Positions 1-64,000 of a stretch of DNA of 64,000 bases are shown here, in pieces; positions within the stretch are counted from its first letter, which is position 1, and every line of letters starts with the position of its first letter. The notes below the pieces were generated by a model. It made no database searches. It had not been told where the DNA came from and saw nothing but the letters and a program-made list of their open reading frames with translations. A program made the translations under genes and the position numbers. This DNA comes from an uncultured Eubacteriales bacterium (GTDB lineage Bacteria; Bacillota; Clostridia; Christensenellales; Aristaeellaceae). The DNA is taken from NCBI GenBank assembly GCA_902793605.1, contig CADBEB010000014.1, positions 3,265-67,264 on the forward strand, written 5' to 3'.

Positions 1-1867
1 CTCTGTATCCGCCCGCGCCGGTCACCCGGCAGTTGATGAACACGCTTTCCTGCGACCAGGTCGGATGCAGGTTGAACGCATACAGCAGGCCGCCCCGGGC
101 GAAGATCAGGAGTTTCTTCTCATTGTCGATCCACAGGCTTTCCGCAGGACCGCTGCAATGAACCTTGTGGGTGTTCATCAGGTAGGTCATGCCCCGGTCG
201 AAGTTGGCCAGCCATTCGAATTTCGTGTTCCAGTTCATGACCAGTGACCACTGGCGCCGGGCATAGTGGTAGCTCCATTGATTGCCTTCCCGCGGGAAGT
301 CCACCCATTCCGGATGGCCGAACTCGTTGCCAATGAAGTTCAGATAGCCGTTCCCGGCCAGAGAACAGGTCAGGAAGCGGATTACCTTGTGCATGTCGAT
401 GGCCCGGTCCATACTCAGCGAATGGTATTCCTTGTCCATGCCGGTATACATTTCCGCGTCCGCCAGCCGGAACATCAGGGATTTGTCACCCACCAGCGCC
501 TGGTCGTGGGACTCCGCATAACCGATGCTCATCTCTCCGGGACGTCCGGCCGTCAGTTCATGCCAGAGATAATGCATATCCCAGTTCTCCTGCATCTGGT
601 CCTTGACCAGCTTGATCCATATATCCGGGATGCCCATGGCCAGCCGGTAATCGAAGCCAACGCCGGCGTATTCCAGCGGCAGGCACATTCCCGGGAATCC
701 GCTCATGTCCTCCGCGATCGTCATGGCTTTGGGATTGATCCCGTGGATCAGCTCGTTGGCCAGCATCAGGTAAATCCGCCCGTCCACATTGGTGTTCATG
801 GAGAAATAGGAATCGTATCCGTTGAACGAACAGTTTCCATGGTTCTCATACATCATGGAGGTCACGCCGTCAAAACGGAACCCGTCAAAGTGAAACTCCT
901 GCTGCCAGTATTTCAGGTTGCTCAGAAGGAAGTTGATCACATCATGCTTGCTGTAGTCAAAGATCCGTGTCTTCCAGTCCGGATGCCAGCCCCGGTCCCC
1001 GGGCAGGAAATACTGGTCGTCCGTACCGTCCATCTGGTTCAGCCCTTCCCCGACGTTCGGGCAGGCATGGCTGTGCACCACATCCAGCAGGACGGAGATG
1101 CCCAGCTGATGCGCTTTGTTGATCAGGTATTTCAGGTCTTCCGGCGTACCATAGCGATGGGAAGGCGCGTAGAAGTTCGTCACCTGGTAGCCGAAAGAAG
1201 CATAATACGGATGCTCCTGGATCGCCATCAGCTGCACGGTGTTATAGCCCGCGTACTTAATCCAGTCAAGCGTCTGATCCGCGAACTCCCGATAGCTCCC
1301 GATGTGTCCGTGCTCCTGCGCCATACCGATGTGCGCCTCATAGATCATCGGGGAGTCCGGCCGCTGTTTTCCGTAGAAATCCCCGTCCGTCCATTGGAAA
1401 GGCTCATCCGGCATCCAGATCTGGCCGCACAGCGTTTCCGTGGCCATATCCATCACGCACCGGGTGATGTAGGCGGGGATCCGCTCAAAACTGACGCCCT
1501 GCCGTCCCACCATCAGTTTAATATACTGCCCGTGCTTCAGGGCGTCCCAGCCATCCAGCGTGATTTCCCATACGCCGCCGCCGATGTGATGCAGCGAGTC
1601 TTTCCATTTGGCCCAGTTGTTGAAATCACCGGTCAGCCAGGCGGCGTCGGCACCGGGCAGCCATTCCCGGAAAACCCAGCCGGTCTCTGTCCGGTGGAAG
1701 CCGAAGTAGTTGTATCCGTTGGCAAAGTCGGCCAGGGAATTGTTCCCGGCCAGATGCCAGCGACAGTCGTTGTAGCGGTCCATGTGCATCCGGATCTCTC
1801 CGCTGTATGGCGTCAGTCCCGGATCTTTTTCCATCAGGAACCATAAGGCGTCATCCACATGAATCAT
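1..1867 (-). CDS. glgB: 1,4-alpha-glucan branching enzyme (GH13), C-terminus cut by window edge
   Basis: Absent from the ORF track because it has no stop inside the window. Reading the reverse strand from ATG at 1867 (GAGGAAAG just upstream) gives MIHVDDALWFLMEKDPGL..., open to position 1. It contains the branching-enzyme motifs DVVHSH, GFRFDGVTSMMY, IAEDMSG and YAESHDQ. Confidence 0.9.
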   Translation of the reverse strand, partial: MIHVDDALWFLMEKDPGLTPYSGEIRMHMDRYNDCRWHLAGNNSLADFANGYNYFGFHRTETGWVFREWLPGADAAWLTGDFNNWAKWKDSLHHIGGGVWEITLDGWDALKHGQYIKLMVGRQGVSFERIPAYITRCVMDMATETLCGQIWMPDEPFQWTDGDFYGKQRPDSPMIYEAHIGMAQEHGHIGSYREFADQTLDWIKYAGYNTVQLMAIQEHPYYASFGYQVTNFYAPSHRYGTPEDLKYLINKAHQLGISVLLDVVHSHACPNVGEGLNQMDGTDDQYFLPGDRGWHPDWKTRIFDYSKHDVINFLLSNLKYWQQEFHFDGFRFDGVTSMMYENHGNCSFNGYDSYFSMNTNVDGRIYLMLANELIHGINPKAMTIAEDMSGFPGMCLPLEYAGVGFDYRLAMGIPDIWIKLVKDQMQENWDMHYLWHELTAGRPGEMSIGYAESHDQALVGDKSLMFRLADAEMYTGMDKEYHSLSMDRAIDMHKVIRFLTCSLAGNGYLNFIGNEFGHPEWVDFPREGNQWSYHYARRQWSLVMNWNTKFEWLANFDRGMTYLMNTHKVHCSGPAESLWIDNEKKLLIFARGGLLYAFNLHPTWSQESVFINCRVTGAGGYR

Positions 1868-1911
1868 GTGCTTTCCTCACTTTCTGCCAGTCTGATATCA
1901 ACGTTCTTTGG

Positions 1912-3594
1912 TCAGGATGATAAGGAAGCCATTTCTGAACTGAGCCGCTCTGAAATGTCCAGAAAATCTTCCGGGACGATCTTGGCAACCTTCCTGTCAT
2001 AAGTCAGGAGGCCGTTCGTTTCGTCTTCCACATCGGATACCTGCGTATAGATCGCCCCGCAAAGGCCTTTGCGGCGGATCTGGGGAAGAATCTGTTCCAG
2101 GTAATGCGCTCTCAGATCGGTCACAAACGCGGACCGGTCGGCGTATTTCTTGTAGCCGTAGGTCTTTTCCAGGTTATAGCTGTGTTCGGGAATTTTGCAG
2201 GACCAGCCTCCGAATTCCGACAGGAGCTGCGGCAGGTTCTTTTTCCCGATCCGGACATTCCAGTAGTAGTCATGGATGCTGTCGACGTCGCTCTTTTTCT
2301 GGTGGAACCAGCCCGACGTGCTGTCAATGAACCGGTCAGGATCCAGGGCCTTCAGCCGCTCGTATGCCTCATCCGCGCAAAACTGCCCCCAGCCTTCGTT
2401 GAAGATGGTCCACAGGCAGATGCAGGGATAGTTCCGCAGCAGCCGGACCGTTTCCTCCATTCCGTGCAGGAAATTCCGCCGCATCTCCGGATCCCTGTGC
2501 AGCCTCCTGTCGGATTTTTTCCGGAAGAGCAGAGTCGGCAGCAGGGTATCCTGCAGGAAGCGGTACTCGCCGCAGTTGACCATATCCTGGAAAACGATCA
2601 TACCCAGCCTGTCACAGTCGTAATAGAACTGTTCCGGCTCGATTTTGATGTGCTTGCGCAGCGTGTTGAAGCCCAGGGCCTTCATGGCCAGGATATCCCG
2701 CTCGTACTCCGCCGCCTCTGCGGGCGTGTAGATCCCGTCGCTCCAGTATCCCTGGTCCAGCAGGCCGTGGAAGAAAAACGGTTTCCCGTTCAGGCACAGG
2801 CGGGGTTTCCCTTCGATGCGCTTCACGGACAGGGTTCTCAACGCAAAATAGGACTCCACCCGGTCCTCCCCGCCGGTCACCGTAAAGCGGTACAGCCGGG
2901 GATGCTCAGGGCTCCACATTTCCGGATCCGGGATCCCGATCCGTACCGATCCGTCCGTCAGCGGATAATCCCTTCCCTCCAGGGATACGATTCCCTCCGT
3001 GATCCCTTCCGCCCGGATCTCGGCATAGTTCTCTCCCGTGCAGACGTCCAGGCTCCGGATATATTTTTCCGGAACAGCCTCCAGCCAGACGGTCTGCCAG
3101 ATTCCCGATACGGGGGTATACCACATGCCGCCCCGGTCTTTCTTCTGCTTTCCCCAGAGATGCTGATGGGACAGGTCATGGGAGCAAATGACGGTAATCT
3201 CATTTGATCCGGGCCGGAGCAGGTCCGTGATATCGGCCGAAAGGGGGAAATAGCATTCCTCGCCTGTTGCCGCGGTTTTTCCGTTGATCCGTGCTTCGGA
3301 AACCCGGCTGACAGCGCCCAGGTGCAGCAGGATGCGAAACCCTTTCCAGTCGTCCGGGAGTTCAAACGCGCGGCGGTAGATCATTTCCTGTCCGTACTCC
3401 ATCTTCCAGGCAAGGCCGGACAGCAATGATTCGGGACAGAAGGGAACCCGGATGACGGCATCCCTTCCGCCGGCGGAAAACGACCACTCCCCGTTCAGGC
3501 ACAGCCATTTTTCCCTGACCATCCGTGGCCGGGGGTAGGTGTTCCAGGGGATTCCGGAAAGCGACCCGCCTGCGGTTGTAAATAATGGTTGCAT
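1912..3594 (-). CDS. glycoside hydrolase family 2 protein
   Basis: 560-aa ORF with AGGAGAAA RBS. GH2-like sugar-binding N-terminus and TIM-barrel motifs (NTLRKHIKIEPEQFYYDCDRLGMIVFQD, WTIFNEGWGQ). Confidence 0.8.
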   Translation of the reverse strand: MQPLFTTAGGSLSGIPWNTYPRPRMVREKWLCLNGEWSFSAGGRDAVIRVPFCPESLLSGLAWKMEYGQEMIYRRAFELPDDWKGFRILLHLGAVSRVSEARINGKTAATGEECYFPLSADITDLLRPGSNEITVICSHDLSHQHLWGKQKKDRGGMWYTPVSGIWQTVWLEAVPEKYIRSLDVCTGENYAEIRAEGITEGIVSLEGRDYPLTDGSVRIGIPDPEMWSPEHPRLYRFTVTGGEDRVESYFALRTLSVKRIEGKPRLCLNGKPFFFHGLLDQGYWSDGIYTPAEAAEYERDILAMKALGFNTLRKHIKIEPEQFYYDCDRLGMIVFQDMVNCGEYRFLQDTLLPTLLFRKKSDRRLHRDPEMRRNFLHGMEETVRLLRNYPCICLWTIFNEGWGQFCADEAYERLKALDPDRFIDSTSGWFHQKKSDVDSIHDYYWNVRIGKKNLPQLLSEFGGWSCKIPEHSYNLEKTYGYKKYADRSAFVTDLRAHYLEQILPQIRRKGLCGAIYTQVSDVEDETNGLLTYDRKVAKIVPEDFLDISERLSSEMASLSS

Positions 3595-3696
3595 GATGCT
3601 GTTTCTCCTGAAAATCCGCCTGTCCGCGGCAGAATATGTTTCTTTCGTATAGGATATATATACAATACAAGGGGGATTTTGTCCAGTTCTGCAGAA

Positions 3697-3733
3697 TAAA
3701 AAGGATTCCGGATTGTCCGGAATCCTTTCGCTT
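3697..3733 (-). terminator. rho-independent terminator after 3743..4291 gene
   Basis: Stem AGGATTCCGG (3702-3711), loop ATTGT, stem CCGGAATCCT (3717-3726). An A-run on + gives a U-run on the - strand. Confidence 0.6.
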
Positions 3734-3742
3734 TGTGATTCT

Positions 3743-4291
3743 TTACTTTTCAGGAGCGACGAAATCCATATCGCTCAGGACCTTGATGCAGGCGTCGATC
3801 TGTTCCTGGGTCAGGCCGCCTTCATCCACTGCCACCAGGGTGAACTCGATCTCATAGCCTTCATACAGCGAGTAGATGACCACTTCAGACTTGTCCGGCA
3901 GCTGGGCGATCAGCAGCTTGGTGCCATGCTCGGTCTCACCGTAGGAAATCTCGAAATCAGGATCTTCCCAGTAGAAGGAAGCTTCGATTTCCTTCAGATC
4001 CTCATCGCTGATCGTATTCAGCTTGCTGCCGGATTCCCAGGAGTCTTCCAGGCCGACGCTCAGCTGAAGAATCGGCTTTGTTTCATCATCAGGCTCGAAG
4101 TAAGCAAGGATGCGGGTTTCATCCGCGCGCTTGATCTTCATCCTGTAGCCTTCGGGAATGGGGGCTACGATCGTGAATTCCCCGTTAACGCTCAGGGTTC
4201 CGAGGGTTTCCTTCGCGACGGTCTCCGCCAGTGCGGCTGCGCAGCTCAGCAGCAGCGCCAGGCTCAGCAGAATGGAAATGATTTTTTTCAT
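3743..4291 (-). CDS. secreted hypothetical protein (signal peptide, possible lipoprotein)
   Basis: GGAGGAAACAGAAA RBS. N-terminus MKKIISILLSLALLLSCAAALA. No family recognised. Confidence 0.7.
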   Translation of the reverse strand: MKKIISILLSLALLLSCAAALAETVAKETLGTLSVNGEFTIVAPIPEGYRMKIKRADETRILAYFEPDDETKPILQLSVGLEDSWESGSKLNTISDEDLKEIEASFYWEDPDFEISYGETEHGTKLLIAQLPDKSEVVIYSLYEGYEIEFTLVAVDEGGLTQEQIDACIKVLSDMDFVAPEK

Positions 4292-4343
4292 TTTCTGTTT
4301 CCTCCATAAATAATCTCAAATCAGTTAAGGCTTCCGCCGGAGC

Positions 4344-4943
4344 TTACTTCTGCAGGAAGTCGCTGCGGACAAAGCCGACCCAACCGGTATCCGGATCCTC
4401 TACCTGGTACCAGTCCTTCAGCTCAGCACGCACCAGCAGCCGCTCGCCGGAGGAATAGGCATGGATCAGGGGCGCCTTCTTGCTGGGAGCCCAGCGCATG
4501 TTGATCAGACCGGAAGCACGCTTGTGATAGGTCGTCACATCGTAGGGGGTCACAAACCGGGCCTCCTTGAATTCCTTGATGATGTCACTCTGCACACCCG
4601 CAGTGCTGCTGCCGGAGCCGCCGCCGCTGGGCTTGGAAGGTGAAGGACTCGGAACATAGACGCCGGGATCATAGTTCACCAGAAACCTGGTCAGCACGTA
4701 CACTTCGTCTGAACCGGCCGGCAGGACGATCGGCGTATATCCGTTTGCGGATACTCCGGAAATCATGACCTGCGTACCGTAAGGAACGCCGGTAATGTAC
4801 TCATAGTCCTTCCCGGGGCCGCTGCGGCCGTTCGCGGGCTTGCCGTTGCCGGTCTTGATCCACCGGATATCAGCGAATGCAGTGGACACCAAGACCGTCA
4901 TCACCAACATAATGGCGATTACCAAAGTCAGGAAACGTTTCAT
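4344..4943 (-). CDS. secreted protein with two SH3b-like domains
   Basis: AAGGAGG RBS and signal peptide MKRFLTLVIAIMLVMTVLVSTAFA. Two SH3-like segments joined by a PSPSPSKPSGGGSGSS linker; the C-terminal one reads GERLLVRAELKDWYQVEDPDTGWVGFVRSDFL. Confidence 0.75.
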   Translation of the reverse strand: MKRFLTLVIAIMLVMTVLVSTAFADIRWIKTGNGKPANGRSGPGKDYEYITGVPYGTQVMISGVSANGYTPIVLPAGSDEVYVLTRFLVNYDPGVYVPSPSPSKPSGGGSGSSTAGVQSDIIKEFKEARFVTPYDVTTYHKRASGLINMRWAPSKKAPLIHAYSSGERLLVRAELKDWYQVEDPDTGWVGFVRSDFLQK

Positions 4944-5044
4944 TAGTTTTTCCTCCTTGTCTGACGGAGTGCCGGAACAGTTCGGTTCCGATCTGTCACA
5001 GCCTCCAGATAGTATTTTATTAACACAATGTTACACAATATAAC

Positions 5045-5105
5045 TTGTCAATTGTATATGACAATATGTCATTATCTGTCCGTGTTGATTTGTCATTATC
5101 TGTCC
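5045..5105 (-). promoter_or_regulatory. operator-like repeats and putative promoter upstream of the SH3 gene
   Basis: Exact 15-bp direct repeat TGTCATTATCTGTCC at 5067-5081 and 5091-5105. Inverted repeat TTGTCA(5045-5050)...TGACAA(5059-5064). On the - strand, TTGTCA-16nt-TATATT lies just downstream of the repeats. Confidence 0.4.
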
Positions 5106-5129
5106 ATACTTTTATGATTCGTATCCGGG

Positions 5130-6563
5130 TCACTTTCTTTTCTTTGCGACAGCGACAATATACACCGCGAACAGGATAGCCGCGAAGGCTGCGCCTGCGG
5201 GATACGCGATCGCGGATGAAAGGCCGAATCCCTCCCCAGCCATCAGGATATAGGTCATGCTGACCGCGGACATAAAGGTTGCGGGCAGCGCGGTCAGCAG
5301 GGACATGGATTGCTTTTTCCCGTTCTTCAGCAGATAGGCCGTTGCCACCCACAGAGAGATCATCGCCAGCGTCTGGTTGCTCCAGGAGAAATAGCGCCAC
5401 AGCACATTGAAATCCAGCTGGGTCAGCAAGGCGCCGACAGCCAGGAGCGGCAGGGTAATGATCAGCCGGTTCCGGATCTTTTTCTGTTCCAGGTGTGTAA
5501 TCTCCGCCAGGATCAGCCGGGCGCTGCGGAACGCGGTATCCCCGGAGGTGATCGGACAGACCACCACGCCGATCACAGCCAGCACGCCACCGATGCTTTT
5601 CAGCATCGTGCGCGAGATTTCCAGCACCACGGAGGACGGTCCCGCACTGGAGAGCGCCTCATTCAGGAGATCCGCCCCGCCGTAAAATGCCACGCCCGCC
5701 GCGGCCCAGATCAGCGCGATTACGGATTCGGTGATCATCGCGCCGTAGAATATCTTTCTCCCCTGCCGTTCGCTGGTGATGCACTTGGCAATCATCGGCG
5801 ACTGCGTGGCATGGAAGCCGGAGATCGCGCCGCAGGCCACCGTGACGAACATGAAAGGCCATACGGGAAGGCCTTCCGGATGGTTACCCCCCTGCGTGAT
5901 TTCCGGGATGGTGTAGCCGCCGAAGATCGTTCCGCCCAGCACGCCGAGGGCCATTACGATCAGGATCACGCCGAATATCGGATACAGCTTTCCGATCAGT
6001 TTGTCGATCGGCAGCAGGGTAGCCAGTACGTAATAGATCAGGATCACGACAATCCAGAAGGTTCCGCTCAGGAAAAACGAACCCGATTCCGGAGAGAGCT
6101 GATGCAGCAGCTGGGAAATCAGCGCAGCGGGACTGGTCACGAACACCGTTCCGCACAGGATCAGGAGGATCACGGAGAAGATACGCATGACCCATTTCGC
6201 GGCTGTTCCCAGGTAGACTCCCGACAGTTCCGCAATGGAGGCGCCGCCATGTCTGCTGGAGATCATGCCGCTCATATAGTCGTGCACCGCACCGCCGAGG
6301 ATCGATCCGAACACGATCCACAGGAAGACCACCGGCCCGAAGCAGGCACCCATCAGCGCACCGAAGATCGGCCCGGTTCCCGCAATGTTCAGCAGCTGGA
6401 TCAGGAAAGCCCTCCAGGGTTTCATCGGCACACAGTCCACCCCGTCGTTAATGGCGATGGCGGGTGTTGCCCGGTCATCCGGAGAAAAAACCTTTTCGGT
6501 GACTCTGCTGTAAACGGCGTATCCGACCAGAAGCACAACCAGGGACAGGATCAGGGAAATCAT
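5130..6563 (-). CDS. cstA: carbon starvation protein A family transporter
   Basis: 477 aa, polytopic. N-terminus MISLILSLVVLLVGYAVYSRVTEKVF...LIQLLNIAGTGPIFGALMG is typical of CstA. Confidence 0.9.
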   Translation of the reverse strand: MISLILSLVVLLVGYAVYSRVTEKVFSPDDRATPAIAINDGVDCVPMKPWRAFLIQLLNIAGTGPIFGALMGACFGPVVFLWIVFGSILGGAVHDYMSGMISSRHGGASIAELSGVYLGTAAKWVMRIFSVILLILCGTVFVTSPAALISQLLHQLSPESGSFFLSGTFWIVVILIYYVLATLLPIDKLIGKLYPIFGVILIVMALGVLGGTIFGGYTIPEITQGGNHPEGLPVWPFMFVTVACGAISGFHATQSPMIAKCITSERQGRKIFYGAMITESVIALIWAAAGVAFYGGADLLNEALSSAGPSSVVLEISRTMLKSIGGVLAVIGVVVCPITSGDTAFRSARLILAEITHLEQKKIRNRLIITLPLLAVGALLTQLDFNVLWRYFSWSNQTLAMISLWVATAYLLKNGKKQSMSLLTALPATFMSAVSMTYILMAGEGFGLSSAIAYPAGAAFAAILFAVYIVAVAKKRK

Positions 6564-6690
6564 TTTTCGGTTCCTTCTTTCAAAAATCCTTTGGAGTACA
6601 GAAGGCCGGCAAAACGCTCAGCCGGCCTTCTTTTCCTTTCATACAGCCGCTGTTTCGCAAACGCAGGGGCAGCTGTCCTGCGGGCGGGGG

Positions 6691-7296
6691 TCAGTCGGTT
6701 ACGCTGACGGGATCGGAGCCATAGTCCTGATAGGCTTCAATGTCCAGCTGATTGGCTTTCACGTATTCCACAACCGCAACGCGCTGGTACTGATCCAGGA
6801 TGCTGTCCTCGGCAGCGCCGCTGCTCCGGAAATACATCTCTTCCAGTTCTTTATCTCCGTTGGCAAAGCGGACGATGTCCTCCGAATACTGTTCTCCGTC
6901 TCCGGCGCTTTCGAAGGACGCCACCTTCCAGGCACCGTCTTTCTTCTCAAGCTTCATGATGCCGGGGCATTCTCCGCCGGCGGTAACTTTCAGGATCTTT
7001 CCGTCTGCCTTATAGGCGAAAATCCAGAAGTTGCCGTAAACCGTAGCTTCCGTCTCATCTTCGTTTGTTTCTGCCTTCAGGATAACAGGCGTAGGAATCA
7101 GCACCCCGCCTTCCTCTATCGTGAAACCGAAGTCATTATTCAGCATATAGTCCACAACCGCCGCTCCGACAGGATCTTCATCCGCGAAAGGATACACGTA
7201 TGCCGGGAGAGCCGACCCCTCCGCGAGTGTGGCAGCTGCCAGCAGTATGAGAACCAGTGCCAGCATCATTGCAATCATCGGTTTTCTGTTGTTCAT
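6691..7296 (-). CDS. secreted/membrane-anchored hypothetical protein
   Basis: Start re-set to ATG 7296 (AAAAGGAGGTAACAAAT upstream), giving MNNRKPMIAMMLALVLILLAAATLAEG. The track start at 7356 has no RBS. Confidence 0.65.
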   Translation of the reverse strand: MNNRKPMIAMMLALVLILLAAATLAEGSALPAYVYPFADEDPVGAAVVDYMLNNDFGFTIEEGGVLIPTPVILKAETNEDETEATVYGNFWIFAYKADGKILKVTAGGECPGIMKLEKKDGAWKVASFESAGDGEQYSEDIVRFANGDKELEEMYFRSSGAAEDSILDQYQRVAVVEYVKANQLDIEAYQDYGSDPVSVTD

Positions 7297-7513
7297 ATTT
7301 GTTACCTCCTTTTGATTTCTGTCTGCAAAGACCACAGGCACCGACCCGTGTACCACTCTTATAAAAGTGCCTTGTCTTTGCCGGATCTTTTTTTATTCTA
7401 TACCAATTCCGGCTGCCGATCAACAAATGTGCCAGAATGTCAACATTTGTCTGTCCCGGTTTATGTTCCCGGTTTCCCGGCTGTTTTTGCGTGTGAAAAA
7501 AACTGAACACCGG

Positions 7514-7542
7514 TTGAAATTGTCGCCGGAATCAGACATAAT
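7514..7542 (+). promoter_or_regulatory. putative sigma-70 promoter for the SBP gene
   Basis: TTGAAA (7514-7519), 17 nt, CATAAT (7537-7542), about 50 nt before ATG 7591. Confidence 0.4.
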
Positions 7543-7590
7543 AGAATCAATCGGAACACAGGGACAAAATGCGAAAGGACGGATCTGGTT

Positions 7591-9174
7591 ATGAAAAAAA
7601 TGATGGCATTGCTGATTTCATTCATTCTTCTGCTTTCCGCTTCCGCTTTTGCGGACGGTGCGGAACCCGGCCTGCTGCGGACGGCGATCATCTACGACAT
7701 CTCCACCCTGGATGTCGCGGAGACCACGGACAACTACCTGATCCCGATGAATGTCTTTGACCGGCTGTTTGAAACGCGGCCCGCCGACGGCGCCTGCGAG
7801 GTGGTCAAGAGCCTGGTGACGGACTACTCCGTCAGCGCGGACGGCCTGACCTACGACTTCACCCTGCGGGATGGCGTCGTGTTCTCCAATGGCAGCGCGC
7901 TGACCGCGTCGGACGTGCAGTACAGCTTTGAGCGGCTGCTGAAAATCGCGAAGGATAACACCGACATCCCGCTGGAGATCGCGGGCGGCGAAGCGGTGAT
8001 GAAGGGCGAGGCGGATTCCCTTGAAGGATTCAGGATCACGGACGACACGCACTTCTCCATCACGCTGGCGGCGCCGAATGCGGGCTTCCCGGCGGAGCTT
8101 TCCGCCCCGGCCGCTTCCATCGTGGACGCGGAGACCACGGCTGCCGCAAAGAACTTCGGCAAAGATCCGGCGGACACCGTCGGCTCAGGTCCCTATATCG
8201 TGACGGAGTGGGTGAGCAACGATCATTATACGCTGGTATACAATGACAAGTACTGGGGCGCGGAACCCACCGTGAAGAAGCTCATCGTCAAGGTCATCGC
8301 GGACCCCAACACGCAGGACCTCATGTTCCAGAACGGCGAACTGGATATCATCGACCTGCAGAACCTGGACAGCGCCATCGTGGCGGGCACCTACAAGACG
8401 AAACCGGCGGACCGGCTGGTCAGTACCCCGAAGGTCGGTCTGACCTACCTGCTGATGAACGAGAACAACCAGTACCTGAAGGACGTGAAGGTGCGCAAGG
8501 CGATCGGCATGGCGATCGACGTTGATTTGTTCATCCAGGGCATTTACATGGGCGACGCCCAGAAGGAGAACTGCATCATCCCGACGGGTATCTGGGGGCA
8601 TAACGACGCACAACAGGGCTTCACCTATGATCCGGACGGCGCGAAAAAGCTGCTGCAGGAAGCCGGGTATGCTGACGGTGAGATCAAGTTCGAACTGGCG
8701 CTGGATTCCGGCGCGAACACCAGCCTCCAGCTGGTTTACGCCTCCATCAGCGACCAGCTGAAGAAGGTCGGGATCGAGGCGACGGTCGCGAGCTACGAGC
8801 ATTCCGCCTGGCTGGCGAAGCGCTCAAGCAGCGAGATGGATTCCTTCGTGGCCCGCTGGGGCATGGACTACAACGATCCGGCGAACATCATGTACACCTT
8901 CTTCGGCAGCGAGGAGAACTCAAAGGGCCGCAGCCTGAACTATGCCGACAAGGATGTCATCGCCCGGGTCGCCGCGGCGCGCTCCATTGTGGATGACGAC
9001 GCACGGCTCAAGGAATACCAGGCACTGGATGAGAAGCTGATCATGGAGGACGCAGCCTGGGTCCCGATGTATACCGAGATGCACCTGTGGTGCCTGGGCG
9101 ACCGGGTGGCCTCCTTCACTCCGCACTGGGCAGGATTCACTGATTTCTACGCCACGGATGTTGTTCTGAAATAA
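7591..9174 (+). CDS. ABC transporter substrate-binding protein, peptide/nickel (family 5) type, orphan
   Basis: 527 aa with signal peptide MKKMMALLISFILLLSASAFA. SBP_bac_5-like body. No adjacent permease or ATPase genes. Confidence 0.8.
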   Translation: MKKMMALLISFILLLSASAFADGAEPGLLRTAIIYDISTLDVAETTDNYLIPMNVFDRLFETRPADGACEVVKSLVTDYSVSADGLTYDFTLRDGVVFSNGSALTASDVQYSFERLLKIAKDNTDIPLEIAGGEAVMKGEADSLEGFRITDDTHFSITLAAPNAGFPAELSAPAASIVDAETTAAAKNFGKDPADTVGSGPYIVTEWVSNDHYTLVYNDKYWGAEPTVKKLIVKVIADPNTQDLMFQNGELDIIDLQNLDSAIVAGTYKTKPADRLVSTPKVGLTYLLMNENNQYLKDVKVRKAIGMAIDVDLFIQGIYMGDAQKENCIIPTGIWGHNDAQQGFTYDPDGAKKLLQEAGYADGEIKFELALDSGANTSLQLVYASISDQLKKVGIEATVASYEHSAWLAKRSSSEMDSFVARWGMDYNDPANIMYTFFGSEENSKGRSLNYADKDVIARVAAARSIVDDDARLKEYQALDEKLIMEDAAWVPMYTEMHLWCLGDRVASFTPHWAGFTDFYATDVVLK

Positions 9175-9183
9175 CCTGCACTG

Positions 9184-9224
9184 AAAAAGCCGGCAGAGTC
9201 ATTCTGCCGGCCTTTCTTTTGTTT
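9184..9224. terminator. bidirectional rho-independent terminator
   Basis: Stem GCCGGCAGA (9189-9197), loop GTCAT, stem TCTGCCGGC (9203-9211). Flanked by an A-run and a T-run, between convergent genes. Confidence 0.7.
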
Positions 9225-9268
9225 CCTGTGCGGGGATCCGCATCGCCTCTGTTCATATTCTGTCTGAC

Positions 9269-10207
9269 TCAGCCGTTTCCATCCTTCTCGGTCAAGTCGA
9301 CTGAGGTAATGGACAGGCTGCCGGAGGGAACGAATCCGCGGGCCGTCTGTCCGTCGATCGTGGTCTCGACATAATCCCACGCACCGTCATTGTACATCGT
9401 CGTCAGGTAAACCACCGTCTGTCCGGCAGATACGGTCGTCAGGGTGTTTCCGGTCAGAGCGGGATCATCGGTCACATTCACCGTCTCGAGCACTTCGCAG
9501 CTGCTGCCGTCCCAGACCAGCTGTCCCAGGTTGTCCTGCGCTCCCTTTTTGAACTTCGGGCTCCAGATGTACCCAACACGGTACTGTCCCGCATGGTTGG
9601 CTTCATACAGCATCAGCATCCAGCCGTTCTCCCAGCCCAGGCCATAGACGGCGCCGTTGGTGGAGCAGGTGGCTTTTCCGTTGTTCGCCCGGTAGGCGTC
9701 GATCGACGGCGCCGTAAAAACGGGGAGCTTCTGCTTGGCTGCCAGGTCCACATACTCAAAGCCCCGGGGCTTGTTCACGTTCGCAGCCGGCGGCTTTGGC
9801 ATGCCGATTCCGCCTTTGTTCGTCACGCCCTGGTCGCGCATATCCCTGCGTACCGCTTTGATCAGGTCAACATTCCGGTTCTCGATCGTTGAGCACTGGC
9901 TGTAGGCCTCGTGATGGTTGCTGGAGCTCTCGCTCTCGTTCGCGTGATACCATGGCATCTGATTGAACCAGTTGTAGCATCTGCTTCCGGTTTCAAACTT
10001 GTAGCCGTGCCGTGCGTAGATCTCGTTGAACGCGTACAGCAGCGTATCGTATCTGTATTCCCAGAGCTCGTCGTAGGTCAGCGCCCTGGTATCGCTGTCC
10101 GGGATGATATAGAGTGAGTCCGCGGCAGCAAATACCGGAACCAGCAGGCTGCCCAGCAGGACTGCCGACAGAAGGATGGCTGTGATGATCGTTTTTCGGG
10201 TTTTCAT
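9269..10207 (-). CDS. YARHG domain plus SH3-like domain secreted protein
   Basis: Start re-set to ATG 10207 (AAGGAGGAGATTTTC upstream), giving MKTRKTIITAILLSAVLLGSLLVPVFAAA. Literal YARHGYKF motif. C-terminal SH3-like GQTVVYLTTMYNDGAWDYVETTIDGQTARGFVPSGSL. Confidence 0.8.
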   Translation of the reverse strand: MKTRKTIITAILLSAVLLGSLLVPVFAAADSLYIIPDSDTRALTYDELWEYRYDTLLYAFNEIYARHGYKFETGSRCYNWFNQMPWYHANESESSSNHHEAYSQCSTIENRNVDLIKAVRRDMRDQGVTNKGGIGMPKPPAANVNKPRGFEYVDLAAKQKLPVFTAPSIDAYRANNGKATCSTNGAVYGLGWENGWMLMLYEANHAGQYRVGYIWSPKFKKGAQDNLGQLVWDGSSCEVLETVNVTDDPALTGNTLTTVSAGQTVVYLTTMYNDGAWDYVETTIDGQTARGFVPSGSLSITSVDLTEKDGNG

Positions 10208-10245
10208 GAAAATCTCCTCCTTGTAAATAATGTATGATGAATCCG

Positions 10246-11673
10246 TCACCTGACAGATTGCTTTACCGTATCAAGAAGCGCCCCGTAGAGGATCTTCCCG
10301 GCCTCATTGGTCGGGAACTCATCAATGACCTCGACCCTGAACGAGGGACGGACAACGCTGATCTTCTGCCGGATATAATCCTCAACGGCTTTTTTGTCCC
10401 CTTCGCTCAGGACGAAAATGACCAGAAGATCATCCACACCGGAACTCACGCACCGGACGTTAATCCCGTTCATGATCCTTTCATCGATCTCGTCGAGGCT
10501 GATCCGGTGGCCGAACATCTTGATCACCCGCTTCAGGCGCCCGATGATATACAGGAAGCCCTCCTCATCCCTTTCGGCGATATCGCCGGTCCGGAGCTCC
10601 CCGTGCCAGTCGTCTCCACGGCTGAGATCTTCACCGCTGGCAGCATACCCCAGGGCGACGTTTTTTCCGCGATAAACCAGTTCTCCCTGAACATGCTTCC
10701 CCTCGACAGGGTTTCCTTCGGCATCGATCAGTCTGATCTCCCCGTCCGGAACGGCGATCCCGACTGATCCCGGCTTCTCCAATGCTTTTTCAGCAGGCAG
10801 GTACGTGATGGCAGCCGTCGCCTCGCTCTGCCCGTACATAATGATGAAACGCTTGCCGTAATCCGCGGCATACTGTGCGAAATACCGCTGCAGGTTCGGG
10901 CTCAGTTTGGATCCGGCTTCGGTCATCAGCTTCAGATCGGGGAAATCGTCACAGAAGAAATCCATCTTATACAACATATCATAGGTTGTGGAAACGCCGT
11001 GAAAAGCCGTCACATGCTCGTTTTCAAACAGGTCCCAGAAATCCTCGTCCATGACCCCCGCCCGCGTGACGATCATCTTCGCGCCTTTCATCAGGTTGGC
11101 ACCGAAAATGGAAAGCCCGTAGGTATAGTTCAGCGGCAGCGCGGTGATGGTGCGATCTTTGTCCGTTATGTCCAGGTAATCCCCGAGCAGCTGTGCGTTA
11201 ACCCGTACATTCTCCCGGGACTGCCGGACAAATCTGACCGAGCCGGTGGAACCGGAGGTCGTCAGCAGCTGGCCGAGTCCCGGGTGCACCGTCCATGGCT
11301 CCGAATAGTTGGTTCGGAGCAGCACGTAGCTGTCAACCGTCCGGATCTCCGCCATGTTCGGATACTCGCCGCGCAGCGCGCGGGGAGCAAAGATCATCCC
11401 GGGACGGTAGGTATTCATGATCTCCCGGCGCATATCCCCGGGCATGCCCGCCGATGCCATCAGCATCGGATGTCCGCTGTTCAGCAGCGCGGCATATCCC
11501 GACAACGCGCCGATGCTGTTCTCGCACATCATCATCGTCAGTTCCCCGGGGCAGATCCCAAATAGCTGATCCTGAAGCGCTTCCAGTTCGTCGTAGCGTA
11601 TGGTAACGCCTGTATCGTCGATGAGCGCGGTGTTCCTGCCGAAGGCACTGAAATCCCAGACCCTGTCCATCAT
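10246..11673 (-). CDS. stand-alone adenylate-forming enzyme (DltA/NRPS A-domain-like AMP-ligase)
   Basis: Core motifs LLTTSGSTGSVRFV (A3), YGQSEATAAITY (A5), GELVYRGKNVALGY (A6), RTGDIAERDEEGFLYIIGRLKRVIKMFGHRISLDEIDE (A7/A8), PTNEAGKILY (A10). ATGA overlap with the upstream gene. Confidence 0.85.
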   Translation of the reverse strand: MMDRVWDFSAFGRNTALIDDTGVTIRYDELEALQDQLFGICPGELTMMMCENSIGALSGYAALLNSGHPMLMASAGMPGDMRREIMNTYRPGMIFAPRALRGEYPNMAEIRTVDSYVLLRTNYSEPWTVHPGLGQLLTTSGSTGSVRFVRQSRENVRVNAQLLGDYLDITDKDRTITALPLNYTYGLSIFGANLMKGAKMIVTRAGVMDEDFWDLFENEHVTAFHGVSTTYDMLYKMDFFCDDFPDLKLMTEAGSKLSPNLQRYFAQYAADYGKRFIIMYGQSEATAAITYLPAEKALEKPGSVGIAVPDGEIRLIDAEGNPVEGKHVQGELVYRGKNVALGYAASGEDLSRGDDWHGELRTGDIAERDEEGFLYIIGRLKRVIKMFGHRISLDEIDERIMNGINVRCVSSGVDDLLVIFVLSEGDKKAVEDYIRQKISVVRPSFRVEVIDEFPTNEAGKILYGALLDTVKQSVR

Positions 11674-12608
11674 CCGTTCCCTCCGTCTGCCTGTTCCAGC
11701 TTGCTTTTGATCAGGACAAGGCCGTCGTTGTAGGATTTCAGCCGCATCGCTTCGCGTCCCCGGATCGAGACGCTGAAGGCCTCCTCCAGCCGGCTGATCA
11801 GCGCCATATGCGCCACAGAATCCCAGCCGATATCGTGGTACCGGAAAGCGACCGGATTGAAGTCAATCCCTTCAAAGCAGGCGCTGAACACATCCCAGTA
11901 CCGTTCCGCGATACTCTTCGGCTGCGCTTCTTCTTTCTTTTCCGACGACTCAAGCGCCTTGCTCGGCGCGAAAACATCATTCTGCACACCTTCGCCGGAG
12001 ATCCGTGCCGGGTTGCCGATCACCGTAACACTGTCCGGCACATCCCCAAACACAGCGGCGCCCAGCGCCACAACGCTGAAAGAACCGATTTGAATACGAT
12101 CTTTCAGCAGCGCACCGGCACCGATGAACGCATTCTCCCCGATCACGGTATGCCCGCCGACAAAGGCGTTGACACCCAGCCGGGTATGGTCGCCCACGAC
12201 CGCGTCATGTCCGACGCAGGCATTCAGTGAAAGATAGCAGTTCCTGCCGACTTTGGCACGCGAGCCGACAAACACTCCCTGGCAGACAGCCGTCCCTTCC
12301 CCCACTTCGGCGTCGGGACTGATCTGCGCGGAGCTGTGCACAAGCCGGCCGCCGGTGTACCCCGCCCGGGTCATCCGTTCAAACGCCTCCAGCCTGAACT
12401 TCGGCTCCCCGATAGCGATAACAAAGCGTACCCCGTCCGGCCTGAACTGCGCCCGGAAATCCTGAAACGAATAGACCGGACAGCCGGCAAGTTCCTTCGT
12501 TTTCGCATGGTCGTCGATGAAGACGATCCCGGACCACTCACCGCTTTCCTCCGCGATCATTCTGAATTCGCGGCCGATCGCCCCCGCGCCGAATAAAGCA
12601 AGGATCAT
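11670..12608 (-). CDS. NeuD/PglD-like left-handed beta-helix acyltransferase fused to a C-terminal carrier-protein (ACP/PCP-like) domain
   Basis: GGAGGAAAG RBS. N-terminal Rossmann-like MILALFGAGAIGREF, then hexapeptide repeats (VGRNCYLSLNACVGHDAVVGDHTRLGVNAFVGGHTVIGENAFIGAGAL). An acidic linker leads into HDIGWDSVAHMALISRLEEAF, which carries a phosphopantetheine-type DS motif (about 11670-11915). Confidence 0.8.
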   Translation of the reverse strand: MILALFGAGAIGREFRMIAEESGEWSGIVFIDDHAKTKELAGCPVYSFQDFRAQFRPDGVRFVIAIGEPKFRLEAFERMTRAGYTGGRLVHSSAQISPDAEVGEGTAVCQGVFVGSRAKVGRNCYLSLNACVGHDAVVGDHTRLGVNAFVGGHTVIGENAFIGAGALLKDRIQIGSFSVVALGAAVFGDVPDSVTVIGNPARISGEGVQNDVFAPSKALESSEKKEEAQPKSIAERYWDVFSACFEGIDFNPVAFRYHDIGWDSVAHMALISRLEEAFSVSIRGREAMRLKSYNDGLVLIKSKLEQADGGNG

Positions 12609-12648
12609 GTCTTTCCTCCGTTCTGCTGTGTGTTTTGATCCATCTGGA

Positions 12649-13455
12649 TCATTTTGTTTCCAGCGATTCTCCCCAGGCTGCTTCGATTTCTTTCCTTACA
12701 ATGCTCATCTGTCCGCGTTCCTTCGCGCTGTACAGCGGTTTTCCGTCCGCATCGCGTCCGGTGATCAGCCGGCTGAGGCATCCCTGTTCCCGGACGATCT
12801 TCCTGCTCTCCGGATAAACCAGTTCGAACGCCATGCAGCAGTGGGAGATACACACGTCGAAGCGGGTCTTCCGGAGGTCTCTCGGAACACAGCGATGCTG
12901 AAGTACACACTCCATCACCGCGTCACCGGCCCCCTCCGTTTCCTGCAGCAGTCCCTTGCTCGTTCCGGCTCGTTCTTCAAAGGAGAGCTCCGTCACAACG
13001 CGGAAGATGTCCGCCTTGTCCGCGTCCCGGATCAGGTCGCAGAAGCGCCGTGTTTCTTCGTCCTGATCCCCGGGCAGGGTGAGCTTGTTGTGCAGCCGGA
13101 TGGCCGTTTCCAGGAGCGCCAACCGGTCCGGTGAGAGCCCCTGAGCGGGGAATTCATGAATCAGGCCGTCTTTGAACAACAGATCCGCGCCGAATTCCGC
13201 GTGGTCCACCGAAACGGAATCGACGAACGTTCCGTACCGGCGGACCTGCTCAAAGCGCCCGATGTCGTGAAGCAGGCCCAGGAACCAGGCAAAGGCTGCG
13301 TCGTCGTCATCCACGCGCAGGCTCACCGCGATCCGCTCGCAGTTTCCTGCAACCCGCAGGGTATGCTCGATCTTGTGCCGGATCATGGAATTGTCCGGAT
13401 CATAATGGGATGTGTAGGCATAAAAGGCTGCCTCGGCTTGCCTCCTGTCGATCAT
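12649..13455 (-). CDS. HD-domain phosphohydrolase family protein
   Basis: H...HD signature (IEHTLRV...LLHDIGRFEQ...DHAEFG...RDADKADI). ATGA overlap with the ABC gene stop. Confidence 0.8.
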   Translation of the reverse strand: MIDRRQAEAAFYAYTSHYDPDNSMIRHKIEHTLRVAGNCERIAVSLRVDDDDAAFAWFLGLLHDIGRFEQVRRYGTFVDSVSVDHAEFGADLLFKDGLIHEFPAQGLSPDRLALLETAIRLHNKLTLPGDQDEETRRFCDLIRDADKADIFRVVTELSFEERAGTSKGLLQETEGAGDAVMECVLQHRCVPRDLRKTRFDVCISHCCMAFELVYPESRKIVREQGCLSRLITGRDADGKPLYSAKERGQMSIVRKEIEAAWGESLETK

Positions 13456-15593
13456 TCGATATCCTCCCCTTCCATATCACGGATGGCCTGCTCAAAGTCT
13501 TCATACCGCATAAGCTTTCCCTGTTCGATCCTGCATATGGTCTCCGCGCGGCGCAGCGTGTTGATCCGGTGGGCCACCATGATGACTGTGCAGCTGCCCA
13601 TCATCGCGTCAATGGCCTCCTGTACCTGCTGTTCGCTGACAGTATCCAGGGCGCTGGTGGCTTCATCCAGCAGGATGATCTTCGGTTTCCGGAGAAGCGC
13701 CCGCGCTATGGAGATCCGCTGCCGCTGTCCGCCGGAAAGGTTTTTGCCGTTCTCAAGAATCGGGGTGTTCAGTCCCTCCGGCAGCGACTCGACGAGATCC
13801 TCCAGTCCGACCCGGCGGATGACGTCCATGACGGTTTCGGTACTGATATACTGCAGCCCGTAAACCAGGTTATCCCACAGCGTACCGGAAAACAGCACCG
13901 TCTGCTGCGGCACCACCGCGATATTCCGGCGGTAAGCCGTCTTTTCCAGCGTGTCCAGGTTGATCCCGTCGATGAGGATCTCCCCCTGCTGGATATTATA
14001 CATCCCCAGGATCAGGTTCAGGATCGTCGTTTTCCCTTCTCCGGATTTCCCGACAAAAGCAATGCTTCCCCCGGCCGGCACGCGGAAACTGATCCCCTTC
14101 AGGACGGGGTCCTGATCCGCCTCATAGCCGAAGGTCACCTGCCTGAACTCGATCTCGCCCTGTACAGGGGAGGGCAGCAGTACGGTTCCGTTCTTTTCCA
14201 GATCCCCCGCGTACAGGATTTCGTTCACGCTCTTCAGGCTGTCATATCCCTGGGTGATCATCGGCACCGAATCCAGCATCCGCTGCACATTGCTGATGAT
14301 CATCTCAAAGATGGACTGAAACAGCACCAGCGTACCGACTTCAATATGTCCGGTCGCCGTCAGCAGGGCGGCAAAACTGAGGGAAAGCAGGCGAAGCCCC
14401 TGGAAAACCCCGTAGGTAACGTTGTTGACGCTCACAGTCTGCCGGTCGTAAAGCACCGCCGCCCGCTGCGCGCTGCGAACCTTCGCAAGGATGCTCCTGT
14501 ATTCTGTTTTCGCCAGGCCGTGGGCTCGGTTCAGGCCCTCCATTTCCAGCATTTCCTTGACGGCGGCGCTGACCTGCTCATTCTGCTTGCGCATGCCGGC
14601 CCGCCTGTCCTGCATGGGGCCCGTGAAACGGCGCAGCAGGAAGATCACCGCGGGGATGATCGCGGCATAGAAAGCCAGCATCAGCGGGAATTTCATCAGC
14701 GCGACCACGATGATGAACACGACATCCTCGCTCAGGTACAGGACCTCCATAAACCGGTCGTAGATCAGCATCTGAATGAACTGGACGTCGGAAACCAGTT
14801 TGGAAAGCACCACGCCGCTCTGCGTCCCGCTGTGGAAGCGCATCGAAAGCACCTGCAGCTTCTGGACAAGCGCCATCCGGAAGCCGGCTTCCACAGCCCT
14901 GGTGAACCGGCGGTAATACCGGCTGTCCAGCCAGTAGCAGATCAGGTTGACGGACAGCGATACCAGCGCCATCAGGATATTCAGGTATACAGGCCCGGTG
15001 AAGAAGGCGCCGGTCTCCGTCACGATGTTGATAATATTGGAAACGAAGACGGGCAGCATCAGGGCGCCCAGGTGTTTCAGCAGATGGATAAAAACCGAAA
15101 GCGCAAAGAAGCCCTGATGCCTGCGCGCAATGTATCGCAGCACGTCCGTCGGCTGATGCGGTGCTGCAGGATCAGCGTTCCGGTAGTACCCATAGATCTC
15201 TTCGGTCAGATCAAATGTGTTGCTTTTTCCGCCATATATGCTGTACAGATTGATACCGTTCACATACCGGTAGTTGTAATGATCAGTGTATTGTTCCAGC
15301 AGGCAATCGTTGATCTGCCTGCCAGTGTCGTTCTTTTCCGCTTCCGGCTTCGCGGGGATTTCATCCGCCCGTTTCCCCCGGGCCCGGATTTCGATGTGTT
15401 TGAATAACAGGCCTTTTATGGATACGCTGATTTCAGGGCACCCAGTATTCAACAGCCGAAGCAGCAGTTCCTCACAGATCAGCGGGCAGGCCGGCGTTCC
15501 CGGATCGCCGGGGAACGACGCGGCAAACTGTTCAGCCAGTTCCACCGCCGCCGGGATCTCCGATATTCTGGTCACCCTGACCCGAATGCCCAT
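13452..15593 (-). CDS. ABC exporter (TMD-NBD fusion) with an extra N-terminal cytoplasmic domain of about 165 aa
   Basis: Start re-set to ATG 15593 (GGAGG about 7 nt upstream). The track ORF runs to 16388 and overlaps a real + strand gene. Six-TM type-1 exporter core, Walker A GKSGEGKTT, signature LSGGQRQRISIARAL, Walker B ILLDEATSALD. Confidence 0.85.
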   Translation of the reverse strand: MGIRVRVTRISEIPAAVELAEQFAASFPGDPGTPACPLICEELLLRLLNTGCPEISVSIKGLLFKHIEIRARGKRADEIPAKPEAEKNDTGRQINDCLLEQYTDHYNYRYVNGINLYSIYGGKSNTFDLTEEIYGYYRNADPAAPHQPTDVLRYIARRHQGFFALSVFIHLLKHLGALMLPVFVSNIINIVTETGAFFTGPVYLNILMALVSLSVNLICYWLDSRYYRRFTRAVEAGFRMALVQKLQVLSMRFHSGTQSGVVLSKLVSDVQFIQMLIYDRFMEVLYLSEDVVFIIVVALMKFPLMLAFYAAIIPAVIFLLRRFTGPMQDRRAGMRKQNEQVSAAVKEMLEMEGLNRAHGLAKTEYRSILAKVRSAQRAAVLYDRQTVSVNNVTYGVFQGLRLLSLSFAALLTATGHIEVGTLVLFQSIFEMIISNVQRMLDSVPMITQGYDSLKSVNEILYAGDLEKNGTVLLPSPVQGEIEFRQVTFGYEADQDPVLKGISFRVPAGGSIAFVGKSGEGKTTILNLILGMYNIQQGEILIDGINLDTLEKTAYRRNIAVVPQQTVLFSGTLWDNLVYGLQYISTETVMDVIRRVGLEDLVESLPEGLNTPILENGKNLSGGQRQRISIARALLRKPKIILLDEATSALDTVSEQQVQEAIDAMMGSCTVIMVAHRINTLRRAETICRIEQGKLMRYEDFEQAIRDMEGEDIE

Positions 15594-15881
15594 CCTGATG
15601 CCTCCGTTTGTAAACAAGTCTGTCACATCTGTTAGTTTACCATATTCATTGGCTATTTCAACAGGACATTCATCCGGAAAAGGCCAGTGCAGCCGCTGCC
15701 GGATCCCGTTGACGATGACGAAAAAACAGGATTTGACGTAAAAGTATTGCTTTTCTGCTTCATTCAGATATGGTATGATGTGTTCAAAGCAAGAGAACAG
15801 GCGGCGACCGGAAAGCAGGAACGCTTTCACATTCGTTTCGATTACTGACAGATACTCATCGGGAAAGAAGGCGATTGCATA

Positions 15882-16829
15882 ATGAAGCGCATACTGGCCG
15901 GGTGGCTGGCCGTAATGCTCCTTTTTGCGGCGGGCATCACGCTGGCAGAAAACCCGGGAGAAGAGAACACCGTCAGCATTGAAGAATCCCTGGTTTCCGG
16001 GGAAGGCATGGATCCGGGCTCCACGGAGCAGAACGTCCGTATGATCCAGGGGCTGCTGAAGAATGAGGACATCCGGGAGATCCTGAAAAACCCGGAAGTG
16101 AAGTCCGTCCTTTCGGATGTTATAAGCAAGATCCTGGTCTGGATGGTCCGGAACAGGGAAGTCACCATGAAGATCCTCACCGAGATGGGCGTCAGTGAGG
16201 CTGACCGGAAAAGTGTCGAAAAGATCTGGGACAGCCTCGAGCGCATCAATGCCTCCAATCAGGAATACCTGGAAACCGATGACGGCAAACAGCTTGCGGC
16301 TGAATATGCCGCCGTTAAAAGCGATCCGGATATTATCGAAGCCGTAAAGGACTTCAGAATGCTGTCCTCCTCCGAGGACCTGGAACATCTGCTGAAGGTG
16401 CTTGGTGAGGCGGTGGCAGCCGACAAATCAAACGATGAAATGGAAAACGGCAGGCTGACCCAAGCCGTCATGAGCAGGGAGATTGACAATAAGACCTTTG
16501 TCGGCAACATCATCCTTAAGATCATGCATGTTCTGGATCAGAGCCCCTGGGTGCAGAAATCAGCTCCGAAACTGGCGAATAACGAAAACCTCATGAAATT
16601 CCTGAACCACCTGGCCAAGGGATCTCCGGAACAGGATAAGCTGATCCGGACCGAGCTGCAGCTGATCCTGGGCGACCGGGAGGTCAACCACTTTATCCAG
16701 AAAGTCCTCCGGGATGGCCATGCGCTGTTCAAAGCCCTGGACAATCCATCTGAACCGGCTCCGGAACCGGAAAACAAAGGACAGGAAAACCCGGAACACG
16801 ATAATATCGTTGAGGAGGCTGCCCCATGA
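15882..16829 (+). CDS. secreted hypothetical protein, helical and acidic, no recognised family
   Basis: Signal peptide MKRILAGWLAVMLLFAAGITLA. Protein-like composition. Its stop overlaps the ATG of the next gene (ATGA at 16826). Confidence 0.7.
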   Translation: MKRILAGWLAVMLLFAAGITLAENPGEENTVSIEESLVSGEGMDPGSTEQNVRMIQGLLKNEDIREILKNPEVKSVLSDVISKILVWMVRNREVTMKILTEMGVSEADRKSVEKIWDSLERINASNQEYLETDDGKQLAAEYAAVKSDPDIIEAVKDFRMLSSSEDLEHLLKVLGEAVAADKSNDEMENGRLTQAVMSREIDNKTFVGNIILKIMHVLDQSPWVQKSAPKLANNENLMKFLNHLAKGSPEQDKLIRTELQLILGDREVNHFIQKVLRDGHALFKALDNPSEPAPEPENKGQENPEHDNIVEEAAP

Positions 16830-19279
16830 GCGATAAAAGCATTCAGGCAAGGCCTGACGTCCCGGCGGGACTGGTATTCTTCGAGGCCCATGAAAAACCC
16901 CGGCAGTATGTGATCTTTGACAAGGCGCTGATCAAAGGCCGGCAGGAGATGGACGTTTTCACCCCCTCCGGGCTCCAGCTGACCTATCCTTTCCTGGACG
17001 AGGAACAGTGCGAGATCCGCTTTGAGAATGGGAAATGGCTTTACAAAAACCTGAGCGAGAACGTGTTCTCCTTCGTCGGCGGCAAGCTCCTGCCCTGCGG
17101 GGCGGAACAGGAACTGAAGGACAGCATGGTCATCCGCCTGTCCAACGACCGGATGCTCACCGCGGTCTTCCTGAAGGAATTCGCCTCCTCCACCGACTGG
17201 CAGATCATCAACATGGACGACGGCCGCCACACGGTCGTCATCGAAAACGAGGCGTGGGAAGAAGGCAATTCAGCGCTCACCCTGGAGTATGAGAACAGCC
17301 GCTGGCAGCTGAAGGACATCGGCGTCACCGCCCTGCTGCTGAACGGGCAGCCGCTCCGCGAGCCGACCGCCCTGCAGTTTGACGACTGCCTGCAGATCGG
17401 CGAAACCCGCTTCATCTTTGAAGGCTCCGGCATGCTCTACGGCGTCCATTCCCGGCAGGGCGGACTGAGCATCGCCATCGACGAGCGGACCGTCAAGAAC
17501 GCGATGAAGAAATACACCCTCCTCAAGGACATCCGCCTGTCCATCGAACCGGGCAACATGGTCATGATCCTGGGCGGATCCGGCGCGGGCAAAAGCACTT
17601 TCGTCAACGCTGTCACAGGATATGAAAAAGCCAAGGCCGTGATCACGGAAGGCGGTCTCGACTACTATAAACAGTACGACCAGGTCAAGCACCGGATCGG
17701 TTTCGTCCCCCAGGAAAACCTGATGCGCGAGGAAGATACGGTCCGGATGACAGTCAGCAATGCCGCGGATCTCCGGCTTCCCGCCTCGATGTCCCAGGAG
17801 GAAAAAGCCCGGAAGGTCCGGATGGCGCTGGAAACCTTCGGTCTCGCCGGCCGGGAGGATACGCTGGTCAGCAAGCTCTCCGGCGGACAGAAGAAGCGCC
17901 TTTCCATCTGCACGGAGTTCGTGGCAAGCCCCAACCTGTTCATCCTGGATGAACCCGACTCCGGCCTGGACGGCATCATGGCCCGCGGTCTGATGGAAAA
18001 CCTGCGGCTGATCGCCTGCCAGGGAAAGATGGTCCTGGTCATCACCCACGCACCGGACCGGGTTGCAAACCTGTTCGACAAGGTAATCGTGCTCGCCAAG
18101 GGAACGGAGTCCAGGATCGGCCAGCTGGCCTTCTATGGCGGGATCCGGGAGGCTAAGGACTTTTTCGGAACCGACTCCCTGGAGAACGTCGTCAAGCGGA
18201 TCAACGCCGTGAACGAGGGCGGCGAAGGCCGGGCGGACGAGTTCATTGAGAAGTACAAGGCCTATGCCGCGGAACGGGACGCCATGGACAGGGACGACTT
18301 CCGCGAAGCCGGTGCGGAACAGGAGGAAGAATCCGTCACGGACGTGGATGTGAGCATCCGCTACAAGAGCCGCCTGGGACAGATTCCCATTTCTTTCGGC
18401 AAACATCTCCGGATGTTCATCAACGAGGGGAACTGGAAGGTCCTTCCCCTGTCGGCGATCATCGCCTACCTGGTGGTCTATGTTATCGGCAAGCGGATGT
18501 TCATCAACATGGAAGGTACCTCCTACGCCGCGTTTGCCATCACCTGCGTGTGTATCTGGAACGGCGTGTTCAATTCCATCCAGGTCGTCTGCAAGGAGCG
18601 CGGGATCATCAAGCGGGAGCACCGGGCCGGCCTGCACATCTCTTCCTACCTGTTGTCCCACATGGCCTACCAGGCGATCATCAGCCTGATCCAGACGATC
18701 ATCATGGTCGCCATCTTCCAGATCTTCGGCGTGTACATGCCCTCCAAGAGCGTAATCACCGGCAGCTTCCTGGTGGACCTGTCCATTACGATCTTCCTGA
18801 TCACCTATGCCGCGGATATGCTGGGCCTGATGATCTCCTGCATCGTGCACACGCCCATGACCGCCATGACTGTGATGCCCTTCGTGCTGATCGTCCAGCT
18901 GGTGTTCGCCAACTTTGTCATCCCGCTGAACGCTTTCGGCCAGAAGGTCTCCAACATCACCATCAGCAAGTGGGGAATCCAGGCCATCTGCGCGGTATCA
19001 GACTACAACAGCCAGGAGTCGACCGTACTCCTGACTGCGCTGAACACCATGAACAACCGGGATCCCGAGAGCCTGGTCTCCCGGATCCAGCGGGTGCTCT
19101 CCATTGATGAAGTCAACCACAAGGTGGGACAGTTGACCGCCGCCCAGCTGCAGAAAGCCAGCTATGCCTTCACGACAGAAAACGTCCTCAAGAACTGGGG
19201 CATCCTCCTTGGCTTTACGCTGCTCTATGTGGTGATCGGTCTTATATTCCTCGAACAGGTTGACCATGACAAGCGCTAG
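16826..19279 (+). CDS. ABC transporter fusion: two FHA-like modules, ABC ATPase and ABC-2 (ABCG-like) permease
   Basis: N-terminal about 200 aa with FHA-like strands (EIRFENGKWLYKNLSENVFSFVGGKLL; RWQLKDIGVTALLLNGQPL...LQIGETRFIFEG). Walker A GGSGAGKST and LSGGQKKRLSICTEF...FILDEPDSGLD. C-terminal 6-TM ABC-2 region. Confidence 0.85.
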   Translation: MSDKSIQARPDVPAGLVFFEAHEKPRQYVIFDKALIKGRQEMDVFTPSGLQLTYPFLDEEQCEIRFENGKWLYKNLSENVFSFVGGKLLPCGAEQELKDSMVIRLSNDRMLTAVFLKEFASSTDWQIINMDDGRHTVVIENEAWEEGNSALTLEYENSRWQLKDIGVTALLLNGQPLREPTALQFDDCLQIGETRFIFEGSGMLYGVHSRQGGLSIAIDERTVKNAMKKYTLLKDIRLSIEPGNMVMILGGSGAGKSTFVNAVTGYEKAKAVITEGGLDYYKQYDQVKHRIGFVPQENLMREEDTVRMTVSNAADLRLPASMSQEEKARKVRMALETFGLAGREDTLVSKLSGGQKKRLSICTEFVASPNLFILDEPDSGLDGIMARGLMENLRLIACQGKMVLVITHAPDRVANLFDKVIVLAKGTESRIGQLAFYGGIREAKDFFGTDSLENVVKRINAVNEGGEGRADEFIEKYKAYAAERDAMDRDDFREAGAEQEEESVTDVDVSIRYKSRLGQIPISFGKHLRMFINEGNWKVLPLSAIIAYLVVYVIGKRMFINMEGTSYAAFAITCVCIWNGVFNSIQVVCKERGIIKREHRAGLHISSYLLSHMAYQAIISLIQTIIMVAIFQIFGVYMPSKSVITGSFLVDLSITIFLITYAADMLGLMISCIVHTPMTAMTVMPFVLIVQLVFANFVIPLNAFGQKVSNITISKWGIQAICAVSDYNSQESTVLLTALNTMNNRDPESLVSRIQRVLSIDEVNHKVGQLTAAQLQKASYAFTTENVLKNWGILLGFTLLYVVIGLIFLEQVDHDKR

Positions 19280-19309
19280 TCTGCAGCAACAGATCCCCGC
19301 CCGGGCATA

Positions 19310-19350
19310 AAAATCCGGAGCTGTTCGAAATGAACGGCTCCGGTATTTTA
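19310..19350. terminator. bidirectional terminator between convergent genes
   Basis: Stems CCGGAGC (19315-19321) and GCTCCGG (19337-19343), flanked by AAAAAT upstream and TATTTTAT downstream. Confidence 0.55.
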
Positions 19351-19360
19351 TGTCCTTTGA

Positions 19361-19603
19361 TTACTTCTTGATCCAGAGGTACTCGCCGGTACGGATCATG
19401 TTGGTACCCTTGTTGATGTGGGGATTCCACTCACGGATCTTGTGCCAGTCCTTGATGCCGTAATGGTTGGCAATCCGGATCAGGGTATCGGTCGCTGTGA
19501 CCTTGTGCTGGATCCAGCCGGGCTTGTCTTTCTCGGGCTCGAAGTGGATCTTGCCGCCGGAGACTTCTTCCAGTTCATTAAGATTCAGTTCATTGTTATC
19601 CAT
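19361..19603 (-). CDS. 80-aa protein: double-glycine (GG) leader fused to a single LysM domain
   Basis: Start re-set to ATG 19603 (AGGAGG 8 nt upstream). Product is MDNNELNLNELEEVSGG followed by KIHFEPEKDKPGWIQHKVTATDTLIRIANHYGIKDWHKIREWNPHINKGTNMIRTGEYLWIKK. Confidence 0.8.
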   Translation of the reverse strand: MDNNELNLNELEEVSGGKIHFEPEKDKPGWIQHKVTATDTLIRIANHYGIKDWHKIREWNPHINKGTNMIRTGEYLWIKK

Positions 19604-19740
19604 GGTTTTATCCTCCTGATATTCATTTTCGTCATCTGCAAAGCCTTCATCGGTCAATGCATCAGTGTATACGAAGCTGACATGCCGCGTGGCAGCAGGA
19701 AACAGCATTTCTCTTCAATTTTTTTCAGACTGCCGTCCGG

Positions 19741-19911
19741 TCATTCCTTTTTAACGTCGTTTATGGCCATGATGCGGCAGATCGCCGTCAGGACGCCGCC
19801 GATGACCACAGCGATCCAGCACCTGGACCAGTCGTTGGCGATCAGGCCCCATACGAGCATAACGCAGACGGAAAGGATCGGAATAATCGCGGTCAATTTC
19901 TTGTAATCCAT
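19741..19911 (-). CDS. 56-aa small membrane protein (two predicted TM helices), not in ORF track
   Basis: ATG 19911 follows AGGAGGAAAACAAA. Product MDYKKLTAIIPILSVCVMLVWGLIANDWSRCWIAVVIGGVLTAICRIMAINDVKKE, stop TGA at 19741-19743. Confidence 0.55.
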   Translation of the reverse strand: MDYKKLTAIIPILSVCVMLVWGLIANDWSRCWIAVVIGGVLTAICRIMAINDVKKE

Positions 19912-20110
19912 TTTGTTTTCCTCCTATGTTTATGCAGCTGTTGCTTTATCCCTATTATGCACGGAAACCAGCCTGAGCGCAAGCTATTTTGCCCGAAAGC
20001 CGAAAAGGCAGAGAAAAAGCACGGACGGCTGGATGGAAAGCCTGTTTTCCGGTATAATGGTCCCGTTTCCGAATCATACAGGAAATCTTGTACAGGAAAG
20101 GAAGATCTCC

Positions 20111-21367
20111 ATGTCCTTTGAACGTATCGGTATCCGTCCCGCGCAGATCCTGCTGCCCGCCCCCGGTGTCCGGCCGGAGACCTGGGCCTGCATTGCCTGC
20201 GATCAGTATACCTCCGAACCGGCCTACTGGGAAAAGGCCTTCGCTGCCGCGGGGGATTCTCCGTCCGCCCTGAAGCTGATCCTCCCGGAATGCAGCCTGA
20301 AGGACAGCGAAAAGCTGATCCCCGGCATTCACCGGACCATGGCGGAATACCTTGAGCAGGGCTTGCTGCTCCCTGCGGTGGATCCCGGCTTCATTCTCTG
20401 CGAGCGGACGATCGCTTCCGGCAGCCGCCTGGGCCTGGTCTGCGCGGTCGATCTGGAGCAGTATTCCTTCGAAAAGGGATCCCTGCCGCTGGTTCGCCCC
20501 ACGGAACAGACCATCGCCTCCCGGCTGCCTCCCCGGCTGGTCATCCGCCGCGGCGCACCGGTCGAGCTGACCCATATCATGATCCTGATCGACGATCCGG
20601 ACCGCACCGTGCTTGAACCCCTGCAGGCAGAGAAGGCTTCCTTCCGGAAGCTCTACGATTTTGACCTGATGATGAACGGCGGACATCTGGCCGGCTGGGC
20701 ACTGGATACCCCGGAAGTGCTGGAGCAGGTCGACCGGAGCCTGAACGCCCTCATGGACACCAGGGGCGAGCATCCGCTCCTCCTGGCCGTAGGCGACGGA
20801 AACCACAGCCTGGCAACCGCCAAGGCCTACTGGAACGAGATCCGGGAAGGCCTGACCGCAGAAGAACGGGAAAACCATCCCGCGCGCTTCGCCCTGTGCG
20901 AGATCGTAAACATCCACGACAATGCCCTGCTCTTTGAGCCGATCCACCGAATCGTGACCGGTACCGGCCGCGAAGCCCTGATAGCTGACTGGCGGGAGTA
21001 CGCGGCGGAACGCGGCATGTCGCTGCAGGCTGCCGGAGAAGGCCATCGCTTCACGGTCATCGCCGCGGACGGCGAAGAAACGGTCGTGGTCGCTTCTCCG
21101 GAAGGCGCCATTCCCTGTGAAACAGTCCAGAAGTTCCTGGACGATTTCCTCTCCCGGCATCCGGAAGCGGAGATCGACTACATCCACGGGGAAGACTCCC
21201 TGCGGACGCTGGCCGGTAAGCCGGGAACCGTAGGCTTGCTGCTGCCGGAGATCGACAAGCATTCGTTCTTCGCGGATGTGGAGCGGCTGGGCGTCCTGCC
21301 GAGGAAAACCTTCTCCATGGGCGAGGCGGACGAGAAGCGCTTCTACATGGAAGCAAAGAGAATATGA
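20111..21367 (+). CDS. DUF1015 family protein
   Basis: Start re-set to ATG 20111, giving MSFERIGIRPAQILLPAP...WACIACDQYTSEP. Central DGNHSLATAKAYW motif is typical of DUF1015. Confidence 0.8.
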   Translation: MSFERIGIRPAQILLPAPGVRPETWACIACDQYTSEPAYWEKAFAAAGDSPSALKLILPECSLKDSEKLIPGIHRTMAEYLEQGLLLPAVDPGFILCERTIASGSRLGLVCAVDLEQYSFEKGSLPLVRPTEQTIASRLPPRLVIRRGAPVELTHIMILIDDPDRTVLEPLQAEKASFRKLYDFDLMMNGGHLAGWALDTPEVLEQVDRSLNALMDTRGEHPLLLAVGDGNHSLATAKAYWNEIREGLTAEERENHPARFALCEIVNIHDNALLFEPIHRIVTGTGREALIADWREYAAERGMSLQAAGEGHRFTVIAADGEETVVVASPEGAIPCETVQKFLDDFLSRHPEAEIDYIHGEDSLRTLAGKPGTVGLLLPEIDKHSFFADVERLGVLPRKTFSMGEADEKRFYMEAKRI

Positions 21368-21414
21368 TCTGCAAGGGATCCGTCCACGCGCCCTGAAGGC
21401 CCCGGACGGGATGA

Positions 21415-21459
21415 CAAAACAACAGGACTCTGGCATTTTCGCCAAAGTCCTTTGTTTTT
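21415..21459. terminator. bidirectional terminator
   Basis: CAAAACAACAGGACT (21415-21429) pairs with AGTCCTTTGTTTTT (21446-21459), between convergent genes. Confidence 0.55.
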
Positions 21460-22189
21460 ATGTCAGTTCGAAGGTAACCTTCACGCAGCGGGAGAGGAAG
21501 CCGATCTCATTGATGGGAACGGTTTCCGCTTCGTATTCACGGTCGTAGGACTGGAGCAGGACCCTGTGGTCGTCCAGGATCTTGACCTTGCGGAGATAGC
21601 GGTGCTCGTTGTAGTTCATCAGCATCACCGCGCCGTCCACCGGACTCTGGGCCGGAACCGTCAGCACGATGTCACCCTTGTGGATGCGGAAGCCCCGCAT
21701 GCTGTCGTCCGGCGCCAGGTAAAAGAAAACCTTGTCCGGATTGGCGCCTTCGATGCGCCCGTTCTCCACCGGCACCAGCTGATAACCGACGGGTTTCATC
21801 ACGGCGTTCATCACCGGCACCCGCTTCAGTACGCTTTGCAGCGCGTCCAGCCAGACGCTGCCGGCCACGCCCTCGTCCTTTTCCTCGGTGGAGGCTGCCA
21901 GTTCCGCTTCCTTCTTCGGCGGTTTCTTCACCGCCTGCGCCAGGCGCGGCTGGACCTGCGCCAGGTCAACGGTCGCGGCGATATCGTCCAGCGTGAACTC
22001 CGCTTCGGTCTGCTGCTTCAGGCCCATGCTCTTCAGGATCCGCCGGGCCTGGTCATCCGCAATGATCCGCGTGCCGGCTTCTACCGCCAGCAGGTAGCTT
22101 TCGCTGACGCCGCACTTTTTCGCTACCTGTTTCGGGGTCAGTTTCTGCCTGATCCGCTCCGTGCGGATCAGGTCTCCCAGTCTGCTCAT
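21458..22189 (-). CDS. XRE-family HTH regulator with C-terminal S24 (LexA/CI-like) peptidase domain
   Basis: N-terminal HTH (LTPKQVAKKCGVSESYLLAVEAG). C-terminal YLAPDDSMRGFRIHKGDIVLTVP...RYLRKV resembles the S24 Ser/Lys dyad region. Confidence 0.75.
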   Translation of the reverse strand: MSRLGDLIRTERIRQKLTPKQVAKKCGVSESYLLAVEAGTRIIADDQARRILKSMGLKQQTEAEFTLDDIAATVDLAQVQPRLAQAVKKPPKKEAELAASTEEKDEGVAGSVWLDALQSVLKRVPVMNAVMKPVGYQLVPVENGRIEGANPDKVFFYLAPDDSMRGFRIHKGDIVLTVPAQSPVDGAVMLMNYNEHRYLRKVKILDDHRVLLQSYDREYEAETVPINEIGFLSRCVKVTFELT

Positions 22190-22195
22190 CGTTGA

Positions 22196-22918
22196 TCAAT
22201 CCTTGTTTGTTTTTCCGAGGTAAGCTTCCTGGATGGCTTCGCTGGCAAGGAGTTCCTCGCCGGTGCCGGACATCGTGATCCGTCCGGTCTCCATCACGTA
22301 AGCATAGTCGCAGGCGTGCAGAGCAGCATTCGCGTTCTGCTCGATCAGCAGCACGGTCATGCCGGTGCTCTTCAGCGTCTGGATGATCTTGAAGATATCC
22401 TTGACCACCAGGGGCGCCAGGCCCAGGCTGGGCTCGTCCATCATGATGATCTTCGGCCGGGTCATGATCGCGCGGCCCACAGCCAGCATCTGCTGCTCGC
22501 CGCCGGACAGCGTGCCCGCCAGCTGCCAGGAGCGCTCCTTCAGCCGGGGGAAGAGGTTGTACACGTAGTTGATGTCCTCTTCGATGACTTCCTTGTCCGT
22601 GCGCAGGTAAGCGCCGATCCGCAGATTCTCCAGCACCGTCAGGTTGGCGAACACGCGCCGGCCTTCCGGCACCATCGCGATGCCGGTCGCCACGATCTTC
22701 TGGGTGCCAAAGTCGGTGATGTCCCGGCCTTCGTAGTAGATCCGTCCGGATTTGGGAGCGACCAGGCCGGAGATGGTCCGCAGGGTCGTGCTCTTGCCGG
22801 CGCCGTTGGCGCCGATCAGGGTGACAATCTTGCCCTGGTCCACCTCGAAGGAGATTCCCTTCAGGGCTTCGATGCCGCCGTAGGAAACTACCAGGTCCGT
22901 TACTTTCAGCAGGCTCAT
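22196..22918 (-). CDS. livF: branched-chain amino acid ABC transporter ATP-binding protein
   Basis: GANGAGKSTTL, LSGGEQQMLAVGRA and IMMDEPSLGLAP motifs. Last gene of the liv-type operon. Confidence 0.9.
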   Translation of the reverse strand: MSLLKVTDLVVSYGGIEALKGISFEVDQGKIVTLIGANGAGKSTTLRTISGLVAPKSGRIYYEGRDITDFGTQKIVATGIAMVPEGRRVFANLTVLENLRIGAYLRTDKEVIEEDINYVYNLFPRLKERSWQLAGTLSGGEQQMLAVGRAIMTRPKIIMMDEPSLGLAPLVVKDIFKIIQTLKSTGMTVLLIEQNANAALHACDYAYVMETGRITMSGTGEELLASEAIQEAYLGKTNKD

Positions 22919-23775
22919 TCTTCATCCACCCCCAGGTAGGCCGCGATCACGACCGGATTTTTCTGGATCTCTTCGGGCGTGCCTTCGGCGATCTGCTTGC
23001 CGAAGTCCAGCACGTAGATCCGGTCGGAGATGTCCATGACCAGGTTCATGTGGTGCTCGATCATGAAGACCGTCAGGTTAAACCGGTTCTTGATATCCAC
23101 GATAAACTCGCCCAGCTCGTCCGTTTCCTGCGGGTTCATGCCGGCCGCCGGCTCATCCAGCAGCAGCAGGGTGGGATCCGTCGCCAGGGCGCGGGCGATC
23201 TCCAGGCGGCGCTGCTTGCCGTACGGCAGGGAGGTCGCCAGTTCGTTCGCCACGTCCGCCAGCCCGACGATCTCGAGCAGCTCCGCGGTCTTTTTGCGGT
23301 TGGCCTTCTCTTCCTTCGCGTTCAGGCGGAAAGTGGCCGTGAACATATTGCTGGTCTTGCGCAGGTGGGTGCCGATCAGGACATTTTCGAACGCTGTCTG
23401 GCTCTTGAAGAGCCGGATGTTCTGGAAGGTCCGGGCGATCCCCATGTGGGTGATCCGGTCCGGCGTATGGGCAACCGGCTTTCTGTTCGCATACAGTTCG
23501 CCGTTGATCCCGCCGTACTGCTTGATCATTTTGCCCTGGGGATGGTTCACCACGATGGGTTCCCCGTGGAAATAGACGATGCCGTTGGTCGGCTCATACA
23601 CGCCGGTTACACAGTTGAAGGCCGTGGTCTTGCCGGCGCCGTTCGGGCCGATCAGGGCCACGATCTCTCCCTGGTTGATTTCCATCGAGAGGTTGTTGAT
23701 GGCTACTACGCCGCCGAACTGCATCGTGATGTTTTCCAGTCTCAGGACCTGTTCCCTGTTTGTCGCTTTACTCAT
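22915..23775 (-). CDS. livG: branched-chain amino acid ABC transporter ATP-binding protein
   Basis: GPNGAGKTTAFN, LPYGKQRRLEIARAL, LLLDEPAAGMNP. 4-nt overlaps on both sides. Confidence 0.9.
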   Translation of the reverse strand: MSKATNREQVLRLENITMQFGGVVAINNLSMEINQGEIVALIGPNGAGKTTAFNCVTGVYEPTNGIVYFHGEPIVVNHPQGKMIKQYGGINGELYANRKPVAHTPDRITHMGIARTFQNIRLFKSQTAFENVLIGTHLRKTSNMFTATFRLNAKEEKANRKKTAELLEIVGLADVANELATSLPYGKQRRLEIARALATDPTLLLLDEPAAGMNPQETDELGEFIVDIKNRFNLTVFMIEHHMNLVMDISDRIYVLDFGKQIAEGTPEEIQKNPVVIAAYLGVDEE

Positions 23776-24890
23776 TTGACAGCCCTCCCTTTCTTCGCGG
23801 CTCTCCGGGAGAGCAGGTCAGGAAGCTCCTTGTCCCCCATGATCCCGCGGCGGAAGAACAGCACGACGATCATGATGATGACGGAGAACACAACCATCCG
23901 GAACCCGGTCCGCAGGAGCGGGACCTCAAAGTCGCCGATCAGCTGCTTTTCATCCAGGAAGCGCAGCCACCATTCGCTGCAGGCCACGAACAGGAAGGAG
24001 CTGAACACGCTGCCGGTCACCGAACCGATTCCGCCGATAACCACGATCAGCAGGATTTCATAGGTCATGGCCGAAGTAAAGGACTTGGCCTGCACGGTGG
24101 TCTGGTACATGGCGAGCATCGCGCCGCCGACGCCTGCGAAGAATGAGGAGATGCAGAACGCCAGCCGCTTGTGGTGCGCCAGGTTGATGCCCATGGCTTC
24201 CGCGGCGACCTCGTCGTCCCGGATCGCCTTGAGCGCCCGGCCGTAACTGGAATTGATCAGCAGGACGATCAGCAGGATGCAGACGCCTGCGATGATGAAC
24301 GGGATCAGCGTTGACAGGTAGACCGTCACGTTTCCGTTCCCGTCTGTGATGTTGAAATCGTTGAAATTCGGGAAACCCCTCAGCATGTTGGATCCGTTGG
24401 TGACCGGGCCCAGGCCGTTCCACTGGAAGATCGCGCGAATGATCTCCGCGAAGCCCAGGGTGGCGATGGCCAGGTAGTCGCTCTTCAGCCGCAGGACCGG
24501 CAGGCCGATCAGGAAGGCGAAGAACGCCGCCGCCAGGCCGGACAGGATCATCGCGACGACCAGCGGTACAGTGAACTGGACGATGCCGCCGTCAAAGTAC
24601 TGGTAGACCGCGGCACGCTGGGCCACGGGGATCGTGAAGATGCCGTACACATAAGCGCCGACCAGCATGAAGCCCGCCTGACCCAGGGAGAAGATCCCCG
24701 TGAAACCGTTCAGCAGGTTCATGGAAACCGCCACCAGCGCGTAGACCGCGCCTTTCTTCAGCACCGTGAAGAGCATGGAGGTGGACGGGAGCGTCTGTTC
24801 CGCGATGAACACCGCGATATAGATCGCCGCGATCAGGAACAGGGTGACAATCATCGGCACTTTGGATTTCTTCTGATTCATTCCGCTCAC
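23772..24890 (-). CDS. livM: branched-chain amino acid ABC transporter permease
   Basis: 372-aa polytopic protein of LivM type with GFTGIFSLGQAGFMLVGAY. Confidence 0.85.
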   Translation of the reverse strand: MSGMNQKKSKVPMIVTLFLIAAIYIAVFIAEQTLPSTSMLFTVLKKGAVYALVAVSMNLLNGFTGIFSLGQAGFMLVGAYVYGIFTIPVAQRAAVYQYFDGGIVQFTVPLVVAMILSGLAAAFFAFLIGLPVLRLKSDYLAIATLGFAEIIRAIFQWNGLGPVTNGSNMLRGFPNFNDFNITDGNGNVTVYLSTLIPFIIAGVCILLIVLLINSSYGRALKAIRDDEVAAEAMGINLAHHKRLAFCISSFFAGVGGAMLAMYQTTVQAKSFTSAMTYEILLIVVIGGIGSVTGSVFSSFLFVACSEWWLRFLDEKQLIGDFEVPLLRTGFRMVVFSVIIMIVVLFFRRGIMGDKELPDLLSRRAAKKGRAVK

Positions 24891-24891
24891 C

Positions 24892-25851
24892 TCACACCTT
24901 ATCCGTCACTTTTTCGCCGAACAGTCCGGTCGGCTTCACAATCAGGATGATGATCAGCAGGGCAAACGTGAAGGCGTCGGAGAACGTTGCCAGGCCCACA
25001 GGCTGGGCGATGATGCCCAGTTTGAACAGGATGACGTCCAGGCCCTTGATGATGTTCTCCATAATGCCGATGATGAACGCGCCGATCACCGCGCCGGGAA
25101 TGGAGCCGATCCCGCCGAACACCGCCGCCACGAACGCCTTCAGGCCGGGCATGGCGCCGGAGGTCTGGATGACGGTCGGATAGTTGGTGAAGAACAGGAT
25201 GGAACCGACGCCCGCCAGGAAGGAGCCGATGATGAACGTGGCGGAGATAACATTGTTAATCTTGATGCCCATCAGCTGGCTGGTCTCAAAGTCCTTCGAG
25301 ACTGCGCGCATGGCCATGCCGATCTTCGTTTTGTTGATCAGCAGCACCAGGGCCACCACCAGCGCGATGACCAGGAACGGCGTGATGACAGTGACGACCT
25401 TGGTTTTGGCCGCGCCGATCGCCATCGTTTCGGAGATCCACGGGATCGTGGGATACTGTTTGTTCAGGCCGCCCGTGATGTAAAGCACCAGGTTCTGCAG
25501 CGTGTAGCTGACGCCGATGGCGGAGATCATGACGGACATCCGCGGGGCGGAGCGCAGCGGCTTATAGGCAGCCCGCTCGATCAGGAAGCCTACCGCCACG
25601 GTGATCAGCAGCACCAGCGGAATGCAGAGCCACAGGGGCAGGCCGGAGGCTGCCAGGTACACCATGATAATGCCCGCCACCATGAACACGTCGCCGTGGG
25701 CAAAGTTGATCAGGCGCAGAATGCCGTACACCATGGTATAGCCGATGGCGATCAGCGCATACTGCCCGCCGACGGACACGCCGGAAAGCAGGTAAGGGAA
25801 GATGGTATCCCACACGATCGGAACACTCCCTTCGTTTGATTCAGTAAACAT
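24892..25851 (-). CDS. livH: branched-chain amino acid ABC transporter permease
   Basis: LivH-type GGQYALIAIGYTMVYGILRLINFAHGD. Start is uncertain: ATG 25851 has no RBS, while GTG 25815 follows GAAGGGAG. Confidence 0.85.
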   Translation of the reverse strand: MFTESNEGSVPIVWDTIFPYLLSGVSVGGQYALIAIGYTMVYGILRLINFAHGDVFMVAGIIMVYLAASGLPLWLCIPLVLLITVAVGFLIERAAYKPLRSAPRMSVMISAIGVSYTLQNLVLYITGGLNKQYPTIPWISETMAIGAAKTKVVTVITPFLVIALVVALVLLINKTKIGMAMRAVSKDFETSQLMGIKINNVISATFIIGSFLAGVGSILFFTNYPTVIQTSGAMPGLKAFVAAVFGGIGSIPGAVIGAFIIGIMENIIKGLDVILFKLGIIAQPVGLATFSDAFTFALLIIILIVKPTGLFGEKVTDKV

Positions 25852-25856
25852 GAAAC

Positions 25857-25884
25857 GCGGCGGAGGCTTGAATGTCTCCGCCGC
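25857..25884 (-). other. intercistronic hairpin between SBP and permease genes
   Basis: 9-bp stem GCGGCGGAG / CTCCGCCGC with a 10-nt loop and a weak U-tract on the - strand. A plausible partial terminator or mRNA-stability element. Confidence 0.4.
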
Positions 25885-25912
25885 AGATACGCTCGGCTGT
25901 CAGTTTTCGTCC

Positions 25913-27064
25913 TTATTCAACCGACTGCTCAGCAACGAATTCCCATGCGCCGGTCTCGTTGTTGATGGTCTTGACGAAAGCGGAGGTGCGGATCGCGTCG
26001 CCGGTATCGTCAAACTTGATGTGGCCGGAAACGCCGTCGATCTCGGTCGTCGGCAGGGCAGCCATCACGGCAGCGCCGTCGGTGGAGCCGGCATTCTTCA
26101 GGGCTTCCAGGGCCATGTAGTATCCGTCGTAACCCATCACGGACACCGCAGCGATCATGTCGTTGCCGCCGTTGTTGGTCATGGCTTCGGCATCGCTGTT
26201 CAGCCAGGCCTTGAAGCCGTTGTCGAACTTCTCGTTCGCGCCTTCCTGATAGAAGGTGGTGATGATGACCTTGATGTTGGTGCCGGTCGCCGCTTCGGCA
26301 ACCTTGTTGCTGTCCAGGGTGTCGCCGCCCAGGATCGGCATCTCCAGGCCCTGCGCGCTGGCGGTCTGGATGATCAGGGTGGAGTACTCAATGGACACGG
26401 GGCAGAAGAACACTTCGGCACCGTAGGCCACGGCGTTGCTCAGGTAGGAGGTGAAGTCCTGGGTCTTGGAGGGGAAGTCTTCCTTGAAGACCGTGCCGCC
26501 CAGCTTTTCGAAGGACTGCTTGAAGTATTCGATCAGGCCCTGATCATAGTCGTTGCCCAGCTCGCCCAGGCAGTACGCGGTCTTCACGCCCAGCGTGTTG
26601 AAAGCGTAGTTGGCCAGGACGGTGCCCTGGAAGGGATCCAGGAAGCAAACGCGGAAGTAGTGGGTGTTGCCCGCGGTCACCTGCGGGTTGGTGCAGGTCA
26701 GGCCGATAACCGGGATGTTCGCATTCTTGAAGTAGTCGGAACCGGCAATGGAGACGCCGGAGCCGTAGGAACCAAGCGCGATGCTCGCGCCGGCGGAGAT
26801 GATCTGCTGCGCGGCGGAAGGCGCCTTGTCGTTCTCGGAACCGTTGTCCGCGATCACGAGCTCTACCTTATACTCAGTGTCGCCGATCTTCACGGTGGGA
26901 GTCTCCTGATTGGCGTACTGCACGCCCAGGGTCTCCTGCTTGCCGCCGGCGCCGTTGGAACCGGAAGCGGGCTCATACACGCCGATCTTGATTACGTCTT
27001 CCGCCATGGCGAAAGCGGGAACCAGCATCATCACTGCCAGAACCAGAGCAATCAGTTTCTTCAT
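25913..27064 (-). CDS. branched-chain amino acid ABC transporter substrate-binding protein
   Basis: Start re-set to ATG 27064 (AAGGAGGAATAACCATT upstream), giving MKKLIALVLAVMMLVPAFAMA. LivJ/K-type periplasmic binding fold. Confidence 0.9.
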   Translation of the reverse strand: MKKLIALVLAVMMLVPAFAMAEDVIKIGVYEPASGSNGAGGKQETLGVQYANQETPTVKIGDTEYKVELVIADNGSENDKAPSAAQQIISAGASIALGSYGSGVSIAGSDYFKNANIPVIGLTCTNPQVTAGNTHYFRVCFLDPFQGTVLANYAFNTLGVKTAYCLGELGNDYDQGLIEYFKQSFEKLGGTVFKEDFPSKTQDFTSYLSNAVAYGAEVFFCPVSIEYSTLIIQTASAQGLEMPILGGDTLDSNKVAEAATGTNIKVIITTFYQEGANEKFDNGFKAWLNSDAEAMTNNGGNDMIAAVSVMGYDGYYMALEALKNAGSTDGAAVMAALPTTEIDGVSGHIKFDDTGDAIRTSAFVKTINNETGAWEFVAEQSVE

Positions 27065-27164
27065 AATGGTTATTCCTCCTTGTCTTACGGCAGGGCAGAC
27101 TCCCCGCCGTTTGGTTTTCCTATTATACCTGCACGGGTACCGAAAAACAATAAAAGTGCAGAGG

Positions 27165-27192
27165 AAAGACAAAAAGGGCTTGTCAGCCCTTC
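27165..27192 (-). terminator. terminator after the 83-aa gene
   Basis: Stems AGGGCT (27175-27180) and AGCCCT (27185-27190). An A-run on + gives a U-run on -. Confidence 0.5.
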
Positions 27193-27434
27193 AGTCCCTG
27201 CTCCTGCCGTTCCATGTTTTCCACGACGATATCGTAGATCTCGCCGAGGGAGGAACAATATTCCAGAACCTTCCAGGGTTCGTTGGTGTGGTAGTGGATC
27301 TTGATCAGTTCGTCGTCGCCCACCGCCAGCAGGCAGTCTCCCTTGAAGTTGTTGGTAAAGTAATCGTTGATCTCATCCTCATCCAGCCCCTGACCTTCGA
27401 TCAGCAGCTGCGTATCGAACTTGAACTCCAGCAT
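27183..27434 (-). CDS. 83-aa stand-alone domain resembling the central domain of YloV/FakA (DAK2-fusion) proteins
   Basis: Start re-set to ATG 27434. MLEFKFDTQLLIEG...GDCLLAVGDDELIKIHYHTNEPWKVLEY...IVVENMERQ matches my recollection of the ...GDSLVVV..KVHVHTN.PG.VL...I.NM..Q segment. No DAK2 part is present. Confidence 0.5.
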   Translation of the reverse strand: MLEFKFDTQLLIEGQGLDEDEINDYFTNNFKGDCLLAVGDDELIKIHYHTNEPWKVLEYCSSLGEIYDIVVENMERQEQGLKG

Positions 27435-27540
27435 GGTCGTTACCGCTCCTTTGCGTCTTAATGCCCCGGTCCTCCGGGAACGAAACACAATGTATCATGT
27501 CCGGGCAAAAAAGTCAATTCTGACAACGGTTTCGGCCGTT

Positions 27541-30108
27541 TTATTTCGCCTCGGCCCAGTTCTTTCCCCGGTGGACCTCCGCCACCAGCGGCACCTTCAG
27601 CTCAATGGCGCCCTCCATGGCTTCCCGCAGCAAATCCGCCGCGCGGTCCGCCTCCTCCGGCGGGCACTCCAGCAGCAGTTCGTCGTGCACCTGCAGGATC
27701 AGTCGGCTCTGCATTCCCTTCTCCCGCAGCGCCCGGTCCACCCGGACCATGGCCAGCTTGATAATGTCCGCCGCGGTGCCCTGCACCGGCGTGTTCATGG
27801 CCGCGCGCTTGCCGAACTCCCGGATCGGTGCCTTCGGGGAGCGCAGTTCCGGCAGATAGCGCCGCCGGCCCATCAGGGTCTCGGCATAGCCCTTCTCCGC
27901 ACCTTCCGCGGCGGTCCGGTCCATGAAGCGCTTCACCCCCGGATAGGTCCTGAAGTACTTCTCGATAAACTCCGCGGCTTCCCGCCGGCTGACGCCGGTG
28001 TTCCGGCTCAGGCCGAAACCGCTGATGCCGTAGATCAGCCCGAAGTTCACCGCCTTGGCCCGGCTGCGCAGCTCCGGCGTCACCCATTCCGGCGGCACGT
28101 CAAAGATCTCGCTCGCGGTCCGGGCGTGGATGTCCTCCCCCTTGCGGAAGGCGTCAATCAGCGCCTCGTCCCCGGAGAAGTGCGCCATCAGTCGCAGCTC
28201 AATCTGGCTGTAATCCGCGTCCAGCAGCACCCAGCCCTCCCGGGGCAGGAACGCCTCCCGGATCTCCCTGCCTTCCTCCGTGCGCACGGGGATGTTCTGC
28301 AGGTTCGGTTCGGAGGAAGAGATCCGCCCGGTCGCGGTCGCAGTCTGGTCAAAGGTCGAATGCACGCGGTTCTGCCGGTCGGCCAGCGGGAGCAGGCCTT
28401 CCACATAGGTGCCGTTCAGCTTGGCCAGCTGACGGTAGCGCAGCAGCGGCTCGATCAGTTCCGGCGCGTCAAACCGCAGGCCTTCCAGCACCTCCGCCGA
28501 GGTGGAGTAGCCCTTCGAAGTTTTTTTCCCGTGGGGCAGGTTCATCCGCTCGAACAGGACTTCGCCCAGCTGCTGCGGGCTGTTCAGGTTGAAGCTGTAT
28601 CCGCCTGCGGCGGCGATCACTTCGTCCCGCCGCTGCGTGATCTCGGCCGTGTATTTCTTACCCAGTTCCCGCAGGAAATCCGTGTCCACGGTAAAGCCTT
28701 CACGCTCCATCCGGAACAGGACAAAGCTCAGCGGCTGCTCGACTTCCTTCATCAGGGCCGTCATGCCGTCCGCTTCCACCCGCGCCTTCTGCCACGCCGC
28801 CAGGGAGCACAGCGTCGCCGAGTCCTCCGGCAGGTCCGGGCACAGGGCCGCCAGACGGTAGCTCTTTTCCTGCGGATTCAGCAGGTAGGCTGCCAGCATC
28901 GTATCCCAGCCGAAGGACTCCGGCAGCGGAAGACCCAGCCGGTCCAGCGAATGCAGCAGCGCCTTGCCGTTGTGCACGACAGCGCTGCCCTTTTGCAGCT
29001 CGCTTCCCAGCAGGGAGAGCACCTCCGCCGGATCAAGCCCCGGATTCAGCAGGTCGCCCCCCAGCGAGATGTCCGCCCGCTTTCCGCCGGTTCGCGCCAG
29101 GGACACGGAAAGCTCGGAAACAAAGAGGCACAGCGGGCCGGCATCTTCCGTCGCCTTCAGCCAGGCGGAGATTTCCTCCGGCGCGGTGAGCGCCGCGGGC
29201 GCATCGAACGGCAGCAGAGCCAGGCTTTCCTTATTCCCGGTTTCCCCGCTCTCTCCTTCGCTGCCCAGGCGGCGGATGATGCTGTTGAGCTTCAGTTTTT
29301 CCAGCGCCGGAATCCCTTTCTTCAGATCCGGCAGCGCACAGGCGCCCAGGCTGAAGTCCACCGGCGCATCCCGCCGGATCGTTGCCAGCTCTTTGCTGAA
29401 GCGGGCCTGCTCCGCATAGGTCATCAGTTTTTCGCCCAGCTTACCCTTGACCTGGTTCGCATTCTCCAGAACGGCTTCGAGGTTCCCGTATTCCTGCAGC
29501 AGCTTCACTGCTGTCTTATCGCCGACCCCGGGCACGCCGGGGATGTTGTCGCTGGAATCCCCTGCCAGGCCTTTCCAGTCCGTCACCTGCTCCGGTGTAA
29601 AGCCGTATTCCTCATAGACCTTCGAGGCGTTGAAACGGACGGTCTCGGAAATCCCCTTGCGGGTGAACATCAGCTCCGTCCCGCCGCCGACCAGCTGCAG
29701 GGCATCCCGGTCCCCGGTCAGGAGCAGCGGAGCCGCGCCGGCCTCCGCGCCTTTCAGGCTCAGCGTGCCTAGCAGGTCGTCCGCCTCCCATCCCTGCAGG
29801 GAAAACCGGCGGATACCCAGATCGTCCAGCAGCGTCAGGATCGTGTCGAACTGCTGGCGCAGTTCCGGCGGCGTCGCTTTCCGCCCGGCCTTGTAATCCG
29901 CATAGACCGTATGCCGGAAGGTTGGACCGTGCTCATCAAAGCAGACGGCCAGGTACTGGACGTTCTCTTCCCTGATCACCTTCAGCAGCATGCTCAGGAA
30001 TCCGTAGATCGCATTGGTATAAATGCCGTCTGCGTCCATCAGCGGCAGCGCGTGAAATGCGCGGTGCATCAGGCTGTTCCCGTCCACCAGCAGGAATGTA
30101 TCTTTCAT
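27541..30108 (-). CDS. polA: DNA polymerase I
   Basis: 855 aa with a 5'-nuclease N-terminus (LLVDGNSLMHRAFHAL). Pol A motifs: DYSQIELR, RRxAKAVNFGLIYG, QVHDELLLE. Confidence 0.95.
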   Translation of the reverse strand: MKDTFLLVDGNSLMHRAFHALPLMDADGIYTNAIYGFLSMLLKVIREENVQYLAVCFDEHGPTFRHTVYADYKAGRKATPPELRQQFDTILTLLDDLGIRRFSLQGWEADDLLGTLSLKGAEAGAAPLLLTGDRDALQLVGGGTELMFTRKGISETVRFNASKVYEEYGFTPEQVTDWKGLAGDSSDNIPGVPGVGDKTAVKLLQEYGNLEAVLENANQVKGKLGEKLMTYAEQARFSKELATIRRDAPVDFSLGACALPDLKKGIPALEKLKLNSIIRRLGSEGESGETGNKESLALLPFDAPAALTAPEEISAWLKATEDAGPLCLFVSELSVSLARTGGKRADISLGGDLLNPGLDPAEVLSLLGSELQKGSAVVHNGKALLHSLDRLGLPLPESFGWDTMLAAYLLNPQEKSYRLAALCPDLPEDSATLCSLAAWQKARVEADGMTALMKEVEQPLSFVLFRMEREGFTVDTDFLRELGKKYTAEITQRRDEVIAAAGGYSFNLNSPQQLGEVLFERMNLPHGKKTSKGYSTSAEVLEGLRFDAPELIEPLLRYRQLAKLNGTYVEGLLPLADRQNRVHSTFDQTATATGRISSSEPNLQNIPVRTEEGREIREAFLPREGWVLLDADYSQIELRLMAHFSGDEALIDAFRKGEDIHARTASEIFDVPPEWVTPELRSRAKAVNFGLIYGISGFGLSRNTGVSRREAAEFIEKYFRTYPGVKRFMDRTAAEGAEKGYAETLMGRRRYLPELRSPKAPIREFGKRAAMNTPVQGTAADIIKLAMVRVDRALREKGMQSRLILQVHDELLLECPPEEADRAADLLREAMEGAIELKVPLVAEVHRGKNWAEAK

Positions 30109-30256
30109 GGGTCCTCCTCCGCCCGTCCGGGGCGTTTTCGATCATCGATATTATATAGGAAGACTCCGCATTCGTCCATTCTTTTCAAACGGCCCGAAAC
30201 ATGCTATACTCCCTTCTGTATCCGGCTGAAAGACATACGGGAGGAAGTACGATTTC

Positions 30257-31573
30257 ATGGCATATACGGTGGGCGCCGTTTCCCTCGGCTGCAACAAGAA
30301 CCGGGTGGACACCGAGACCGCCCTGGGCCTTCTGAAAGCAAAGGGTTTCGAACTGACAGAGGATCCTGAGCAGGCGGATATCCTGCTGGTTAATACCTGC
30401 GGGTTCATCGACTCCGCCAAGGAGGAATCCGTCAACACGATCCTGGATATGGCGCAGTATAAACAATCCGGACGATGCAGGCTGCTGGTAGTCACCGGCT
30501 GCCTCACCCAGCGTTACCCGGAGGACCTGCTCAAAGAGATCCCGGAAATCGACCTGCTTCTCGGTGTCAACCAGTATGCGGATCTTCCCGCGGCAATCGA
30601 AAAGGCGCTCGGGGGCGAGCGTCCGGCCTGCTGGAAGGACGATTTCGGCTATTTCGAGCACGACCGGGTACTGACAACCCCTTCGTATTCCGCCTATGTC
30701 CGCATCGGGGAAGGTTGCTCAAACCGCTGTACCTTCTGCGCAATTCCTCTGATCCGCGGCCCGTACCGCAGCCGCAGCGAGGAGTCCGTACTCCGGGAGA
30801 TCCGGCAGCTGGCAGCCGCAGGCGTCCGGGAGCATATCCTCGTCGCCCAGGATACCACCCGCTTCGGGACCGAGGATCATCCGCACACCACCCTGCCGGA
30901 CCTGATGCGCAAGGCTGCCTCAATCGAAGGAGTGGACTGGCTCCGGGTGCTCTACTGCTATCCGGACGAAACGAGCGACGAACTGCTGGACGTGCTGGCG
31001 GAAACGGACAACATCTGTCCCTACCTGGATATCCCGCTCCAGCATATCAACGCGGACCTGCTGAAGCGTATGCGCCGGCGCGGCACCCGCGATGATATCC
31101 TCCGCTGTGTCCGCGGCGCGCGTGAGCGCGGCCTGACCCTGCGAACGACGTTCATCGTCGGTTTCCCGGGAGAGACGGAAGACCAGTTCAGGGAACTGCT
31201 GGACTTCGTGGAGGAAACGGAGTTTGACCGGCTCGGCGCGTTCACCTACTCGCCGGAGGAAGGCACACCGGCGGCAAAGCTGCCGGATCAGCTGCCGGAA
31301 GAAGTGAAACAGGAGCGGCTTGACCGCCTGATGACCCTGCAGCAGGGGATCTCCCTGAAGCGCAATCGCAGCCGGATCGGTTCGGTTGAACAGGTGCTGG
31401 TGACAGATACCGACGATCAGGGCAGCTGTCTTGGCCGCAGCGGGCGTGAAGCGCCGGAGATTGACGGGGCGGTCTATGTTTCCTGCCAAAACGCCCGGCC
31501 GGAACCCGGCCAGTTTATCCCGGTACGGATCACTGACGCCGGAGAATATGATCTGCGAGGTGAAATGCTTTGA
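30257..31573 (+). CDS. rimO: ribosomal protein S12 methylthiotransferase
   Basis: MTTase N-domain (SLGCNKNRVDTE), radical-SAM CSNRCTFC and a C-terminal TRAM domain. Confidence 0.85.
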   Translation: MAYTVGAVSLGCNKNRVDTETALGLLKAKGFELTEDPEQADILLVNTCGFIDSAKEESVNTILDMAQYKQSGRCRLLVVTGCLTQRYPEDLLKEIPEIDLLLGVNQYADLPAAIEKALGGERPACWKDDFGYFEHDRVLTTPSYSAYVRIGEGCSNRCTFCAIPLIRGPYRSRSEESVLREIRQLAAAGVREHILVAQDTTRFGTEDHPHTTLPDLMRKAASIEGVDWLRVLYCYPDETSDELLDVLAETDNICPYLDIPLQHINADLLKRMRRRGTRDDILRCVRGARERGLTLRTTFIVGFPGETEDQFRELLDFVEETEFDRLGAFTYSPEEGTPAAKLPDQLPEEVKQERLDRLMTLQQGISLKRNRSRIGSVEQVLVTDTDDQGSCLGRSGREAPEIDGAVYVSCQNARPEPGQFIPVRITDAGEYDLRGEML

Positions 31574-32103
31574 ACCTGCCCAATAAGCTCAGCATTGCCC
31601 GGGCTGTCTGCATCCCCGTGATCGTGATCCTGCTCTATCTGAAGGATCCGGCCTGCCGGATCACAGCGGGTATCCTGTTCATCCTCGCCTGCCTGACCGA
31701 TTTCCTGGACGGGCGGATCGCGCGCAAACGCAACCTCGTGACCGATTTCGGCAAGTTCATTGATCCGGTGGCTGATAAGCTGCTGGTCCTGACTGCGCTG
31801 ATTATGCTCGTTCATCGCGGGATGATGCCCGCCTGGGTCGTGATTGTCGTTCTGTGCCGTGAGCTCTCCGTCGACGGGCTGCGTATGGTCGCCGTAACCC
31901 AGGGAAAAGTGATTGCCGCCGGTCCTCTTGGTAAGTGGAAAACCGCCTGCCAGATGGTGCTGATCAGCATCATGCTGATCCTGGATCTTTCTTTCAGAAC
32001 CTCATGGCCGGTCATGGTCCTGACCGGCATTATGGTCCTGCTCACGGTGATCTCAGCTGTGGATTATTTTGTCCGGAACCGCTCCGTCCTCGCGTTGAAA
32101 TAA
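31570..32103 (+). CDS. pgsA: CDP-diacylglycerol--glycerol-3-phosphate 3-phosphatidyltransferase
   Basis: CDP-alcohol phosphatidyltransferase motif DFLDGRIARKRNLVTDFGKFIDPVADK. Confidence 0.9.
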   Translation: MNLPNKLSIARAVCIPVIVILLYLKDPACRITAGILFILACLTDFLDGRIARKRNLVTDFGKFIDPVADKLLVLTALIMLVHRGMMPAWVVIVVLCRELSVDGLRMVAVTQGKVIAAGPLGKWKTACQMVLISIMLILDLSFRTSWPVMVLTGIMVLLTVISAVDYFVRNRSVLALK

Positions 32104-32113
32104 ACCGTTCCGG

Positions 32114-32440
32114 CTTTCCACAGCCGTTTTTCCACAGCCCGGTGAATTGATTGAATTCGGTGGATTCCGAAGCGAATCGGACCTGAAAAGAACCATTCCG
32201 ACAGATGCCGGAGCACCCGGTTCCTCGGTAACCGTCCCGTGGATCAGGCCAAAAGAAGGATTTACATTCCCGGATATGGAATATTTAACGGAATCCTGTT
32301 TATGAATTGACGATTTTTCCACTTTTTTTCCACAGCGGAAATGTAGGCATACAAAACCTGCTCCGCATTCTCCACTGTTTGCACAGGTATAACTACGACA
32401 ACGAATATGATTATATATCAATATAATCATTCTTCGTTCT
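32114..32440 (+). promoter_or_regulatory. DnaA-box cluster plus AT-rich stretch upstream of dnaN (oriC-like)
   Basis: TTTTCCACA at 32128-32136 and 32326-32334. Near-boxes CTTTCCACA at 32114, TTTTCCACT at 32315 and GTTTGCACA at 32376. AT-rich palindromic run TGATTATATATCAATATAATCA at about 32408-32429. Confidence 0.5.
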
Positions 32441-32463
32441 CAGGATGAAAGAGGTTTTGCCAG

Positions 32464-33579
32464 ATGATCCTATCCATGAATTCCCAGGACCTGCTCGAAG
32501 GCCTGAACACCGTTACACGGGCTCTGTCTCCCCGTCCGGCCAAACAGATCCTCGAAGGCGTATTGATCTCAGCCGAGGAAAACCGCGTGCTGATGACCTG
32601 CTCCGACGGTTCACTGACGATCGAGTATACGAATACCGCTTCTGTACAGGAAGAAGGTCAGACCGTCCTGCCCGGACGGATCTTTGCGGAAATGATCCGC
32701 AAGATGCCGGAAGGAATGGTTACGATCACTGAACAGGATCACAGATCTGCAACGATCCGATGCATGAAGAACCGGAGTTCACTGGCAGTGATGAACCCGG
32801 CGGAATATCCGGAGATCAATCCGCTGAAGACCGGCGCGACTGTCAAGATCCAGCAGAACAAGCTGAAGGATATGATCAGCCACGTGGCATTTGCGGTGGC
32901 AACGGATGAGAGCCGGCAGATCCTGACGGGCAGCCTGCTGGAAGTGAACCGGAGCGAAGCGCGCCTGGTGGCGCTGGACGGGTTCCGTCTGGCGATGTAC
33001 AAGCTTTTCCAGCCTTTTGAGCTGGCGGACGGGCTGGAAATCGTCAAGGCAGTGATTCCCGGAAAGGTGCTGAACGAACTGACCAGGATCCTGCCGGATG
33101 ACGAGGCGTTCTGTTCCCTGCTGATCGACAAGGGAAGAATGCAGTGTGTCTTCGGGAATATCCGGCTGACAAGTGTTTTGCTGGCCGGTGAGTATATCGA
33201 TTACCGCCGGATCCTGCCTTCGGAATTCAGGACGGAAGCGCTGGCGGATAAAACCAGTGTGCAGGACGCGATTGAGCGCGCCAGCCTGATGGCCCGCGAA
33301 GGAAAGAACAACCTGATCAAGATGAGTTTCCGGGAGGATACGCTGAAAATCTCCTCAAACGCAGAACTGGGCGATGTGGAGGAAGAGACGGAAGCTTCCC
33401 TCAACGGCGACCCGGTGGATATCGCGTTCAATGCGCGCTACATTACGGACGTGATCCGGAATGTTCCGGATGAGAAACTGTTCATGAAGTTCAACTCCAG
33501 TGTCAGTCCCTGCGTAGTGGTCCCGCAGTCCGGGGACGATTATCTCTACCTGATCCTTCCTGTGCGGGTTTTCCAGTAA
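32464..33579 (+). CDS. dnaN: DNA polymerase III subunit beta
   Basis: 371 aa with three-domain clamp pattern. AAAGAGG RBS. Followed by recF. Confidence 0.95.
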   Translation: MILSMNSQDLLEGLNTVTRALSPRPAKQILEGVLISAEENRVLMTCSDGSLTIEYTNTASVQEEGQTVLPGRIFAEMIRKMPEGMVTITEQDHRSATIRCMKNRSSLAVMNPAEYPEINPLKTGATVKIQQNKLKDMISHVAFAVATDESRQILTGSLLEVNRSEARLVALDGFRLAMYKLFQPFELADGLEIVKAVIPGKVLNELTRILPDDEAFCSLLIDKGRMQCVFGNIRLTSVLLAGEYIDYRRILPSEFRTEALADKTSVQDAIERASLMAREGKNNLIKMSFREDTLKISSNAELGDVEEETEASLNGDPVDIAFNARYITDVIRNVPDEKLFMKFNSSVSPCVVVPQSGDDYLYLILPVRVFQ

Positions 33580-33649
33580 TAAACAAGGAATGAGCTGACA
33601 GAGCGGCGGCCCGTCAACGGGTCCTGCCGTTTTCTGTTTTCAGGAGATT

Positions 33650-34768
33650 ATGCGGATAACAGAACTGAAACTGAAAAACTTCAGGAATTATGAGGATCTG
33701 GAGCTGCATCCCGATCCGGGGGTAAACCTGTTCTTCGGCCGGAACGGTTCCGGGAAGACCAATCTCCTGGAGGCGGTCCATTATGCTGCGCTGGGACGTT
33801 CCCACCGGATCTCCAGCGACGCGAATGTCGTCCGATACGGCGAAGATGCAGCTCTTTCCACTGTTGGCACCGAAACGGTCCTCGGGCAGCGGGAAATCAC
33901 GGTCCGCTTCCATCCGGGCGAAGCGCAGAAGAAGGAGATCCTGATCGACGGAAAGACTATCCGAAGATTTTCTGATATGATGGGCTGCCTTCGCTGTGTG
34001 ATCTTTTCCCCGGAGGACCTCGGCCTGATCCGGGAGGGACCTTCGGTTCGCCGTAGGTACCTGGATATGATGATCAGCCAGATCAGCCGGAAATACTTTA
34101 TTGCGCTGCAGCAGTACCGGACCGGGCTGGATCAGCGGAACGCGATCCTGCGGAACCTGCGGACGGATCCGTCTGCCGGGAAGTCACTGCTCGGTGTATT
34201 TGAGGAAGCGATGGCGGAACCGGCAGCTGAGATCATCCGGGAACGCCGCCGGATCGTATCCCATCTGTCGGAAATTGCCAGGGATACCTATCTGCGCATC
34301 TCGGGAACGGAAGAGCAGCTCAGGATCGCATATCATTCTTCCGTTAAGGAAGAGGATAATCTTCCGGAATCCTTTTGCAGGCTCCTGCAGGAGAACCGCG
34401 AAGACGATATTCGCCTGGGCATGACTTCCGTCGGCCCGCATCGGGACGACCTGATCCTGACGCTGGACCGGAATCCGATGAAACAGTTTTCCAGCCAGGG
34501 ACAGGTCCGGACAGCAGCCCTGAGTATGAAGCTCAGCCAGATGAAGATCCTGAAGGACGACAGCGGAGAGGAACCGGTCCTGCTGCTGGACGATGTGATG
34601 AGTGAGCTGGACCGGAAGCGGCGGGCCAGTCTGATCAGTGAAATTCTCTCCTTCCAGACCTTTATCACCTGTGCCGACCGCGAGGACGTGGACTGTGAAA
34701 AGGTGAGCAGAATGTGGCAGGTCTCCGCGGAAAACGGTTCTGCTTCCCTGCTTCCCGTAACACCATAG
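33650..34768 (+). CDS. recF: DNA replication/repair protein RecF
   Basis: MRITELKLKNFRNYEDLEL, Walker A GRNGSGKTNLLEA, and signature SQGQVRTAALSMKL...LLLDDVMSELD. Confidence 0.95.
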   Translation: MRITELKLKNFRNYEDLELHPDPGVNLFFGRNGSGKTNLLEAVHYAALGRSHRISSDANVVRYGEDAALSTVGTETVLGQREITVRFHPGEAQKKEILIDGKTIRRFSDMMGCLRCVIFSPEDLGLIREGPSVRRRYLDMMISQISRKYFIALQQYRTGLDQRNAILRNLRTDPSAGKSLLGVFEEAMAEPAAEIIRERRRIVSHLSEIARDTYLRISGTEEQLRIAYHSSVKEEDNLPESFCRLLQENREDDIRLGMTSVGPHRDDLILTLDRNPMKQFSSQGQVRTAALSMKLSQMKILKDDSGEEPVLLLDDVMSELDRKRRASLISEILSFQTFITCADREDVDCEKVSRMWQVSAENGSASLLPVTP

Positions 34769-34843
34769 ATACCTCTGTTGTCATCCTGAACAAACAGAAG
34801 GATCTGTCCTGCAGAATCAGGTTATTACATCCATACAGAAAAA

Positions 34844-34859
34844 TGTTTCACGTGAAACA
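34844..34859. promoter_or_regulatory. perfect 16-bp palindrome TGTTTCACGTGAAACA, candidate operator
   Basis: Exact inverted repeat 27 nt upstream of ATG 34887 of the helicase-nuclease gene. Function not established. Confidence 0.35.
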
Positions 34860-34886
34860 ATGACGTGTTGATGAGGAAAAAGTCTT

Positions 34887-37800
34887 ATGCCGCAATGGAC
34901 AGCAGAGCAGGAAAAAGTGATCAGCTCCGATGCCGGGAAGCTGGTTTGTTCCGCTGCAGCCGGAAGCGGGAAGACCGCCGTGATGGTCGAGCGGGTCGTC
35001 CGGATGATCGAATCGGGAAAGGATCCTTATTCTTTTCTTGTGATCACTTTCACCAATGCGGCCGCCGCCGAGATGAAGGAAAAGATCCGGAAGCGGCTCC
35101 TATCCGTGAGGAAGGATCCGGTCATGGAGGTCTGCACGATCCATGCTTTCTGCCAGCACCTGATCCGGCAGGAGTTTCAGATCGCGGAAGTGGATCCCCT
35201 CTTCCAGATCTGTTCAACCGCCCAGCGGGAAAGCCTTTTTGAGGACGCGTTCCGGAAAGCCTGCGACTGTCTGAAGAAAAACGGAGACCGTGAATATCTG
35301 TCATTTACGGAAAAGTATGAACCGAAGGAAGCTCTGGAAATTGTGCGGACGGTCTATGAATTCATCCGGAGCCTTCCGGAGCCGTTTGCCTGGATGGAGA
35401 AAAAAACGGAAGGCGTTCCACTGGATTACGACCGGGATCATCCCTGGTTCGTTACGGTCGCCCGGATGTTGGAGGAACAGCTGGTTTCCGCACGGATGAT
35501 TCTTCGCCGGCAGGCGGGGATGTTCGACGAGTATGAAAAGGTGGAAGCTTTCCGGCCGGTCTTCCGGGCGGATTCGGACCTCGTGGAGGCGATTGCCCGG
35601 TGGATCGGCGGACAGGATGTCCCGCGGGAGGAACTGGAAAAGGATTTTGTGCGCTCCCCGGCCCCCCGGGGTCTGAACGACCGGGAGACCGACTGGAAGG
35701 AACGATACCGGGAAGACCGGGAAAAACTGAAGAGGCTCTGCGGGGAGATGCGGTCCCTGATCCTCATGGACCGGGAGAAGATGAAGACCGAGTTCGCGGG
35801 AATCCGGGAGTCCCTTCGCGGTCTGCGGAAACTCACCGAAGAAACCCATGCCTTCTTTGAAGATAACAAGAAGCGTTTCTGCGTGCTGGATTTCGCCGAC
35901 CTGGAGCACAAGGCGCTGAAGATCCTGAACGACGGGGACGGCTGCCGGAGCGTATGGAGCCGCTACCGGTATATTTTTGTGGACGAATGTCAGGATATTT
36001 CCGAGATCCAGGATACGCTGATCCAGAAGCTCGGCGGTGACGGGAATATGCTGTTCATGGTCGGCGATGTGAAGCAGAGCATCTATCGCTTCCGTCTGGC
36101 AAACCCGAATCTCTTCCGGCAGCGAGCGAAGGAAGCGGAACAGGTTCTCCCGCTCCGGAGCAATTTTCGTTCCCGTCCGGAGATCCTGGAGACAGCCAAC
36201 ACGATCTTCCGTGATGTGATGAAAGGCGATGCGGCGGAAGTGGATTACGATCCCGGGACAGACGACCTGTTCCCCGGGCGGACGGATACTCCGGGACGGA
36301 TCCCGGTCCGGGTGGACCTGCTGGAGGTTCCGGAAGACAGGAAACCCCTGGAGTCGGTGGCAGACCATGTGGCAGCGGAGATCAGTGAACTGGTTCGGGA
36401 AAAAAGAGCGGAACTGCGGGATATCATGATCCTGATGCCGGAGGTCAGCACGGACGGGCCGAAGCTGACCGAGATGCTGAAAGCGCGCGGGATCCCGGTC
36501 TTCTTCGACGGCAAAGGGGATTATTTCAGCCAGCGTGAAGTGGAACTGTTCCGGAATCTGTTGAGCCTGCTGGACAACCCGCGCCAGGACCTGCCGCTCC
36601 TCACCGTGCTGACCGGGCCTGTTTTCCGTTTCAGTGAAGAAGAGCTGAGTCTCATCCGCCTCAGCCTGACAGGAAAAGATGTGCCGTTCTGGAAAGCGTT
36701 TGACCGGGCGGCGGACGAAGACACTGCGCTGGGAGCGCGCTGCCGCCGGGTCAGGGAGCAGCTCGGACGCTGGCGTTACCAGGCGGAACATATGCCCCTG
36801 GATGATTTTTGCTGGTATCTGGCCGGGAAATCCGGCCTCTATCCGGTCGTCGGCGCCGCGGAGAACGGCCATGCCGCGCAGAAAAACCTGCGTTCATTCT
36901 GCCTGCAGGCTGACCGGGCCCGGAAAAAGGGCATCTGTACCCTGCGGGATTTTCTGGCCCACCTGACGGAGCAGGCCTCCTCCGGAGAGATGCAGGCAGC
37001 GGCTACGCTCGGCGAGGGGGATCAGCTCGTCCGGATCATGACCATGCACAAGTCCAAGGGCCTGCAGTTCCCGGTGGTTTTCTGCCTGGGGCTGAACCGG
37101 AGCGTGACCGGCAGTCATCCCGCACCGGTGATGCTCGACCGGGAACTTGGGATCTGCATGAACTACAAGGTGCCGGCGTGGCGCCTTTCGAGGAAAACGG
37201 CTGCGGATAAGATCTTCCACTGGAAGGATGCGCACGACCGGAAGGCGGAGAAGATCTGCCTGCTCTATGTGGCAATGACCAGGGCACAGGAACGCCTGTA
37301 CCTGGTCGGGACCCGGACGGATGACACTCTCTGGCGGACGGGACCGGGGGAACACCGGGTCGTTTCTGCGGCGGACTATCAGGACTGGATCATGCCGGCA
37401 CTGTACGATCAGGAAAAAGAATCCACAGGTTGTGCACAGGCTTCAAACCCTTGGGAAATAAGGAAAGTCAGCGAATATCAACAACAAACTGTGGAAACCG
37501 GATCAACAATCCACAGCCTGGAGGCGTGGCGTGACGACTTGCTTTCCGCTCCTCCTGTGGATGAACTGTGGACGGTTTTTTCACAGGAGAAGGCCCCGCC
37601 GGACGAAGACGGCGGGATCATGAAAAAGTATTCCGTCTCTTCCCTGCTCCTGGAGGCGCGTAGCCGGATCTTTGCCGAAGAGGAGGAGCAGACCCCGGAG
37701 GAAAAGCGCACCCCGGACGAGGTGGTATGGCTCATGCGGCGCTATCAGGCGGGGAGCCGGCCGGCTTTCCTGGAGCCGCCGCCGGAAAACGAAGGCGCGC

Positions 37801-38288
37801 GGCGTGGAACGGTGATCCACCGCTTCCTTTCCCTCGTGAACCTGGAGGAAATGCGCGGGGAGGATGCGCGGGAGGAACGGCTCCGCGCGATGCTCGGATG
37901 TCTGACCGCGGACGGGGTCTTCACCCCGGAAGATGCTTCCGTCATCCGTCCGGAATCAGTCAGCCGCTTCTATGATTCCCCCCTGGGCCGCCGCCTGCTG
38001 GCGAGTCCCGATGTCCGGCGGGAGTGGGATTTCAACCTCAGCGTGCCGGAGAGGAATATGATCGTCCAGGGAATCATCGACTGCGCCTTCCGGGAAGGTG
38101 ACGGTTGGATCCTCCTGGATTACAAGACGGACCGGATTGACGATGAGACCGCCTTTCTGGAGGAATACCGTCCCCAGCTGGAATGGTATCGGAAGGCGCT
38201 GGAGAAACTGACCGGTCTCCCGGTCCGTGAAAGCTGGCTTTATTCACTGTCTGTGGATAAGGCGTTCAACCTCAGTCAGCAGGCCTGA
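34887..38288 (+). CDS. AddA/RecB-like ATP-dependent helicase with C-terminal PD-(D/E)XK nuclease
   Basis: UvrD-type motif I AAAGSGKTAV and DECQDIS. C-terminal nuclease motif GIIDCAFREGDGWILLDYKTD. GAGGAAAAAG RBS. Confidence 0.85.
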   Translation: MPQWTAEQEKVISSDAGKLVCSAAAGSGKTAVMVERVVRMIESGKDPYSFLVITFTNAAAAEMKEKIRKRLLSVRKDPVMEVCTIHAFCQHLIRQEFQIAEVDPLFQICSTAQRESLFEDAFRKACDCLKKNGDREYLSFTEKYEPKEALEIVRTVYEFIRSLPEPFAWMEKKTEGVPLDYDRDHPWFVTVARMLEEQLVSARMILRRQAGMFDEYEKVEAFRPVFRADSDLVEAIARWIGGQDVPREELEKDFVRSPAPRGLNDRETDWKERYREDREKLKRLCGEMRSLILMDREKMKTEFAGIRESLRGLRKLTEETHAFFEDNKKRFCVLDFADLEHKALKILNDGDGCRSVWSRYRYIFVDECQDISEIQDTLIQKLGGDGNMLFMVGDVKQSIYRFRLANPNLFRQRAKEAEQVLPLRSNFRSRPEILETANTIFRDVMKGDAAEVDYDPGTDDLFPGRTDTPGRIPVRVDLLEVPEDRKPLESVADHVAAEISELVREKRAELRDIMILMPEVSTDGPKLTEMLKARGIPVFFDGKGDYFSQREVELFRNLLSLLDNPRQDLPLLTVLTGPVFRFSEEELSLIRLSLTGKDVPFWKAFDRAADEDTALGARCRRVREQLGRWRYQAEHMPLDDFCWYLAGKSGLYPVVGAAENGHAAQKNLRSFCLQADRARKKGICTLRDFLAHLTEQASSGEMQAAATLGEGDQLVRIMTMHKSKGLQFPVVFCLGLNRSVTGSHPAPVMLDRELGICMNYKVPAWRLSRKTAADKIFHWKDAHDRKAEKICLLYVAMTRAQERLYLVGTRTDDTLWRTGPGEHRVVSAADYQDWIMPALYDQEKESTGCAQASNPWEIRKVSEYQQQTVETGSTIHSLEAWRDDLLSAPPVDELWTVFSQEKAPPDEDGGIMKKYSVSSLLLEARSRIFAEEEEQTPEEKRTPDEVVWLMRRYQAGSRPAFLEPPPENEGARRGTVIHRFLSLVNLEEMRGEDAREERLRAMLGCLTADGVFTPEDASVIRPESVSRFYDSPLGRRLLASPDVRREWDFNLSVPERNMIVQGIIDCAFREGDGWILLDYKTDRIDDETAFLEEYRPQLEWYRKALEKLTGLPVRESWLYSLSVDKAFNLSQQA

Positions 38289-38323
38289 CAGCGCCGGATT
38301 TTGACAGTCGGAAGCCGGCTGAT

Positions 38324-38479
38324 TTATCCACAGGATGCAAAGCCTTGAAAGTCAAGGTCTCAAAAAATAATGACCCGCAGAAGCAAGGAAAATCAACGCT
38401 TCTGCGGGTCGGTTCATTTCTGTGAATACCGGTGGAAAACTGTGGATAACGTGTGGAAAACGATTGTGACTGTGGAAAG
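38324..38479. promoter_or_regulatory. DnaA-box array
   Basis: Perfect TTATCCACA at 38324-38332. On the opposite strand: TGTGAATAC 38421, GGTGGAAAA 38431, perfect TGTGGATAA 38441-38449, TGTGGAAAA 38452-38460 and TGTGGAAAG 38471-38479. The first four are spaced 10-11 bp in one orientation; the fifth follows after 19 bp. Confidence 0.55.
38361..38409 (-). terminator. terminator after MBL-fold gene
   Basis: ACCCGCAGAAGC (38373-38384) pairs with GCTTCTGCGGGT (38398-38409). An A-run at 38362-38368 gives a U-run on the - strand. Confidence 0.5.
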
Positions 38480-38480
38480 G

Positions 38481-39455
38481 TCAACTCTCCGGCGGCTCCG
38501 GTTTTTCGGTTGCCAGGGAGGGCAGCGGCAGGTCGCTCTCCAGGAAGGGATCGTCCTCCTCCAGGAGCGGATCCGTCGATCCGGGGCCGTATTCTTCTCC
38601 GGCGGTTCCGGTGGTATCCGTTTCGGCGGTTCCCGTTCCGGGTGGGACTGCGTCCTCCGGGCGGGAGATGTTCAGGTAGCCGTCCTCGTCCGCCTCCAGG
38701 CGGATCGTATCGCCGTAAACAGGCATGGCCAGCACTTCCGTGGTGCGGCAGCTGGCGGTGCGTGCGTAGTCCGTGGCGGTGTCAGCCCGGTGGAAATAAT
38801 GCATCGGGATCAGGATCCGCGGCTTGACGGCGAGGATGAAGTAGTTGGCGCCGGCCTCGAACATTGCCCCCTGCCGGGGATCCACCGGGAAGAAGGCCAC
38901 GTCGATCTTCTCCCGGGAGATCGGCTGGACGGCCTTGCGGAATTCCTCGTCCGCTTCCTCGATCTCCTGTTTGGTGGATTCTTCCCGCCAGTGCCAGAAA
39001 TTCAGGTCTCCGGCATGGAAGAAGCGCAGGCCGAGGAAATCAACCAGGAAGCTGACGCCCAGGTCCGTGGAATCAAAGGCGGTGACGGTCACTTCGTCCG
39101 AAAGCCTGACGGTATCCCCGGGCGCCATGCGCTTCCCGCGGGTGCCGACCGGCATATCCGAGGAGACGATCCAGGAGACGTTCCCGGCTTCGTTCCAGGT
39201 GAAGACGACAGGATCCAGGTGATCGATATGTTCGTGGCTGATGAAAACGAATACTTTGTCATACGCGCGGAGCTTTTCGGGGGTCAGCTGCAGCTCGGGC
39301 GTCAGCTCCCCGCGCTCCCCGCGCCAGTAGTCAAAGACCAGCAGCGTATGTTCTCCCGCGATGGAAAAACCGCTATGGTAATAATGGGTGATCAAAAACG
39401 GATGCTTCACGCAGACGTGTACCTCCATGGCCCCTGGCCGATAAAGAATTAACAT
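38481..39455 (-). CDS. MBL-fold metallo-hydrolase with acidic/Pro-rich C-terminal tail
   Basis: HxHxDH motif ISHEHIDHLD. Tail ...GTGTAETDTTGTAGEEYGPGSTDPLLEEDDPFLESD. Confidence 0.75.
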   Translation of the reverse strand: MLILYRPGAMEVHVCVKHPFLITHYYHSGFSIAGEHTLLVFDYWRGERGELTPELQLTPEKLRAYDKVFVFISHEHIDHLDPVVFTWNEAGNVSWIVSSDMPVGTRGKRMAPGDTVRLSDEVTVTAFDSTDLGVSFLVDFLGLRFFHAGDLNFWHWREESTKQEIEEADEEFRKAVQPISREKIDVAFFPVDPRQGAMFEAGANYFILAVKPRILIPMHYFHRADTATDYARTASCRTTEVLAMPVYGDTIRLEADEDGYLNISRPEDAVPPGTGTAETDTTGTAGEEYGPGSTDPLLEEDDPFLESDLPLPSLATEKPEPPES

Positions 39456-39607
39456 CTATCATAAAGCCGCCTTTTGAGGAGAAAGGGCAGCGAAAAATCG
39501 TTTCATGAAGAAACCGTTACAGGGATTGTAACACCATGCCCCACTTTTGTCAAATTTTCGCAGATTTTTGATATTCATGAAACCATTGAAAGCCACAAAA
39601 ACAACAC

Positions 39608-39640
39608 ATTCCGGCGGGTTATCCCCACCGGAACGGTTTC
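39608..39640 (-). terminator. possible terminator after phosphodiesterase gene
   Basis: Stems TTCCGG (39609-39614) and CCGGAA (39628-39633), with a T-rich tract downstream on the - strand. Confidence 0.35.
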
Positions 39641-40864
39641 TTATTCCAGGACCTCTCCGGAGCGGTCCGTGCCCCTGGCCGTCGGGAGATCCACCCCCAT
39701 CAGTCCGGCGATCGTCGGACCGATATCGCGCATCGGGAAGGAGCCGAGCTCCGCACCCTGCCGGACACCCCGGCCGCAGACCGCGAAAAAGCACATCCCG
39801 CCGGGATGCCCCGGGCCGAATCCGTGAGTGGCTTTTTCCCGCTTTTCCGCGTCAAGGCTGTCGGAAAAGACGACGCCTTCCGCGGCCTCAGCGGCCAGGA
39901 CCGGCCCGCTCACGGTGTGCATCCGTTTCAGGTCTTTGCTGCTGTAGACGCGGGAGATGCCGAGCGCCTCCCGATGCTCTTCGAGCTGCGGGATCAGGCT
40001 GTCCGGATCCGGAACCTCCCCCTTCGGGAAAAAGTAGGCGCTCATGCCGTTGGACTGCGGCTGCAGGGGAATCCCGGGCATCAGCCGGTCCATCGCCTCC
40101 CGCAGGTTCACGGTTCGCTCGATGTCGGCCTGTCCGTGGTCGCTGACGAGGATCAGCAGGGCATCCTCCATCCCCGGCGTGGTTTCAAGAACCTGCTTCA
40201 GTTCTCCGATCCGGCGGTCCAGCCGGCGGATCGCCTCGTCCGCCTCCGGGGAAAACGTGCCGCAGTGGTGCCGCGTATGGTCCAGGTCGATCAGGTGCAG
40301 GGCGGTCAGGTCCGGCCGGTGCCGCCGGATCGTATCGCCGGCGAGCGCGGCGGCGTAGTCGCTGAGCCAGGGCTCTTTTATCCCCTTGCGCAGGCGGCCG
40401 TAGCGCCTCTCCCCGGCGAGGATGTAGCCGGGCGTGCCGAAGCGCAGGGCTTTGAGTACAGGGCTTTCTCCGGGCAGGGGGTGGACCTCCGGAAAGCACC
40501 AGTTCACGGCGCGGTTTTTGCAGTTGACCGGCCAGAGGATCGAACAGCTGCGGCCGCCCGCTTTCTTCACGGCTTCAAACAGCGTGGGCACACGGATATG
40601 CTCCCGTTCCCAGTACCAGCGGCGATGCTTCTCCGGCACGTTCGGCTGGAAGGGCTGGTTCTGGCCCACGCCGGTATCCTCCGGGTCGCACCCGGTGACC
40701 ATGGTCACGTGGATGGGGTAGGTCAGCGCGGGGAAGATCGTCTCCACCTTCCGGCACCAGGTCCCCTCACGCAGGATGCGGGCGACGGCGCCGTCGGGGG
40801 GCAGGCGGCTGATATCCGGCTCAAAGAAAGCGTCCATGGAAACCAGCAGGACTTTGCGCATCAT
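39641..40864 (-). CDS. alkaline-phosphatase-superfamily nucleotide pyrophosphatase/phosphodiesterase
   Basis: VSMDAF...FPALTYPIHVTMVTG (nucleophile Thr region), DLDHTRHHCG, VSDHGQ. Confidence 0.75.
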   Translation of the reverse strand: MMRKVLLVSMDAFFEPDISRLPPDGAVARILREGTWCRKVETIFPALTYPIHVTMVTGCDPEDTGVGQNQPFQPNVPEKHRRWYWEREHIRVPTLFEAVKKAGGRSCSILWPVNCKNRAVNWCFPEVHPLPGESPVLKALRFGTPGYILAGERRYGRLRKGIKEPWLSDYAAALAGDTIRRHRPDLTALHLIDLDHTRHHCGTFSPEADEAIRRLDRRIGELKQVLETTPGMEDALLILVSDHGQADIERTVNLREAMDRLMPGIPLQPQSNGMSAYFFPKGEVPDPDSLIPQLEEHREALGISRVYSSKDLKRMHTVSGPVLAAEAAEGVVFSDSLDAEKREKATHGFGPGHPGGMCFFAVCGRGVRQGAELGSFPMRDIGPTIAGLMGVDLPTARGTDRSGEVLE

Positions 40865-40914
40865 GCTCCTCCGAAAAAAGAGGGCCGCCGTCGGCGGCCC
40901 TCAGTATGCTGTGA

Positions 40915-42399
40915 TTATGCCCAGGGGTTCTCGGTGCGGTAGGGCAGGTTCTTGGGCTGGTTCCACGCGATATCGCGCACGCCCAGGTACTTGAACACCT
41001 CGAACAGGAGCTTTCCGCAATGTGCGAACGCCACGGCGCCGTGATGCGGATAGCGCTTCTGCACCAGCACATGGCGGTAGAAGCGGCCCATTTCCTTGAT
41101 GGCGAAGATGCCGATGCCGCCGAAGGACTGGGTAGCCACGGGCAGCACTTCGCCCTCAGCCACATAGGCGCGGACCTTGCCTTCGCTGTCGCACTGCAGG
41201 CGGTAGAAGGTGATCGGGCTGGCTGCGATGTCGCCCTCGAGGGTGCCGCGGGTGAAGTCCGGATCGCTTCCTTCGGGCTCGAGCAGGCGGTGCTGGATCA
41301 GCTGGTACTTGATCGCGCGGTCCGCACACATCTTGCAGCTCGGGGTGTTGCCGCAGTGGAAGCCCATGAAGGTGTCATGCAGCTCGTAGTCGAACTTGCC
41401 CTTGATGTCCTTGTCGTAGATGTATTCCGGCACGCTGTTGTTGATGTCCAGCAGGGTTACGGCGTCGCCGGTCAGGCACGCGCCGATGTACTCGCTCAGG
41501 GCGCCGTAGATATCCACTTCACAGGAAACCGGCATCCCGCGGGAGGCCAGGCGGCTGTTCACATAGCAGGGCTCGAAACCGAACTGGGACGGGAAGGCGG
41601 GCCAGCACTTGTCGGCGAATGCCACATACTTCCGGGCGCCCTTGTGGCCTTCTGCCCAGTCGAGCAGGGTCAGCTCGAACTGCGCCATGCGCTCGAGCAT
41701 ATCATCGTAGTACTTGCCCTCGCCCATTTCCTTCTTCATGTCTTCACACACGGCGGGGATGCGCTTGTCGCCGGCATGCTCCTTGTAGCTCACCAGCAGG
41801 TCGAGTTCGCTGTTCTCCTCGATCTCGATGCCCAGTTCGTACAGGCCCTTGATGGGGGCATTGCAGGCGAAGAAATCCTGGGGACGGGGCCCGAAGGTGA
41901 TGATCTTGAGGTTCTTCAGTCCGACGATCACGCGGGCGATCGGAATGAACTCGGCGATCTTGTCAGCCAGTTCTTCGGCGTTGCCCACAGGATACTCCGG
42001 AATATAGCCCTTCAGGTGCCGCATGCCGAGGTTGTAGGAGCAGTTCAGCATACCGCAGTACGCGTCGCCGCGGCCGTTGATCATGTCGCCGTCGCCTTCG
42101 GCAGCAGCCACGAACATCACAGGGCCGTCGAACTCTTTGGCGATCAGGGTCTCGGGCGTTTCGGGACCGAAGTTGCCCAGGAAGACGCAAGCGGCGTTGC
42201 AGCCGGCGGCGTTCAGCTCATCCACCGCCTTGAGCATGTCCAGCTCGTTCTCGACCGTGGTCTTGATCTCAACGAAGTCCAGCTTCTTCTGGCCGCACTT
42301 TTCAGCGATGGCGGCGCGGCGCTTCTCGCTCAGTGCGATGGGGAAACAGTCGCGGCTCACAGCCACGAGGCCCAGTTTGATAACGGGGATATTTTCCAT
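40915..42399 (-). CDS. L-fucose/L-arabinose isomerase family protein
   Basis: 494 aa. N-terminal KLGLVAVSRDCFP and C-terminal FTRGTLEGDIAASPITFYRL pattern typical of the FucI-like family. Confidence 0.75.
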   Translation of the reverse strand: MENIPVIKLGLVAVSRDCFPIALSEKRRAAIAEKCGQKKLDFVEIKTTVENELDMLKAVDELNAAGCNAACVFLGNFGPETPETLIAKEFDGPVMFVAAAEGDGDMINGRGDAYCGMLNCSYNLGMRHLKGYIPEYPVGNAEELADKIAEFIPIARVIVGLKNLKIITFGPRPQDFFACNAPIKGLYELGIEIEENSELDLLVSYKEHAGDKRIPAVCEDMKKEMGEGKYYDDMLERMAQFELTLLDWAEGHKGARKYVAFADKCWPAFPSQFGFEPCYVNSRLASRGMPVSCEVDIYGALSEYIGACLTGDAVTLLDINNSVPEYIYDKDIKGKFDYELHDTFMGFHCGNTPSCKMCADRAIKYQLIQHRLLEPEGSDPDFTRGTLEGDIAASPITFYRLQCDSEGKVRAYVAEGEVLPVATQSFGGIGIFAIKEMGRFYRHVLVQKRYPHHGAVAFAHCGKLLFEVFKYLGVRDIAWNQPKNLPYRTENPWA

Positions 42400-42607
42400 A
42401 TGTCTTTTACCTCCTGATAAGATAGTAAAGCCGCAGATGTACGGACTTTCCTCAGTACTTTACAGAATACCATTCGGAAAGCGGCAAGTCAATTGATAAT
42501 TTACCTGTTTCTGTTCAATATTATCCCAGAAACCACAAAAGAAACCGGGTCGTTCCGCCGGGACCGGAGGAGGTCCGGTTTCCACCCATGAAATTTCCCT
42601 CAACCCC

Positions 42608-42636
42608 TTGCCAAAAAAGGAATTAACGTTTACAAT
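42608..42636 (+). promoter_or_regulatory. putative gap promoter
   Basis: TTGCCA (42608-42613), 17 nt, TACAAT (42631-42636). Confidence 0.5.
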
Positions 42637-42692
42637 AACTCTTCGGTAAAGAACTCGCGAAAGCGATAGGAAAATGAGGAGGTTTTTCAACT

Positions 42693-43724
42693 ATGGCAGT
42701 GAAAGTTGCTATCAATGGCTTTGGCCGGATCGGTCGTCTTGCATTCCGTCAGATGTTCGGCGCCCCCGGTTATGATGTGGTCGCCATCAACGACCTGACC
42801 AGCCCCGCGATGCTGGCCCATCTGCTCAAGTATGACACCGCCCAGAAGGGCTACTGCGGCGTGATCGGCGAGAACAAGCACACCGTCGAAGCGACCGAGA
42901 ATTCCATCATTGTTGACGGCAAAGAGATCACCATCTACGCCATCAAGGATGCCAAAGAGTGCCCCTGGGGCCAGCTGGGTGTTGACGTCGTGCTCGAGTG
43001 CACGGGCTTCTACACCTCCAAGGAAAAGAGCATGGCTCATATCGAAGCCGGCGCCAAGAAGGTCGTTATCTCCGCTCCCGCGGGCAACGATCTGCCGACC
43101 ATCGTTTACAACGTAAACCACAAGACCCTCAAGCCCGAGGATCAGGTCATCTCCGCTGCCAGCTGCACCACCAACTGCCTGGCGCCCATGACCAAGGCTC
43201 TGAACGATGCCTTCCCGATCCAGGCCGGCATCATGACCACCGTGCACGCCTACACCGGCGACCAGATGATCCTGGACGGCCCGCACCGCAAGGGTGACCT
43301 GCAGCGTGCCCGTGCCGGCGCCGCCAACATCGTGCCGAACTCCACCGGCGCTGCCAAGGCCATCGGCCTGGTTATCCCGGAACTGAACGGCAAGCTGATC
43401 GGCTCCGCCCAGCGCGTGCCCGTGCCCACCGGCTCCACCACCATCCTGGTGGCCGTCGTCAAGGGCAAGGATGTCACCAAGGAAGCCATCAACGAGGCCA
43501 TGAAGTCCCAGGCTTCCGAATCCTTCGGCTACACCACTGAAAAGCTCGTTTCCTCCGATATCATCGGCATGACCTACGGCTCCCTGTTCGATGCCAACCA
43601 GACCATGGTCAACAAGATCGACGACGACACCTATCAGGTGCAGGTCGTGTCCTGGTACGACAATGAGAACAGCTACACCAGCCAGATGGTCCGCACCATC
43701 AAGTACTTCGCCGAACTGAAGTAA
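42693..43724 (+). CDS. gap: type I glyceraldehyde-3-phosphate dehydrogenase
   Basis: [19 protein letters not shown] and active-site [22 protein letters not shown]. Confidence 0.95.
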
Positions 43725-43833
43725 TCATTCGGTGTCATCCCGAACGCAGCCGGGGGATCTTCCCGCAACAGGTTACAGCCTGTTCCGAAGGAGATTCCTC
43801 CAACCGGGAAAAATGCTCCCGTCCGGAATGACA
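43725..43833. repeat. copy of dispersed GTCAT...CCGGAATGAC repeat family, between gap stop and its terminator
   Basis: CATTCGGTGTCATCCCGAACGCAGCC...GTTCCGAAGGAGATTCCTC...CGTCCGGAATGACA. The 19-mer GTTCCGAAGGAGATTCCTC is identical to 56795-56813. Confidence 0.6.
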
Positions 43834-43861
43834 AAAAGCGAAGCTTACTGATCGCGAACAT

Positions 43862-43897
43862 TGCCTGCTGTCGGGGAACCGGCAGCAGGCTCTTTTT
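43862..43897 (+). terminator. gap terminator
   Basis: GCCTGCTGTCGG, loop GGAA, CCGGCAGCAGGC (one mismatch), then TCTTTTTAT. Confidence 0.7.
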
Positions 43898-43946
43898 ATG
43901 CCTTCCTTCGGAGTGAGCGAGCATCCGTACTCACAGGAGAAAGACG

Positions 43947-45791
43947 ATGAAGAAGAAAACGACGCCTGATCAGACGCAGCCCCGTAAAGGCCGGGGCAAG
44001 CTGATCTGGCAATTCCTAAAAGGAAGCAAAGCCTTATTCATTCTTTGCATGTGCTGCGCGGCGCTGTCCGCGCTGGCGGAGATGGTGATCCCCCAGATCA
44101 TCCGCGTGACCGTGGATAACGTGGTCGGCGGCGCGCCGGTGAAAGACCTGGCCCGCCCGGTGCAGACCCTGCTCAGCGCGGTCGGCGGGACGGAGGTCAT
44201 CCGGCAAAAGCTATGGCTCGCCGGGCTCGGCGTGATCCTCGTGGCTCTGGTCAGCGCCGTGGCGCGCTACGGGTTCCGGGTGACGAACACCCGGGCTAGC
44301 GAGACCCTGGTCAAGACCATGCGGGATACCCTCTTCAGCCATATCGAGCGCCTCCCCTTCCAGTGGCATATGAGCCATCACACGGGAGACATCATCCAGC
44401 GCTGTACCAGCGATATCGAGACGACCCGGCGCTTCATCTCGGAACAGATGACGGATCTGATCCGGATCACGATCCTCCTGGCGATGAGCATCAGCTTCAT
44501 GGTGAGCATGAACGTCTCCATGACGCTGGTGGCCGTGATTCCGCTGCCGGTAATCATCTGGTATTCCCTCTTCTTCCACCGGAAGTTCCGCGGGGGATTC
44601 CATAAGTGTGACGAGAGCGAGGGCAGGCTTTCCGCCATGGCGCAGGAGAACCTGACCGGCGTGCGCGTCGTCCGGGCCTTCGGCCGGGAGAGGTACGAGC
44701 GCGACCGTTTTGAAAAACACAATGAATCCTATACCGGGCTCTGGGTCAGCCTGGGAAAGCTCATGAGCTTTTTCTGGTCCTCGGCGGATATTCTCTCCGG
44801 GATTCAGATCATGCTCGTGGTCGTGTTCGGCGTGGTCTTCTGCCTGCGCGGCAGCATGACCAGCGGCGAGTATATCGCCTTCCTCAGCTATAACGGCATG
44901 CTCGTCTGGCCCGTGCGCCAGCTCGGCAGGATGATCAGCGAGATGTCCAAGGCCGGCGTCGGCATCGACCGTATCGGCTACATCATGGACGCGGAGGAGG
45001 AGAAGGACGCGGAAGGCGCCCTGACCCCGCCCCTGACCGGGGACATCTGCTTTGACCACGTGACCTTTGCCTATGAGGGCAGCCGGGAGATGCTGCACGA
45101 CGTGACCTTTACCATTCCCGCCGGCACGACCCTCGGCATCCTCGGCGGTACGGGCTCGGGCAAGTCCACCCTCATGTACCTGCTGGACCGGCTCTACCCC
45201 CTGCCCCCGGAGAACGGGCGCATCACCATCGGCGGAACGGATGTCGCGAAGATCCGCCTGGACCACCTGCGCCGCGGGATCGGGATCGTGCTGCAGGAGC
45301 CGTATCTTTTTTCCCGCACCCTGCGGGAGAACCTGGGCATCACCTCCGAGCACCTGCCGGATGACGAGCTGGCTGCCGCGGTGCAAGCTGCCTGCCTGCA
45401 GGAAACGGTCGATTCCTTTTCCAAAGGCTATGATACCTTTGTCGGAGAGCGGGGCGTGACCCTCTCCGGCGGCCAGAAGCAGCGGGCGGCGATCGCCCGT
45501 ATGCTGACCCGGCCTACGCCCATCATGATTTTTGACGATTCGCTTTCTGCCGTGGATACCGAGACCGATGCCCGCATCCGCGCAGAGCTGGAGAAGCGCT
45601 TCGGCTCGGCCACGATCATCCTGATCTCCCACCGCATCACCACCCTGTCCAGGGCGGACCGGGTCCTGGTGATGGACCGCGGGCGGGTGGCGCAGTTCGG
45701 CACCCCGGCGGAGCTGAGCGCGCAGCCCGGCCTGTACCGGCAGATCGAAGAAATCCAGACCCTGGACCGGAAGGAGGTGACCCCGGCATGA
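43947..45791 (+). CDS. ABC exporter permease/ATP-binding protein (heterodimer partner 1)
   Basis: Six-TM exporter core, GGTGSGKSTL, LSGGQKQRAAIARML, IFDDSLSAVD. Confidence 0.9.
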   Translation: MKKKTTPDQTQPRKGRGKLIWQFLKGSKALFILCMCCAALSALAEMVIPQIIRVTVDNVVGGAPVKDLARPVQTLLSAVGGTEVIRQKLWLAGLGVILVALVSAVARYGFRVTNTRASETLVKTMRDTLFSHIERLPFQWHMSHHTGDIIQRCTSDIETTRRFISEQMTDLIRITILLAMSISFMVSMNVSMTLVAVIPLPVIIWYSLFFHRKFRGGFHKCDESEGRLSAMAQENLTGVRVVRAFGRERYERDRFEKHNESYTGLWVSLGKLMSFFWSSADILSGIQIMLVVVFGVVFCLRGSMTSGEYIAFLSYNGMLVWPVRQLGRMISEMSKAGVGIDRIGYIMDAEEEKDAEGALTPPLTGDICFDHVTFAYEGSREMLHDVTFTIPAGTTLGILGGTGSGKSTLMYLLDRLYPLPPENGRITIGGTDVAKIRLDHLRRGIGIVLQEPYLFSRTLRENLGITSEHLPDDELAAAVQAACLQETVDSFSKGYDTFVGERGVTLSGGQKQRAAIARMLTRPTPIMIFDDSLSAVDTETDARIRAELEKRFGSATIILISHRITTLSRADRVLVMDRGRVAQFGTPAELSAQPGLYRQIEEIQTLDRKEVTPA

Positions 45792-47611
45792 TCCAGACCA
45801 TAGCAGCAGCCAAAAAAGAAAAAACCTCCCTGCCTTTCTTCGGCATCCCGCGCGTCGTGCCCTATGCCCGGAAATACAGCAGGACCCTGGCTACGATGGT
45901 GATCTGCGGCCTGATCGGGACGGGAATGGATATCGCCCTGCCCCTCTTCCAGCGCTATGCCCTGAACCATTTCATCGCCGGCGGCACCACCGATACCCTG
46001 CCCCTGTTTATTGTCATCTATGTCCTGGCGATCGTGGCCGCGGGCTGCGCTACTTTCATTGCCTGCAAGGGCGCCATGACCACTGAGGTCTCCATGAACC
46101 GGGACTTGCGCAACGCGGCCTTCAACCATCTGCAGACGCTGTCCTTTTCCTATTTTAACCAGAACAGTGTCGGCTATATCCATTCGCGCGTCATGTCGGA
46201 TACCTCCCGCATCGGCGGTCTGGTCTCCTGGACGCTCATGGACTGCGTCTGGCATACCAGCTACCTGATCGGTGCGGTGGCGGTGATGCTGGTCATCAAC
46301 GTCCGCCTGGCCCTCATGGTCACGGCGATCCTGCCGCTCATGGTGATCTTTTTCTCGCTTTTCCAGAGGAAACTGATCCTCGCCAACCGGCAGATCCGGG
46401 AGCTGAACTCCCGCATCACCGGGGATTTCAACGAGGCGATCACCGGCGCGAAGACCATCAAGACCCTCACCATTGAGGACCGCATGGCGAAGGACTTCGT
46501 CGCGGACACCCAGGAATACCGGAACACGTCCGTGCGCGCAGCCCGGCTTCGCGGCGGGTTCTCCGTCACGATGCACATGGCCTCCTCCCTGGCCCTGGCG
46601 ATCGTCCTGTGGCAGGGCGGGCTCATCGCGGCCTCGGAGGTCGGTACCTTCTCGATGTTCATGTCCTATGCTCAGGGCATGATGGAACCGGTCCGCTGGA
46701 TCGTGGATGCGATCTCGGACATCATCACCACCCAGGTGAACATTGAGCGGCTCACCCGCCTCCTCGGCACGCCGTCCGATGTCTCGGATACGCCGGAAGT
46801 CATTGAAAAATACGGCGATTCCTTTAACCCCAGGCGGGAGAACTGGGAGCCCATCCGCGGCGATATCGCCTTTGAGGACGTCTCCTTCCGCTATCCGGAC
46901 GGGGATGAGTACGTGCTCGAGCACTTCAGCCTGGAGATCCCCTTCGGCAGCAACATCGCGATCGTCGGCGAGACCGGCGCGGGCAAGAGCACCCTCGTGA
47001 ACCTGGTCTGCCGCTTCTTCGAACCGACCTCCGGCCGTGTGCTGATCGACGGGCGCGACGCCCGCGAGCGGAGCCAGCTCTGGCTCCACAGCGCGATCGG
47101 CTACGTGCTCCAGCTGCCCCACCTCTTCTCCGGCACCATCCGGGAGAACCTGCTCTACGGCAACCCGAACGCCACGGATGAAGAGATCGCGCGGGCCCTG
47201 GAGCTGGTCTCCGCCGACGAGGTGGTGGCCCGCATGGAAAAGGGCATCGATACGGATGTGGGCGAAGGCGGCGACCTGCTCTCCACCGGGGAGAAGCAGC
47301 TGATCTCCTTTGCCCGGGCGATCCTCGCGGATCCCCGCATCCTCGTCCTGGACGAGGCGACCGCTTCCGTCGATACCCTCACCGAGCAGAAGATCCAGTC
47401 AGCGATCGATACCGTGATCCGCGGCCGGACATCCATCGTTATCGCTCACCGGCTTTCGACCGTCCGCAACGCGGACCTGATCCTCGTCGTGAACGACGGG
47501 AAGATCGTCGAGCAGGGTACGCACCGGGATCTCCTCGCGGCCAAAGGCCCGTACTACCGGCTCTTTACCCGCCAGTACGAGGACGAAGCCACAAAGGGGA
47601 TCCTGAAATGA
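45788..47611 (+). CDS. ABC exporter permease/ATP-binding protein (heterodimer partner 2)
   Basis: ATGA overlap with partner 1. GETGAGKSTL, LSTGEKQLISFARAI, LVLDEATASVD. Confidence 0.9.
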   Translation: MIQTIAAAKKEKTSLPFFGIPRVVPYARKYSRTLATMVICGLIGTGMDIALPLFQRYALNHFIAGGTTDTLPLFIVIYVLAIVAAGCATFIACKGAMTTEVSMNRDLRNAAFNHLQTLSFSYFNQNSVGYIHSRVMSDTSRIGGLVSWTLMDCVWHTSYLIGAVAVMLVINVRLALMVTAILPLMVIFFSLFQRKLILANRQIRELNSRITGDFNEAITGAKTIKTLTIEDRMAKDFVADTQEYRNTSVRAARLRGGFSVTMHMASSLALAIVLWQGGLIAASEVGTFSMFMSYAQGMMEPVRWIVDAISDIITTQVNIERLTRLLGTPSDVSDTPEVIEKYGDSFNPRRENWEPIRGDIAFEDVSFRYPDGDEYVLEHFSLEIPFGSNIAIVGETGAGKSTLVNLVCRFFEPTSGRVLIDGRDARERSQLWLHSAIGYVLQLPHLFSGTIRENLLYGNPNATDEEIARALELVSADEVVARMEKGIDTDVGEGGDLLSTGEKQLISFARAILADPRILVLDEATASVDTLTEQKIQSAIDTVIRGRTSIVIAHRLSTVRNADLILVVNDGKIVEQGTHRDLLAAKGPYYRLFTRQYEDEATKGILK

Positions 47612-47612
47612 G

Positions 47613-47636
47613 AAAAAGCGCCGCGAGGCGCTTTTT
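47613..47636. terminator. bidirectional terminator
   Basis: AAAAAGCGCC, loop GCGA, GGCGCTTTTT. Perfect 10-bp stem that includes the A and T tracts, between convergent genes. Confidence 0.75.
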
Positions 47637-47643
47637 CTTATTT

Positions 47644-47681
47644 TAAAGATCACATTAAAAGATCACATTAAAAGATCACAC
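47644..47681. repeat. three tandem copies of a 12-13 bp unit (TAAAAGATCACAT)
   Basis: TAAAGATCACAT, TAAAAGATCACAT, TAAAAGATCACAC. The third copy supplies the last codons and stop of radA (...SVIF*). Confidence 0.7.
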
Positions 47682-49041
47682 TCAATGCCTGTGCCACCGT
47701 GTCCACCCCGACGACGTGCACGCCCTCCGGTACCGGCGTCCGCTTCGCGCACGCCCTGGGCACGATGATCGTCGTGAAGCCGAGCTGCGCGCATTCGGTG
47801 ATGCGCCGCTCGCACTGCGGCACGGTCCGCACCTCGCCCGCCAGTCCGACCTCACCCATCACGGCGACCTCAGGCCCGACGGCTTTGTCCCGCAGGCTGG
47901 AAGCCACCGCCGCGCACAGGGCCAGGTCCGCCGCCGGTTCGGACAGCTCCAGCCCGCCGGCCACGTTGATGTAGACGTCCTGGTTATATGTCTGCATATG
48001 GGCCCGCTTCTCCAGAACAGCCAGCAGCATCGCGACCCGTCCGCTGTCCGCTCCGTTCACGGAGCGGCGGGGCGTCCCGTAGAACGTCGGGCTCGTCAGC
48101 GCCTGCACGTCGCACAGCAGGGGGCGGCTGCCCTCCATGCCGCAGAAGACCGTGCTGCCGCTGGCGCCTTTGGCCCGGTGGCTCAGCAGCTCTTCGCTCG
48201 GGTTGTCGACGACTTGCATGCCCTGTCCCGTCATCCGGAACACACCCAGCTCGTTCACCGATCCGAACCGGTTCTTCACCGCCCGCAGCAGGCGGTAGTC
48301 CTGTTGCCGGTCGCCCTCGAAGTATAGCACCACGTCCACCATGTGCTCCAGCATCCGCGGTCCGGCGATCGCACCGTCCTTGGTCACGTGGCCGACCAGG
48401 AACACGCTCGTCCCGGTTTCCTTGCACAGGCGCATGATCAGGCTCGTGCCCTCCCTAATCTGGCTGACACTGCCCGGCGCGCTCGTCATCTCCGGCCGGT
48501 ACATGGTCTGGATGCTGTCGATGACCGCCGTGTCCGGCTGCAGCTCGCGGATCTTTTCCTCCACCGCGTCCAGCGCGTTCTCCGCCAGCACGTACAGGTC
48601 GCTCGTGATGCCCAGGCGGTTGGCCCGCAGCTTGATCTGCCGCGCGCTTTCCTCGCCGCTGATATAGAGCGTGCGCTTCCCGCTCTTCGCCAGGTGGTCA
48701 CAGACCTGCAGCAGCAGCGTGCTTTTGCCGATGCCCGGGTCGCCGCCGATCAGGATCAGGCCGCCCTCGACGATGCCGCCGCCCAGCACCCGGTCCAGTT
48801 CGCTGATACCGGTGCCGGTCCGCAGGGTGATGTCCTCCGGGATATCCTTCAGGGGCAGGGGTTTCGCGCCGGTTCCGGGCCGCTGATTCGCGGCGATCTT
48901 TCCGCTCCCGGCCTTGTCGGCCACAGCCTGCACGCTTTCTTCCAGCGTGTTCCATGCGCCGCATCCGGGGCATTTCCCGACCCACCGCGGGGTTTCATAC
49001 CCGCACGCCGTGCAGGCAAAAACGGATCTGCTCTTGGCCAT
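47668..49041 (-). CDS. radA: DNA repair protein RadA
   Basis: N-terminal zinc finger CTACGYETPRWVGKCPGCGAWNT, Walker A GGDPGIGKSTLL, KNRFG motif, Lon-like C-terminus. Confidence 0.95.
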   Translation of the reverse strand: MAKSRSVFACTACGYETPRWVGKCPGCGAWNTLEESVQAVADKAGSGKIAANQRPGTGAKPLPLKDIPEDITLRTGTGISELDRVLGGGIVEGGLILIGGDPGIGKSTLLLQVCDHLAKSGKRTLYISGEESARQIKLRANRLGITSDLYVLAENALDAVEEKIRELQPDTAVIDSIQTMYRPEMTSAPGSVSQIREGTSLIMRLCKETGTSVFLVGHVTKDGAIAGPRMLEHMVDVVLYFEGDRQQDYRLLRAVKNRFGSVNELGVFRMTGQGMQVVDNPSEELLSHRAKGASGSTVFCGMEGSRPLLCDVQALTSPTFYGTPRRSVNGADSGRVAMLLAVLEKRAHMQTYNQDVYINVAGGLELSEPAADLALCAAVASSLRDKAVGPEVAVMGEVGLAGEVRTVPQCERRITECAQLGFTTIIVPRACAKRTPVPEGVHVVGVDTVAQALSVIF

Positions 49042-49111
49042 TGTGTTATCCTCTCAAAATCAGATCGGGGGCAGGGTATGAACCCTGTCCCCGAAATCAT
49101 ATCACATTTTC

Positions 49112-51397
49112 TTATTTGTGGCCATTAGGCGCATACTCCCACGCGTACTGGATCGCGGCCTCGTGTCCGCTGTCCACCTTCTTGCTGTCGTGGGTCTTGC
49201 TGTTGGTGAAGTGGATACACACCTGGCCCTTGAAGTCGTTCGTGGAGATCGTGTCACCTTCCGGATAGTTGTGCGGTACGCCGTACAGCGAGCAGGCGAA
49301 GGTCCGCGTGCCGATCGTCACCAGCAGTGGCCGCCGCTGGTACAGGTTCCTGCTCGCGATCTCGGTGCTGTTGCTTACGCCGTAGCACCTGCATAGCCGT
49401 GCGGTGTCCGCCGCGGTCAGCGGCTCCGCATCGACGTGCAGGCCGCCGGCCCAGCGGTGAGCCCACCAGACGATACCGGTCCTCACGTCATAGACTTTGT
49501 AGTTGCTGCCGCGGGCCCACAGCTCGTTGATCCCGCCCGTGTACCAGTCGATCTTCTCCGCAGGGTACAGGGTCATGGTCAGGTTGCTCGTGTCGCCCGA
49601 TCCGATGGGCACCGTGCCGAACAGCTTGTGCTGGGTCGAGGAGCCGGCGATGCCGTCCGCGTTCAGGCCCTTCGCCCGCTGGAACGCCTTCACGGCTTCC
49701 GCGACCGCAGTCGTATATTTGTTGGTGATGTCACCCGTGTAGTAACCCTGGTTCTTCAGCTCAGTTACCAGGTTCTTGACCGCCTGGCCGGTGGAGCCGG
49801 TCTTCAGCGTCGTATAGCTGGCTTCCTGGCCGTTGCCGCCGCTGTCCGGAGAGGAGGTAACGCCGGGTTCCGGGGTCGGTGTCGCGATTGCGCTGCCGTC
49901 CTGGTTGCAGGGGGTGACGTAGTTCCCGTGCAGCCAGCCCTTGCCGAGCGTGGGGTGAACGACCTGGTACCACTGGACGCCCTTGACGGTGGTCGGGCTG
50001 CCGTAATAGGGCAGGACCGTGTTCCGGGAGACGGTGCCGATCACATCGGAGTAGCCGGCGTTTTTCCGCAGGTTCACGCCGCCGGCGGTGGTCCTCACCC
50101 AGCCCGTGGGCTGGTTTTCCGGCGTCGGGGTCGGTGTTTCGCCGGAGGGCGGTGTCGGTGTCGGGGTCGTGTCGCTGACGACCCTGACGATGTCGCCGCG
50201 CAGGTAGCCCTTCGTGCTGCCATCCTGGACGAAGTACCAGGTATAGTTGTTCTTCTGTACCGGCTGCAGCAGGTAGGGCAGGGTCACGTTCTTCGCGATC
50301 TGCTTCACAACCGTGCCGTTGATGGTCGCCCGCAGGTTGCATCCGCCCACGATCGTCCTCACGTAGCCGAGCACGGTCGTGGCGGCGGAAGTGTCAGGCG
50401 CGGCGGTCGGGGTGGACGGGGAGGACGAGCCGTCGTCCGAGATGGTCTGCACGCAGTCGTTCCGCGCGTAGTAGGTCTTTCCGTTCTTGCTCACCGGGTA
50501 CCAGGTATATCCGCCCTGCTTCACGGGGCTGCCGGCGAGGGGCAGTGTGGTGCCCTGGCCGGTCCAGTCGTTCTTCGGGTCGTAGTCGCCGCCGGGGCTG
50601 GTCCGCAGGTGGCAGCTGCTCAGGATCAGTTTCACCATCGTCCGGGAGGAGGAATCGGAACTGCTGTTCGCCGGTGTCGGGGCCGGCGTCGCAGCAATGG
50701 ATTCACCGCTCTCGGGTCCGCCGCTCAGGATGGAGATGAAGTCGCTCATGATATAGCCGGTCACGCCGTCGTACCGCACCTTGAAGAACGTGCCGCTTCC
50801 GCCCCCGCGCACGGTGGGGATCGTCAGCAGTTCCACCTGCGTGTTCCGGTCCAGCTTCATCAGGCTGTGGTAGCCTGTTCCCGGGCCTTCGCGCATATTC
50901 GTTCCGCCGGCGGTTACCACGCCCATGGAGCCGGCCTTGGCCGGCAGGTCGCCCTTCCCGGCGGGTGCCGGGGTCGGCGTCGGGGTCGGCTGGTCGCCGT
51001 TGCTCTGGGGAATCGGGGTCGGTGTTGCCGCGGTACCGGTAGCAGCATAGGTGGCATATTCTTCATCGGTCAGCTCGCGGAAGAAGCCTCCGTGGATGTA
51101 GCCGAAGTAGGTGTTGCTGTTTTTCCGGCTTGGGTCGATGGTCCGCACCCGGTACCAGTGGATCTTGTCCGCGTCTTTTTCGCCCACGATCTCACAAACG
51201 TGGTCCTTCGGCAGGGAGAAGGCGATTTTCTCGCCGGTGCCAGCGCCGTAGCGCATGTTGACTTTATCCAGGGTGATACCCAGCCGCTTGGTCTCCGCCA
51301 GGGCAGCAGGATGCCGGCCGATCCCGGTCGGGATCAGCGACAACAGCAGGCTCAGCGCCAGAGCGAAGCACACCAGGCGGCGGCGGTTTACTGTCAT
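49112..51397 (-). CDS. secreted multi-SH3 / peptidoglycan-binding-domain wall protein with an unassigned conserved C-terminal domain
   Basis: Signal peptide, then several SH3-like modules separated by TPTPTP linkers. PG_binding_1-like TGSTGQAVKNLVTELKNQGYYTGD...AFQRAKGLNADGIAGSSTQHKLFG. C-terminal about 190 aa unassigned. Confidence 0.75.
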   Translation of the reverse strand: MTVNRRRLVCFALALSLLLSLIPTGIGRHPAALAETKRLGITLDKVNMRYGAGTGEKIAFSLPKDHVCEIVGEKDADKIHWYRVRTIDPSRKNSNTYFGYIHGGFFRELTDEEYATYAATGTAATPTPIPQSNGDQPTPTPTPAPAGKGDLPAKAGSMGVVTAGGTNMREGPGTGYHSLMKLDRNTQVELLTIPTVRGGGSGTFFKVRYDGVTGYIMSDFISILSGGPESGESIAATPAPTPANSSSDSSSRTMVKLILSSCHLRTSPGGDYDPKNDWTGQGTTLPLAGSPVKQGGYTWYPVSKNGKTYYARNDCVQTISDDGSSSPSTPTAAPDTSAATTVLGYVRTIVGGCNLRATINGTVVKQIAKNVTLPYLLQPVQKNNYTWYFVQDGSTKGYLRGDIVRVVSDTTPTPTPPSGETPTPTPENQPTGWVRTTAGGVNLRKNAGYSDVIGTVSRNTVLPYYGSPTTVKGVQWYQVVHPTLGKGWLHGNYVTPCNQDGSAIATPTPEPGVTSSPDSGGNGQEASYTTLKTGSTGQAVKNLVTELKNQGYYTGDITNKYTTAVAEAVKAFQRAKGLNADGIAGSSTQHKLFGTVPIGSGDTSNLTMTLYPAEKIDWYTGGINELWARGSNYKVYDVRTGIVWWAHRWAGGLHVDAEPLTAADTARLCRCYGVSNSTEIASRNLYQRRPLLVTIGTRTFACSLYGVPHNYPEGDTISTNDFKGQVCIHFTNSKTHDSKKVDSGHEAAIQYAWEYAPNGHK

Positions 51398-51515
51398 GAA
51401 TGGCTCACCTCAGTTCAATACATAAATCGATCGATACAGCACAACTGTACAGAGTCATTCTATTACGAAACTGTTACAATGTCAACAAAAGAATTGCATT
51501 TTTCTGAAGAAAACG

Positions 51516-51551
51516 AATAAAAAACGCGAGGGCTTTCCGATCGCCCTCGCG
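51516..51551 (-). terminator. leuS terminator
   Basis: CGCGAGGGC (51525-51533) pairs with GCCCTCGCG (51543-51551). An A-run on + gives UUUUUUAUU on the - strand. Confidence 0.7.
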
Positions 51552-51600
51552 CTCCTTCGGCCACAAACCTTATATATGCATTTTCGGAATGCAGTTCAGA

Positions 51601-54024
51601 TTACTTAACAACAATATTAACAATTCTGCCCTTGACGTAGATCTCCTTGACGATCGTCTTTCCGGCGATCGTGACCTGGACGTTGTGCATCGCGTGCGCC
51701 TTCTCCAGCACCGCGGCCTGCTCCTCGTCCACGCCGATCTCCACCGTCGCCCGGACCTTGCCGTTCACCTGCACCGGGATCTGGATCGTATCCTCCCTGA
51801 TCTTCTCCTCGTCCCATGTTGGCCAAGGCTCATAGGCCAGCGTGTCTTCATGTCCCAGGAGGCTCCACATCTCCTCGCCGATATGCGGGCAGATGCAGCT
51901 GAGCATCTTCACAAAGGCCTCGGCGTACGCTTTCGGGCACGTCCCGTTCTTGTAGCACGCGTTCACGAAGATCATCATCTGGCTGATCGCCGTGTTGAAG
52001 CCCAGGGTCTCAAAGTCCCCGGTCACCTTTTTCACCGTCTGGTGGAACACCCTGTCCAGCGCGCCGTCGTTTCCTTCGGTGATGTTCTCTTCGTTCGTGA
52101 AGAAGGTCCATACGCGGTTCAGGAACTTCCTTGCGCCTTCGACGCCCTGCGGGCTCCAGGGCTTGGACACCTCCAGTGGGCCCATGAACATCTCGTAGAT
52201 CCGCAGCGTGTCCGCGCCGTATTTGTTCACGATGTCGCTCGGGTTCACCACGTACTTCGGGAACCGCTTGCCCATCTTGATGCCGTTCTCGCCCAGGATC
52301 ATGCCCTGGTGCACCAGCTTTTTGAAAGGCTCCTTTACGGGGCTCATGCCCTTGTCGTACAGGTACCGGTTCCAGATCCGGCTGTACATCAGGTGGCCTA
52401 CCGCGTGCTCCGGCCCGCCGATGTACAGGTCGACTGGCAGCCAGTGCTCCAGCAGTTTGTAGTCGGCGAAGGTTTCATGATTATGCGGATCGATGTAGCG
52501 CATGTAGTACCAGCTGCTGCCGGCAGAGCCGGGCATCGTGCTGGTCTCGCGGGTCCCCTTCACGCCGTTTTTGTCGTAGTGCTTCCACTCCTCGGCGTTT
52601 TCCAGCGGGGCCTTCCCGTTCTTTCCTTTATAGTCCTCCAGTTCGGGGAGGATCAGGGGCAGCTCGTCGTCCGGCAGGGGATACAGGCCGCCGTCTTCCG
52701 TGTGGACGATCGGGACGGGTTCGCCCCAGTAGCGCTGCCGCGCGAAGATCCATTCGCGGAAGTGGTAGTTGACCGTGCGCTTTGCAACGCCCATCTTCTC
52801 GAGCTTCGCGGTGATGGCCTCCTTGGCCTCCTCCACGGTCAGCCCGGTAAACTCCTCGCTGTTGATCAGCCTGCAGCCCTTGCCCAGGTAGTCGCCCTTT
52901 TCAAAGGCGTGTTCGCTCACGTCCGCCCCGTCGATGACCTGGAGCATGGGGATGTTGTGCGCGACGGCGTATTCAAAGTCGCGCTGGTCGTGGCTCGGCA
53001 CGGCCATGACCGCGCCGGTCCCGTAGCTGGCCAGCACGAAGTCGCCGATGAACAGTTCCGCCTCCCGCCCGTTCGCGGGGTTGATGCACTTTACGCCCTC
53101 CAGGCGGCAGCCGCTCTTGCCCTTGTTCAGCTCCGTCCGGTCCATGTCGTTCTTTTTCCGGGTCTCCTCGATGTAGGCCCTGACTTCTTCCTGGTTTTTG
53201 ATCCGGGGCATCAGGTCCTGCACCAGCTGCCCGTCCGGCGCCAGGACCATGAAGGTGATACCGTAGATGGTCTCGATACACGTCGTGAAGATGCTGAAGT
53301 CGCCGCCGCCGACGATCTGGAATCTGACCTCAACGCCCTCGCTCTTGCCGATCCAGTGGCGCTGCATGTCCTTCGTGCTCTCCGGCCAGTCGATCTCGTT
53401 CAGGCCTTCCAGCAGCTTCTCGGCGAAGGCGGGCTGGTTGATGACCCACTGCTTCATGTTCTTGCGGACCACGGGATAGCCGCCGCGCTCGCTCTTGCCG
53501 TCGATGACCTCGTCGTTCGACAGCACCGTGCCCAGCTCTTCGCACCAGTTCACGGGCATGTCGATGTACTGGGCGTAGCCGTCCAGGTACAGCTGCTTGA
53601 AGATCCACTGGGTCCAGTGGTAGAACTCCGGATCGCTCGTCGCGATCATCTTGTCCCAGTCATAGTCGAAGCCCAGCTCCTTCAGCTGGCGGCTGAAGGT
53701 CTGGATGTTTTCCTTCGTGAAGCCTTCCGGATGGTGCCCGGTGGTAACGGCGTACTGCTCCGCCGGCAGGCCGAAAGAGTCGTAGCCCATCGGGTGGAGG
53801 ACGTTATAGCCCTGCATCCGCTTCATCCGGCTGACGATATCCGTCGCGGTGTAGCCCTCGGGATGGCCGGCGTGCAGGCCGACGCCGCTGGGGTAGGGGA
53901 ACATGTCCAGCGCGTAGAACTTGGGTTTGGAGAAATCCCATACGTCCGTATGGAAGGTCTTGTGCTCCTCCCAGAATTTCTGCCATTTCGGCTCGATCAC
54001 CTTCGGGTCATAAATACGGTCCAT
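51601..54024 (-). CDS. leuS: leucine--tRNA ligase
   Basis: 807 aa. Class I HIGH-type motif LHAGHPEGY and KMSKS-type KMGKRF. Typical N-terminus YDPKVIEPKWQKFWEE. Confidence 0.95.
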   Translation of the reverse strand: MDRIYDPKVIEPKWQKFWEEHKTFHTDVWDFSKPKFYALDMFPYPSGVGLHAGHPEGYTATDIVSRMKRMQGYNVLHPMGYDSFGLPAEQYAVTTGHHPEGFTKENIQTFSRQLKELGFDYDWDKMIATSDPEFYHWTQWIFKQLYLDGYAQYIDMPVNWCEELGTVLSNDEVIDGKSERGGYPVVRKNMKQWVINQPAFAEKLLEGLNEIDWPESTKDMQRHWIGKSEGVEVRFQIVGGGDFSIFTTCIETIYGITFMVLAPDGQLVQDLMPRIKNQEEVRAYIEETRKKNDMDRTELNKGKSGCRLEGVKCINPANGREAELFIGDFVLASYGTGAVMAVPSHDQRDFEYAVAHNIPMLQVIDGADVSEHAFEKGDYLGKGCRLINSEEFTGLTVEEAKEAITAKLEKMGVAKRTVNYHFREWIFARQRYWGEPVPIVHTEDGGLYPLPDDELPLILPELEDYKGKNGKAPLENAEEWKHYDKNGVKGTRETSTMPGSAGSSWYYMRYIDPHNHETFADYKLLEHWLPVDLYIGGPEHAVGHLMYSRIWNRYLYDKGMSPVKEPFKKLVHQGMILGENGIKMGKRFPKYVVNPSDIVNKYGADTLRIYEMFMGPLEVSKPWSPQGVEGARKFLNRVWTFFTNEENITEGNDGALDRVFHQTVKKVTGDFETLGFNTAISQMMIFVNACYKNGTCPKAYAEAFVKMLSCICPHIGEEMWSLLGHEDTLAYEPWPTWDEEKIREDTIQIPVQVNGKVRATVEIGVDEEQAAVLEKAHAMHNVQVTIAGKTIVKEIYVKGRIVNIVVK

Positions 54025-54085
54025 GTCGTTTCACCTGATCCTTGAAAAAGATTGAATGCAGTATAGCACAACCGGGGGATTATTA

Positions 54086-55738
54086 TCAATAATGATAGTT
54101 CGCCTTTTTCTTTCCGAACCGCCCGCTGTAGCAGGGATCGTGCACGGTCTTCCCCCACTTCTGCTCAAACAGCGCTTCGTCTGCCGCGTTCCGTTCCGTC
54201 CCGCTCAGCAGCAGCTGATTCGGCGCCAGCTCCGCCTTCGCGTGCGGCGTGAACACGAACCACCTTTCGTAGTGCCGCTGCCGCAGGCCCAGGTCGACCG
54301 ATGCGAGCCCGCCGCGGAACCCTTCGTCCAGCGGCAGCCAGTTCGCGCGCTTCACCATCAGGCATCCGAGGCTCACCGCGCTCACGTTGTGCACCTTGTT
54401 CATCATGTCGTGCCACCCGCCGGCCCGGTAGTACATGCCCTCGTTGATGCACTGCGCCGTGTGCTCCATCCCGACCGCGAACCCGCCGTGGGTGATGCGG
54501 CCTTTCCGGTCCGTCAGCACGCCCGTTACGCCTGCTACGTCGTCCCGCTGCGCGTACATCAGCATTTCCCGGATGAAATACCGGTTCATGTTCGTCACGC
54601 CCGCGTCCAGGATCAGCAGGTAGTCCGCCTTCGAGGTTGCCGCGGCCTCGTTGATCATCCCGATCCGCTCTTCTTCCCCGCCGGTCACGATGCTTCCGCT
54701 GAGCTTCGGCCAGTCGGTCCGGAACTGCAGTTCACCCAGGCACTCCCGGCATTCTTCCTCGCTCTCCCCGTGGACGATGGCCTCGACCGCCGCGTCCGCC
54801 GGGATCTCGTACCACAGGCGGATCTCCTTGTTCACCGGCACTGCCTCAGCTTTCCGCCCGAGCTTGCCCTCGTGCTCGACCGATGCCCGGCATCCGTTGT
54901 CCAGGCAGGTCCACAGCTCCCGGTGGCTCTTGCTGGAGAAGACTTCCCGCCAGCTGTACAGGATGTAGGGGAGGTGCTCGATCTTCTCCGTCTTCTCCGC
55001 CAGGCGGAGGAAGAGATCGTGATCCTGGCTCCCGTCAAAGCCGCTGCGCAGCCCGGTTTCCTCCAGCAGCTCCCGCCGGATCACCGCCATGTGGCACAGG
55101 TAGTTGTCGCTCACCAGGTTGTCCGGGCAGTAGTCGGGCTTGTAGTGCGGGTCCATGTGGCGCCGTCCGTTCTCTGTGATCCGGTCCTCGTCGGAGTAGA
55201 TCACGTCCGGGTGCTTTTCGGCGATGCATTCCGCCGCCCGCCACAGGGCGTCCGGGGCCAGCAGGTCGTCGTGGTCGCACAGGGCGGCGTATTCGCCCTT
55301 CGCCGCCTTCACGGCCTCGTTCGTGTTTCCGCTGATGCCCTTGTTCTCCGCCCCCCGGATCACCCGGAACACAGGGAAACGGTCCTTTTGTGCTCCCGCC
55401 TCCAGTTCGGCCAGCACCTCGAGCGTTCCCGCCTTTGTGCTCGCCCCGTCGTACAGCACGGCCTCGAAGTTCCGGTAGGTCTGCGCCTCGATGCTGCGGA
55501 GCAGGGCCCGCAGCATGACCGGGTCTGTGTTGTACACCGGGATCACCAGGCTGATCAGCCCGGCCTCGGGCTGATTCTCCCGCTGCCGCTGCAGTTCCGC
55601 CTCCGTGGCCTTCTCCCGCCTCCACCGCCGGTCGTAGGTTCCCAGCAGCTGCTGGGCTGCCTTCTGGCCGAGTCGTTTCAGCGTGTAGGCCGTCCCGTGG
55701 CTTTCCCGGTATTCCCGGATCCGTTCGATCGCTCTCAT
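54086..55738 (-). CDS. glycosyltransferase with two GT2-like domains
   Basis: Start re-set to ATG 55738 (MRAIERIREY...). LVIPVYNTDPVMLRALLRSIEAQTYRNFEAVLYDGAST. The second domain has LLILDAG. Confidence 0.75.
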   Translation of the reverse strand: MRAIERIREYRESHGTAYTLKRLGQKAAQQLLGTYDRRWRREKATEAELQRQRENQPEAGLISLVIPVYNTDPVMLRALLRSIEAQTYRNFEAVLYDGASTKAGTLEVLAELEAGAQKDRFPVFRVIRGAENKGISGNTNEAVKAAKGEYAALCDHDDLLAPDALWRAAECIAEKHPDVIYSDEDRITENGRRHMDPHYKPDYCPDNLVSDNYLCHMAVIRRELLEETGLRSGFDGSQDHDLFLRLAEKTEKIEHLPYILYSWREVFSSKSHRELWTCLDNGCRASVEHEGKLGRKAEAVPVNKEIRLWYEIPADAAVEAIVHGESEEECRECLGELQFRTDWPKLSGSIVTGGEEERIGMINEAAATSKADYLLILDAGVTNMNRYFIREMLMYAQRDDVAGVTGVLTDRKGRITHGGFAVGMEHTAQCINEGMYYRAGGWHDMMNKVHNVSAVSLGCLMVKRANWLPLDEGFRGGLASVDLGLRQRHYERWFVFTPHAKAELAPNQLLLSGTERNAADEALFEQKWGKTVHDPCYSGRFGKKKANYHY

Positions 55739-55872
55739 GTTCTTTCCCCTGTTCCTGATGTTTCCCGAAAAACCCTGATGATCAATCCCCTGCGCATTGA
55801 CAAACCTTTTTACCCGTTGTATACTGGATTCGCAATTTGTCATATTTGGTCAATTTGGCGGGGGGATTTGCC

Positions 55873-56784
55873 ATGACTTCATACCTGATGAAAGAGATCC
55901 CGGAGCACCTCAGCTCCCTGGCCGTGGAGGGCGTCCATAAGCCCGGAAGCCTCACGCAGGCCAGCGGCGCGTGGATCCATGCGGCCGGCTGCTTCGTGCT
56001 GGAGAAGGGGACCCATCCCCTCAACGCGCATGAGCAGTGGGTTTGGCTCGCGGTGGAGCGGGGGGACATTGTCCTCTCCTGGGATAATCATGAGCTGGAG
56101 CTCCCCGCCGGGTCCACCTGCTTCCTCCCGGGGGGCGACAAGCGCTGCGACATCACCACGGATAAGGAGGCCCGCTGCCTCTGGATCGCCCTGGAAGGCC
56201 CCCTCAGCCCCATGGTCGTGCGGAAGATGGGTGCCCTCCTGCATATGCCCCTGAAGCAGGGCGCCCTGCCGAGCCAGATCTACCTGGCCGAGCAGATCGT
56301 GCAGGTCATCGTCCGGCACTCCGGTACCGCAGATGCGACCTATCAGCTGCAGCACCTGCTCTACGGGATGATCGCCTCCCACTGGGGCCAGCCCGTCGCC
56401 ATGGACGCCATGCTCTCCCATGAGATCGCCAAGGTCGTGGATACGCTCCGCGCCAATCAGTATAAGGAAAACTACTCCCTCGCGGATATGGCCGCCATCT
56501 CCCGCATGCCGATGGAGACCTTCCGGAAGCGCTTTGTGGCGGAGGTCGGCATGCCGCCCCTGTCCTATGTGCTCCACTGCAAGATGGAGCGGGCCAAGGA
56601 GCTCCTGCGGGACCAGAACTGCTCCGTCCGCCAGGCCGGCGTCGAGGTCGGCATGCAGGATCCCTATCATTTCTCCAAGCAGTTCAAGCACATCGTGGGC
56701 ATCAGCCCCAGCGCCTTCATGAAGCAGGCGTCGGTGCCGTCGGCCACCATCCGCGGCGTCCGGCCCAAGGAGAAGAAGAAATAG
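55873..56784 (+). CDS. AraC-family transcriptional regulator (cupin-like N-terminus)
   Basis: C-terminal dual HTH NYSLADMAAISRMPMETFRKRF...VGMQDPYHFSKQFKHIVGISPSAF. Start 55873 is preferred over 55837, but the evidence is weak. Confidence 0.75.
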   Translation: MTSYLMKEIPEHLSSLAVEGVHKPGSLTQASGAWIHAAGCFVLEKGTHPLNAHEQWVWLAVERGDIVLSWDNHELELPAGSTCFLPGGDKRCDITTDKEARCLWIALEGPLSPMVVRKMGALLHMPLKQGALPSQIYLAEQIVQVIVRHSGTADATYQLQHLLYGMIASHWGQPVAMDAMLSHEIAKVVDTLRANQYKENYSLADMAAISRMPMETFRKRFVAEVGMPPLSYVLHCKMERAKELLRDQNCSVRQAGVEVGMQDPYHFSKQFKHIVGISPSAFMKQASVPSATIRGVRPKEKKK

Positions 56785-56797
56785 ATTGCAACCCGTT

Positions 56798-56978
56798 CCG
56801 AAGGAGATTCCTCACATTCGTCCGGGATGACACAATGGAGTGTCATTTCGACCGGAGCCGAAGGCGGAGCGGAGAAATCTCCCTCACATTCGTCCGGAAT
56901 GATACAGCAGAGTGTCATTTCGACCGGAGCCGAAGGCGGAGCGGAGAAATCTCCCTCACATTCGTTCGGAATGACACC
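56798..56978. repeat. about 2.7 tandem copies of a 60/72-bp hairpin-containing unit
   Basis: Unit CCGAAGGCGGAGCGGAGAAATCTCCCTCACATTCGTCCGGAATGATACAGCAGAGTGTCATTTCGACCGGAG spans 56858-56929. It repeats from 56930 and, in a shorter variant, at 56798-56857. Confidence 0.85.
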
Positions 56979-58166
56979 TCAGGTTAACGGCTGCTCCGGC
57001 AGCCGTTTTTTTCTGCACTTATCCAGCAGCTTCCCCGCCGGTTTTTCCACCGCGTATGTAACGAGGATCGCGAGCAGGACGCTGATCCCGAATGCCAGCG
57101 CGGTGTATCCCATCTGCCATTGCAGCTCCCCGCTCATGTGCGGTTCCGCGCTCTCTGATGCGGGGATCTTCAGCCGCTTCAGGTGCACCGTCACCGTCTG
57201 GTGGATCAGGTAGTAGTTCATGCTGATCCCGCCGAGGAACTTTGTCACCGGGTTCCCCAGCAGCTTCCTCAGCGGCGCCAGCGAGAACGGCGCGCTCAGC
57301 GCGAGCAGGGTAAAGCACACGCCGTAGACCGGCCGGTACATCATCTGCCGCTTCTGGATGTCGGGATAGCTCCCGGCGCCCGCCTGCACCCGCAGCAGGC
57401 TCAGCAGCCCCCAGAACACCCCGATAAAGACCAACGTCGCGATGGCCTGCCATTTCCGGCTGATCTTTCCCCCCTGTCCGCTCCGCAGTTTCTCCAGCCG
57501 CACATATGCGATCGCTCCCGCGATCCCCAGGATGTAGACGTCCAGGAAGTTGATCAGCTGGTTCACGACCATCGTGTAGTCATACAGCGCCCATATGCAC
57601 CACGCCCGGAACCCGAGGCATACCGCGGCCATCAGGCCGAAGGTTGCTGCGGGCTTTTTCATCACGCCCCGGGCGATCAGCGGGAACAGCAGGTAGCCCT
57701 GCACCAGGATCGCCAGCGTCCATCCGGCTGCGCCAAGCGGCGTCGCGACATACGTGTCGTAGAAGAAGGTGAACGTGAAGGTCAGGTGTGTCGCCAGGTC
57801 TTTCACCAGGAACTGCGGGCTTTCGTACAGCCCCCACGGCAGCGCGATCGCGAAGAACACCGCCAGCGTGATGAAGTAGTATCCCGGCACGATCCGCCGG
57901 AACCGGCGGTAGTAGAAATCCATCGTGTCGGGCGCCGGGGTCCCGTCCGCCATCGCCCGCGCCCAGGGCAGGAACAGCAGGAAGCAGCTCAGCAGCACCG
58001 TGCCGTCCACCCATACATAGCCGCTCCTCACCAGGTAGTCCAGGCTGTAGCTCCCGATGTATGGCCTCAGCCAGCTCTGCTGCCAGATGTGGTACCAGCT
58101 CACGATGAAGATCATCAGCACCCGCAGGCCGTCCAGCTCCGGGATGCGCATTCTTGCTTTGTTCAT
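56979..58166 (-). CDS. acyltransferase family 3 (integral-membrane O-acyltransferase)
   Basis: MNKARMRIPELDGLRVLMIFIVSWYHIWQ and about 10 TM segments. ATGA overlap with the upstream gene. Confidence 0.85.
   Translation of the reverse strand: MNKARMRIPELDGLRVLMIFIVSWYHIWQQSWLRPYIGSYSLDYLVRSGYVWVDGTVLLSCFLLFLPWARAMADGTPAPDTMDFYYRRFRRIVPGYYFITLAVFFAIALPWGLYESPQFLVKDLATHLTFTFTFFYDTYVATPLGAAGWTLAILVQGYLLFPLIARGVMKKPAATFGLMAAVCLGFRAWCIWALYDYTMVVNQLINFLDVYILGIAGAIAYVRLEKLRSGQGGKISRKWQAIATLVFIGVFWGLLSLLRVQAGAGSYPDIQKRQMMYRPVYGVCFTLLALSAPFSLAPLRKLLGNPVTKFLGGISMNYYLIHQTVTVHLKRLKIPASESAEPHMSGELQWQMGYTALAFGISVLLAILVTYAVEKPAGKLLDKCRKKRLPEQPLT
56986..57013 (+). terminator. terminator for AraC-family gene, overlapping the 3' end of the convergent gene
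   Basis: AACGGCTGC, loop TCCG, GCAGCCGTT, then TTTTTT. Confidence 0.6.
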
Positions 58167-60064
58167 GGCTGCTCATCCTCGGTGACCAGGAACGGCGGCG
58201 CGGTCGGCGTTCCCGGGTCCTCTTCGCTTTCCGGGGCGGGGGTGGCCGTCGGTTCCGGCGCGGCGGGGTAGGCCTCGATGCCGGCGCCCTCGCACGCGGC
58301 GAGGTACAGGTTCTCGATGTCCTTGTATTTCTTCCGCAGGGCCTGCCGGTCCAGGGGGGCCAGCAGGGAAACCGCGGTCTCCCACTCTTCCTGTTTCACG
58401 GCGGTCTTCGCCTTCTGGTAGCTGGCTTCCGCCCGCAGGCTCCCGGCGTCTTCTTCACTGTCCGGGATGCCCTCCAGCAGCTCCAGCGCCAGCGTGTATT
58501 CCATGCTGTTCACAGCGTCCCGCGCCAGCGAGAGACGGCAGGCCTTGTCTTTTTCAGCGCATTCGGGGTTGTCCGGCAGTGAAGCATACAGTGCGTGCGC
58601 GCCCCGCAGGTCGCCCGCCTCGAACAGCGCGTCCGCCTGCTTCAGGGTGATGTTCGCCGTCCGTTCCGCAGCGTCGCCCCAGCTGCCGGCCATCAGATAT
58701 TCGGCGGCCGCGCCTTCCAGGTTCCCGGCCTCCTCCAGCGCGGCAGCCTTCCGGTAGTGGCACTGCAGGGTCAGGCTCCGGCTGTCCCGGTAGTCCGGGA
58801 TCCGGCTCAGCAGCGCGATCGCTCCGTCCCAGTCTTCGTCTGCCATGCATTTTTCAGCCGGCCGGTACAGACATTCGGCAGCCAGGTCCGCCGTTCCGGG
58901 CAGGTCGGACAGTTCGAGGAAGATCGCGCGGGCGGCGTCGTATTCGCCGGCCCCGAGCTTTTCCTTCGCTTCCGCCATGCGGATCTCGCGCATCAGGCTG
59001 TCCCGGTCCCCGGTGCCTTCCGGCACGAGGGCGAGGGCATCCTCGGCAGCAGTCCGTTCGCCCCGGGCGAGCAGCAGCCGTGCCCGGGCCAGATCCGTCT
59101 CGTCCGCCTTCCAGACGGCTTCCGCGTTGTCCTCGATCGCCCGCAGCATCCCGGAGGCTTCGGCCATTTCTTCCGGGGTCGCGGCGGCGTCCGCCTTCGA
59201 CCGGGCGATCGCCCAGTCGCATTCGGGGATCAGTTGATCCGCGCCGCCGAAGGTGCCCAGGCGTTCGAACACCTGCTTCGCGCCTTCGGGGTCTCCGCTG
59301 TCCAGGGCCCGGCGCCCCGCGAGCAGCTGCAGCCCCGGCACGCCGGCAAAACGGATCCCCGCGCACAGGCCGATGGCCAGCGCGAGGCAGACGGCGATCC
59401 GGATCCGGCGCTTCCGCCTCGTCTGTTTCGCCCGGTATTCCTCTTCCCGGATCCGCTGCAGGCGGATCGTGTCTTCCCGCATGCTCCGGGTGTTCAGGTC
59501 CAGCTGCTTTTCCCGCATGCTTACGGCTGCTTCCACCGCCTCCGGGTTGCAGCGGGCGAACACCGTGTCCCGGTTTCGTCCGCAGCGGACGCAGGTCGTC
59601 TCCTCCTCCGGGTTCGGCCGTCCGCATACGCAGATCCACAGGCCGTTCTCCAACGCCGGGAAGCCGACGGCGGTGTCCCCGGCGACGTACTGCAGGTTCG
59701 TCAGCGCCCGGCTCACGGGCAGGGCGTTCGGGGTGTATTCGATGGCGTTCGCTGGGTTCCGGCGCCATACGTCCTTGTCCTGGAACCAGACTTTTTCAAC
59801 GCTCACTTCCGCCGCGCACACGCCGGCTGCCGCGCACGGCACCGTCATCATGAAGGTGGAGTGGGGCCGGCCGTTCAGGGCGCGTCCGCGGTAGGAGAGC
59901 TTCTCCGTTTCCATGCCGCGTTTGTCGATCAGGCGCAGCATCACCTCGGCCGAGGTGATCACCCGGTCGCTCAGGTTGAACAGCGTCAGCGCCGCGGCCG
60001 GGATCTCCTCCGTCGGCAGGATCGTGCGGAAGACTTCCGCCGGGCAGGTTAAGTCAATGTACAT
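58163..60064 (-). CDS. zinc-ribbon / single-TM / TPR-like repeat protein, function unknown
   Basis: CVCGRPNPEEETTCVRCGR zinc ribbon, basic stretch KQTRRKRRIRIAV followed by a TM helix. Long Ala/Leu-rich helical repeat region and a Pro-rich tail. Confidence 0.65.
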   Translation of the reverse strand: MYIDLTCPAEVFRTILPTEEIPAAALTLFNLSDRVITSAEVMLRLIDKRGMETEKLSYRGRALNGRPHSTFMMTVPCAAAGVCAAEVSVEKVWFQDKDVWRRNPANAIEYTPNALPVSRALTNLQYVAGDTAVGFPALENGLWICVCGRPNPEEETTCVRCGRNRDTVFARCNPEAVEAAVSMREKQLDLNTRSMREDTIRLQRIREEEYRAKQTRRKRRIRIAVCLALAIGLCAGIRFAGVPGLQLLAGRRALDSGDPEGAKQVFERLGTFGGADQLIPECDWAIARSKADAAATPEEMAEASGMLRAIEDNAEAVWKADETDLARARLLLARGERTAAEDALALVPEGTGDRDSLMREIRMAEAKEKLGAGEYDAARAIFLELSDLPGTADLAAECLYRPAEKCMADEDWDGAIALLSRIPDYRDSRSLTLQCHYRKAAALEEAGNLEGAAAEYLMAGSWGDAAERTANITLKQADALFEAGDLRGAHALYASLPDNPECAEKDKACRLSLARDAVNSMEYTLALELLEGIPDSEEDAGSLRAEASYQKAKTAVKQEEWETAVSLLAPLDRQALRKKYKDIENLYLAACEGAGIEAYPAAPEPTATPAPESEEDPGTPTAPPFLVTEDEQP

Positions 60065-60091
60065 TGGTTCGTCCTTTGTGTTTGTTTAAAC

Positions 60092-61261
60092 TCACACCGT
60101 GTGCAGGATGATCTCCTTCAGCAGGTTCTGTTCGTATTTCAGCAGCAGTTCGACCCTCGTCCCGTCTGCTTCCGTCACGTAGCGCAGGGTGGCTTCCCCC
60201 GCGTCGTAGTCGAAGGTGGCCAGACCGTATTCGCCGCTGCCTTCCGCGCCGTAGAGGAGCTCCGTCATCTCCTCGGTCATCTCGTTTCCTTCGCTGCGGA
60301 ACCGGCAGTAGTCGTCGCTCATCAGGTCGCCGAGGCGCACGCACCGGGGGCCTTCCGTGTCCGGATCCAGGATCGTGTAGCTCAGGATCTTCGCGTTCCC
60401 GCCTTCCGCGTCGCCCGTGAACACGGCTTCAAACCCGTCTCCGTCATACCGCAGCAGCCAGGTTCCGTCCCCGTTGTCGATCTTTTCCAGCTCCGCGCTT
60501 CCCGGCAGGGTGTCCGGTGTCAGCGCCGTATAGGTGATCCCGCCGAAGGTCAGGTCGTCCGCGCTGAAGGGGGTCAGGTCCGTTCCGACGCGGCTGGTCC
60601 TGACCATGCGGTAGGCGGTCTCTTCGCGCAGGGCCTTCAGGGCGCTGATCGCCTCTTCCGCCTGGGCCGCTTCGACCGTCGCGGCAGGGTTCAGTCCGTC
60701 GATCCGGATCGCGGTCACCAGCCCGTTCATCAGCCCGTAGGTGATGGATACGTTCCGGTATCCGCCGGCTTCTTTCTTTAATTCGCCGTATTCGACCGCG
60801 GTCAGCCGTTGTCCGTCCCGCAGGGCTGTGCCGTAGAGCCAGCCGTCGGTTCCTTCCGTCAGGTACAGCAGCGCCTGCTCCTTCGTGCCCTTCAGGTCGG
60901 GGTTGTCCAGCGGATAGGCGGAAAGCAGGTCGATCCAATGGGTGTCGATCCCCGTCCCGCGGAACACTTCGCCCTCGCTGTCCTGGAAAAGGAGCACGTT
61001 CACCGGCGTCTCCGCCGTCAGCGCGTCGCCCTCGGCGTAGAAATCGGCCATCGTGTACTGGAAGCGGATCCCGTCCTCGCTCCGGGCGGCTTCGTCCGCC
61101 GGGTCGTTCAGGACCTCGGAGGCGAGGGCCTGTTCCCGAACGGAGGCGAGCAGCGCCTCCAGTTCCGCGGAGGTCACGGCTTCCGGTCCGCCCTCTGCGG
61201 ACGCGGCGCAGCCAAGCAGCACACAGATTGCCGTCATCAGCCCCAGTATCTTCCTGATCAT
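60092..61261 (-). CDS. lipoprotein, function unknown
   Basis: Start re-set to ATG 61261 (AAGGAGG upstream). MIRKILGLMTAICVLLGCAAS carries an LLGC lipobox. Confidence 0.7.
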   Translation of the reverse strand: MIRKILGLMTAICVLLGCAASAEGGPEAVTSAELEALLASVREQALASEVLNDPADEAARSEDGIRFQYTMADFYAEGDALTAETPVNVLLFQDSEGEVFRGTGIDTHWIDLLSAYPLDNPDLKGTKEQALLYLTEGTDGWLYGTALRDGQRLTAVEYGELKKEAGGYRNVSITYGLMNGLVTAIRIDGLNPAATVEAAQAEEAISALKALREETAYRMVRTSRVGTDLTPFSADDLTFGGITYTALTPDTLPGSAELEKIDNGDGTWLLRYDGDGFEAVFTGDAEGGNAKILSYTILDPDTEGPRCVRLGDLMSDDYCRFRSEGNEMTEEMTELLYGAEGSGEYGLATFDYDAGEATLRYVTEADGTRVELLLKYEQNLLKEIILHTV

Positions 61262-61463
61262 ATTGCAGTCCTCCTTGATCCCACCCCGGGTTTTTGCTTT
61301 CTCCAAATGGGTATATTCAAAGCATTATACCACAATCCCCATCATCATGACAAGGCAACCCCTTGCAGCACAACATCTGGGGGTTTCCACCGCCCGCATT
61401 CTCTGCTACAATATTCACACAGATAAAACGCAGAACATCCCCGGCATCATCCTGACTCCCGCT

Positions 61464-61509
61464 GTCATCCCGGCAGGAGCCGCAAAGCGGCCGCGTGGAG
61501 AGATCTCCC
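61464..61509. repeat. third-locus copy of the GTCAT...GGAGA..TCTCC repeat family
   Basis: GTCATCCCGGCAGGAGCCGCAAAGCGGCCGCGTGGAGAGATCTCCC, compared with GTCATTTCGACCGGAGCCGAAGGCGGAGCGGAGAAATCTCCC at 56.8 kb. Confidence 0.5.
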
Positions 61510-61567
61510 CCGCAGCAGATCAAGACAACTCCATCATTATGAATCTGAACAAAAAGGAGCCCTGAAG

Positions 61568-62374
61568 ATGCTTAAACGTTTCCTTCCCCTCCTTCTCATC
61601 CTCACCCTCTCGGTGTTCCCCGCCCTCGCCTGTGTCCATACCGATTCCGGCGAAGTCGTGGACGAGGACCTCCTGGAGGCCAATCTCATCCCTGCCCAGC
61701 CGGGCGTTGCCGGTTCCGTGGATCTCATTTGCCCGTACTGCAGCGAGGTGATCGAGCATATCCTCTTCGACCCCCTGCCCGCCGAGGCGGAACACCCGGC
61801 TTCTTCGGATGAGGAAATCACGTCGGCTTCCGTGCCTGCCGAGCAGCAGGAGACTGTCCAGGAGCAGACGCCGCAGCAGGAATCGTCCGCTCAGCCCGAA
61901 GAGCCGTCCCAGCCTGTTCAACCGGCAAAACCCGCTCAACCCGCTCAGCCGGAGGCGCCGGCACAGCCGGTCACGCCTGCTGAACCGGCACAGCCGGAAG
62001 CGCCCGCTTCGCGGTCGGGCGGCGCTGCATCCGTTCCCGCGGCGGACACCGGCAGCAGTTCCCCGGCTGCCGCTCCTGCGGCCGAGCCGCCGAAGGCGCA
62101 GGAGGTCACTGTGAACGTTCCGCCCGAGACGGCCAGCGCCGCCGGGGGCGGAGGAAAAGCCACCGGATCGTCCGGGGGCGGCGCTGCCCGGCAGGGAGGC
62201 CGGGCGAAGATCAGCGGAGGCGGGGAGGAGGCGGCCGTACCGGCCGAAAAACCCCAGACCTTTCCCTTCCGCCGGATGAAAATGAAACCGAAGCCCGGCA
62301 TCCGCGCGGAGGCCGCCGGCGAACTCCTCTGGCCGGTGTACGGCACCCCCTTCCAGAACATCTACAACGACTGA
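61568..62374 (+). CDS. secreted low-complexity Pro/Ala/Gln-rich protein
   Basis: AAAAAGGAG RBS, signal peptide MLKRFLPLLLILTLSVFPALA, CxxC pair (ICPYCSEV), PAQPEAPAQP-type repeats. Confidence 0.6.
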   Translation: MLKRFLPLLLILTLSVFPALACVHTDSGEVVDEDLLEANLIPAQPGVAGSVDLICPYCSEVIEHILFDPLPAEAEHPASSDEEITSASVPAEQQETVQEQTPQQESSAQPEEPSQPVQPAKPAQPAQPEAPAQPVTPAEPAQPEAPASRSGGAASVPAADTGSSSPAAAPAAEPPKAQEVTVNVPPETASAAGGGGKATGSSGGGAARQGGRAKISGGGEEAAVPAEKPQTFPFRRMKMKPKPGIRAEAAGELLWPVYGTPFQNIYND

Positions 62375-62379
62375 ACGAA

Positions 62380-62410
62380 AACAGGCGGAGAGCATCGCTC
62401 TCCGCCTGTT
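62380..62410. terminator. bidirectional terminator
   Basis: Perfect 14-bp stem AACAGGCGGAGAGC, loop ATC, GCTCTCCGCCTGTT, between convergent genes. Confidence 0.75.
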
Positions 62411-62420
62411 CTGATTCTCT

Positions 62421-63983
62421 TTACTTTGCGTATTCCGTGCTTCTCGTCTCGCGGATGACGTTGACCCGGATCTGTCCCGGATACTCCATCTGCTCCTCGA
62501 TCCGCTTGGCGATCTCTTTCGCCAGCACCTTGATGCCGTCGTCGGTCACGTCTTCCGGCTTCACCATGATGCGCACCTCGCGGCCGCTCTGGATCGCATA
62601 GCACTTTTCGACGCCGTCGAAGCTGTTCGCAATCTCTTCCAGCTTCTCCAGCCGCTTGATATAGTTCTCCAGACTCTCGCGGCGGGCGCCGGGCCGGGCG
62701 GCGGAAATCGCGTCTGCGGCCTGCACCAGCACCGCTTCCACGGTCTGGGGTTCCACGTCGTTGTGGTGCGCCATGATGCAGTGCACCACATCGTTGTTCT
62801 CGTGATACTTCCGGGCCAGTTCGGCGCCCAGGGTCACGTGCGTGCCTTCGCTTTCGTGGTCCACGGCCTTGCCGATGTCATGCAGCAGGCCGGCGCGTTT
62901 CGCCAGCTGGACATCCGCGCCCAGCTCCGCGGCCATCAGGCCGGCCAGGTGACTCACTTCGATGCTGTGCTTCAGCACGTTCTGGCCGTAGCTCGTGCGG
63001 TACCGCAGGCGGCCCAGCAGCTTCACCAGTTCGTGGTGGATGCCGTGCTGGTTGGTCTCGAACACGGCGTTCTCGCCGGCTTCGCGGATCTGGTTGTCGA
63101 CCTCCTTGCGTGCCTTCTCGACCATTTCCTCGATGCGGGCGGGATGGATCCGGCCGTCCATGATCAGCTTCTCGACGGCCAGGCGGGCCACTTCGCGGCG
63201 CACCGGGTCGAACGCGGAGACGATCACGGCCTCGGGCGTGTCGTCAATGATCAGGTCCACGCCGGTGGCGGTTTCCAGGGCCCGGATGTTCCGGCCCTCA
63301 CGGCCGATGATCCGGCCCTTCATGTCGTCGTTCGGCAGGGAGATCACGCTGACCGTGCTTTCGGCCACGTGGTCCGCTGCGCATTTCTGGATCGCCAGGG
63401 CAATGATGTTCCTGGCTTTCTTTTCGCCCTCTTCCTTGGCCTGGGTCTCGATCTCCCGCACGGAGGCGGCAGCGTCGTGGAAGGCTTCCTTCTGCACCCG
63501 GTCGATGACGATCTGTTTCGCCTCGTCCCGGGTCAGGCTGGCGATGCGCTCCAGTTCGGTCAGCTGCTTCGCCTTGATCTCGTCCAGTTCGGTTTCTTTC
63601 TTGGTCAGCTCGGCCATCCTGGTGTTCAGGGATTCTTCCCTGGTCTCCAGATTGTCGGCCTTTTTGTCAAGGGTCTCTTCCCGCTGGATCAGGCGGCGTT
63701 CGTTCTTCTGGATCTCGTTGCGGCGTTCCCGCATTTCCTTTTCGTTTTCCGCCCGCTCCCGGTCGTTCTCAGCCTTGGCCTTCAGGATCTCCTCCTTGGC
63801 CTCGAGCACTTTTTCCTTCTTGTAGTCTTCCGCTTTCCGGACCGCGTCGTCATACAGCCGCTTGGCGTACTCTTCTGTCAGGTCGATCTTCTTTTCCGTG
63901 TAGCTCTTCCGGTAGGTATACCCGACGATCCCGCCCAGCAGACAGGCGGCGACCGCGATGATTACGGTAATGATCGGATTCAT
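62421..63983 (-). CDS. rny: ribonuclease Y
   Basis: N-terminal TM helix, long coiled coil, KH domain ([15 protein letters not shown]), HD domain ([12 protein letters not shown]). Confidence 0.95.
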
Positions 63984-64000
63984 GTTTCCCTCCCTTTCTC

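Follow-up and report, generated by a model that had tools for sequence, protein, structure and literature searches.

The DNA analysed here is a 64,000-nt window from an uncultured Eubacteriales bacterium (GCA_902793605.1 CADBEB010000014.1:3265-67264), with the region of interest at positions 9,269-15,593 of this window. Its minus strand carries five closely spaced open reading frames, encoding an ABC exporter, an HD phosphohydrolase, a transferase-carrier fusion protein, an ANL-superfamily ligase, and a YARHG-domain protein. The ABC and HD genes overlap by 4 nt, as do the fusion and ligase genes, and the remaining gaps measure 40 nt (HD/fusion) and 38 nt (ligase/YARHG). Coordinates and spacing agree with the first-pass annotation, which described five same-strand genes with 4-nt overlaps or gaps of 40 nt or less. 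Signals over this unit comprise ribosome-binding sites, a single promoter-like site and a single terminator. The promoter-like site (15634-15661, minus strand; TTGAAA, 16 nt, TG-extended TAAACT), a consensus match only, lies 5' of the ABC gene. A GC-rich hairpin (at 9189-9211, within a feature spanning 9184-9211) with T-runs on both strands is the terminator shared by the five-gene unit and a convergent SBP_bac_5 gene. The genes bordering the unit on either side are located on the plus strand. No phosphopantetheinyl transferase gene was identified among the genes of the operon. A search for known anti-phage defence systems (PADLOC) returned no specific model match, only generic ATPase and Cas3-HD matches, and matched neither the fusion protein nor the ligase at all.

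The five gene products

The first gene (13452-15593, minus strand) encodes an ABCB-type half-transporter exporter of 713 amino acids, composed of a transmembrane domain and an ATPase (Pfam ABC_membrane and ABC_tran). The open frame extends to 16388; ATG 15593 was chosen as the start because of a GGAGG ribosome-binding site, placed 7 nt ahead of it, and the promoter-like site at 15661-15634. Gene callers on identical contigs also yield 713 amino acids. The top NCBIfam match is MsbA (TIGR02203), at 295.8 bits versus an equivalog cut-off of 602, which shows generic similarity to ABCB-type exporters only. A presumably cytoplasmic N-terminal domain of about 140 amino acids (15174-15593, minus strand) is recognized by conservation, including an invariant CEELL..LL motif; it has no match in Pfam or the PDB, profile search included, and is kept at 31-57% identity in ABC partners from other loci.

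The second gene (12649-13455, minus strand) encodes an HD-superfamily metal-dependent phosphohydrolase of 268 amino acids (Pfam HD, 36.8 bits versus a cut-off of 22). Its putative metal ligands H31, H63-D64, H85, H122 and D146 are all six invariant among 20 homologues. The AlphaFold2 model is all-helical (pLDDT 90), and Foldseek finds no close structural relative (best E = 0.03), so that any substrate named for it is a guess. With 3376 clusters at 50% identity the family is a broad one, and in other proteins its members are joined to NUDIX, HAD, IMPase and histidine-phosphatase domains, partners that point to hydrolysis of small-molecule phosphoesters or nucleotides.

The third gene (11670-12608, minus strand; Pfam PglD_N and Hexapep) encodes a fusion of two domains. 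The first (amino acids 1-205; 11994-12608, minus strand) is a left-handed beta-helix N-acyltransferase of the PglD/NeuD/PerB class: the protein scores 179.8 bits against TIGR03570 (NeuD/PglB/VioB sugar N-acetyltransferase; cut-off 160.8), and Foldseek aligns the two-domain fold of the transferase with PglB-ATD, PerB, WeeI and VioB at TM 0.84-0.90. In NCBIfam, LpxD and LpxA follow next after NeuD, far below their family cut-offs. The predicted catalytic His134 (12207-12209, minus strand) is located at the start of the beta-helix; His134-Asp135 is invariant among homologues and aligned with the His-Asp pair of WeeI. A flexible, low-complexity linker (11922-11993, minus strand; pLDDT < 50) of variable length in the homologue alignment connects the two domains, the spacing from GNPAR to YWE being 29-52 residues in 117 homologues.

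The second domain (amino acids 230-312; 11673-11921, minus strand), bearing a GWDSVAH motif, is a putative acyl carrier domain. As a single sequence it falls under the Pfam PP-binding threshold (16.9 versus 20.8 bits); its profile, searched against the PDB, matches almost exclusively acyl carrier proteins (best 2lml_A, E = 7.5e-8). The WDS motif aligns with their D-S-L attachment site with the serine in register, which marks Ser264 (11817-11819, minus strand) as the predicted phosphopantetheine site. Among 117 full-length homologues, all but one (116) keep the W-x-S motif. The model displays four helices with Ser264 at the beginning of helix II, at low confidence there (pLDDT < 50).

The fourth gene (10246-11673, minus strand) encodes an adenylate-forming ligase of 475 amino acids (Pfam AMP-binding, 130.4 bits versus a cut-off of 29.9). 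Core motifs A3 (TSGSTG), A5 (YGQSEAT), A7 (RTGD) and A8 (GRLKRVIKMFGHRISL) and the A10 lysine (in NEAGK) are intact. The position matching Asp235 of PheA is Thr, and T, V or S in all of the 40+ relatives examined, in an alignment that uses GrsA as reference. The earlier reading that the ligase lacks the Asp binding the alpha-amino group is thereby borne out, and at this position the protein departs from amino-acid adenylation domains of the NRPS/DltA type. The "specificity code" of the ligase is identical across contexts with different tailoring enzymes and hence gives no clue to the acid. NCBIfam matches to long-chain fatty-acid ligases lie far below cut-offs.

The last gene (9269-10207, minus strand; start at ATG 10207 behind the strong ribosome-binding site AAGGAGGAG, not at GTG 10249) encodes a secreted protein of 312 amino acids. 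Labelled "YARHG/SH3" in the first-pass annotation, it retains the first part of this name by a Pfam match to YARHG; SH3_3 is sub-threshold (E = 0.013), and the wall-binding role given to the protein in that annotation is a conjecture. The other assignments (ABC, HD, NeuD/PglD-like, AMP-ligase) are confirmed by Pfam or NCBIfam matches above cut-offs, and that of the carrier by its profile.

A gene triad in Clostridia

Comparison with related genomes indicates that the conserved unit is a triad of HD phosphohydrolase, transferase-carrier fusion and ANL ligase. It is present in about 28 species-level genomes of Clostridia, all of them assembled from metagenomes and the majority derived from rumen or gut. 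In 25 of the 28 species-level loci the fusion gene is immediately preceded by the HD gene, frequently with a 4-nt overlap, and in 27 it is immediately followed by the ligase gene. The triad is a conserved, hitherto unannotated three-gene module of rumen and gut Clostridia. Conserved synteny in related genomes, to which the earlier reading had tied its operon, holds for this triad core in the 28 loci; the five-gene operon as a whole is not what is conserved, the ABC gene being joined to the triad in some lineages only and the YARHG gene in near-identical contigs only.

Neighbours of the triad vary between loci. The same ABC subtype occurs within 8 kb in about seven of the 28 loci (L009, L012, L013, L021, L024, L031, L032), and likewise in L001 and L089, in three different arrangements; most triad loci have no such gene within 8 kb. 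Relatives of the ABC protein at 50-55% identity are found in unrelated gene contexts. The exporter is a facultative partner, joined to the triad in some lineages only. No YARHG homologue was found in other triad loci, except for the near-identical L090-L092, and the YARHG gene is best regarded as co-transcribed here, outside the conserved module, as a lineage-specific passenger. Genes 3' of the ligase encode secreted proteins or lipoproteins, and the recurring extra genes near the triad are transporters and secreted hydrolases. Across about 30 triad loci, no genes for NDP-amino-sugar synthesis were found, and no dehydratase, aminotransferase or glycosyltransferase gene beside the triad, which may suggest that the module is not self-contained.

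Unfused relatives and known systems

Among unfused NeuD homologues, precisely those adjoining a stand-alone WDS-type carrier (35-39%) and a ligase (41-45%) come closest, at 32-35% identity. In these cassettes (L036-L042, L094), from gut Bacteroidota and Clostridia, identities to the triad are 32-35% for the transferase, 35-39% for the carrier and 38-45% for the ligase. Fused and unfused carriers alike bear the WDSxxH motif, and the two sets of ligases agree at the pocket positions. However, the unfused cassettes consist of separate genes amid NeuB, DegT, RmlA-like, 4,6-dehydratase, LuxE/LuxC, FabA, KASIII, SDR and glycosyltransferase genes, and none has an HD partner. The capsule locus of Parabacteroides distasonis (L094), for example, combines an acetyltransferase gene with genes for a carrier, a ligase, KASIII and an SDR. 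The relationships shown here indicate that transferase, carrier and ligase of the triad descend from unfused cassettes in polysaccharide loci. An MBOAT partner was seen only with a distantly related cassette on a Metabacillus plasmid, where its gene comes after the cassette.

The polysaccharide and nonulosonic-acid loci of the unfused relatives follow the logic of the tetronate genes of Vibrio cholerae O1. By their original annotation, these genes (VC0248-VC0252; wbeK-O / rfbK-O) N-acylate perosamine in the O-antigen. Compared by gene roles, both systems have a dedicated carrier, an AMP-forming ligase (about 471 amino acids in V. cholerae) and a hexapeptide-type acyltransferase, and both may share the logic of decorating a 4-amino sugar with an acid other than acetic acid; like the tetronate set, the intermediate loci L038 and L039 contain LuxE/LuxC-type genes. 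The triad differs in having carrier and transferase in one protein, an additional HD hydrolase and no tailoring enzymes; perosamine, O-antigen and glycosyltransferase genes are absent from its vicinity. The proposed sequence of activation, loading and transfer, and its likeness to O-antigen N-acylation by a dedicated ligase and carrier, are well supported by the loci of these closest unfused relatives. The remark that the operon holds no sugar-pathway genes also stands and extends to the whole 64 kb window, in which no homologue of the sugar-pathway genes neighbouring the unfused relatives was found.

PglD, PglB-ATD, PerB, WeeI and VioB are acetyl-CoA-dependent N-acetyltransferases of NDP-4-amino-4,6-dideoxyhexoses. 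The transferase of the triad has the same two-domain fold and catalytic His-Asp pair. Unlike these enzymes, which use free acetyl-CoA as donor, it comes with a built-in carrier domain and a partner ligase; together these imply a tethered, non-acetyl donor. Complexes of LpxD with acyl carrier protein (4ihf/4ihg), found among the PDB profile and Foldseek matches, provide a precedent for a beta-helix N-acyltransferase that takes acyl-ACP docked at its C-terminal end.

Possible function of the triad

We tentatively propose that the triad is an acyl-activation and transfer module, combined here with an exporter, a reading that we regard as plausible, if somewhat short of probable; that the module couples an amino compound with an acid of an unusual kind seems probable. 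In this scheme, for which we infer the acid, the acceptor class, the role of the HD protein, the direction of acyl flow and the export step, the ligase would adenylate a carboxylic acid without an alpha-amino group and attach it as a thioester to the phosphopantetheine arm on Ser264 of the tethered carrier. The acyl-pantetheine would then occupy the groove that is used by acetyl-CoA in the stand-alone enzymes. The transferase would act as a trimer, with His134 activating the acceptor amine to form an N-acyl product; judged by the fold, the most likely acceptor would be an amino sugar bearing a nucleotide or phosphate. The HD phosphohydrolase may strip this handle before or after acylation, and in this lineage the translationally coupled ABCB-type exporter may carry the product, or a derivative of it, to the outside.

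The triad may instead assist a glycan pathway whose genes lie in another part of the genome (S-layer or flagellin glycosylation, capsule, nonulosonic acid), N-acylating an NDP-4-amino-4,6-dideoxyhexose for glycosyltransferases, with HD and ABC proteins peripheral or in other roles. The fold is nearest to enzymes for UDP-, GDP- and dTDP-4-amino-4,6-dideoxyhexoses, the unfused relatives all reside within such glycan loci, and WbeL, a ligase of equal size (471 amino acids), is required for the V. cholerae O1 O-antigen (PMC3441752). However, polysaccharide genes normally cluster, and in about 30 loci the triad never adjoins a dehydratase, aminotransferase or glycosyltransferase gene; its constant partner is an HD hydrolase, a gene missing from every glycan locus examined, and the additional genes that recur are those for transporters and secreted hydrolases. 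We consider this alternative a serious one, although on balance unlikely.

A route resembling lipid A synthesis appears improbable. Here a carrier-loaded fatty or hydroxy acid would be N-linked to a UDP-amino sugar (LpxD-like), the HD protein would cut a pyrophosphate (LpxH-like), and an MsbA-like ABC protein would flip the glycolipid into the Gram-positive envelope. The order of the HD, transferase and ligase genes, together with the ABC gene, does parallel LpxH, LpxD and MsbA, in that a metal-dependent phosphohydrolase and an ABCB-type exporter would act after a carrier-fed transferase, and secreted proteins or lipoproteins are encoded 3' of the ligase. This is analogy only: the NCBIfam matches to LpxD/LpxA, MsbA and long-chain fatty-acid ligases that favour it are all far under family cut-offs, the fold is of the PglD/PerB class and not LpxD with no sign of a long acyl groove, the HD protein has no relationship to LpxH, and an ABC gene is missing from most triad loci.

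Escherichia coli AcpH is a non-canonical HD-family phosphodiesterase, and the HD gene is the one most tightly coupled to the fusion gene; an AcpH-like HD protein might remove phosphopantetheine or release acyl-phosphopantetheine, thereby regulating or resetting the fused carrier. However, no match to the AcpH family turned up in Pfam at E <= 0.01, the hits being generic HD and HDOD ones only, and the breadth of the HD family and its fusions, which indicate small-molecule substrates, render this very unlikely.

An envelope acylation of the Dlt type, in which a wall polymer receives an acyl or aminoacyl group from ligase and carrier, is largely excluded: the adenylating enzyme and its small dedicated carrier do resemble DltA and DltC, and the Metabacillus cassette fits this view, but no MBOAT (DltB) or DltD match was found among the five operon proteins, the transferase is a soluble, cytoplasmic PglD-class enzyme, and the ligase lacks the Asp of the amino-binding position, so that the D-alanylation (dltA/dltC) analogy of the first-pass annotation proves weak.

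Returning to the triad as an acyl-activation and transfer module, the pathway originally hypothesized, one whose exported product is an acylated small molecule or an envelope modifier, is possible. In a more far-reaching version, which we regard as doubtful, the triad and its exporter, anion-symporter and secreted-hydrolase partners would constitute a self-contained pathway: a small, possibly dicarboxylic acid would be taken up or activated and N-linked via the tethered carrier to some common amino compound in phosphorylated or nucleotide-bound form, the handle would be cut by the HD protein, and the product released. If this were true, it would mean a new N-acyl amino-sugar-type metabolite or glycolipid at the surface or in the medium of rumen Clostridia.

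Gene layout and conserved unit

The five open reading frames described in the first-pass annotation are confirmed on the minus strand, and its account holds except for the start codon and the SH3 call of the YARHG gene. The ABC gene (13452-15593, minus strand) starts at ATG 15593, with GGAGG upstream and then a promoter-like TTGAAA/TG-TAAACT at 15661-15634; its reading frame is open upstream as far as 16388, and on identical metagenome contigs the gene is called as a protein of 713 amino acids. It overlaps the HD gene (12649-13455, minus strand) by 4 nt. After a gap of 40 nt, ATG 12608 of the transferase-carrier fusion (11670-12608, minus strand) is preceded by GGAGGA, and the fusion gene in turn overlaps the ligase gene (10246-11673, minus strand) by 4 nt. 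The YARHG gene (9269-10207, minus strand) is now placed at ATG 10207, behind AAGGAGGAG and 38 nt past the ligase stop, and the SH3 domain proposed for its product is seen below threshold only (SH3_3, E = 0.013). The operon is closed by a GC-rich hairpin (9189-9211) with a T-run on either strand, and plus-strand genes are found on either side of the five-gene unit.

A synteny scan with one genome per species recovers 28 loci with the fusion at full length; every locus comes from a Clostridia metagenome-assembled genome (MAG), most often of ruminant rumen or gut. The HD gene lies immediately 5' of the fusion in 25 of the 28 loci and the ligase gene immediately 3' in 27. About 7 of the 28 loci have a window-type ABC gene no more than 8 kb away, in three arrangements, and the contigs L001 and L089 have one too. 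YARHG homologues are confined to the near-identical contigs L090-L092, and YARHG is ruled out as a module member for want of conservation among the triad loci. ABC homologues of 50-55% identity are found in unrelated contexts, which rules out the exporter as an obligate member, and the flanks of the triad vary widely between loci. Given these occurrences, the varied flanks and the ABC homologues elsewhere, the conserved unit is the triad of HD protein, fusion and ligase, and the exporter is a facultative partner. Hence, of the operon proposed earlier as a five-gene unit, the three central genes stand as the conserved part, and the ABC and YARHG genes lie outside it. In one MAG the module is present twice, as a complete triad (L023) and as an HD-fusion pair that lacks the ligase and adjoins an ABC gene on the opposite strand (L032). 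The MAGs that bear the triad include GCA_040274055.1.

Each lineage has its own secreted protein or lipoprotein encoded behind the ligase gene: a DUF6273/NAGPA phosphodiester-glycosidase-like protein (L089, 11411-13324), a 174-aa lipoprotein (L001, 12353-12877), a protein of about 500 amino acids without assigned family (L011, 10487-11992), and YARHG in the window (9269-10207). These proteins hint at an extracellular or envelope role of the module. A secreted alpha/beta hydrolase recurs in 7 triad loci, in more than one arrangement.

The exporter consists of ABC_membrane and ABC_tran domains, and its likeness to MsbA, HepA and bacteriocin exporters is generic and far under the family cut-offs. 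A conserved domain occupies its first ~140 amino acids (15174-15593, minus strand); the CEELL..LL motif of this domain is invariant, and Pfam and PDB searches, including a profile search, give the domain no match. This subfamily of about 710 amino acids is found away from the triad as well.

The remainder of the window looks like mostly housekeeping genes in a rough survey of reading frames; the Pfam scan covered part of the window's genes. Upstream of the operon and divergent from it, a 315-aa secreted protein without family match (15882-16829, plus strand) directly precedes an FHA-domain ABC-2 transporter (16826-19279, plus strand) and is kept only in the near-identical contigs. On the other side of this transporter, an 80-aa protein (19361-19603, minus strand) begins with what resembles a leader of the double-glycine type, MDNNELNLNELEEVSGG, and continues into a LysM domain (Pfam, 9.6e-6). 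This could be a LysM peptide that is secreted and processed in the manner of a bacteriocin. A riboswitch was sought as a clue to the ligand, and the window, the leader region and nine related loci gave no Rfam matches. A defence-system reading was dropped, as PADLOC gives generic ATPase and Cas3-HD matches only.

The fusion and its unfused relatives

The fusion scores 179.8 bits against the curated NeuD/PglB/VioB cut-off of 160.8, and its residues 1-205 superpose on PglB-ATD, PerB, WeeI and VioB at TM 0.84-0.90. The His134-Asp135 catalytic pair is invariant among homologues. A linker of variable length leads to the last ~83 residues, which contain GWDSVAH. PDB matches to a profile of this C-terminus are almost exclusively acyl carrier proteins (best 2lml_A, E = 7.5e-8), and in the 2lml_A alignment the serine of the fusion falls at the attachment position. 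Among 117 full-length homologues, 116 keep the W-x-S motif, and a low-confidence model of the carrier region has four helices, helix II beginning at Ser264. A WDSLxH/N carrier motif was reportedly defined for GmACP3; the WDS carrier of the fusion may be of this kind, and 2lml may be GmACP3 itself. The public annotation of the fusion is an ordinary "NeuD/PglB/VioB acetyltransferase". Such names pass over the carrier domain, so that gene catalogues in their present form do not show the module.

Outside the fusion family, identity in the transferase domain falls to 29-37%. The nearest unfused transferases (loci L036-L039 and L042) are precisely those with a stand-alone carrier (35-39% identical, with the same WDS motif) and a ligase (41-45%) alongside. 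These are polysaccharide or nonulosonic-acid loci, with genes for NeuB, a DegT aminotransferase, an RmlA-like transferase, a 4,6-dehydratase, LuxE/LuxC, FabA, an SDR and a thioesterase. In a Parabacteroides distasonis capsule locus, an acetyltransferase, carriers, a ligase, KASIII and an SDR lie amid glycosyltransferases. The Metabacillus plasmid pB218 (L093, 8763-12089) encodes a WDS-type carrier, a ligase 40% identical to that of the window and an MBOAT acyltransferase, and is a Dlt-like system on the same carrier-ligase loading cassette. The HD protein of the triad was found in none of these examined loci. The logic of the unfused transferase/carrier/ligase loci is the one assigned to the tetronate genes of Vibrio cholerae O1, where the 471-aa ligase WbeL is needed for O-antigen (PMC3441752).

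The HD protein and the ligase

Six putative metal ligands of the HD protein (H31, H63-D64, H85, H122, D146) are invariant, and its model is all-helical and confident (pLDDT 90). Foldseek returned no close solved relative: its hits, the best at E = 0.03, are weak and fall on generic HD nucleotide hydrolases. A profile search of the PDB added a single marginal match, and with matches this weak the attempt to assign a substrate from structure was abandoned. Lachnospiraceae bacterium JC7, a cultured strain, encodes an HD homologue of 65% identity at the end of a contig. The HD family is large, with 3376 clusters (50% identity, E <= 0.001). Its members P0243, P0258, P0263, P0287, P0296 and P0302 are fused to TMP-synthase-like, NUDIX, HAD, histidine-phosphatase and inositol-monophosphatase domains, and these fusion partners point to a family that would hydrolyse small phosphoesters or nucleotides and would not act on protein.

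The ligase belongs to the ANL enzymes, and its core motifs and A10 lysine are all in place. Aligned to a GrsA reference sequence with self-consistent numbering, it appears to have Thr at the position of Asp235 of amino-acid-activating domains, and every relative examined has T, V or S there by the same reference. Ten pocket positions are near-identical across triad, polysaccharide-locus and MBOAT-linked relatives and therefore do not discriminate the acid; with a code common to such differing contexts, identification of the acid from it was given up. A DASS-like anion symporter adjoins the triad in 11 loci (L006, 12461-13816, and ten others), in three arrangements, and in L004 (6443-9012) fumarase and malic enzyme genes are divergent from it. 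This may hint at a dicarboxylate as the activated acid.

Possible mechanism and meaning of the module

We tentatively propose, as the best-supported reading and with slightly less than even confidence in the whole, that the ligase would adenylate a non-amino acid and put it on the tethered carrier. The acyl-pantetheine arm would then reach into the acetyl-CoA groove of the transferase trimer, where His134 would activate the amine of a nucleotide- or phosphate-bearing acceptor. The HD protein would take off the nucleotide or phosphate handle, and the ABC protein, where present, would export the product. The steps up to acyl transfer are suggested by homology and conserved residues, and those of the HD protein and export come from gene coupling only. 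The C-terminal placement of the carrier appears consistent with ACP docking in LpxD.

The main alternative, in which a glycan pathway with its genes elsewhere employs the module, we regard as less likely than this scheme: the transferase fold favours an NDP-4-amino sugar as acceptor, but the module lies consistently apart from sugar genes and its HD partner is constant, both of which argue for a distinct role. In the 64 kb window, tblastn with all reading frames of five related polysaccharide loci finds no sugar-pathway homologues. A lipid-A-like role appears improbable, an AcpH-like action of the HD protein on the fused carrier slightly more so, and a Dlt-like role very improbable.

Carrier-dependent N-acylation of amino sugars is known chemistry in surface-polysaccharide pathways. 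In the literature we found nothing relevant on NeuD-carrier fusions or on systems of HD protein, ligase and hexapeptide transferase, and no published description of a covalent transferase-carrier fusion, an obligatory HD partner or a stand-alone genomic setting. To our knowledge, for V. cholerae O1 and for many capsule loci, carrier-dependent N-acylation has so far been deduced from homology only. If the proposed scheme is true, the fusion would be the first member of the PglD class for which uptake of the acyl group from a carrier tethered to the enzyme itself is shown, and the module would offer a compact, tractable model of such N-acylation with two or three proteins. Despite its absence from gene catalogues, the module is widespread in uncultured rumen and gut Clostridia, and it could indicate a new surface or secreted metabolite in an agriculturally important microbiome.

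Follow-up and report, generated by a model that had tools for sequence, protein, structure and literature searches.

The window, by which we mean the whole 64,000-nucleotide stretch of DNA that was analyzed, comes from a rumen Clostridia genome and carries a small gene whose product is probably a precursor of the class II bacteriocin/PCAT-substrate type, with a double-glycine leader, a single LysM domain as its cargo, and a wall-binding factor, either bacteriocin-like or wall-modulating, as its mature form. This gene belongs to a large and undescribed family, which we call GG-LysM, with about 190 homologues, all of them from uncultured ruminant-gut Clostridia. Judging from conserved sequence and gene context, a peptidase-ABC transporter probably cleaves and exports the members of this family, which would act on bacterial cell walls. 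A literature search turned up neither experiments nor papers on proteins of this kind; double-glycine or PCAT and LysM are only mentioned together incidentally. The coordinates of the features discussed below are given in Table 1.

Table 1. Features of the GG-LysM locus, in window coordinates.
Feature	Position	Strand	Details and basis
GG-LysM precursor gene	19361..19603	minus	80 codons plus stop; stop codon 19361-19363; ORF and translation
Shine-Dalgarno AGGAGG of GG-LysM gene	19612..19617	minus	exactly 8 nt 5' of ATG 19603; read from sequence
Double-glycine leader, residues 1-17 (MDNNELNLNELEEVSGG)	19553..19603	minus	predicted cleavage after Gly17; GG invariant in family
Predicted mature protein, 63 aa	19364..19552	minus	conserved N-terminal segment KxHFxPExDKxGW, then LysM; sequence and family consensus
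LysM domain, residues 33-79	19367..19507	minus	PF01476, 25.9 bits (gathering cutoff 20.9)
Promoter-like motif	19657..19694	minus	TGCCAC (19694-19689), 15 nt, CGTATA (19673-19668), then ...TGATGC
Weak 5'-UTR hairpin	19637..19661	minus	directly after promoter-like motif; RNAfold -7.6 kcal/mol
TM56, 56-aa small membrane protein	19741..19911	minus	ORF; AGGAGG 19920-19925, 8 nt before ATG
Terminator-like hairpin, 13-bp stem	19315..19343	both	between convergent GG-LysM and FHA-ABC genes; terminator scan

Gene boundaries and start codon

The first-pass annotation had placed the start of the gene at ATG 19603, 8 nt downstream of an AGGAGG, with a product of 80 aa, and both the coordinates and the start hold. 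We consider the 80-aa start correct because the close homologues of about 80 aa (n=124) share the same Met, because extension upstream of it shows no conservation in homologues from other species, and because the alternative ATG 19708 is situated upstream of the promoter-like motif. The exact 80-aa protein has moreover been predicted on numerous contigs from rumen metagenomes and MAGs. A product of 115 aa starting at ATG 19708, in which the leader would be an internal segment, is by these same arguments extremely improbable; the frame is indeed open from 19708, and this start was chosen in one metagenomic gene call (P0117), but it lacks the ribosome binding site that ATG 19603 has. At its other end, the gene is followed by a bidirectional hairpin with T-runs on both strands, which reads on the minus strand as a hairpin followed by TTTTT.

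A conserved double-glycine leader

The N-terminus of the protein had been proposed to agree with the double-glycine consensus at every conserved position and to lack a Sec-type hydrophobic signal, and both proposals are confirmed. The leader carries L-12, E-8, L-7, V-4, G-2 and G-1, has a net charge of -5.5, contains no hydrophobic segment, and is predicted to form a helix at residues 8-14 (AF2). Among 191 proteins of the family, G-1 and G-2 are present in 100%, V/I/A-4 in 97%, M/L-7 in 98%, E-8 in 91% and L-12 in ~98%, and position -13 is also conserved, within the same range of 91-98%. The homologues thus keep the pattern, as had been asked of them. The two glycines are invariant both in an alignment of 65 sequences (A1) and in a diverse one of 13 sequences (A2), and their register is fixed while the length of the leader varies from 15 to 25 aa among family members. 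In addition, several synonymous codons are used at the conserved leader positions in 110 distinct genes. When a relaxed double-glycine pattern was run over the six frames of the window, it gave four matches, and only this one is preceded by a ribosome binding site.

The curated models gave a divided answer to the suggested HMM check on the 80-aa product: the LysM model is matched above its cutoff, whereas the models for double-glycine leaders stay below theirs. TIGR01847 (bacteriocin_sig) scores 12.9 bits for a cutoff of 15.7, which is weak evidence either way as this model has just 15 positions, and TIGR03949 (lactobin A/cerein 7B) scores 16.3 bits for a cutoff of 21.5, with a match that covers the leader only (residues 4-19). 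Sub-threshold matches to many independent models of this type recur among 65 members of the family (bact_IIb_cerein in 26, bacteriocin_sig in 11 with E<=0.1, CTB in 9, CCRG-2 in 7, and VP1 in 7). We therefore base the leader assignment on its context and its conservation across the family rather than on these models.

The cargo is a single LysM domain

That the 63-aa cargo is essentially one LysM module is borne out by the Pfam score, by the predicted fold and by structural matches. The AF2 model of the 80-aa protein has a mean pLDDT of 83.7, with values of at least 90 for residues 21-80, and displays the beta-alpha-alpha-beta fold of LysM domains (E30-34, H41-48, H54-59, E75-79). The best Foldseek matches in the PDB are LysM domains throughout, including those of MltD, T. 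thermophilus P60 and a chitinase. A weak match to a PHROG endolysin also comes from the LysM part. The mature part is computed to be cationic (pI 9.8 to about 10, net charge about +5 to +6) and is Cys-free; in its predicted form it begins with KIHFEPEK.

Search for the exporter

As the first-pass annotation had remarked, the window has no recognizable C39 ABC transporter: neither Pfam and NCBIfam scans of all its ABC exporters nor a tblastn search with a genuine C39 domain (E<=1) revealed a C39 domain, and no C39/PCAT gene lies in the about 5-10 kb past the window ends. Three exporters in the window were considered and rejected as PCATs. The 713-aa ABC exporter at 13452-15593 on the minus strand has a fitting length, yet its 160-aa N-terminal extension has no match to C39 or any other Pfam domain, the protein is under every NCBIfam cutoff, and tblastn of a true C39 domain against it gave no match. 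The exporters at 43947-45791 and 45788-47611 are ordinary half-transporters of ~600 aa without a peptidase domain.

Among the 108 loci that were fetched, a C39/PCAT gene occurs within 10 kb of the GG-LysM gene in only one (L036). There, a homologue 49% identical to the window protein (P0281, E 5e-24) is convergent with an NHLP-type C39 peptidase/ABC export cassette, whose components exceed the cutoffs of TIGR03797 (715.1 bits vs 709.4) and TIGR03796 (891.1 vs 853.3), the latter protein containing the C39 domain (PF03412), and which also includes an HlyD-like protein. Leader-dependent, Sec-independent export is supported by this adjacency of a homologue and a bona fide C39 PCAT cassette.

Promoter-like motif and 5'-UTR hairpin

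The promoter-like motif has the consensus TGCCAYC-N13/14-CGTAT and is found upstream of most genes of the GG-LysM family in many lineages. In the window it is a single instance, with 23.7 bits in a PWM scan where all else scores <14. In relatives, the same motif also precedes genes coding for long-leader AG/GG peptides, as well as one YARHG gene. We rejected a sigma-70 promoter that would drive TM56 and the LysM gene as an operon, as a consensus scan of 19200-20200 revealed none. The GG-LysM gene appears, from the conserved motif, to have its own promoter, which makes a simple two-gene TM56-LysM operon doubtful.

The hairpin that follows the motif is weak in the window, while its counterparts in other lineages are stronger and vary in sequence from one lineage to another (RNAfold on 69 distinct instances, the window copy being identical to that of locus L008). 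A known RNA element upstream of the gene was also considered and rejected, Rfam having no match in the window region at a permissive E-value and none at gathering thresholds in the loci of five relatives.

TM56 and the LytTR-DUF3021 module

The short ORF upstream, which the first-pass annotation had taken for a membrane protein with an immunity or accessory role, is real, but that role is not supported. It has an AGGAGG ribosome binding site, two hydrophobic helices (maximum 19-residue Kyte-Doolittle mean of 2.51), Lys-rich ends and a conserved NDWS loop, and its homologues form 16 clusters with 66-98% identity; more distant ones (44-48% identity) are found close to the GG-LysM genes of other lineages. 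No family in Pfam or NCBIfam is matched at threshold. As to whether this small protein accompanies the homologues, TM56 is missing from most GG-LysM loci.

In relatives, TM56 opens a TM56-LytTR-DUF3021 operon situated upstream of the LysM gene, and this operon is preceded by direct repeats of 9-10 bp, in which ACCGTTCAGAC is repeated after a 12-bp spacer (L011-13 and L040-45). The window itself has no LytTR, no DUF3021 and no direct repeats, so that a complete LytTR system is present in those relatives and not here. TM56 and the LytTR/DUF3021 pair also occur together without any LysM gene seen in the vicinity. TM56 would therefore be a component of a regulatory module rather than an accessory of immunity or transport, and it is best read, on this pattern of co-occurrence, as a remnant or component of a membrane-sensing LytTR module. 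An immunity protein is not supported, as TM56 matches no known family at threshold, has LytTR and DUF3021 as its consistent neighbours and is mostly absent from GG-LysM loci. A holin is likewise unsupported, its sole basis being a Pfam match with E = 0.094 and an unannotated PHROG.

Arrays, pairs and genomic contexts of the family

In relatives, GG-LysM genes often occur in tandem arrays, which can comprise 5-6 paralogues, or as pairs of a type A and a type B gene. The window has no such pair; with the type B leader as query, tblastn matches 39036-39122, but this match lies within a shadow ORF and is due to chance. Genes for wall proteins (YARHG, SH3_3, PG_binding_1) are found near GG-LysM genes, and no recognizable immunity gene consistently accompanies the family.

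The neighbours in the window and at most loci are ordinary chromosomal genes. At four loci (L004-L006 and L026), the GG-LysM gene lies on the opposite strand within a cluster of capsid and tail genes, and at three others (L001-L003) it abuts a capsid-portal-terminase module. The copies inside phage-like structural gene clusters could mean a different biology. No relative was found in IMG/VR, in 50,697 GenBank phage records (INPHARED) or in PLSDB.

Proposed mechanism and alternative readings

We propose that transcription of the gene would start near 19660 from a specialized promoter, possibly ECF-sigma-like with CGTAT as its -10 element, and that the same promoter would drive genes of other GG/AG-leader peptides in relatives, so that the GG-LysM gene would belong to a common regulon. 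A PCAT encoded elsewhere in the genome would recognize the leader helix, cleave after Gly17 and export the cargo unfolded, and the 7.6-kDa product with the N-terminus KIHFEPEK would fold outside the cell and bind peptidoglycan. As far as can be read from the sequences, its role is most likely that of a non-catalytic, wall-binding competition factor of bacteriocin-like type. We favour this role because the leader is acidic and the mature part cationic, because the arrays are diversifying, because the A/B pairs resemble two-peptide bacteriocins and because LytTR systems are neighbours, although we know of no killing mechanism for a lone LysM domain.

A self-directed role in modulating the wall or in signalling is almost as likely as a competition factor. 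The protein would then be cut and exported in the same way without being a weapon, and might cover or mask the peptidoglycan of the producer, modulate its autolysins or the separation of its cells, or signal cell density. We hold this account as a whole to be possible, if less so than that of a bacteriocin-like factor. LysM-only proteins such as YneA and the fungal LysM effectors usually act by binding and not by killing; weak matches to the YneA model occur in 44 of 65 members, and SafA is weakly matched by 51 of 65, although these scores are far under the cutoffs and reflect the LysM domain only. The lack of a consistent immunity gene and the nearby wall-protein genes, one of them with the same promoter motif, also agree with a self-directed function, as do the short long-leader peptides of the regulon, which resemble pheromone precursors. 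Diversifying tandem arrays and A/B pairs are, however, more typical of competition factors. A related candidate, an SOS division inhibitor similar to YneA and tied to an XRE/S24 repressor, was rejected: the YneA score is low and no transmembrane segment is present, a DUF1015 gene lies between the LysM gene and the nearby S24-type repressor gene (21458-22189), and the repressor gene directly follows branched-chain ABC transporter genes with a 6-nt gap.

The scarcity of PCAT genes near GG-LysM genes and the sub-threshold scores of curated leader models could also mean that the N-terminus is not a cleaved leader at all, its likeness to one being convergent, and that the protein is cytoplasmic or freed by lysis or by a holin-like TM56, whose very weak holin-family match would fit. 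We consider this improbable, as the two glycines and the pattern at -4/-7/-8/-12 are kept in about 190 proteins despite the variable length of the leader, a C39 PCAT cassette adjoins the gene of one relative, the promoter motif is common to other GG/AG-leader peptides, TM56 is missing at most loci, and we know of no cytoplasmic ligand of a LysM domain. Even more improbable is that the gene is an accessory gene (moron) of phages or prophages, which would control lysis or superinfection by binding the wall and would have been spread to chromosomes by prophages. The copies inside or next to phage structural genes and the weak PHROG endolysin match point in this direction, but no relative was found in the viral collections, and the surroundings of the gene in the window and at most loci are chromosomal.

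Returning to the competition factor that we prefer, a broader and more speculative proposal is that these proteins may constitute a novel class of non-catalytic 'LysM bacteriocins' that rumen Clostridia export by PCATs. These would be cationic single-LysM mini-proteins, often encoded in A/B pairs or diversifying arrays, whose binding to the peptidoglycan of competitors would suffice to inhibit them, and they would form a regulon under a dedicated alternative promoter and a 5'-UTR hairpin, with short GG/AG-leader peptides as possible inducing pheromones.

Implications

The known cargos of double-glycine leaders and peptidase-ABC exporters comprise small membrane-active peptides, pheromones and RiPP precursors. 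If our reading is true, the cargo range of these exporters would widen to a folded peptidoglycan-binding domain, in a large family that is so far found in the ruminant gut only. It would also suggest a new mode of action on bacterial walls, with a lone LysM domain as effector, toxin or signal, and would make a defined group of proteins from uncultured rumen Clostridia available as candidate antimicrobials or wall modulators. The promoter motif and the 5'-UTR hairpin offer a handle for finding the remaining regulon and its regulator.

Comparison with known systems

The arrangement seen in relatives, with LytTR and a DUF3021 membrane protein upstream of the GG-LysM gene and direct repeats 12 bp apart, is similar to the HdrRM and BrsRM systems of Streptococcus mutans, where LytTR regulatory systems control bacteriocin genes (PMC6193735). 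It differs by the additional small membrane protein TM56 that heads the operon, which is undescribed in S. mutans, while the window lacks the LytTR and DUF3021 genes and the repeats.

Among small LysM proteins, the cell-division suppressor YneA of Bacillus subtilis also consists of a targeting segment and one LysM domain and acts at the wall, but its N-terminal segment is transmembrane, whereas the window protein has a double-glycine leader and no hydrophobic segment, and scores 12.5 bits against the YneA model (NF010723), whose cutoff is 60. The fungal LysM-only effectors (Ecp6/Slp1) are likewise small, secreted, made of LysM only and capable of non-catalytic glycan binding, and Ecp6 is among the structural matches of our model (Foldseek); these are however eukaryotic, Sec-secreted, disulfide-rich and chitin-binding, with multiple LysM domains.

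A parallel in gene organization is provided by the NHLP/Nif11 precursors with their NHLM cassette (TIGR03794/03796/03797), as exactly such a cassette lies beside the GG-LysM gene in L036. Haft and colleagues reportedly described in 2010 that NHLP/Nif11 precursors occur in large numbers and are mostly dispersed, far away from their transporter, to which the scattered GG-LysM genes can be likened. The leader domain of these precursors is ~70-80 aa long, in contrast to 15-25 aa in the GG-LysM family and 17 aa in the window. The cargo of the latter is Cys-free and looks unmodified, with no modification enzymes nearby, and the 80-aa protein matches no Nif11 or NHLP domain in Pfam or NCBIfam, which places it outside these families.

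The class II bacteriocins and PCAT substrates (lactococcin A/LcnC, ComC/ComA, and CtA/PCAT1 of Clostridium thermocellum) differ from the GG-LysM proteins in what is exported, since class II bacteriocins are amphipathic or hydrophobic membrane-active peptides and the cargo here is a folded carbohydrate-binding domain. The GG-LysM protein is also without GxxxG motifs and, in the window genome, without adjacent transporter or immunity genes; it does not belong to the class IIb two-peptide bacteriocins as defined by TIGR03949 and a GxxxG mature peptide, its cargo being LysM. The likeness lies in the precursor and its genes: an acidic leader with L-12, E-8, L/M-7, V/I-4 and GG, a cationic mature part, no Sec signal, and genes in arrays and pairs. 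The size of the cargo agrees as well, 63 aa being within the range of known PCAT cargos, of which that of CtA has ~66 aa.

A family of LysM proteins with a putative double-glycine leader

The 80-codon ORF described in the first-pass annotation, with an AGGAGG ribosome-binding site (RBS) before its ATG, is readily found on the minus strand of the window. Its product (hereafter GG-LysM) combines a putative double-glycine (GG) leader with a LysM domain. A relaxed GG-leader pattern matches four times in the six frames of the window, with an RBS at this ORF only. From 5.8 billion proteins, a word-indexed search returned 124 close homologues of ~80 aa with 54-88% identity to the window protein, all named 'hypothetical' or 'LysM domain-containing' by their sources. 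Both leader glycines are invariant in an alignment of 65 sequences, as well as in the 432 hits of a wider superfamily recovered by two profile searches, the first of them exhaustive, whose members (mostly 75-110 aa) display a GG leader, a short basic linker, and then LysM. The proposed match to the GG-leader consensus is borne out across 191 homologous proteins (G-1 and G-2, 100%; V/I/A at -4, 97%; M/L at -7, 98%; E at -8, 91%; L/M/V/I at -12, 98%; E at -13, 95%), and the family leader follows the canonical LSxxELxxIxGG pattern. Among 110 distinct genes, several synonymous codons are used at the conserved leader positions: GGC, GGA, GGT, and GGG all occur at Gly-1, and all four Val codons, plus codons for Ile and Ala, at -4. 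It is therefore the protein that is under selection.

Family-wide, the leaders match many independent GG-leader families, including class IIb bacteriocins, bacteriocin_sig, CTB bacteriocins, CCRG-2 RiPPs, and pheromone VP1. HMM searches with the 80-aa product itself gave a divided answer: LysM (PF01476, residues 33-79) exceeds its cutoff (25.9 vs 20.9 bits), while the curated leader models TIGR01847 (12.9 vs 15.7) and TIGR03949 (16.3 vs 21.5) stay just short of theirs. With a net charge of -5.5 the leader is acidic and, as initially noted, the protein contains no Sec-type hydrophobic segment. At the family level, the leader appears to be real.

The cargo was described as a single LysM module, and structural data agree. 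AlphaFold2 with the family alignment (mean pLDDT 83.7) predicts a short leader helix (residues 8-14), order in the conserved segment that follows the predicted cleavage site, and a beta-alpha-alpha-beta LysM fold (E30-34, H41-48, H54-59, E75-79; pLDDT >90). Foldseek searches of the PDB rank LysM domains alone at the top (MltD, T. thermophilus P60, chitinase LysM, plant receptors, Ecp6), and PDB sequence-profile matches are to LysM only. What would remain after the predicted cut is cationic, with a pI of 9.8 and a charge of +5 (family median pI 10), and in the window protein it lacks cysteine.

Genomic distribution and context

All retrieved loci come from MAGs of uncultured ruminant-gut Clostridia (cattle, sheep, and goat), labelled Christensenellales, Oscillospiraceae, Lachnospiraceae, or 'Clostridia bacterium', and many of the contigs are short. 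Many rumen contigs encode the exact window protein, as does the NCBI MAG GCA_045131135.1. Copies are often multiple per locus, either in tandem arrays of paralogues or, in at least four lineages, as adjacent pairs of a subtype resembling the window protein (type A) and a second one (type B; GG followed by RGGxxKKxP...NDITAGxYIYVP; LysM 33.4 bits); in the window, type A is present once and type B not at all. Midway through the Lachnospiraceae array sits a gene for a 186-aa protein that has a lipoprotein-like signal peptide but matches nothing in Pfam; a type I-E CRISPR-Cas locus adjoins the array. In L004-L006 and L026 (GCA_017447185.1; ~1-17000), phage-like capsid, tail-tube, sheath, and baseplate genes form a one-strand cluster that resembles a domesticated element or one rich in morons. 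Interspersed in it, singly and on the opposite strand, are genes for GG-LysM, PS decarboxylase, NUDIX, a 59-aa peptide of Bacteriocin_IIc-like type, and a HepT/MNT toxin-antitoxin pair.

In the window, a plus-strand gene pair (15882-19279) encodes a 315-aa protein without family match and, through an ATGA overlap, the FHA-domain ABC-2 transporter convergent with GG-LysM. Its linkage to GG-LysM may be non-accidental, since the same transporter occurs near the GG-LysM pair of locus L020. Further along, two long plus-strand ORFs without Pfam match (51589-54045, 54056-55876) are shadow ORFs, the real genes there being a leucyl-tRNA synthetase and a GT2 glycosyltransferase on the minus strand, as judged from a matching contig (L106); such long antisense ORFs are numerous in this G+C-rich window.

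Coordinates of features in the window and in homologous loci
Feature	Locus	Position	Strand	Details
GG-LysM ORF	window	ATG 19603, end 19361	-	80 codons; MDNNELNLNELEEVSGG before and KIHFEPEKDKPGWIQHKVTATDTLIRIANHYGIKDWHKIREWNPHINKGTNMIRTGEYLWIKK after the predicted cleavage site
AGGAGG of GG-LysM	window	19617-19612	-	8 nt to ATG 19603
Hairpin, 13-bp stem	window	19315-19343	both	T-runs on both strands; between GG-LysM and convergent transporter gene
FHA-ABC2 transporter gene	window			817 aa; convergent with GG-LysM, beyond the hairpin
TM56 ORF	window	19911-19741	-	56 codons; AGGAGG 8 nt before ATG; MDYKKLTAIIPILSVCVMLVWGLIANDWSRCWIAVVIGGVLTAICRIMAINDVKKE
Promoter-like motif	window	19694-19657	-	single instance, 23.7 bits; rest of 64 kb <14
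UTR hairpin after motif	window	19637-19661	-	69 distinct instances in loci, e.g. L016, L023, L031, L037
Promoter-like motif, e.g.	L016; L023; L031; L036	6119-6156; 9885-9922; 4100/7535/9556; 9630
Long-leader AAG/AGG peptide genes	L031; L033; L036; L037	4189-4365; 1560-1742; 9735-9965; 8914-9207		short basic tails; no Pfam match
TM56-LytTR-DUF3021 operons	L011; L040; L043	8722-9899; 2946-4058; 175-1400
GG-LysM tandem arrays	Lachnospiraceae MAG; GCA_045113475.1			5-6 paralogues
GG-LysM tandem arrays	L030-L035; L037; L025	~7600-10520; 9322-11270; 8134-10823		5-6 diverged paralogues
GG-LysM array	RUG11935
A/B pairs	L001; L014; L018; L020	9723-10243; 10001-10540; 6388-6907; 1682-2210
Export cassette	L036			TIGR03797 protein, 715.1 bits vs 709.4
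Export cassette	L036			C39-containing TIGR03796 protein, 891.1 bits vs 853.3; PF03412, motif QMEALECGAAC
Export cassette	L036			HlyD-like N-terminal protein

A candidate export route

The first-pass annotation had recognised no C39-peptidase ABC transporter (peptidase-containing ABC transporter, PCAT) in the window, and indeed none of its three ABC exporters with transmembrane domains carries a C39 domain (PF03412) by Pfam or NCBIfam, tblastn with a genuine C39 domain gave no match at E<=1, and no PCAT was found in a few kb added beyond each window end. A 713-aa exporter ~4 kb away (13452-15593, minus strand) is of PCAT-like length, but was rejected because neither Pfam nor NCBIfam has a family that matches its 160-aa N-terminal extension. 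These unmatched residues lie where PCATs carry C39. The genes after that of the exporter encode an HD protein, an acetyltransferase, an AMP-binding protein, and a YARHG protein, and in some strains a 56-aa gene is called upstream of the exporter gene (L007/L009 13831-14001).

Among the 108 fetched loci, a C39 domain lies within 10 kb of GG-LysM only in L036 (GCA_045546035.1). Here, the family member P0281 (85 aa; identity with the window protein 49%, E 5e-24) follows the gene of a 76-aa long-leader peptide and is convergent with a three-gene cassette, the NHLP/NHLM bacteriocin export system. This proximity ties the family to PCAT export, and shows that genes for the substrates normally lie scattered, at a distance from the transporter, in agreement with what is known of NHLP/Nif11 systems.

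A shared promoter-like motif

Across many lineages, we found most family genes to be preceded by the motif TGCCAYC-N13/14-CGTAT(C/A)AAcAGGTG, itself usually preceded by an A-tract and followed by a hairpin with an A-rich loop and a stem whose sequence varies among lineages while pairing is kept; in many UTRs, another small hairpin (GCSSC-ACW-GSSGC) stands immediately before the RBS. This analysis covers 28 motif instances, then 69 distinct UTRs, and relies on pattern matching and single-sequence folds. The -10-like CGTAT presumably resembles ECF-sigma promoters. No Rfam family covers the element, and the hairpins may represent an undescribed cis-regulatory or stabilising RNA.

The motif also precedes genes for a 67-aa protein family, a 90-aa membrane protein, a secreted YARHG protein, and peptides with long leaders ending in AAG or AGG (e.g. 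MEKYLANCFDYQKFEN...EELNLDEMEFVSAAG, then MLKKHDKKEI). Being common to GG-LysM and other gene types, it therefore appears to mark a regulon in rumen Clostridia. One long-leader peptide gene adjoins the PCAT cassette of L036, and these peptides could be pheromone-like PCAT substrates.

The upstream membrane protein

The 56-aa membrane ORF (TM56), separated from the GG-LysM ATG by 137 nt, encodes two hydrophobic helices with Lys-rich ends and has homologues in 16 clusters at 66-98% identity, plus more distant ones at 44-48%; it is a real gene. TM56 is consistently accompanied by genes for a LytTR regulator and a DUF3021 membrane protein, giving the order TM56-LytTR-DUF3021, downstream of direct repeats (ACCGTTCAGAC-12 bp-ACCGTTCAGAC) that are the signature of autoregulated LytTR regulatory systems. 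The trio is such a system with an extra small membrane protein. LytTR systems control bacteriocin genes in S. mutans (PMC6193735). GG-LysM lies just downstream of the trio in two lineages (L011-13, L043), and no LysM gene was seen within the available flank in the L040 lineage. In the window and L001-3, TM56 directly precedes the LysM gene(s), and LytTR, DUF3021, and the repeats are absent; the window species has retained TM56 alone of the module. Of the two features to be checked in homologues, conservation of the leader positions held and co-occurrence with TM56 did not, most GG-LysM loci lacking it. Because of this, and of its LytTR and DUF3021 partners, the immunity or accessory role first suggested is unsupported, and TM56 is better read as belonging to, or left over from, a membrane-sensing regulatory module.

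Proposed function and alternatives

We infer cleavage, export, binding, and activity of the product as follows. The gene would be transcribed from a specialised promoter, and the leader helix of the 80-aa precursor would be recognised by a C39 peptidase-ABC transporter encoded elsewhere; following cleavage behind Gly17 and export, the cationic LysM protein of 7.6 kDa would fold extracellularly and bind peptidoglycan.

The real product is almost certainly not the 115-aa protein that would start at ATG 19708, in the same open frame: this codon has no RBS, and the sole window motif sits in the spacer after TM56, downstream of it, which supports the 80-aa product as well as a promoter that is independent of TM56. 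Homologues begin at the equivalent Met, with variable N-terminal length. That the N-terminus is something other than a cleaved leader seems unlikely. A phage moron is a very improbable origin: some GG-LysM copies do lie within phage-like clusters, but no relatives were found in IMG/VR or among GenBank phages. PLSDB plasmids gave no relatives either. As to function, four features make us favour a role in competition, as a non-catalytic, wall-binding, bacteriocin-like factor: the distribution of charge, the arrays that diversify, the pairing of types A and B, and the LytTR systems that neighbour some family genes. A role in signalling, or one directed at the producer's own wall, is almost equally likely.

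The literature searched contains no paper describing a GG-leader LysM protein, and the window protein falls below the curated thresholds of the specific bacteriocin-leader, class IIb, NHLP/Nif11, and YneA models. Peptidoglycan-binding domains have been discussed as possible non-catalytic toxins (PMC3482391). The A/B pairs of its relatives recall two-peptide bacteriocin loci, and GG-LysM itself would work like a class II bacteriocin or other PCAT substrate, but with a true LysM domain as cargo.
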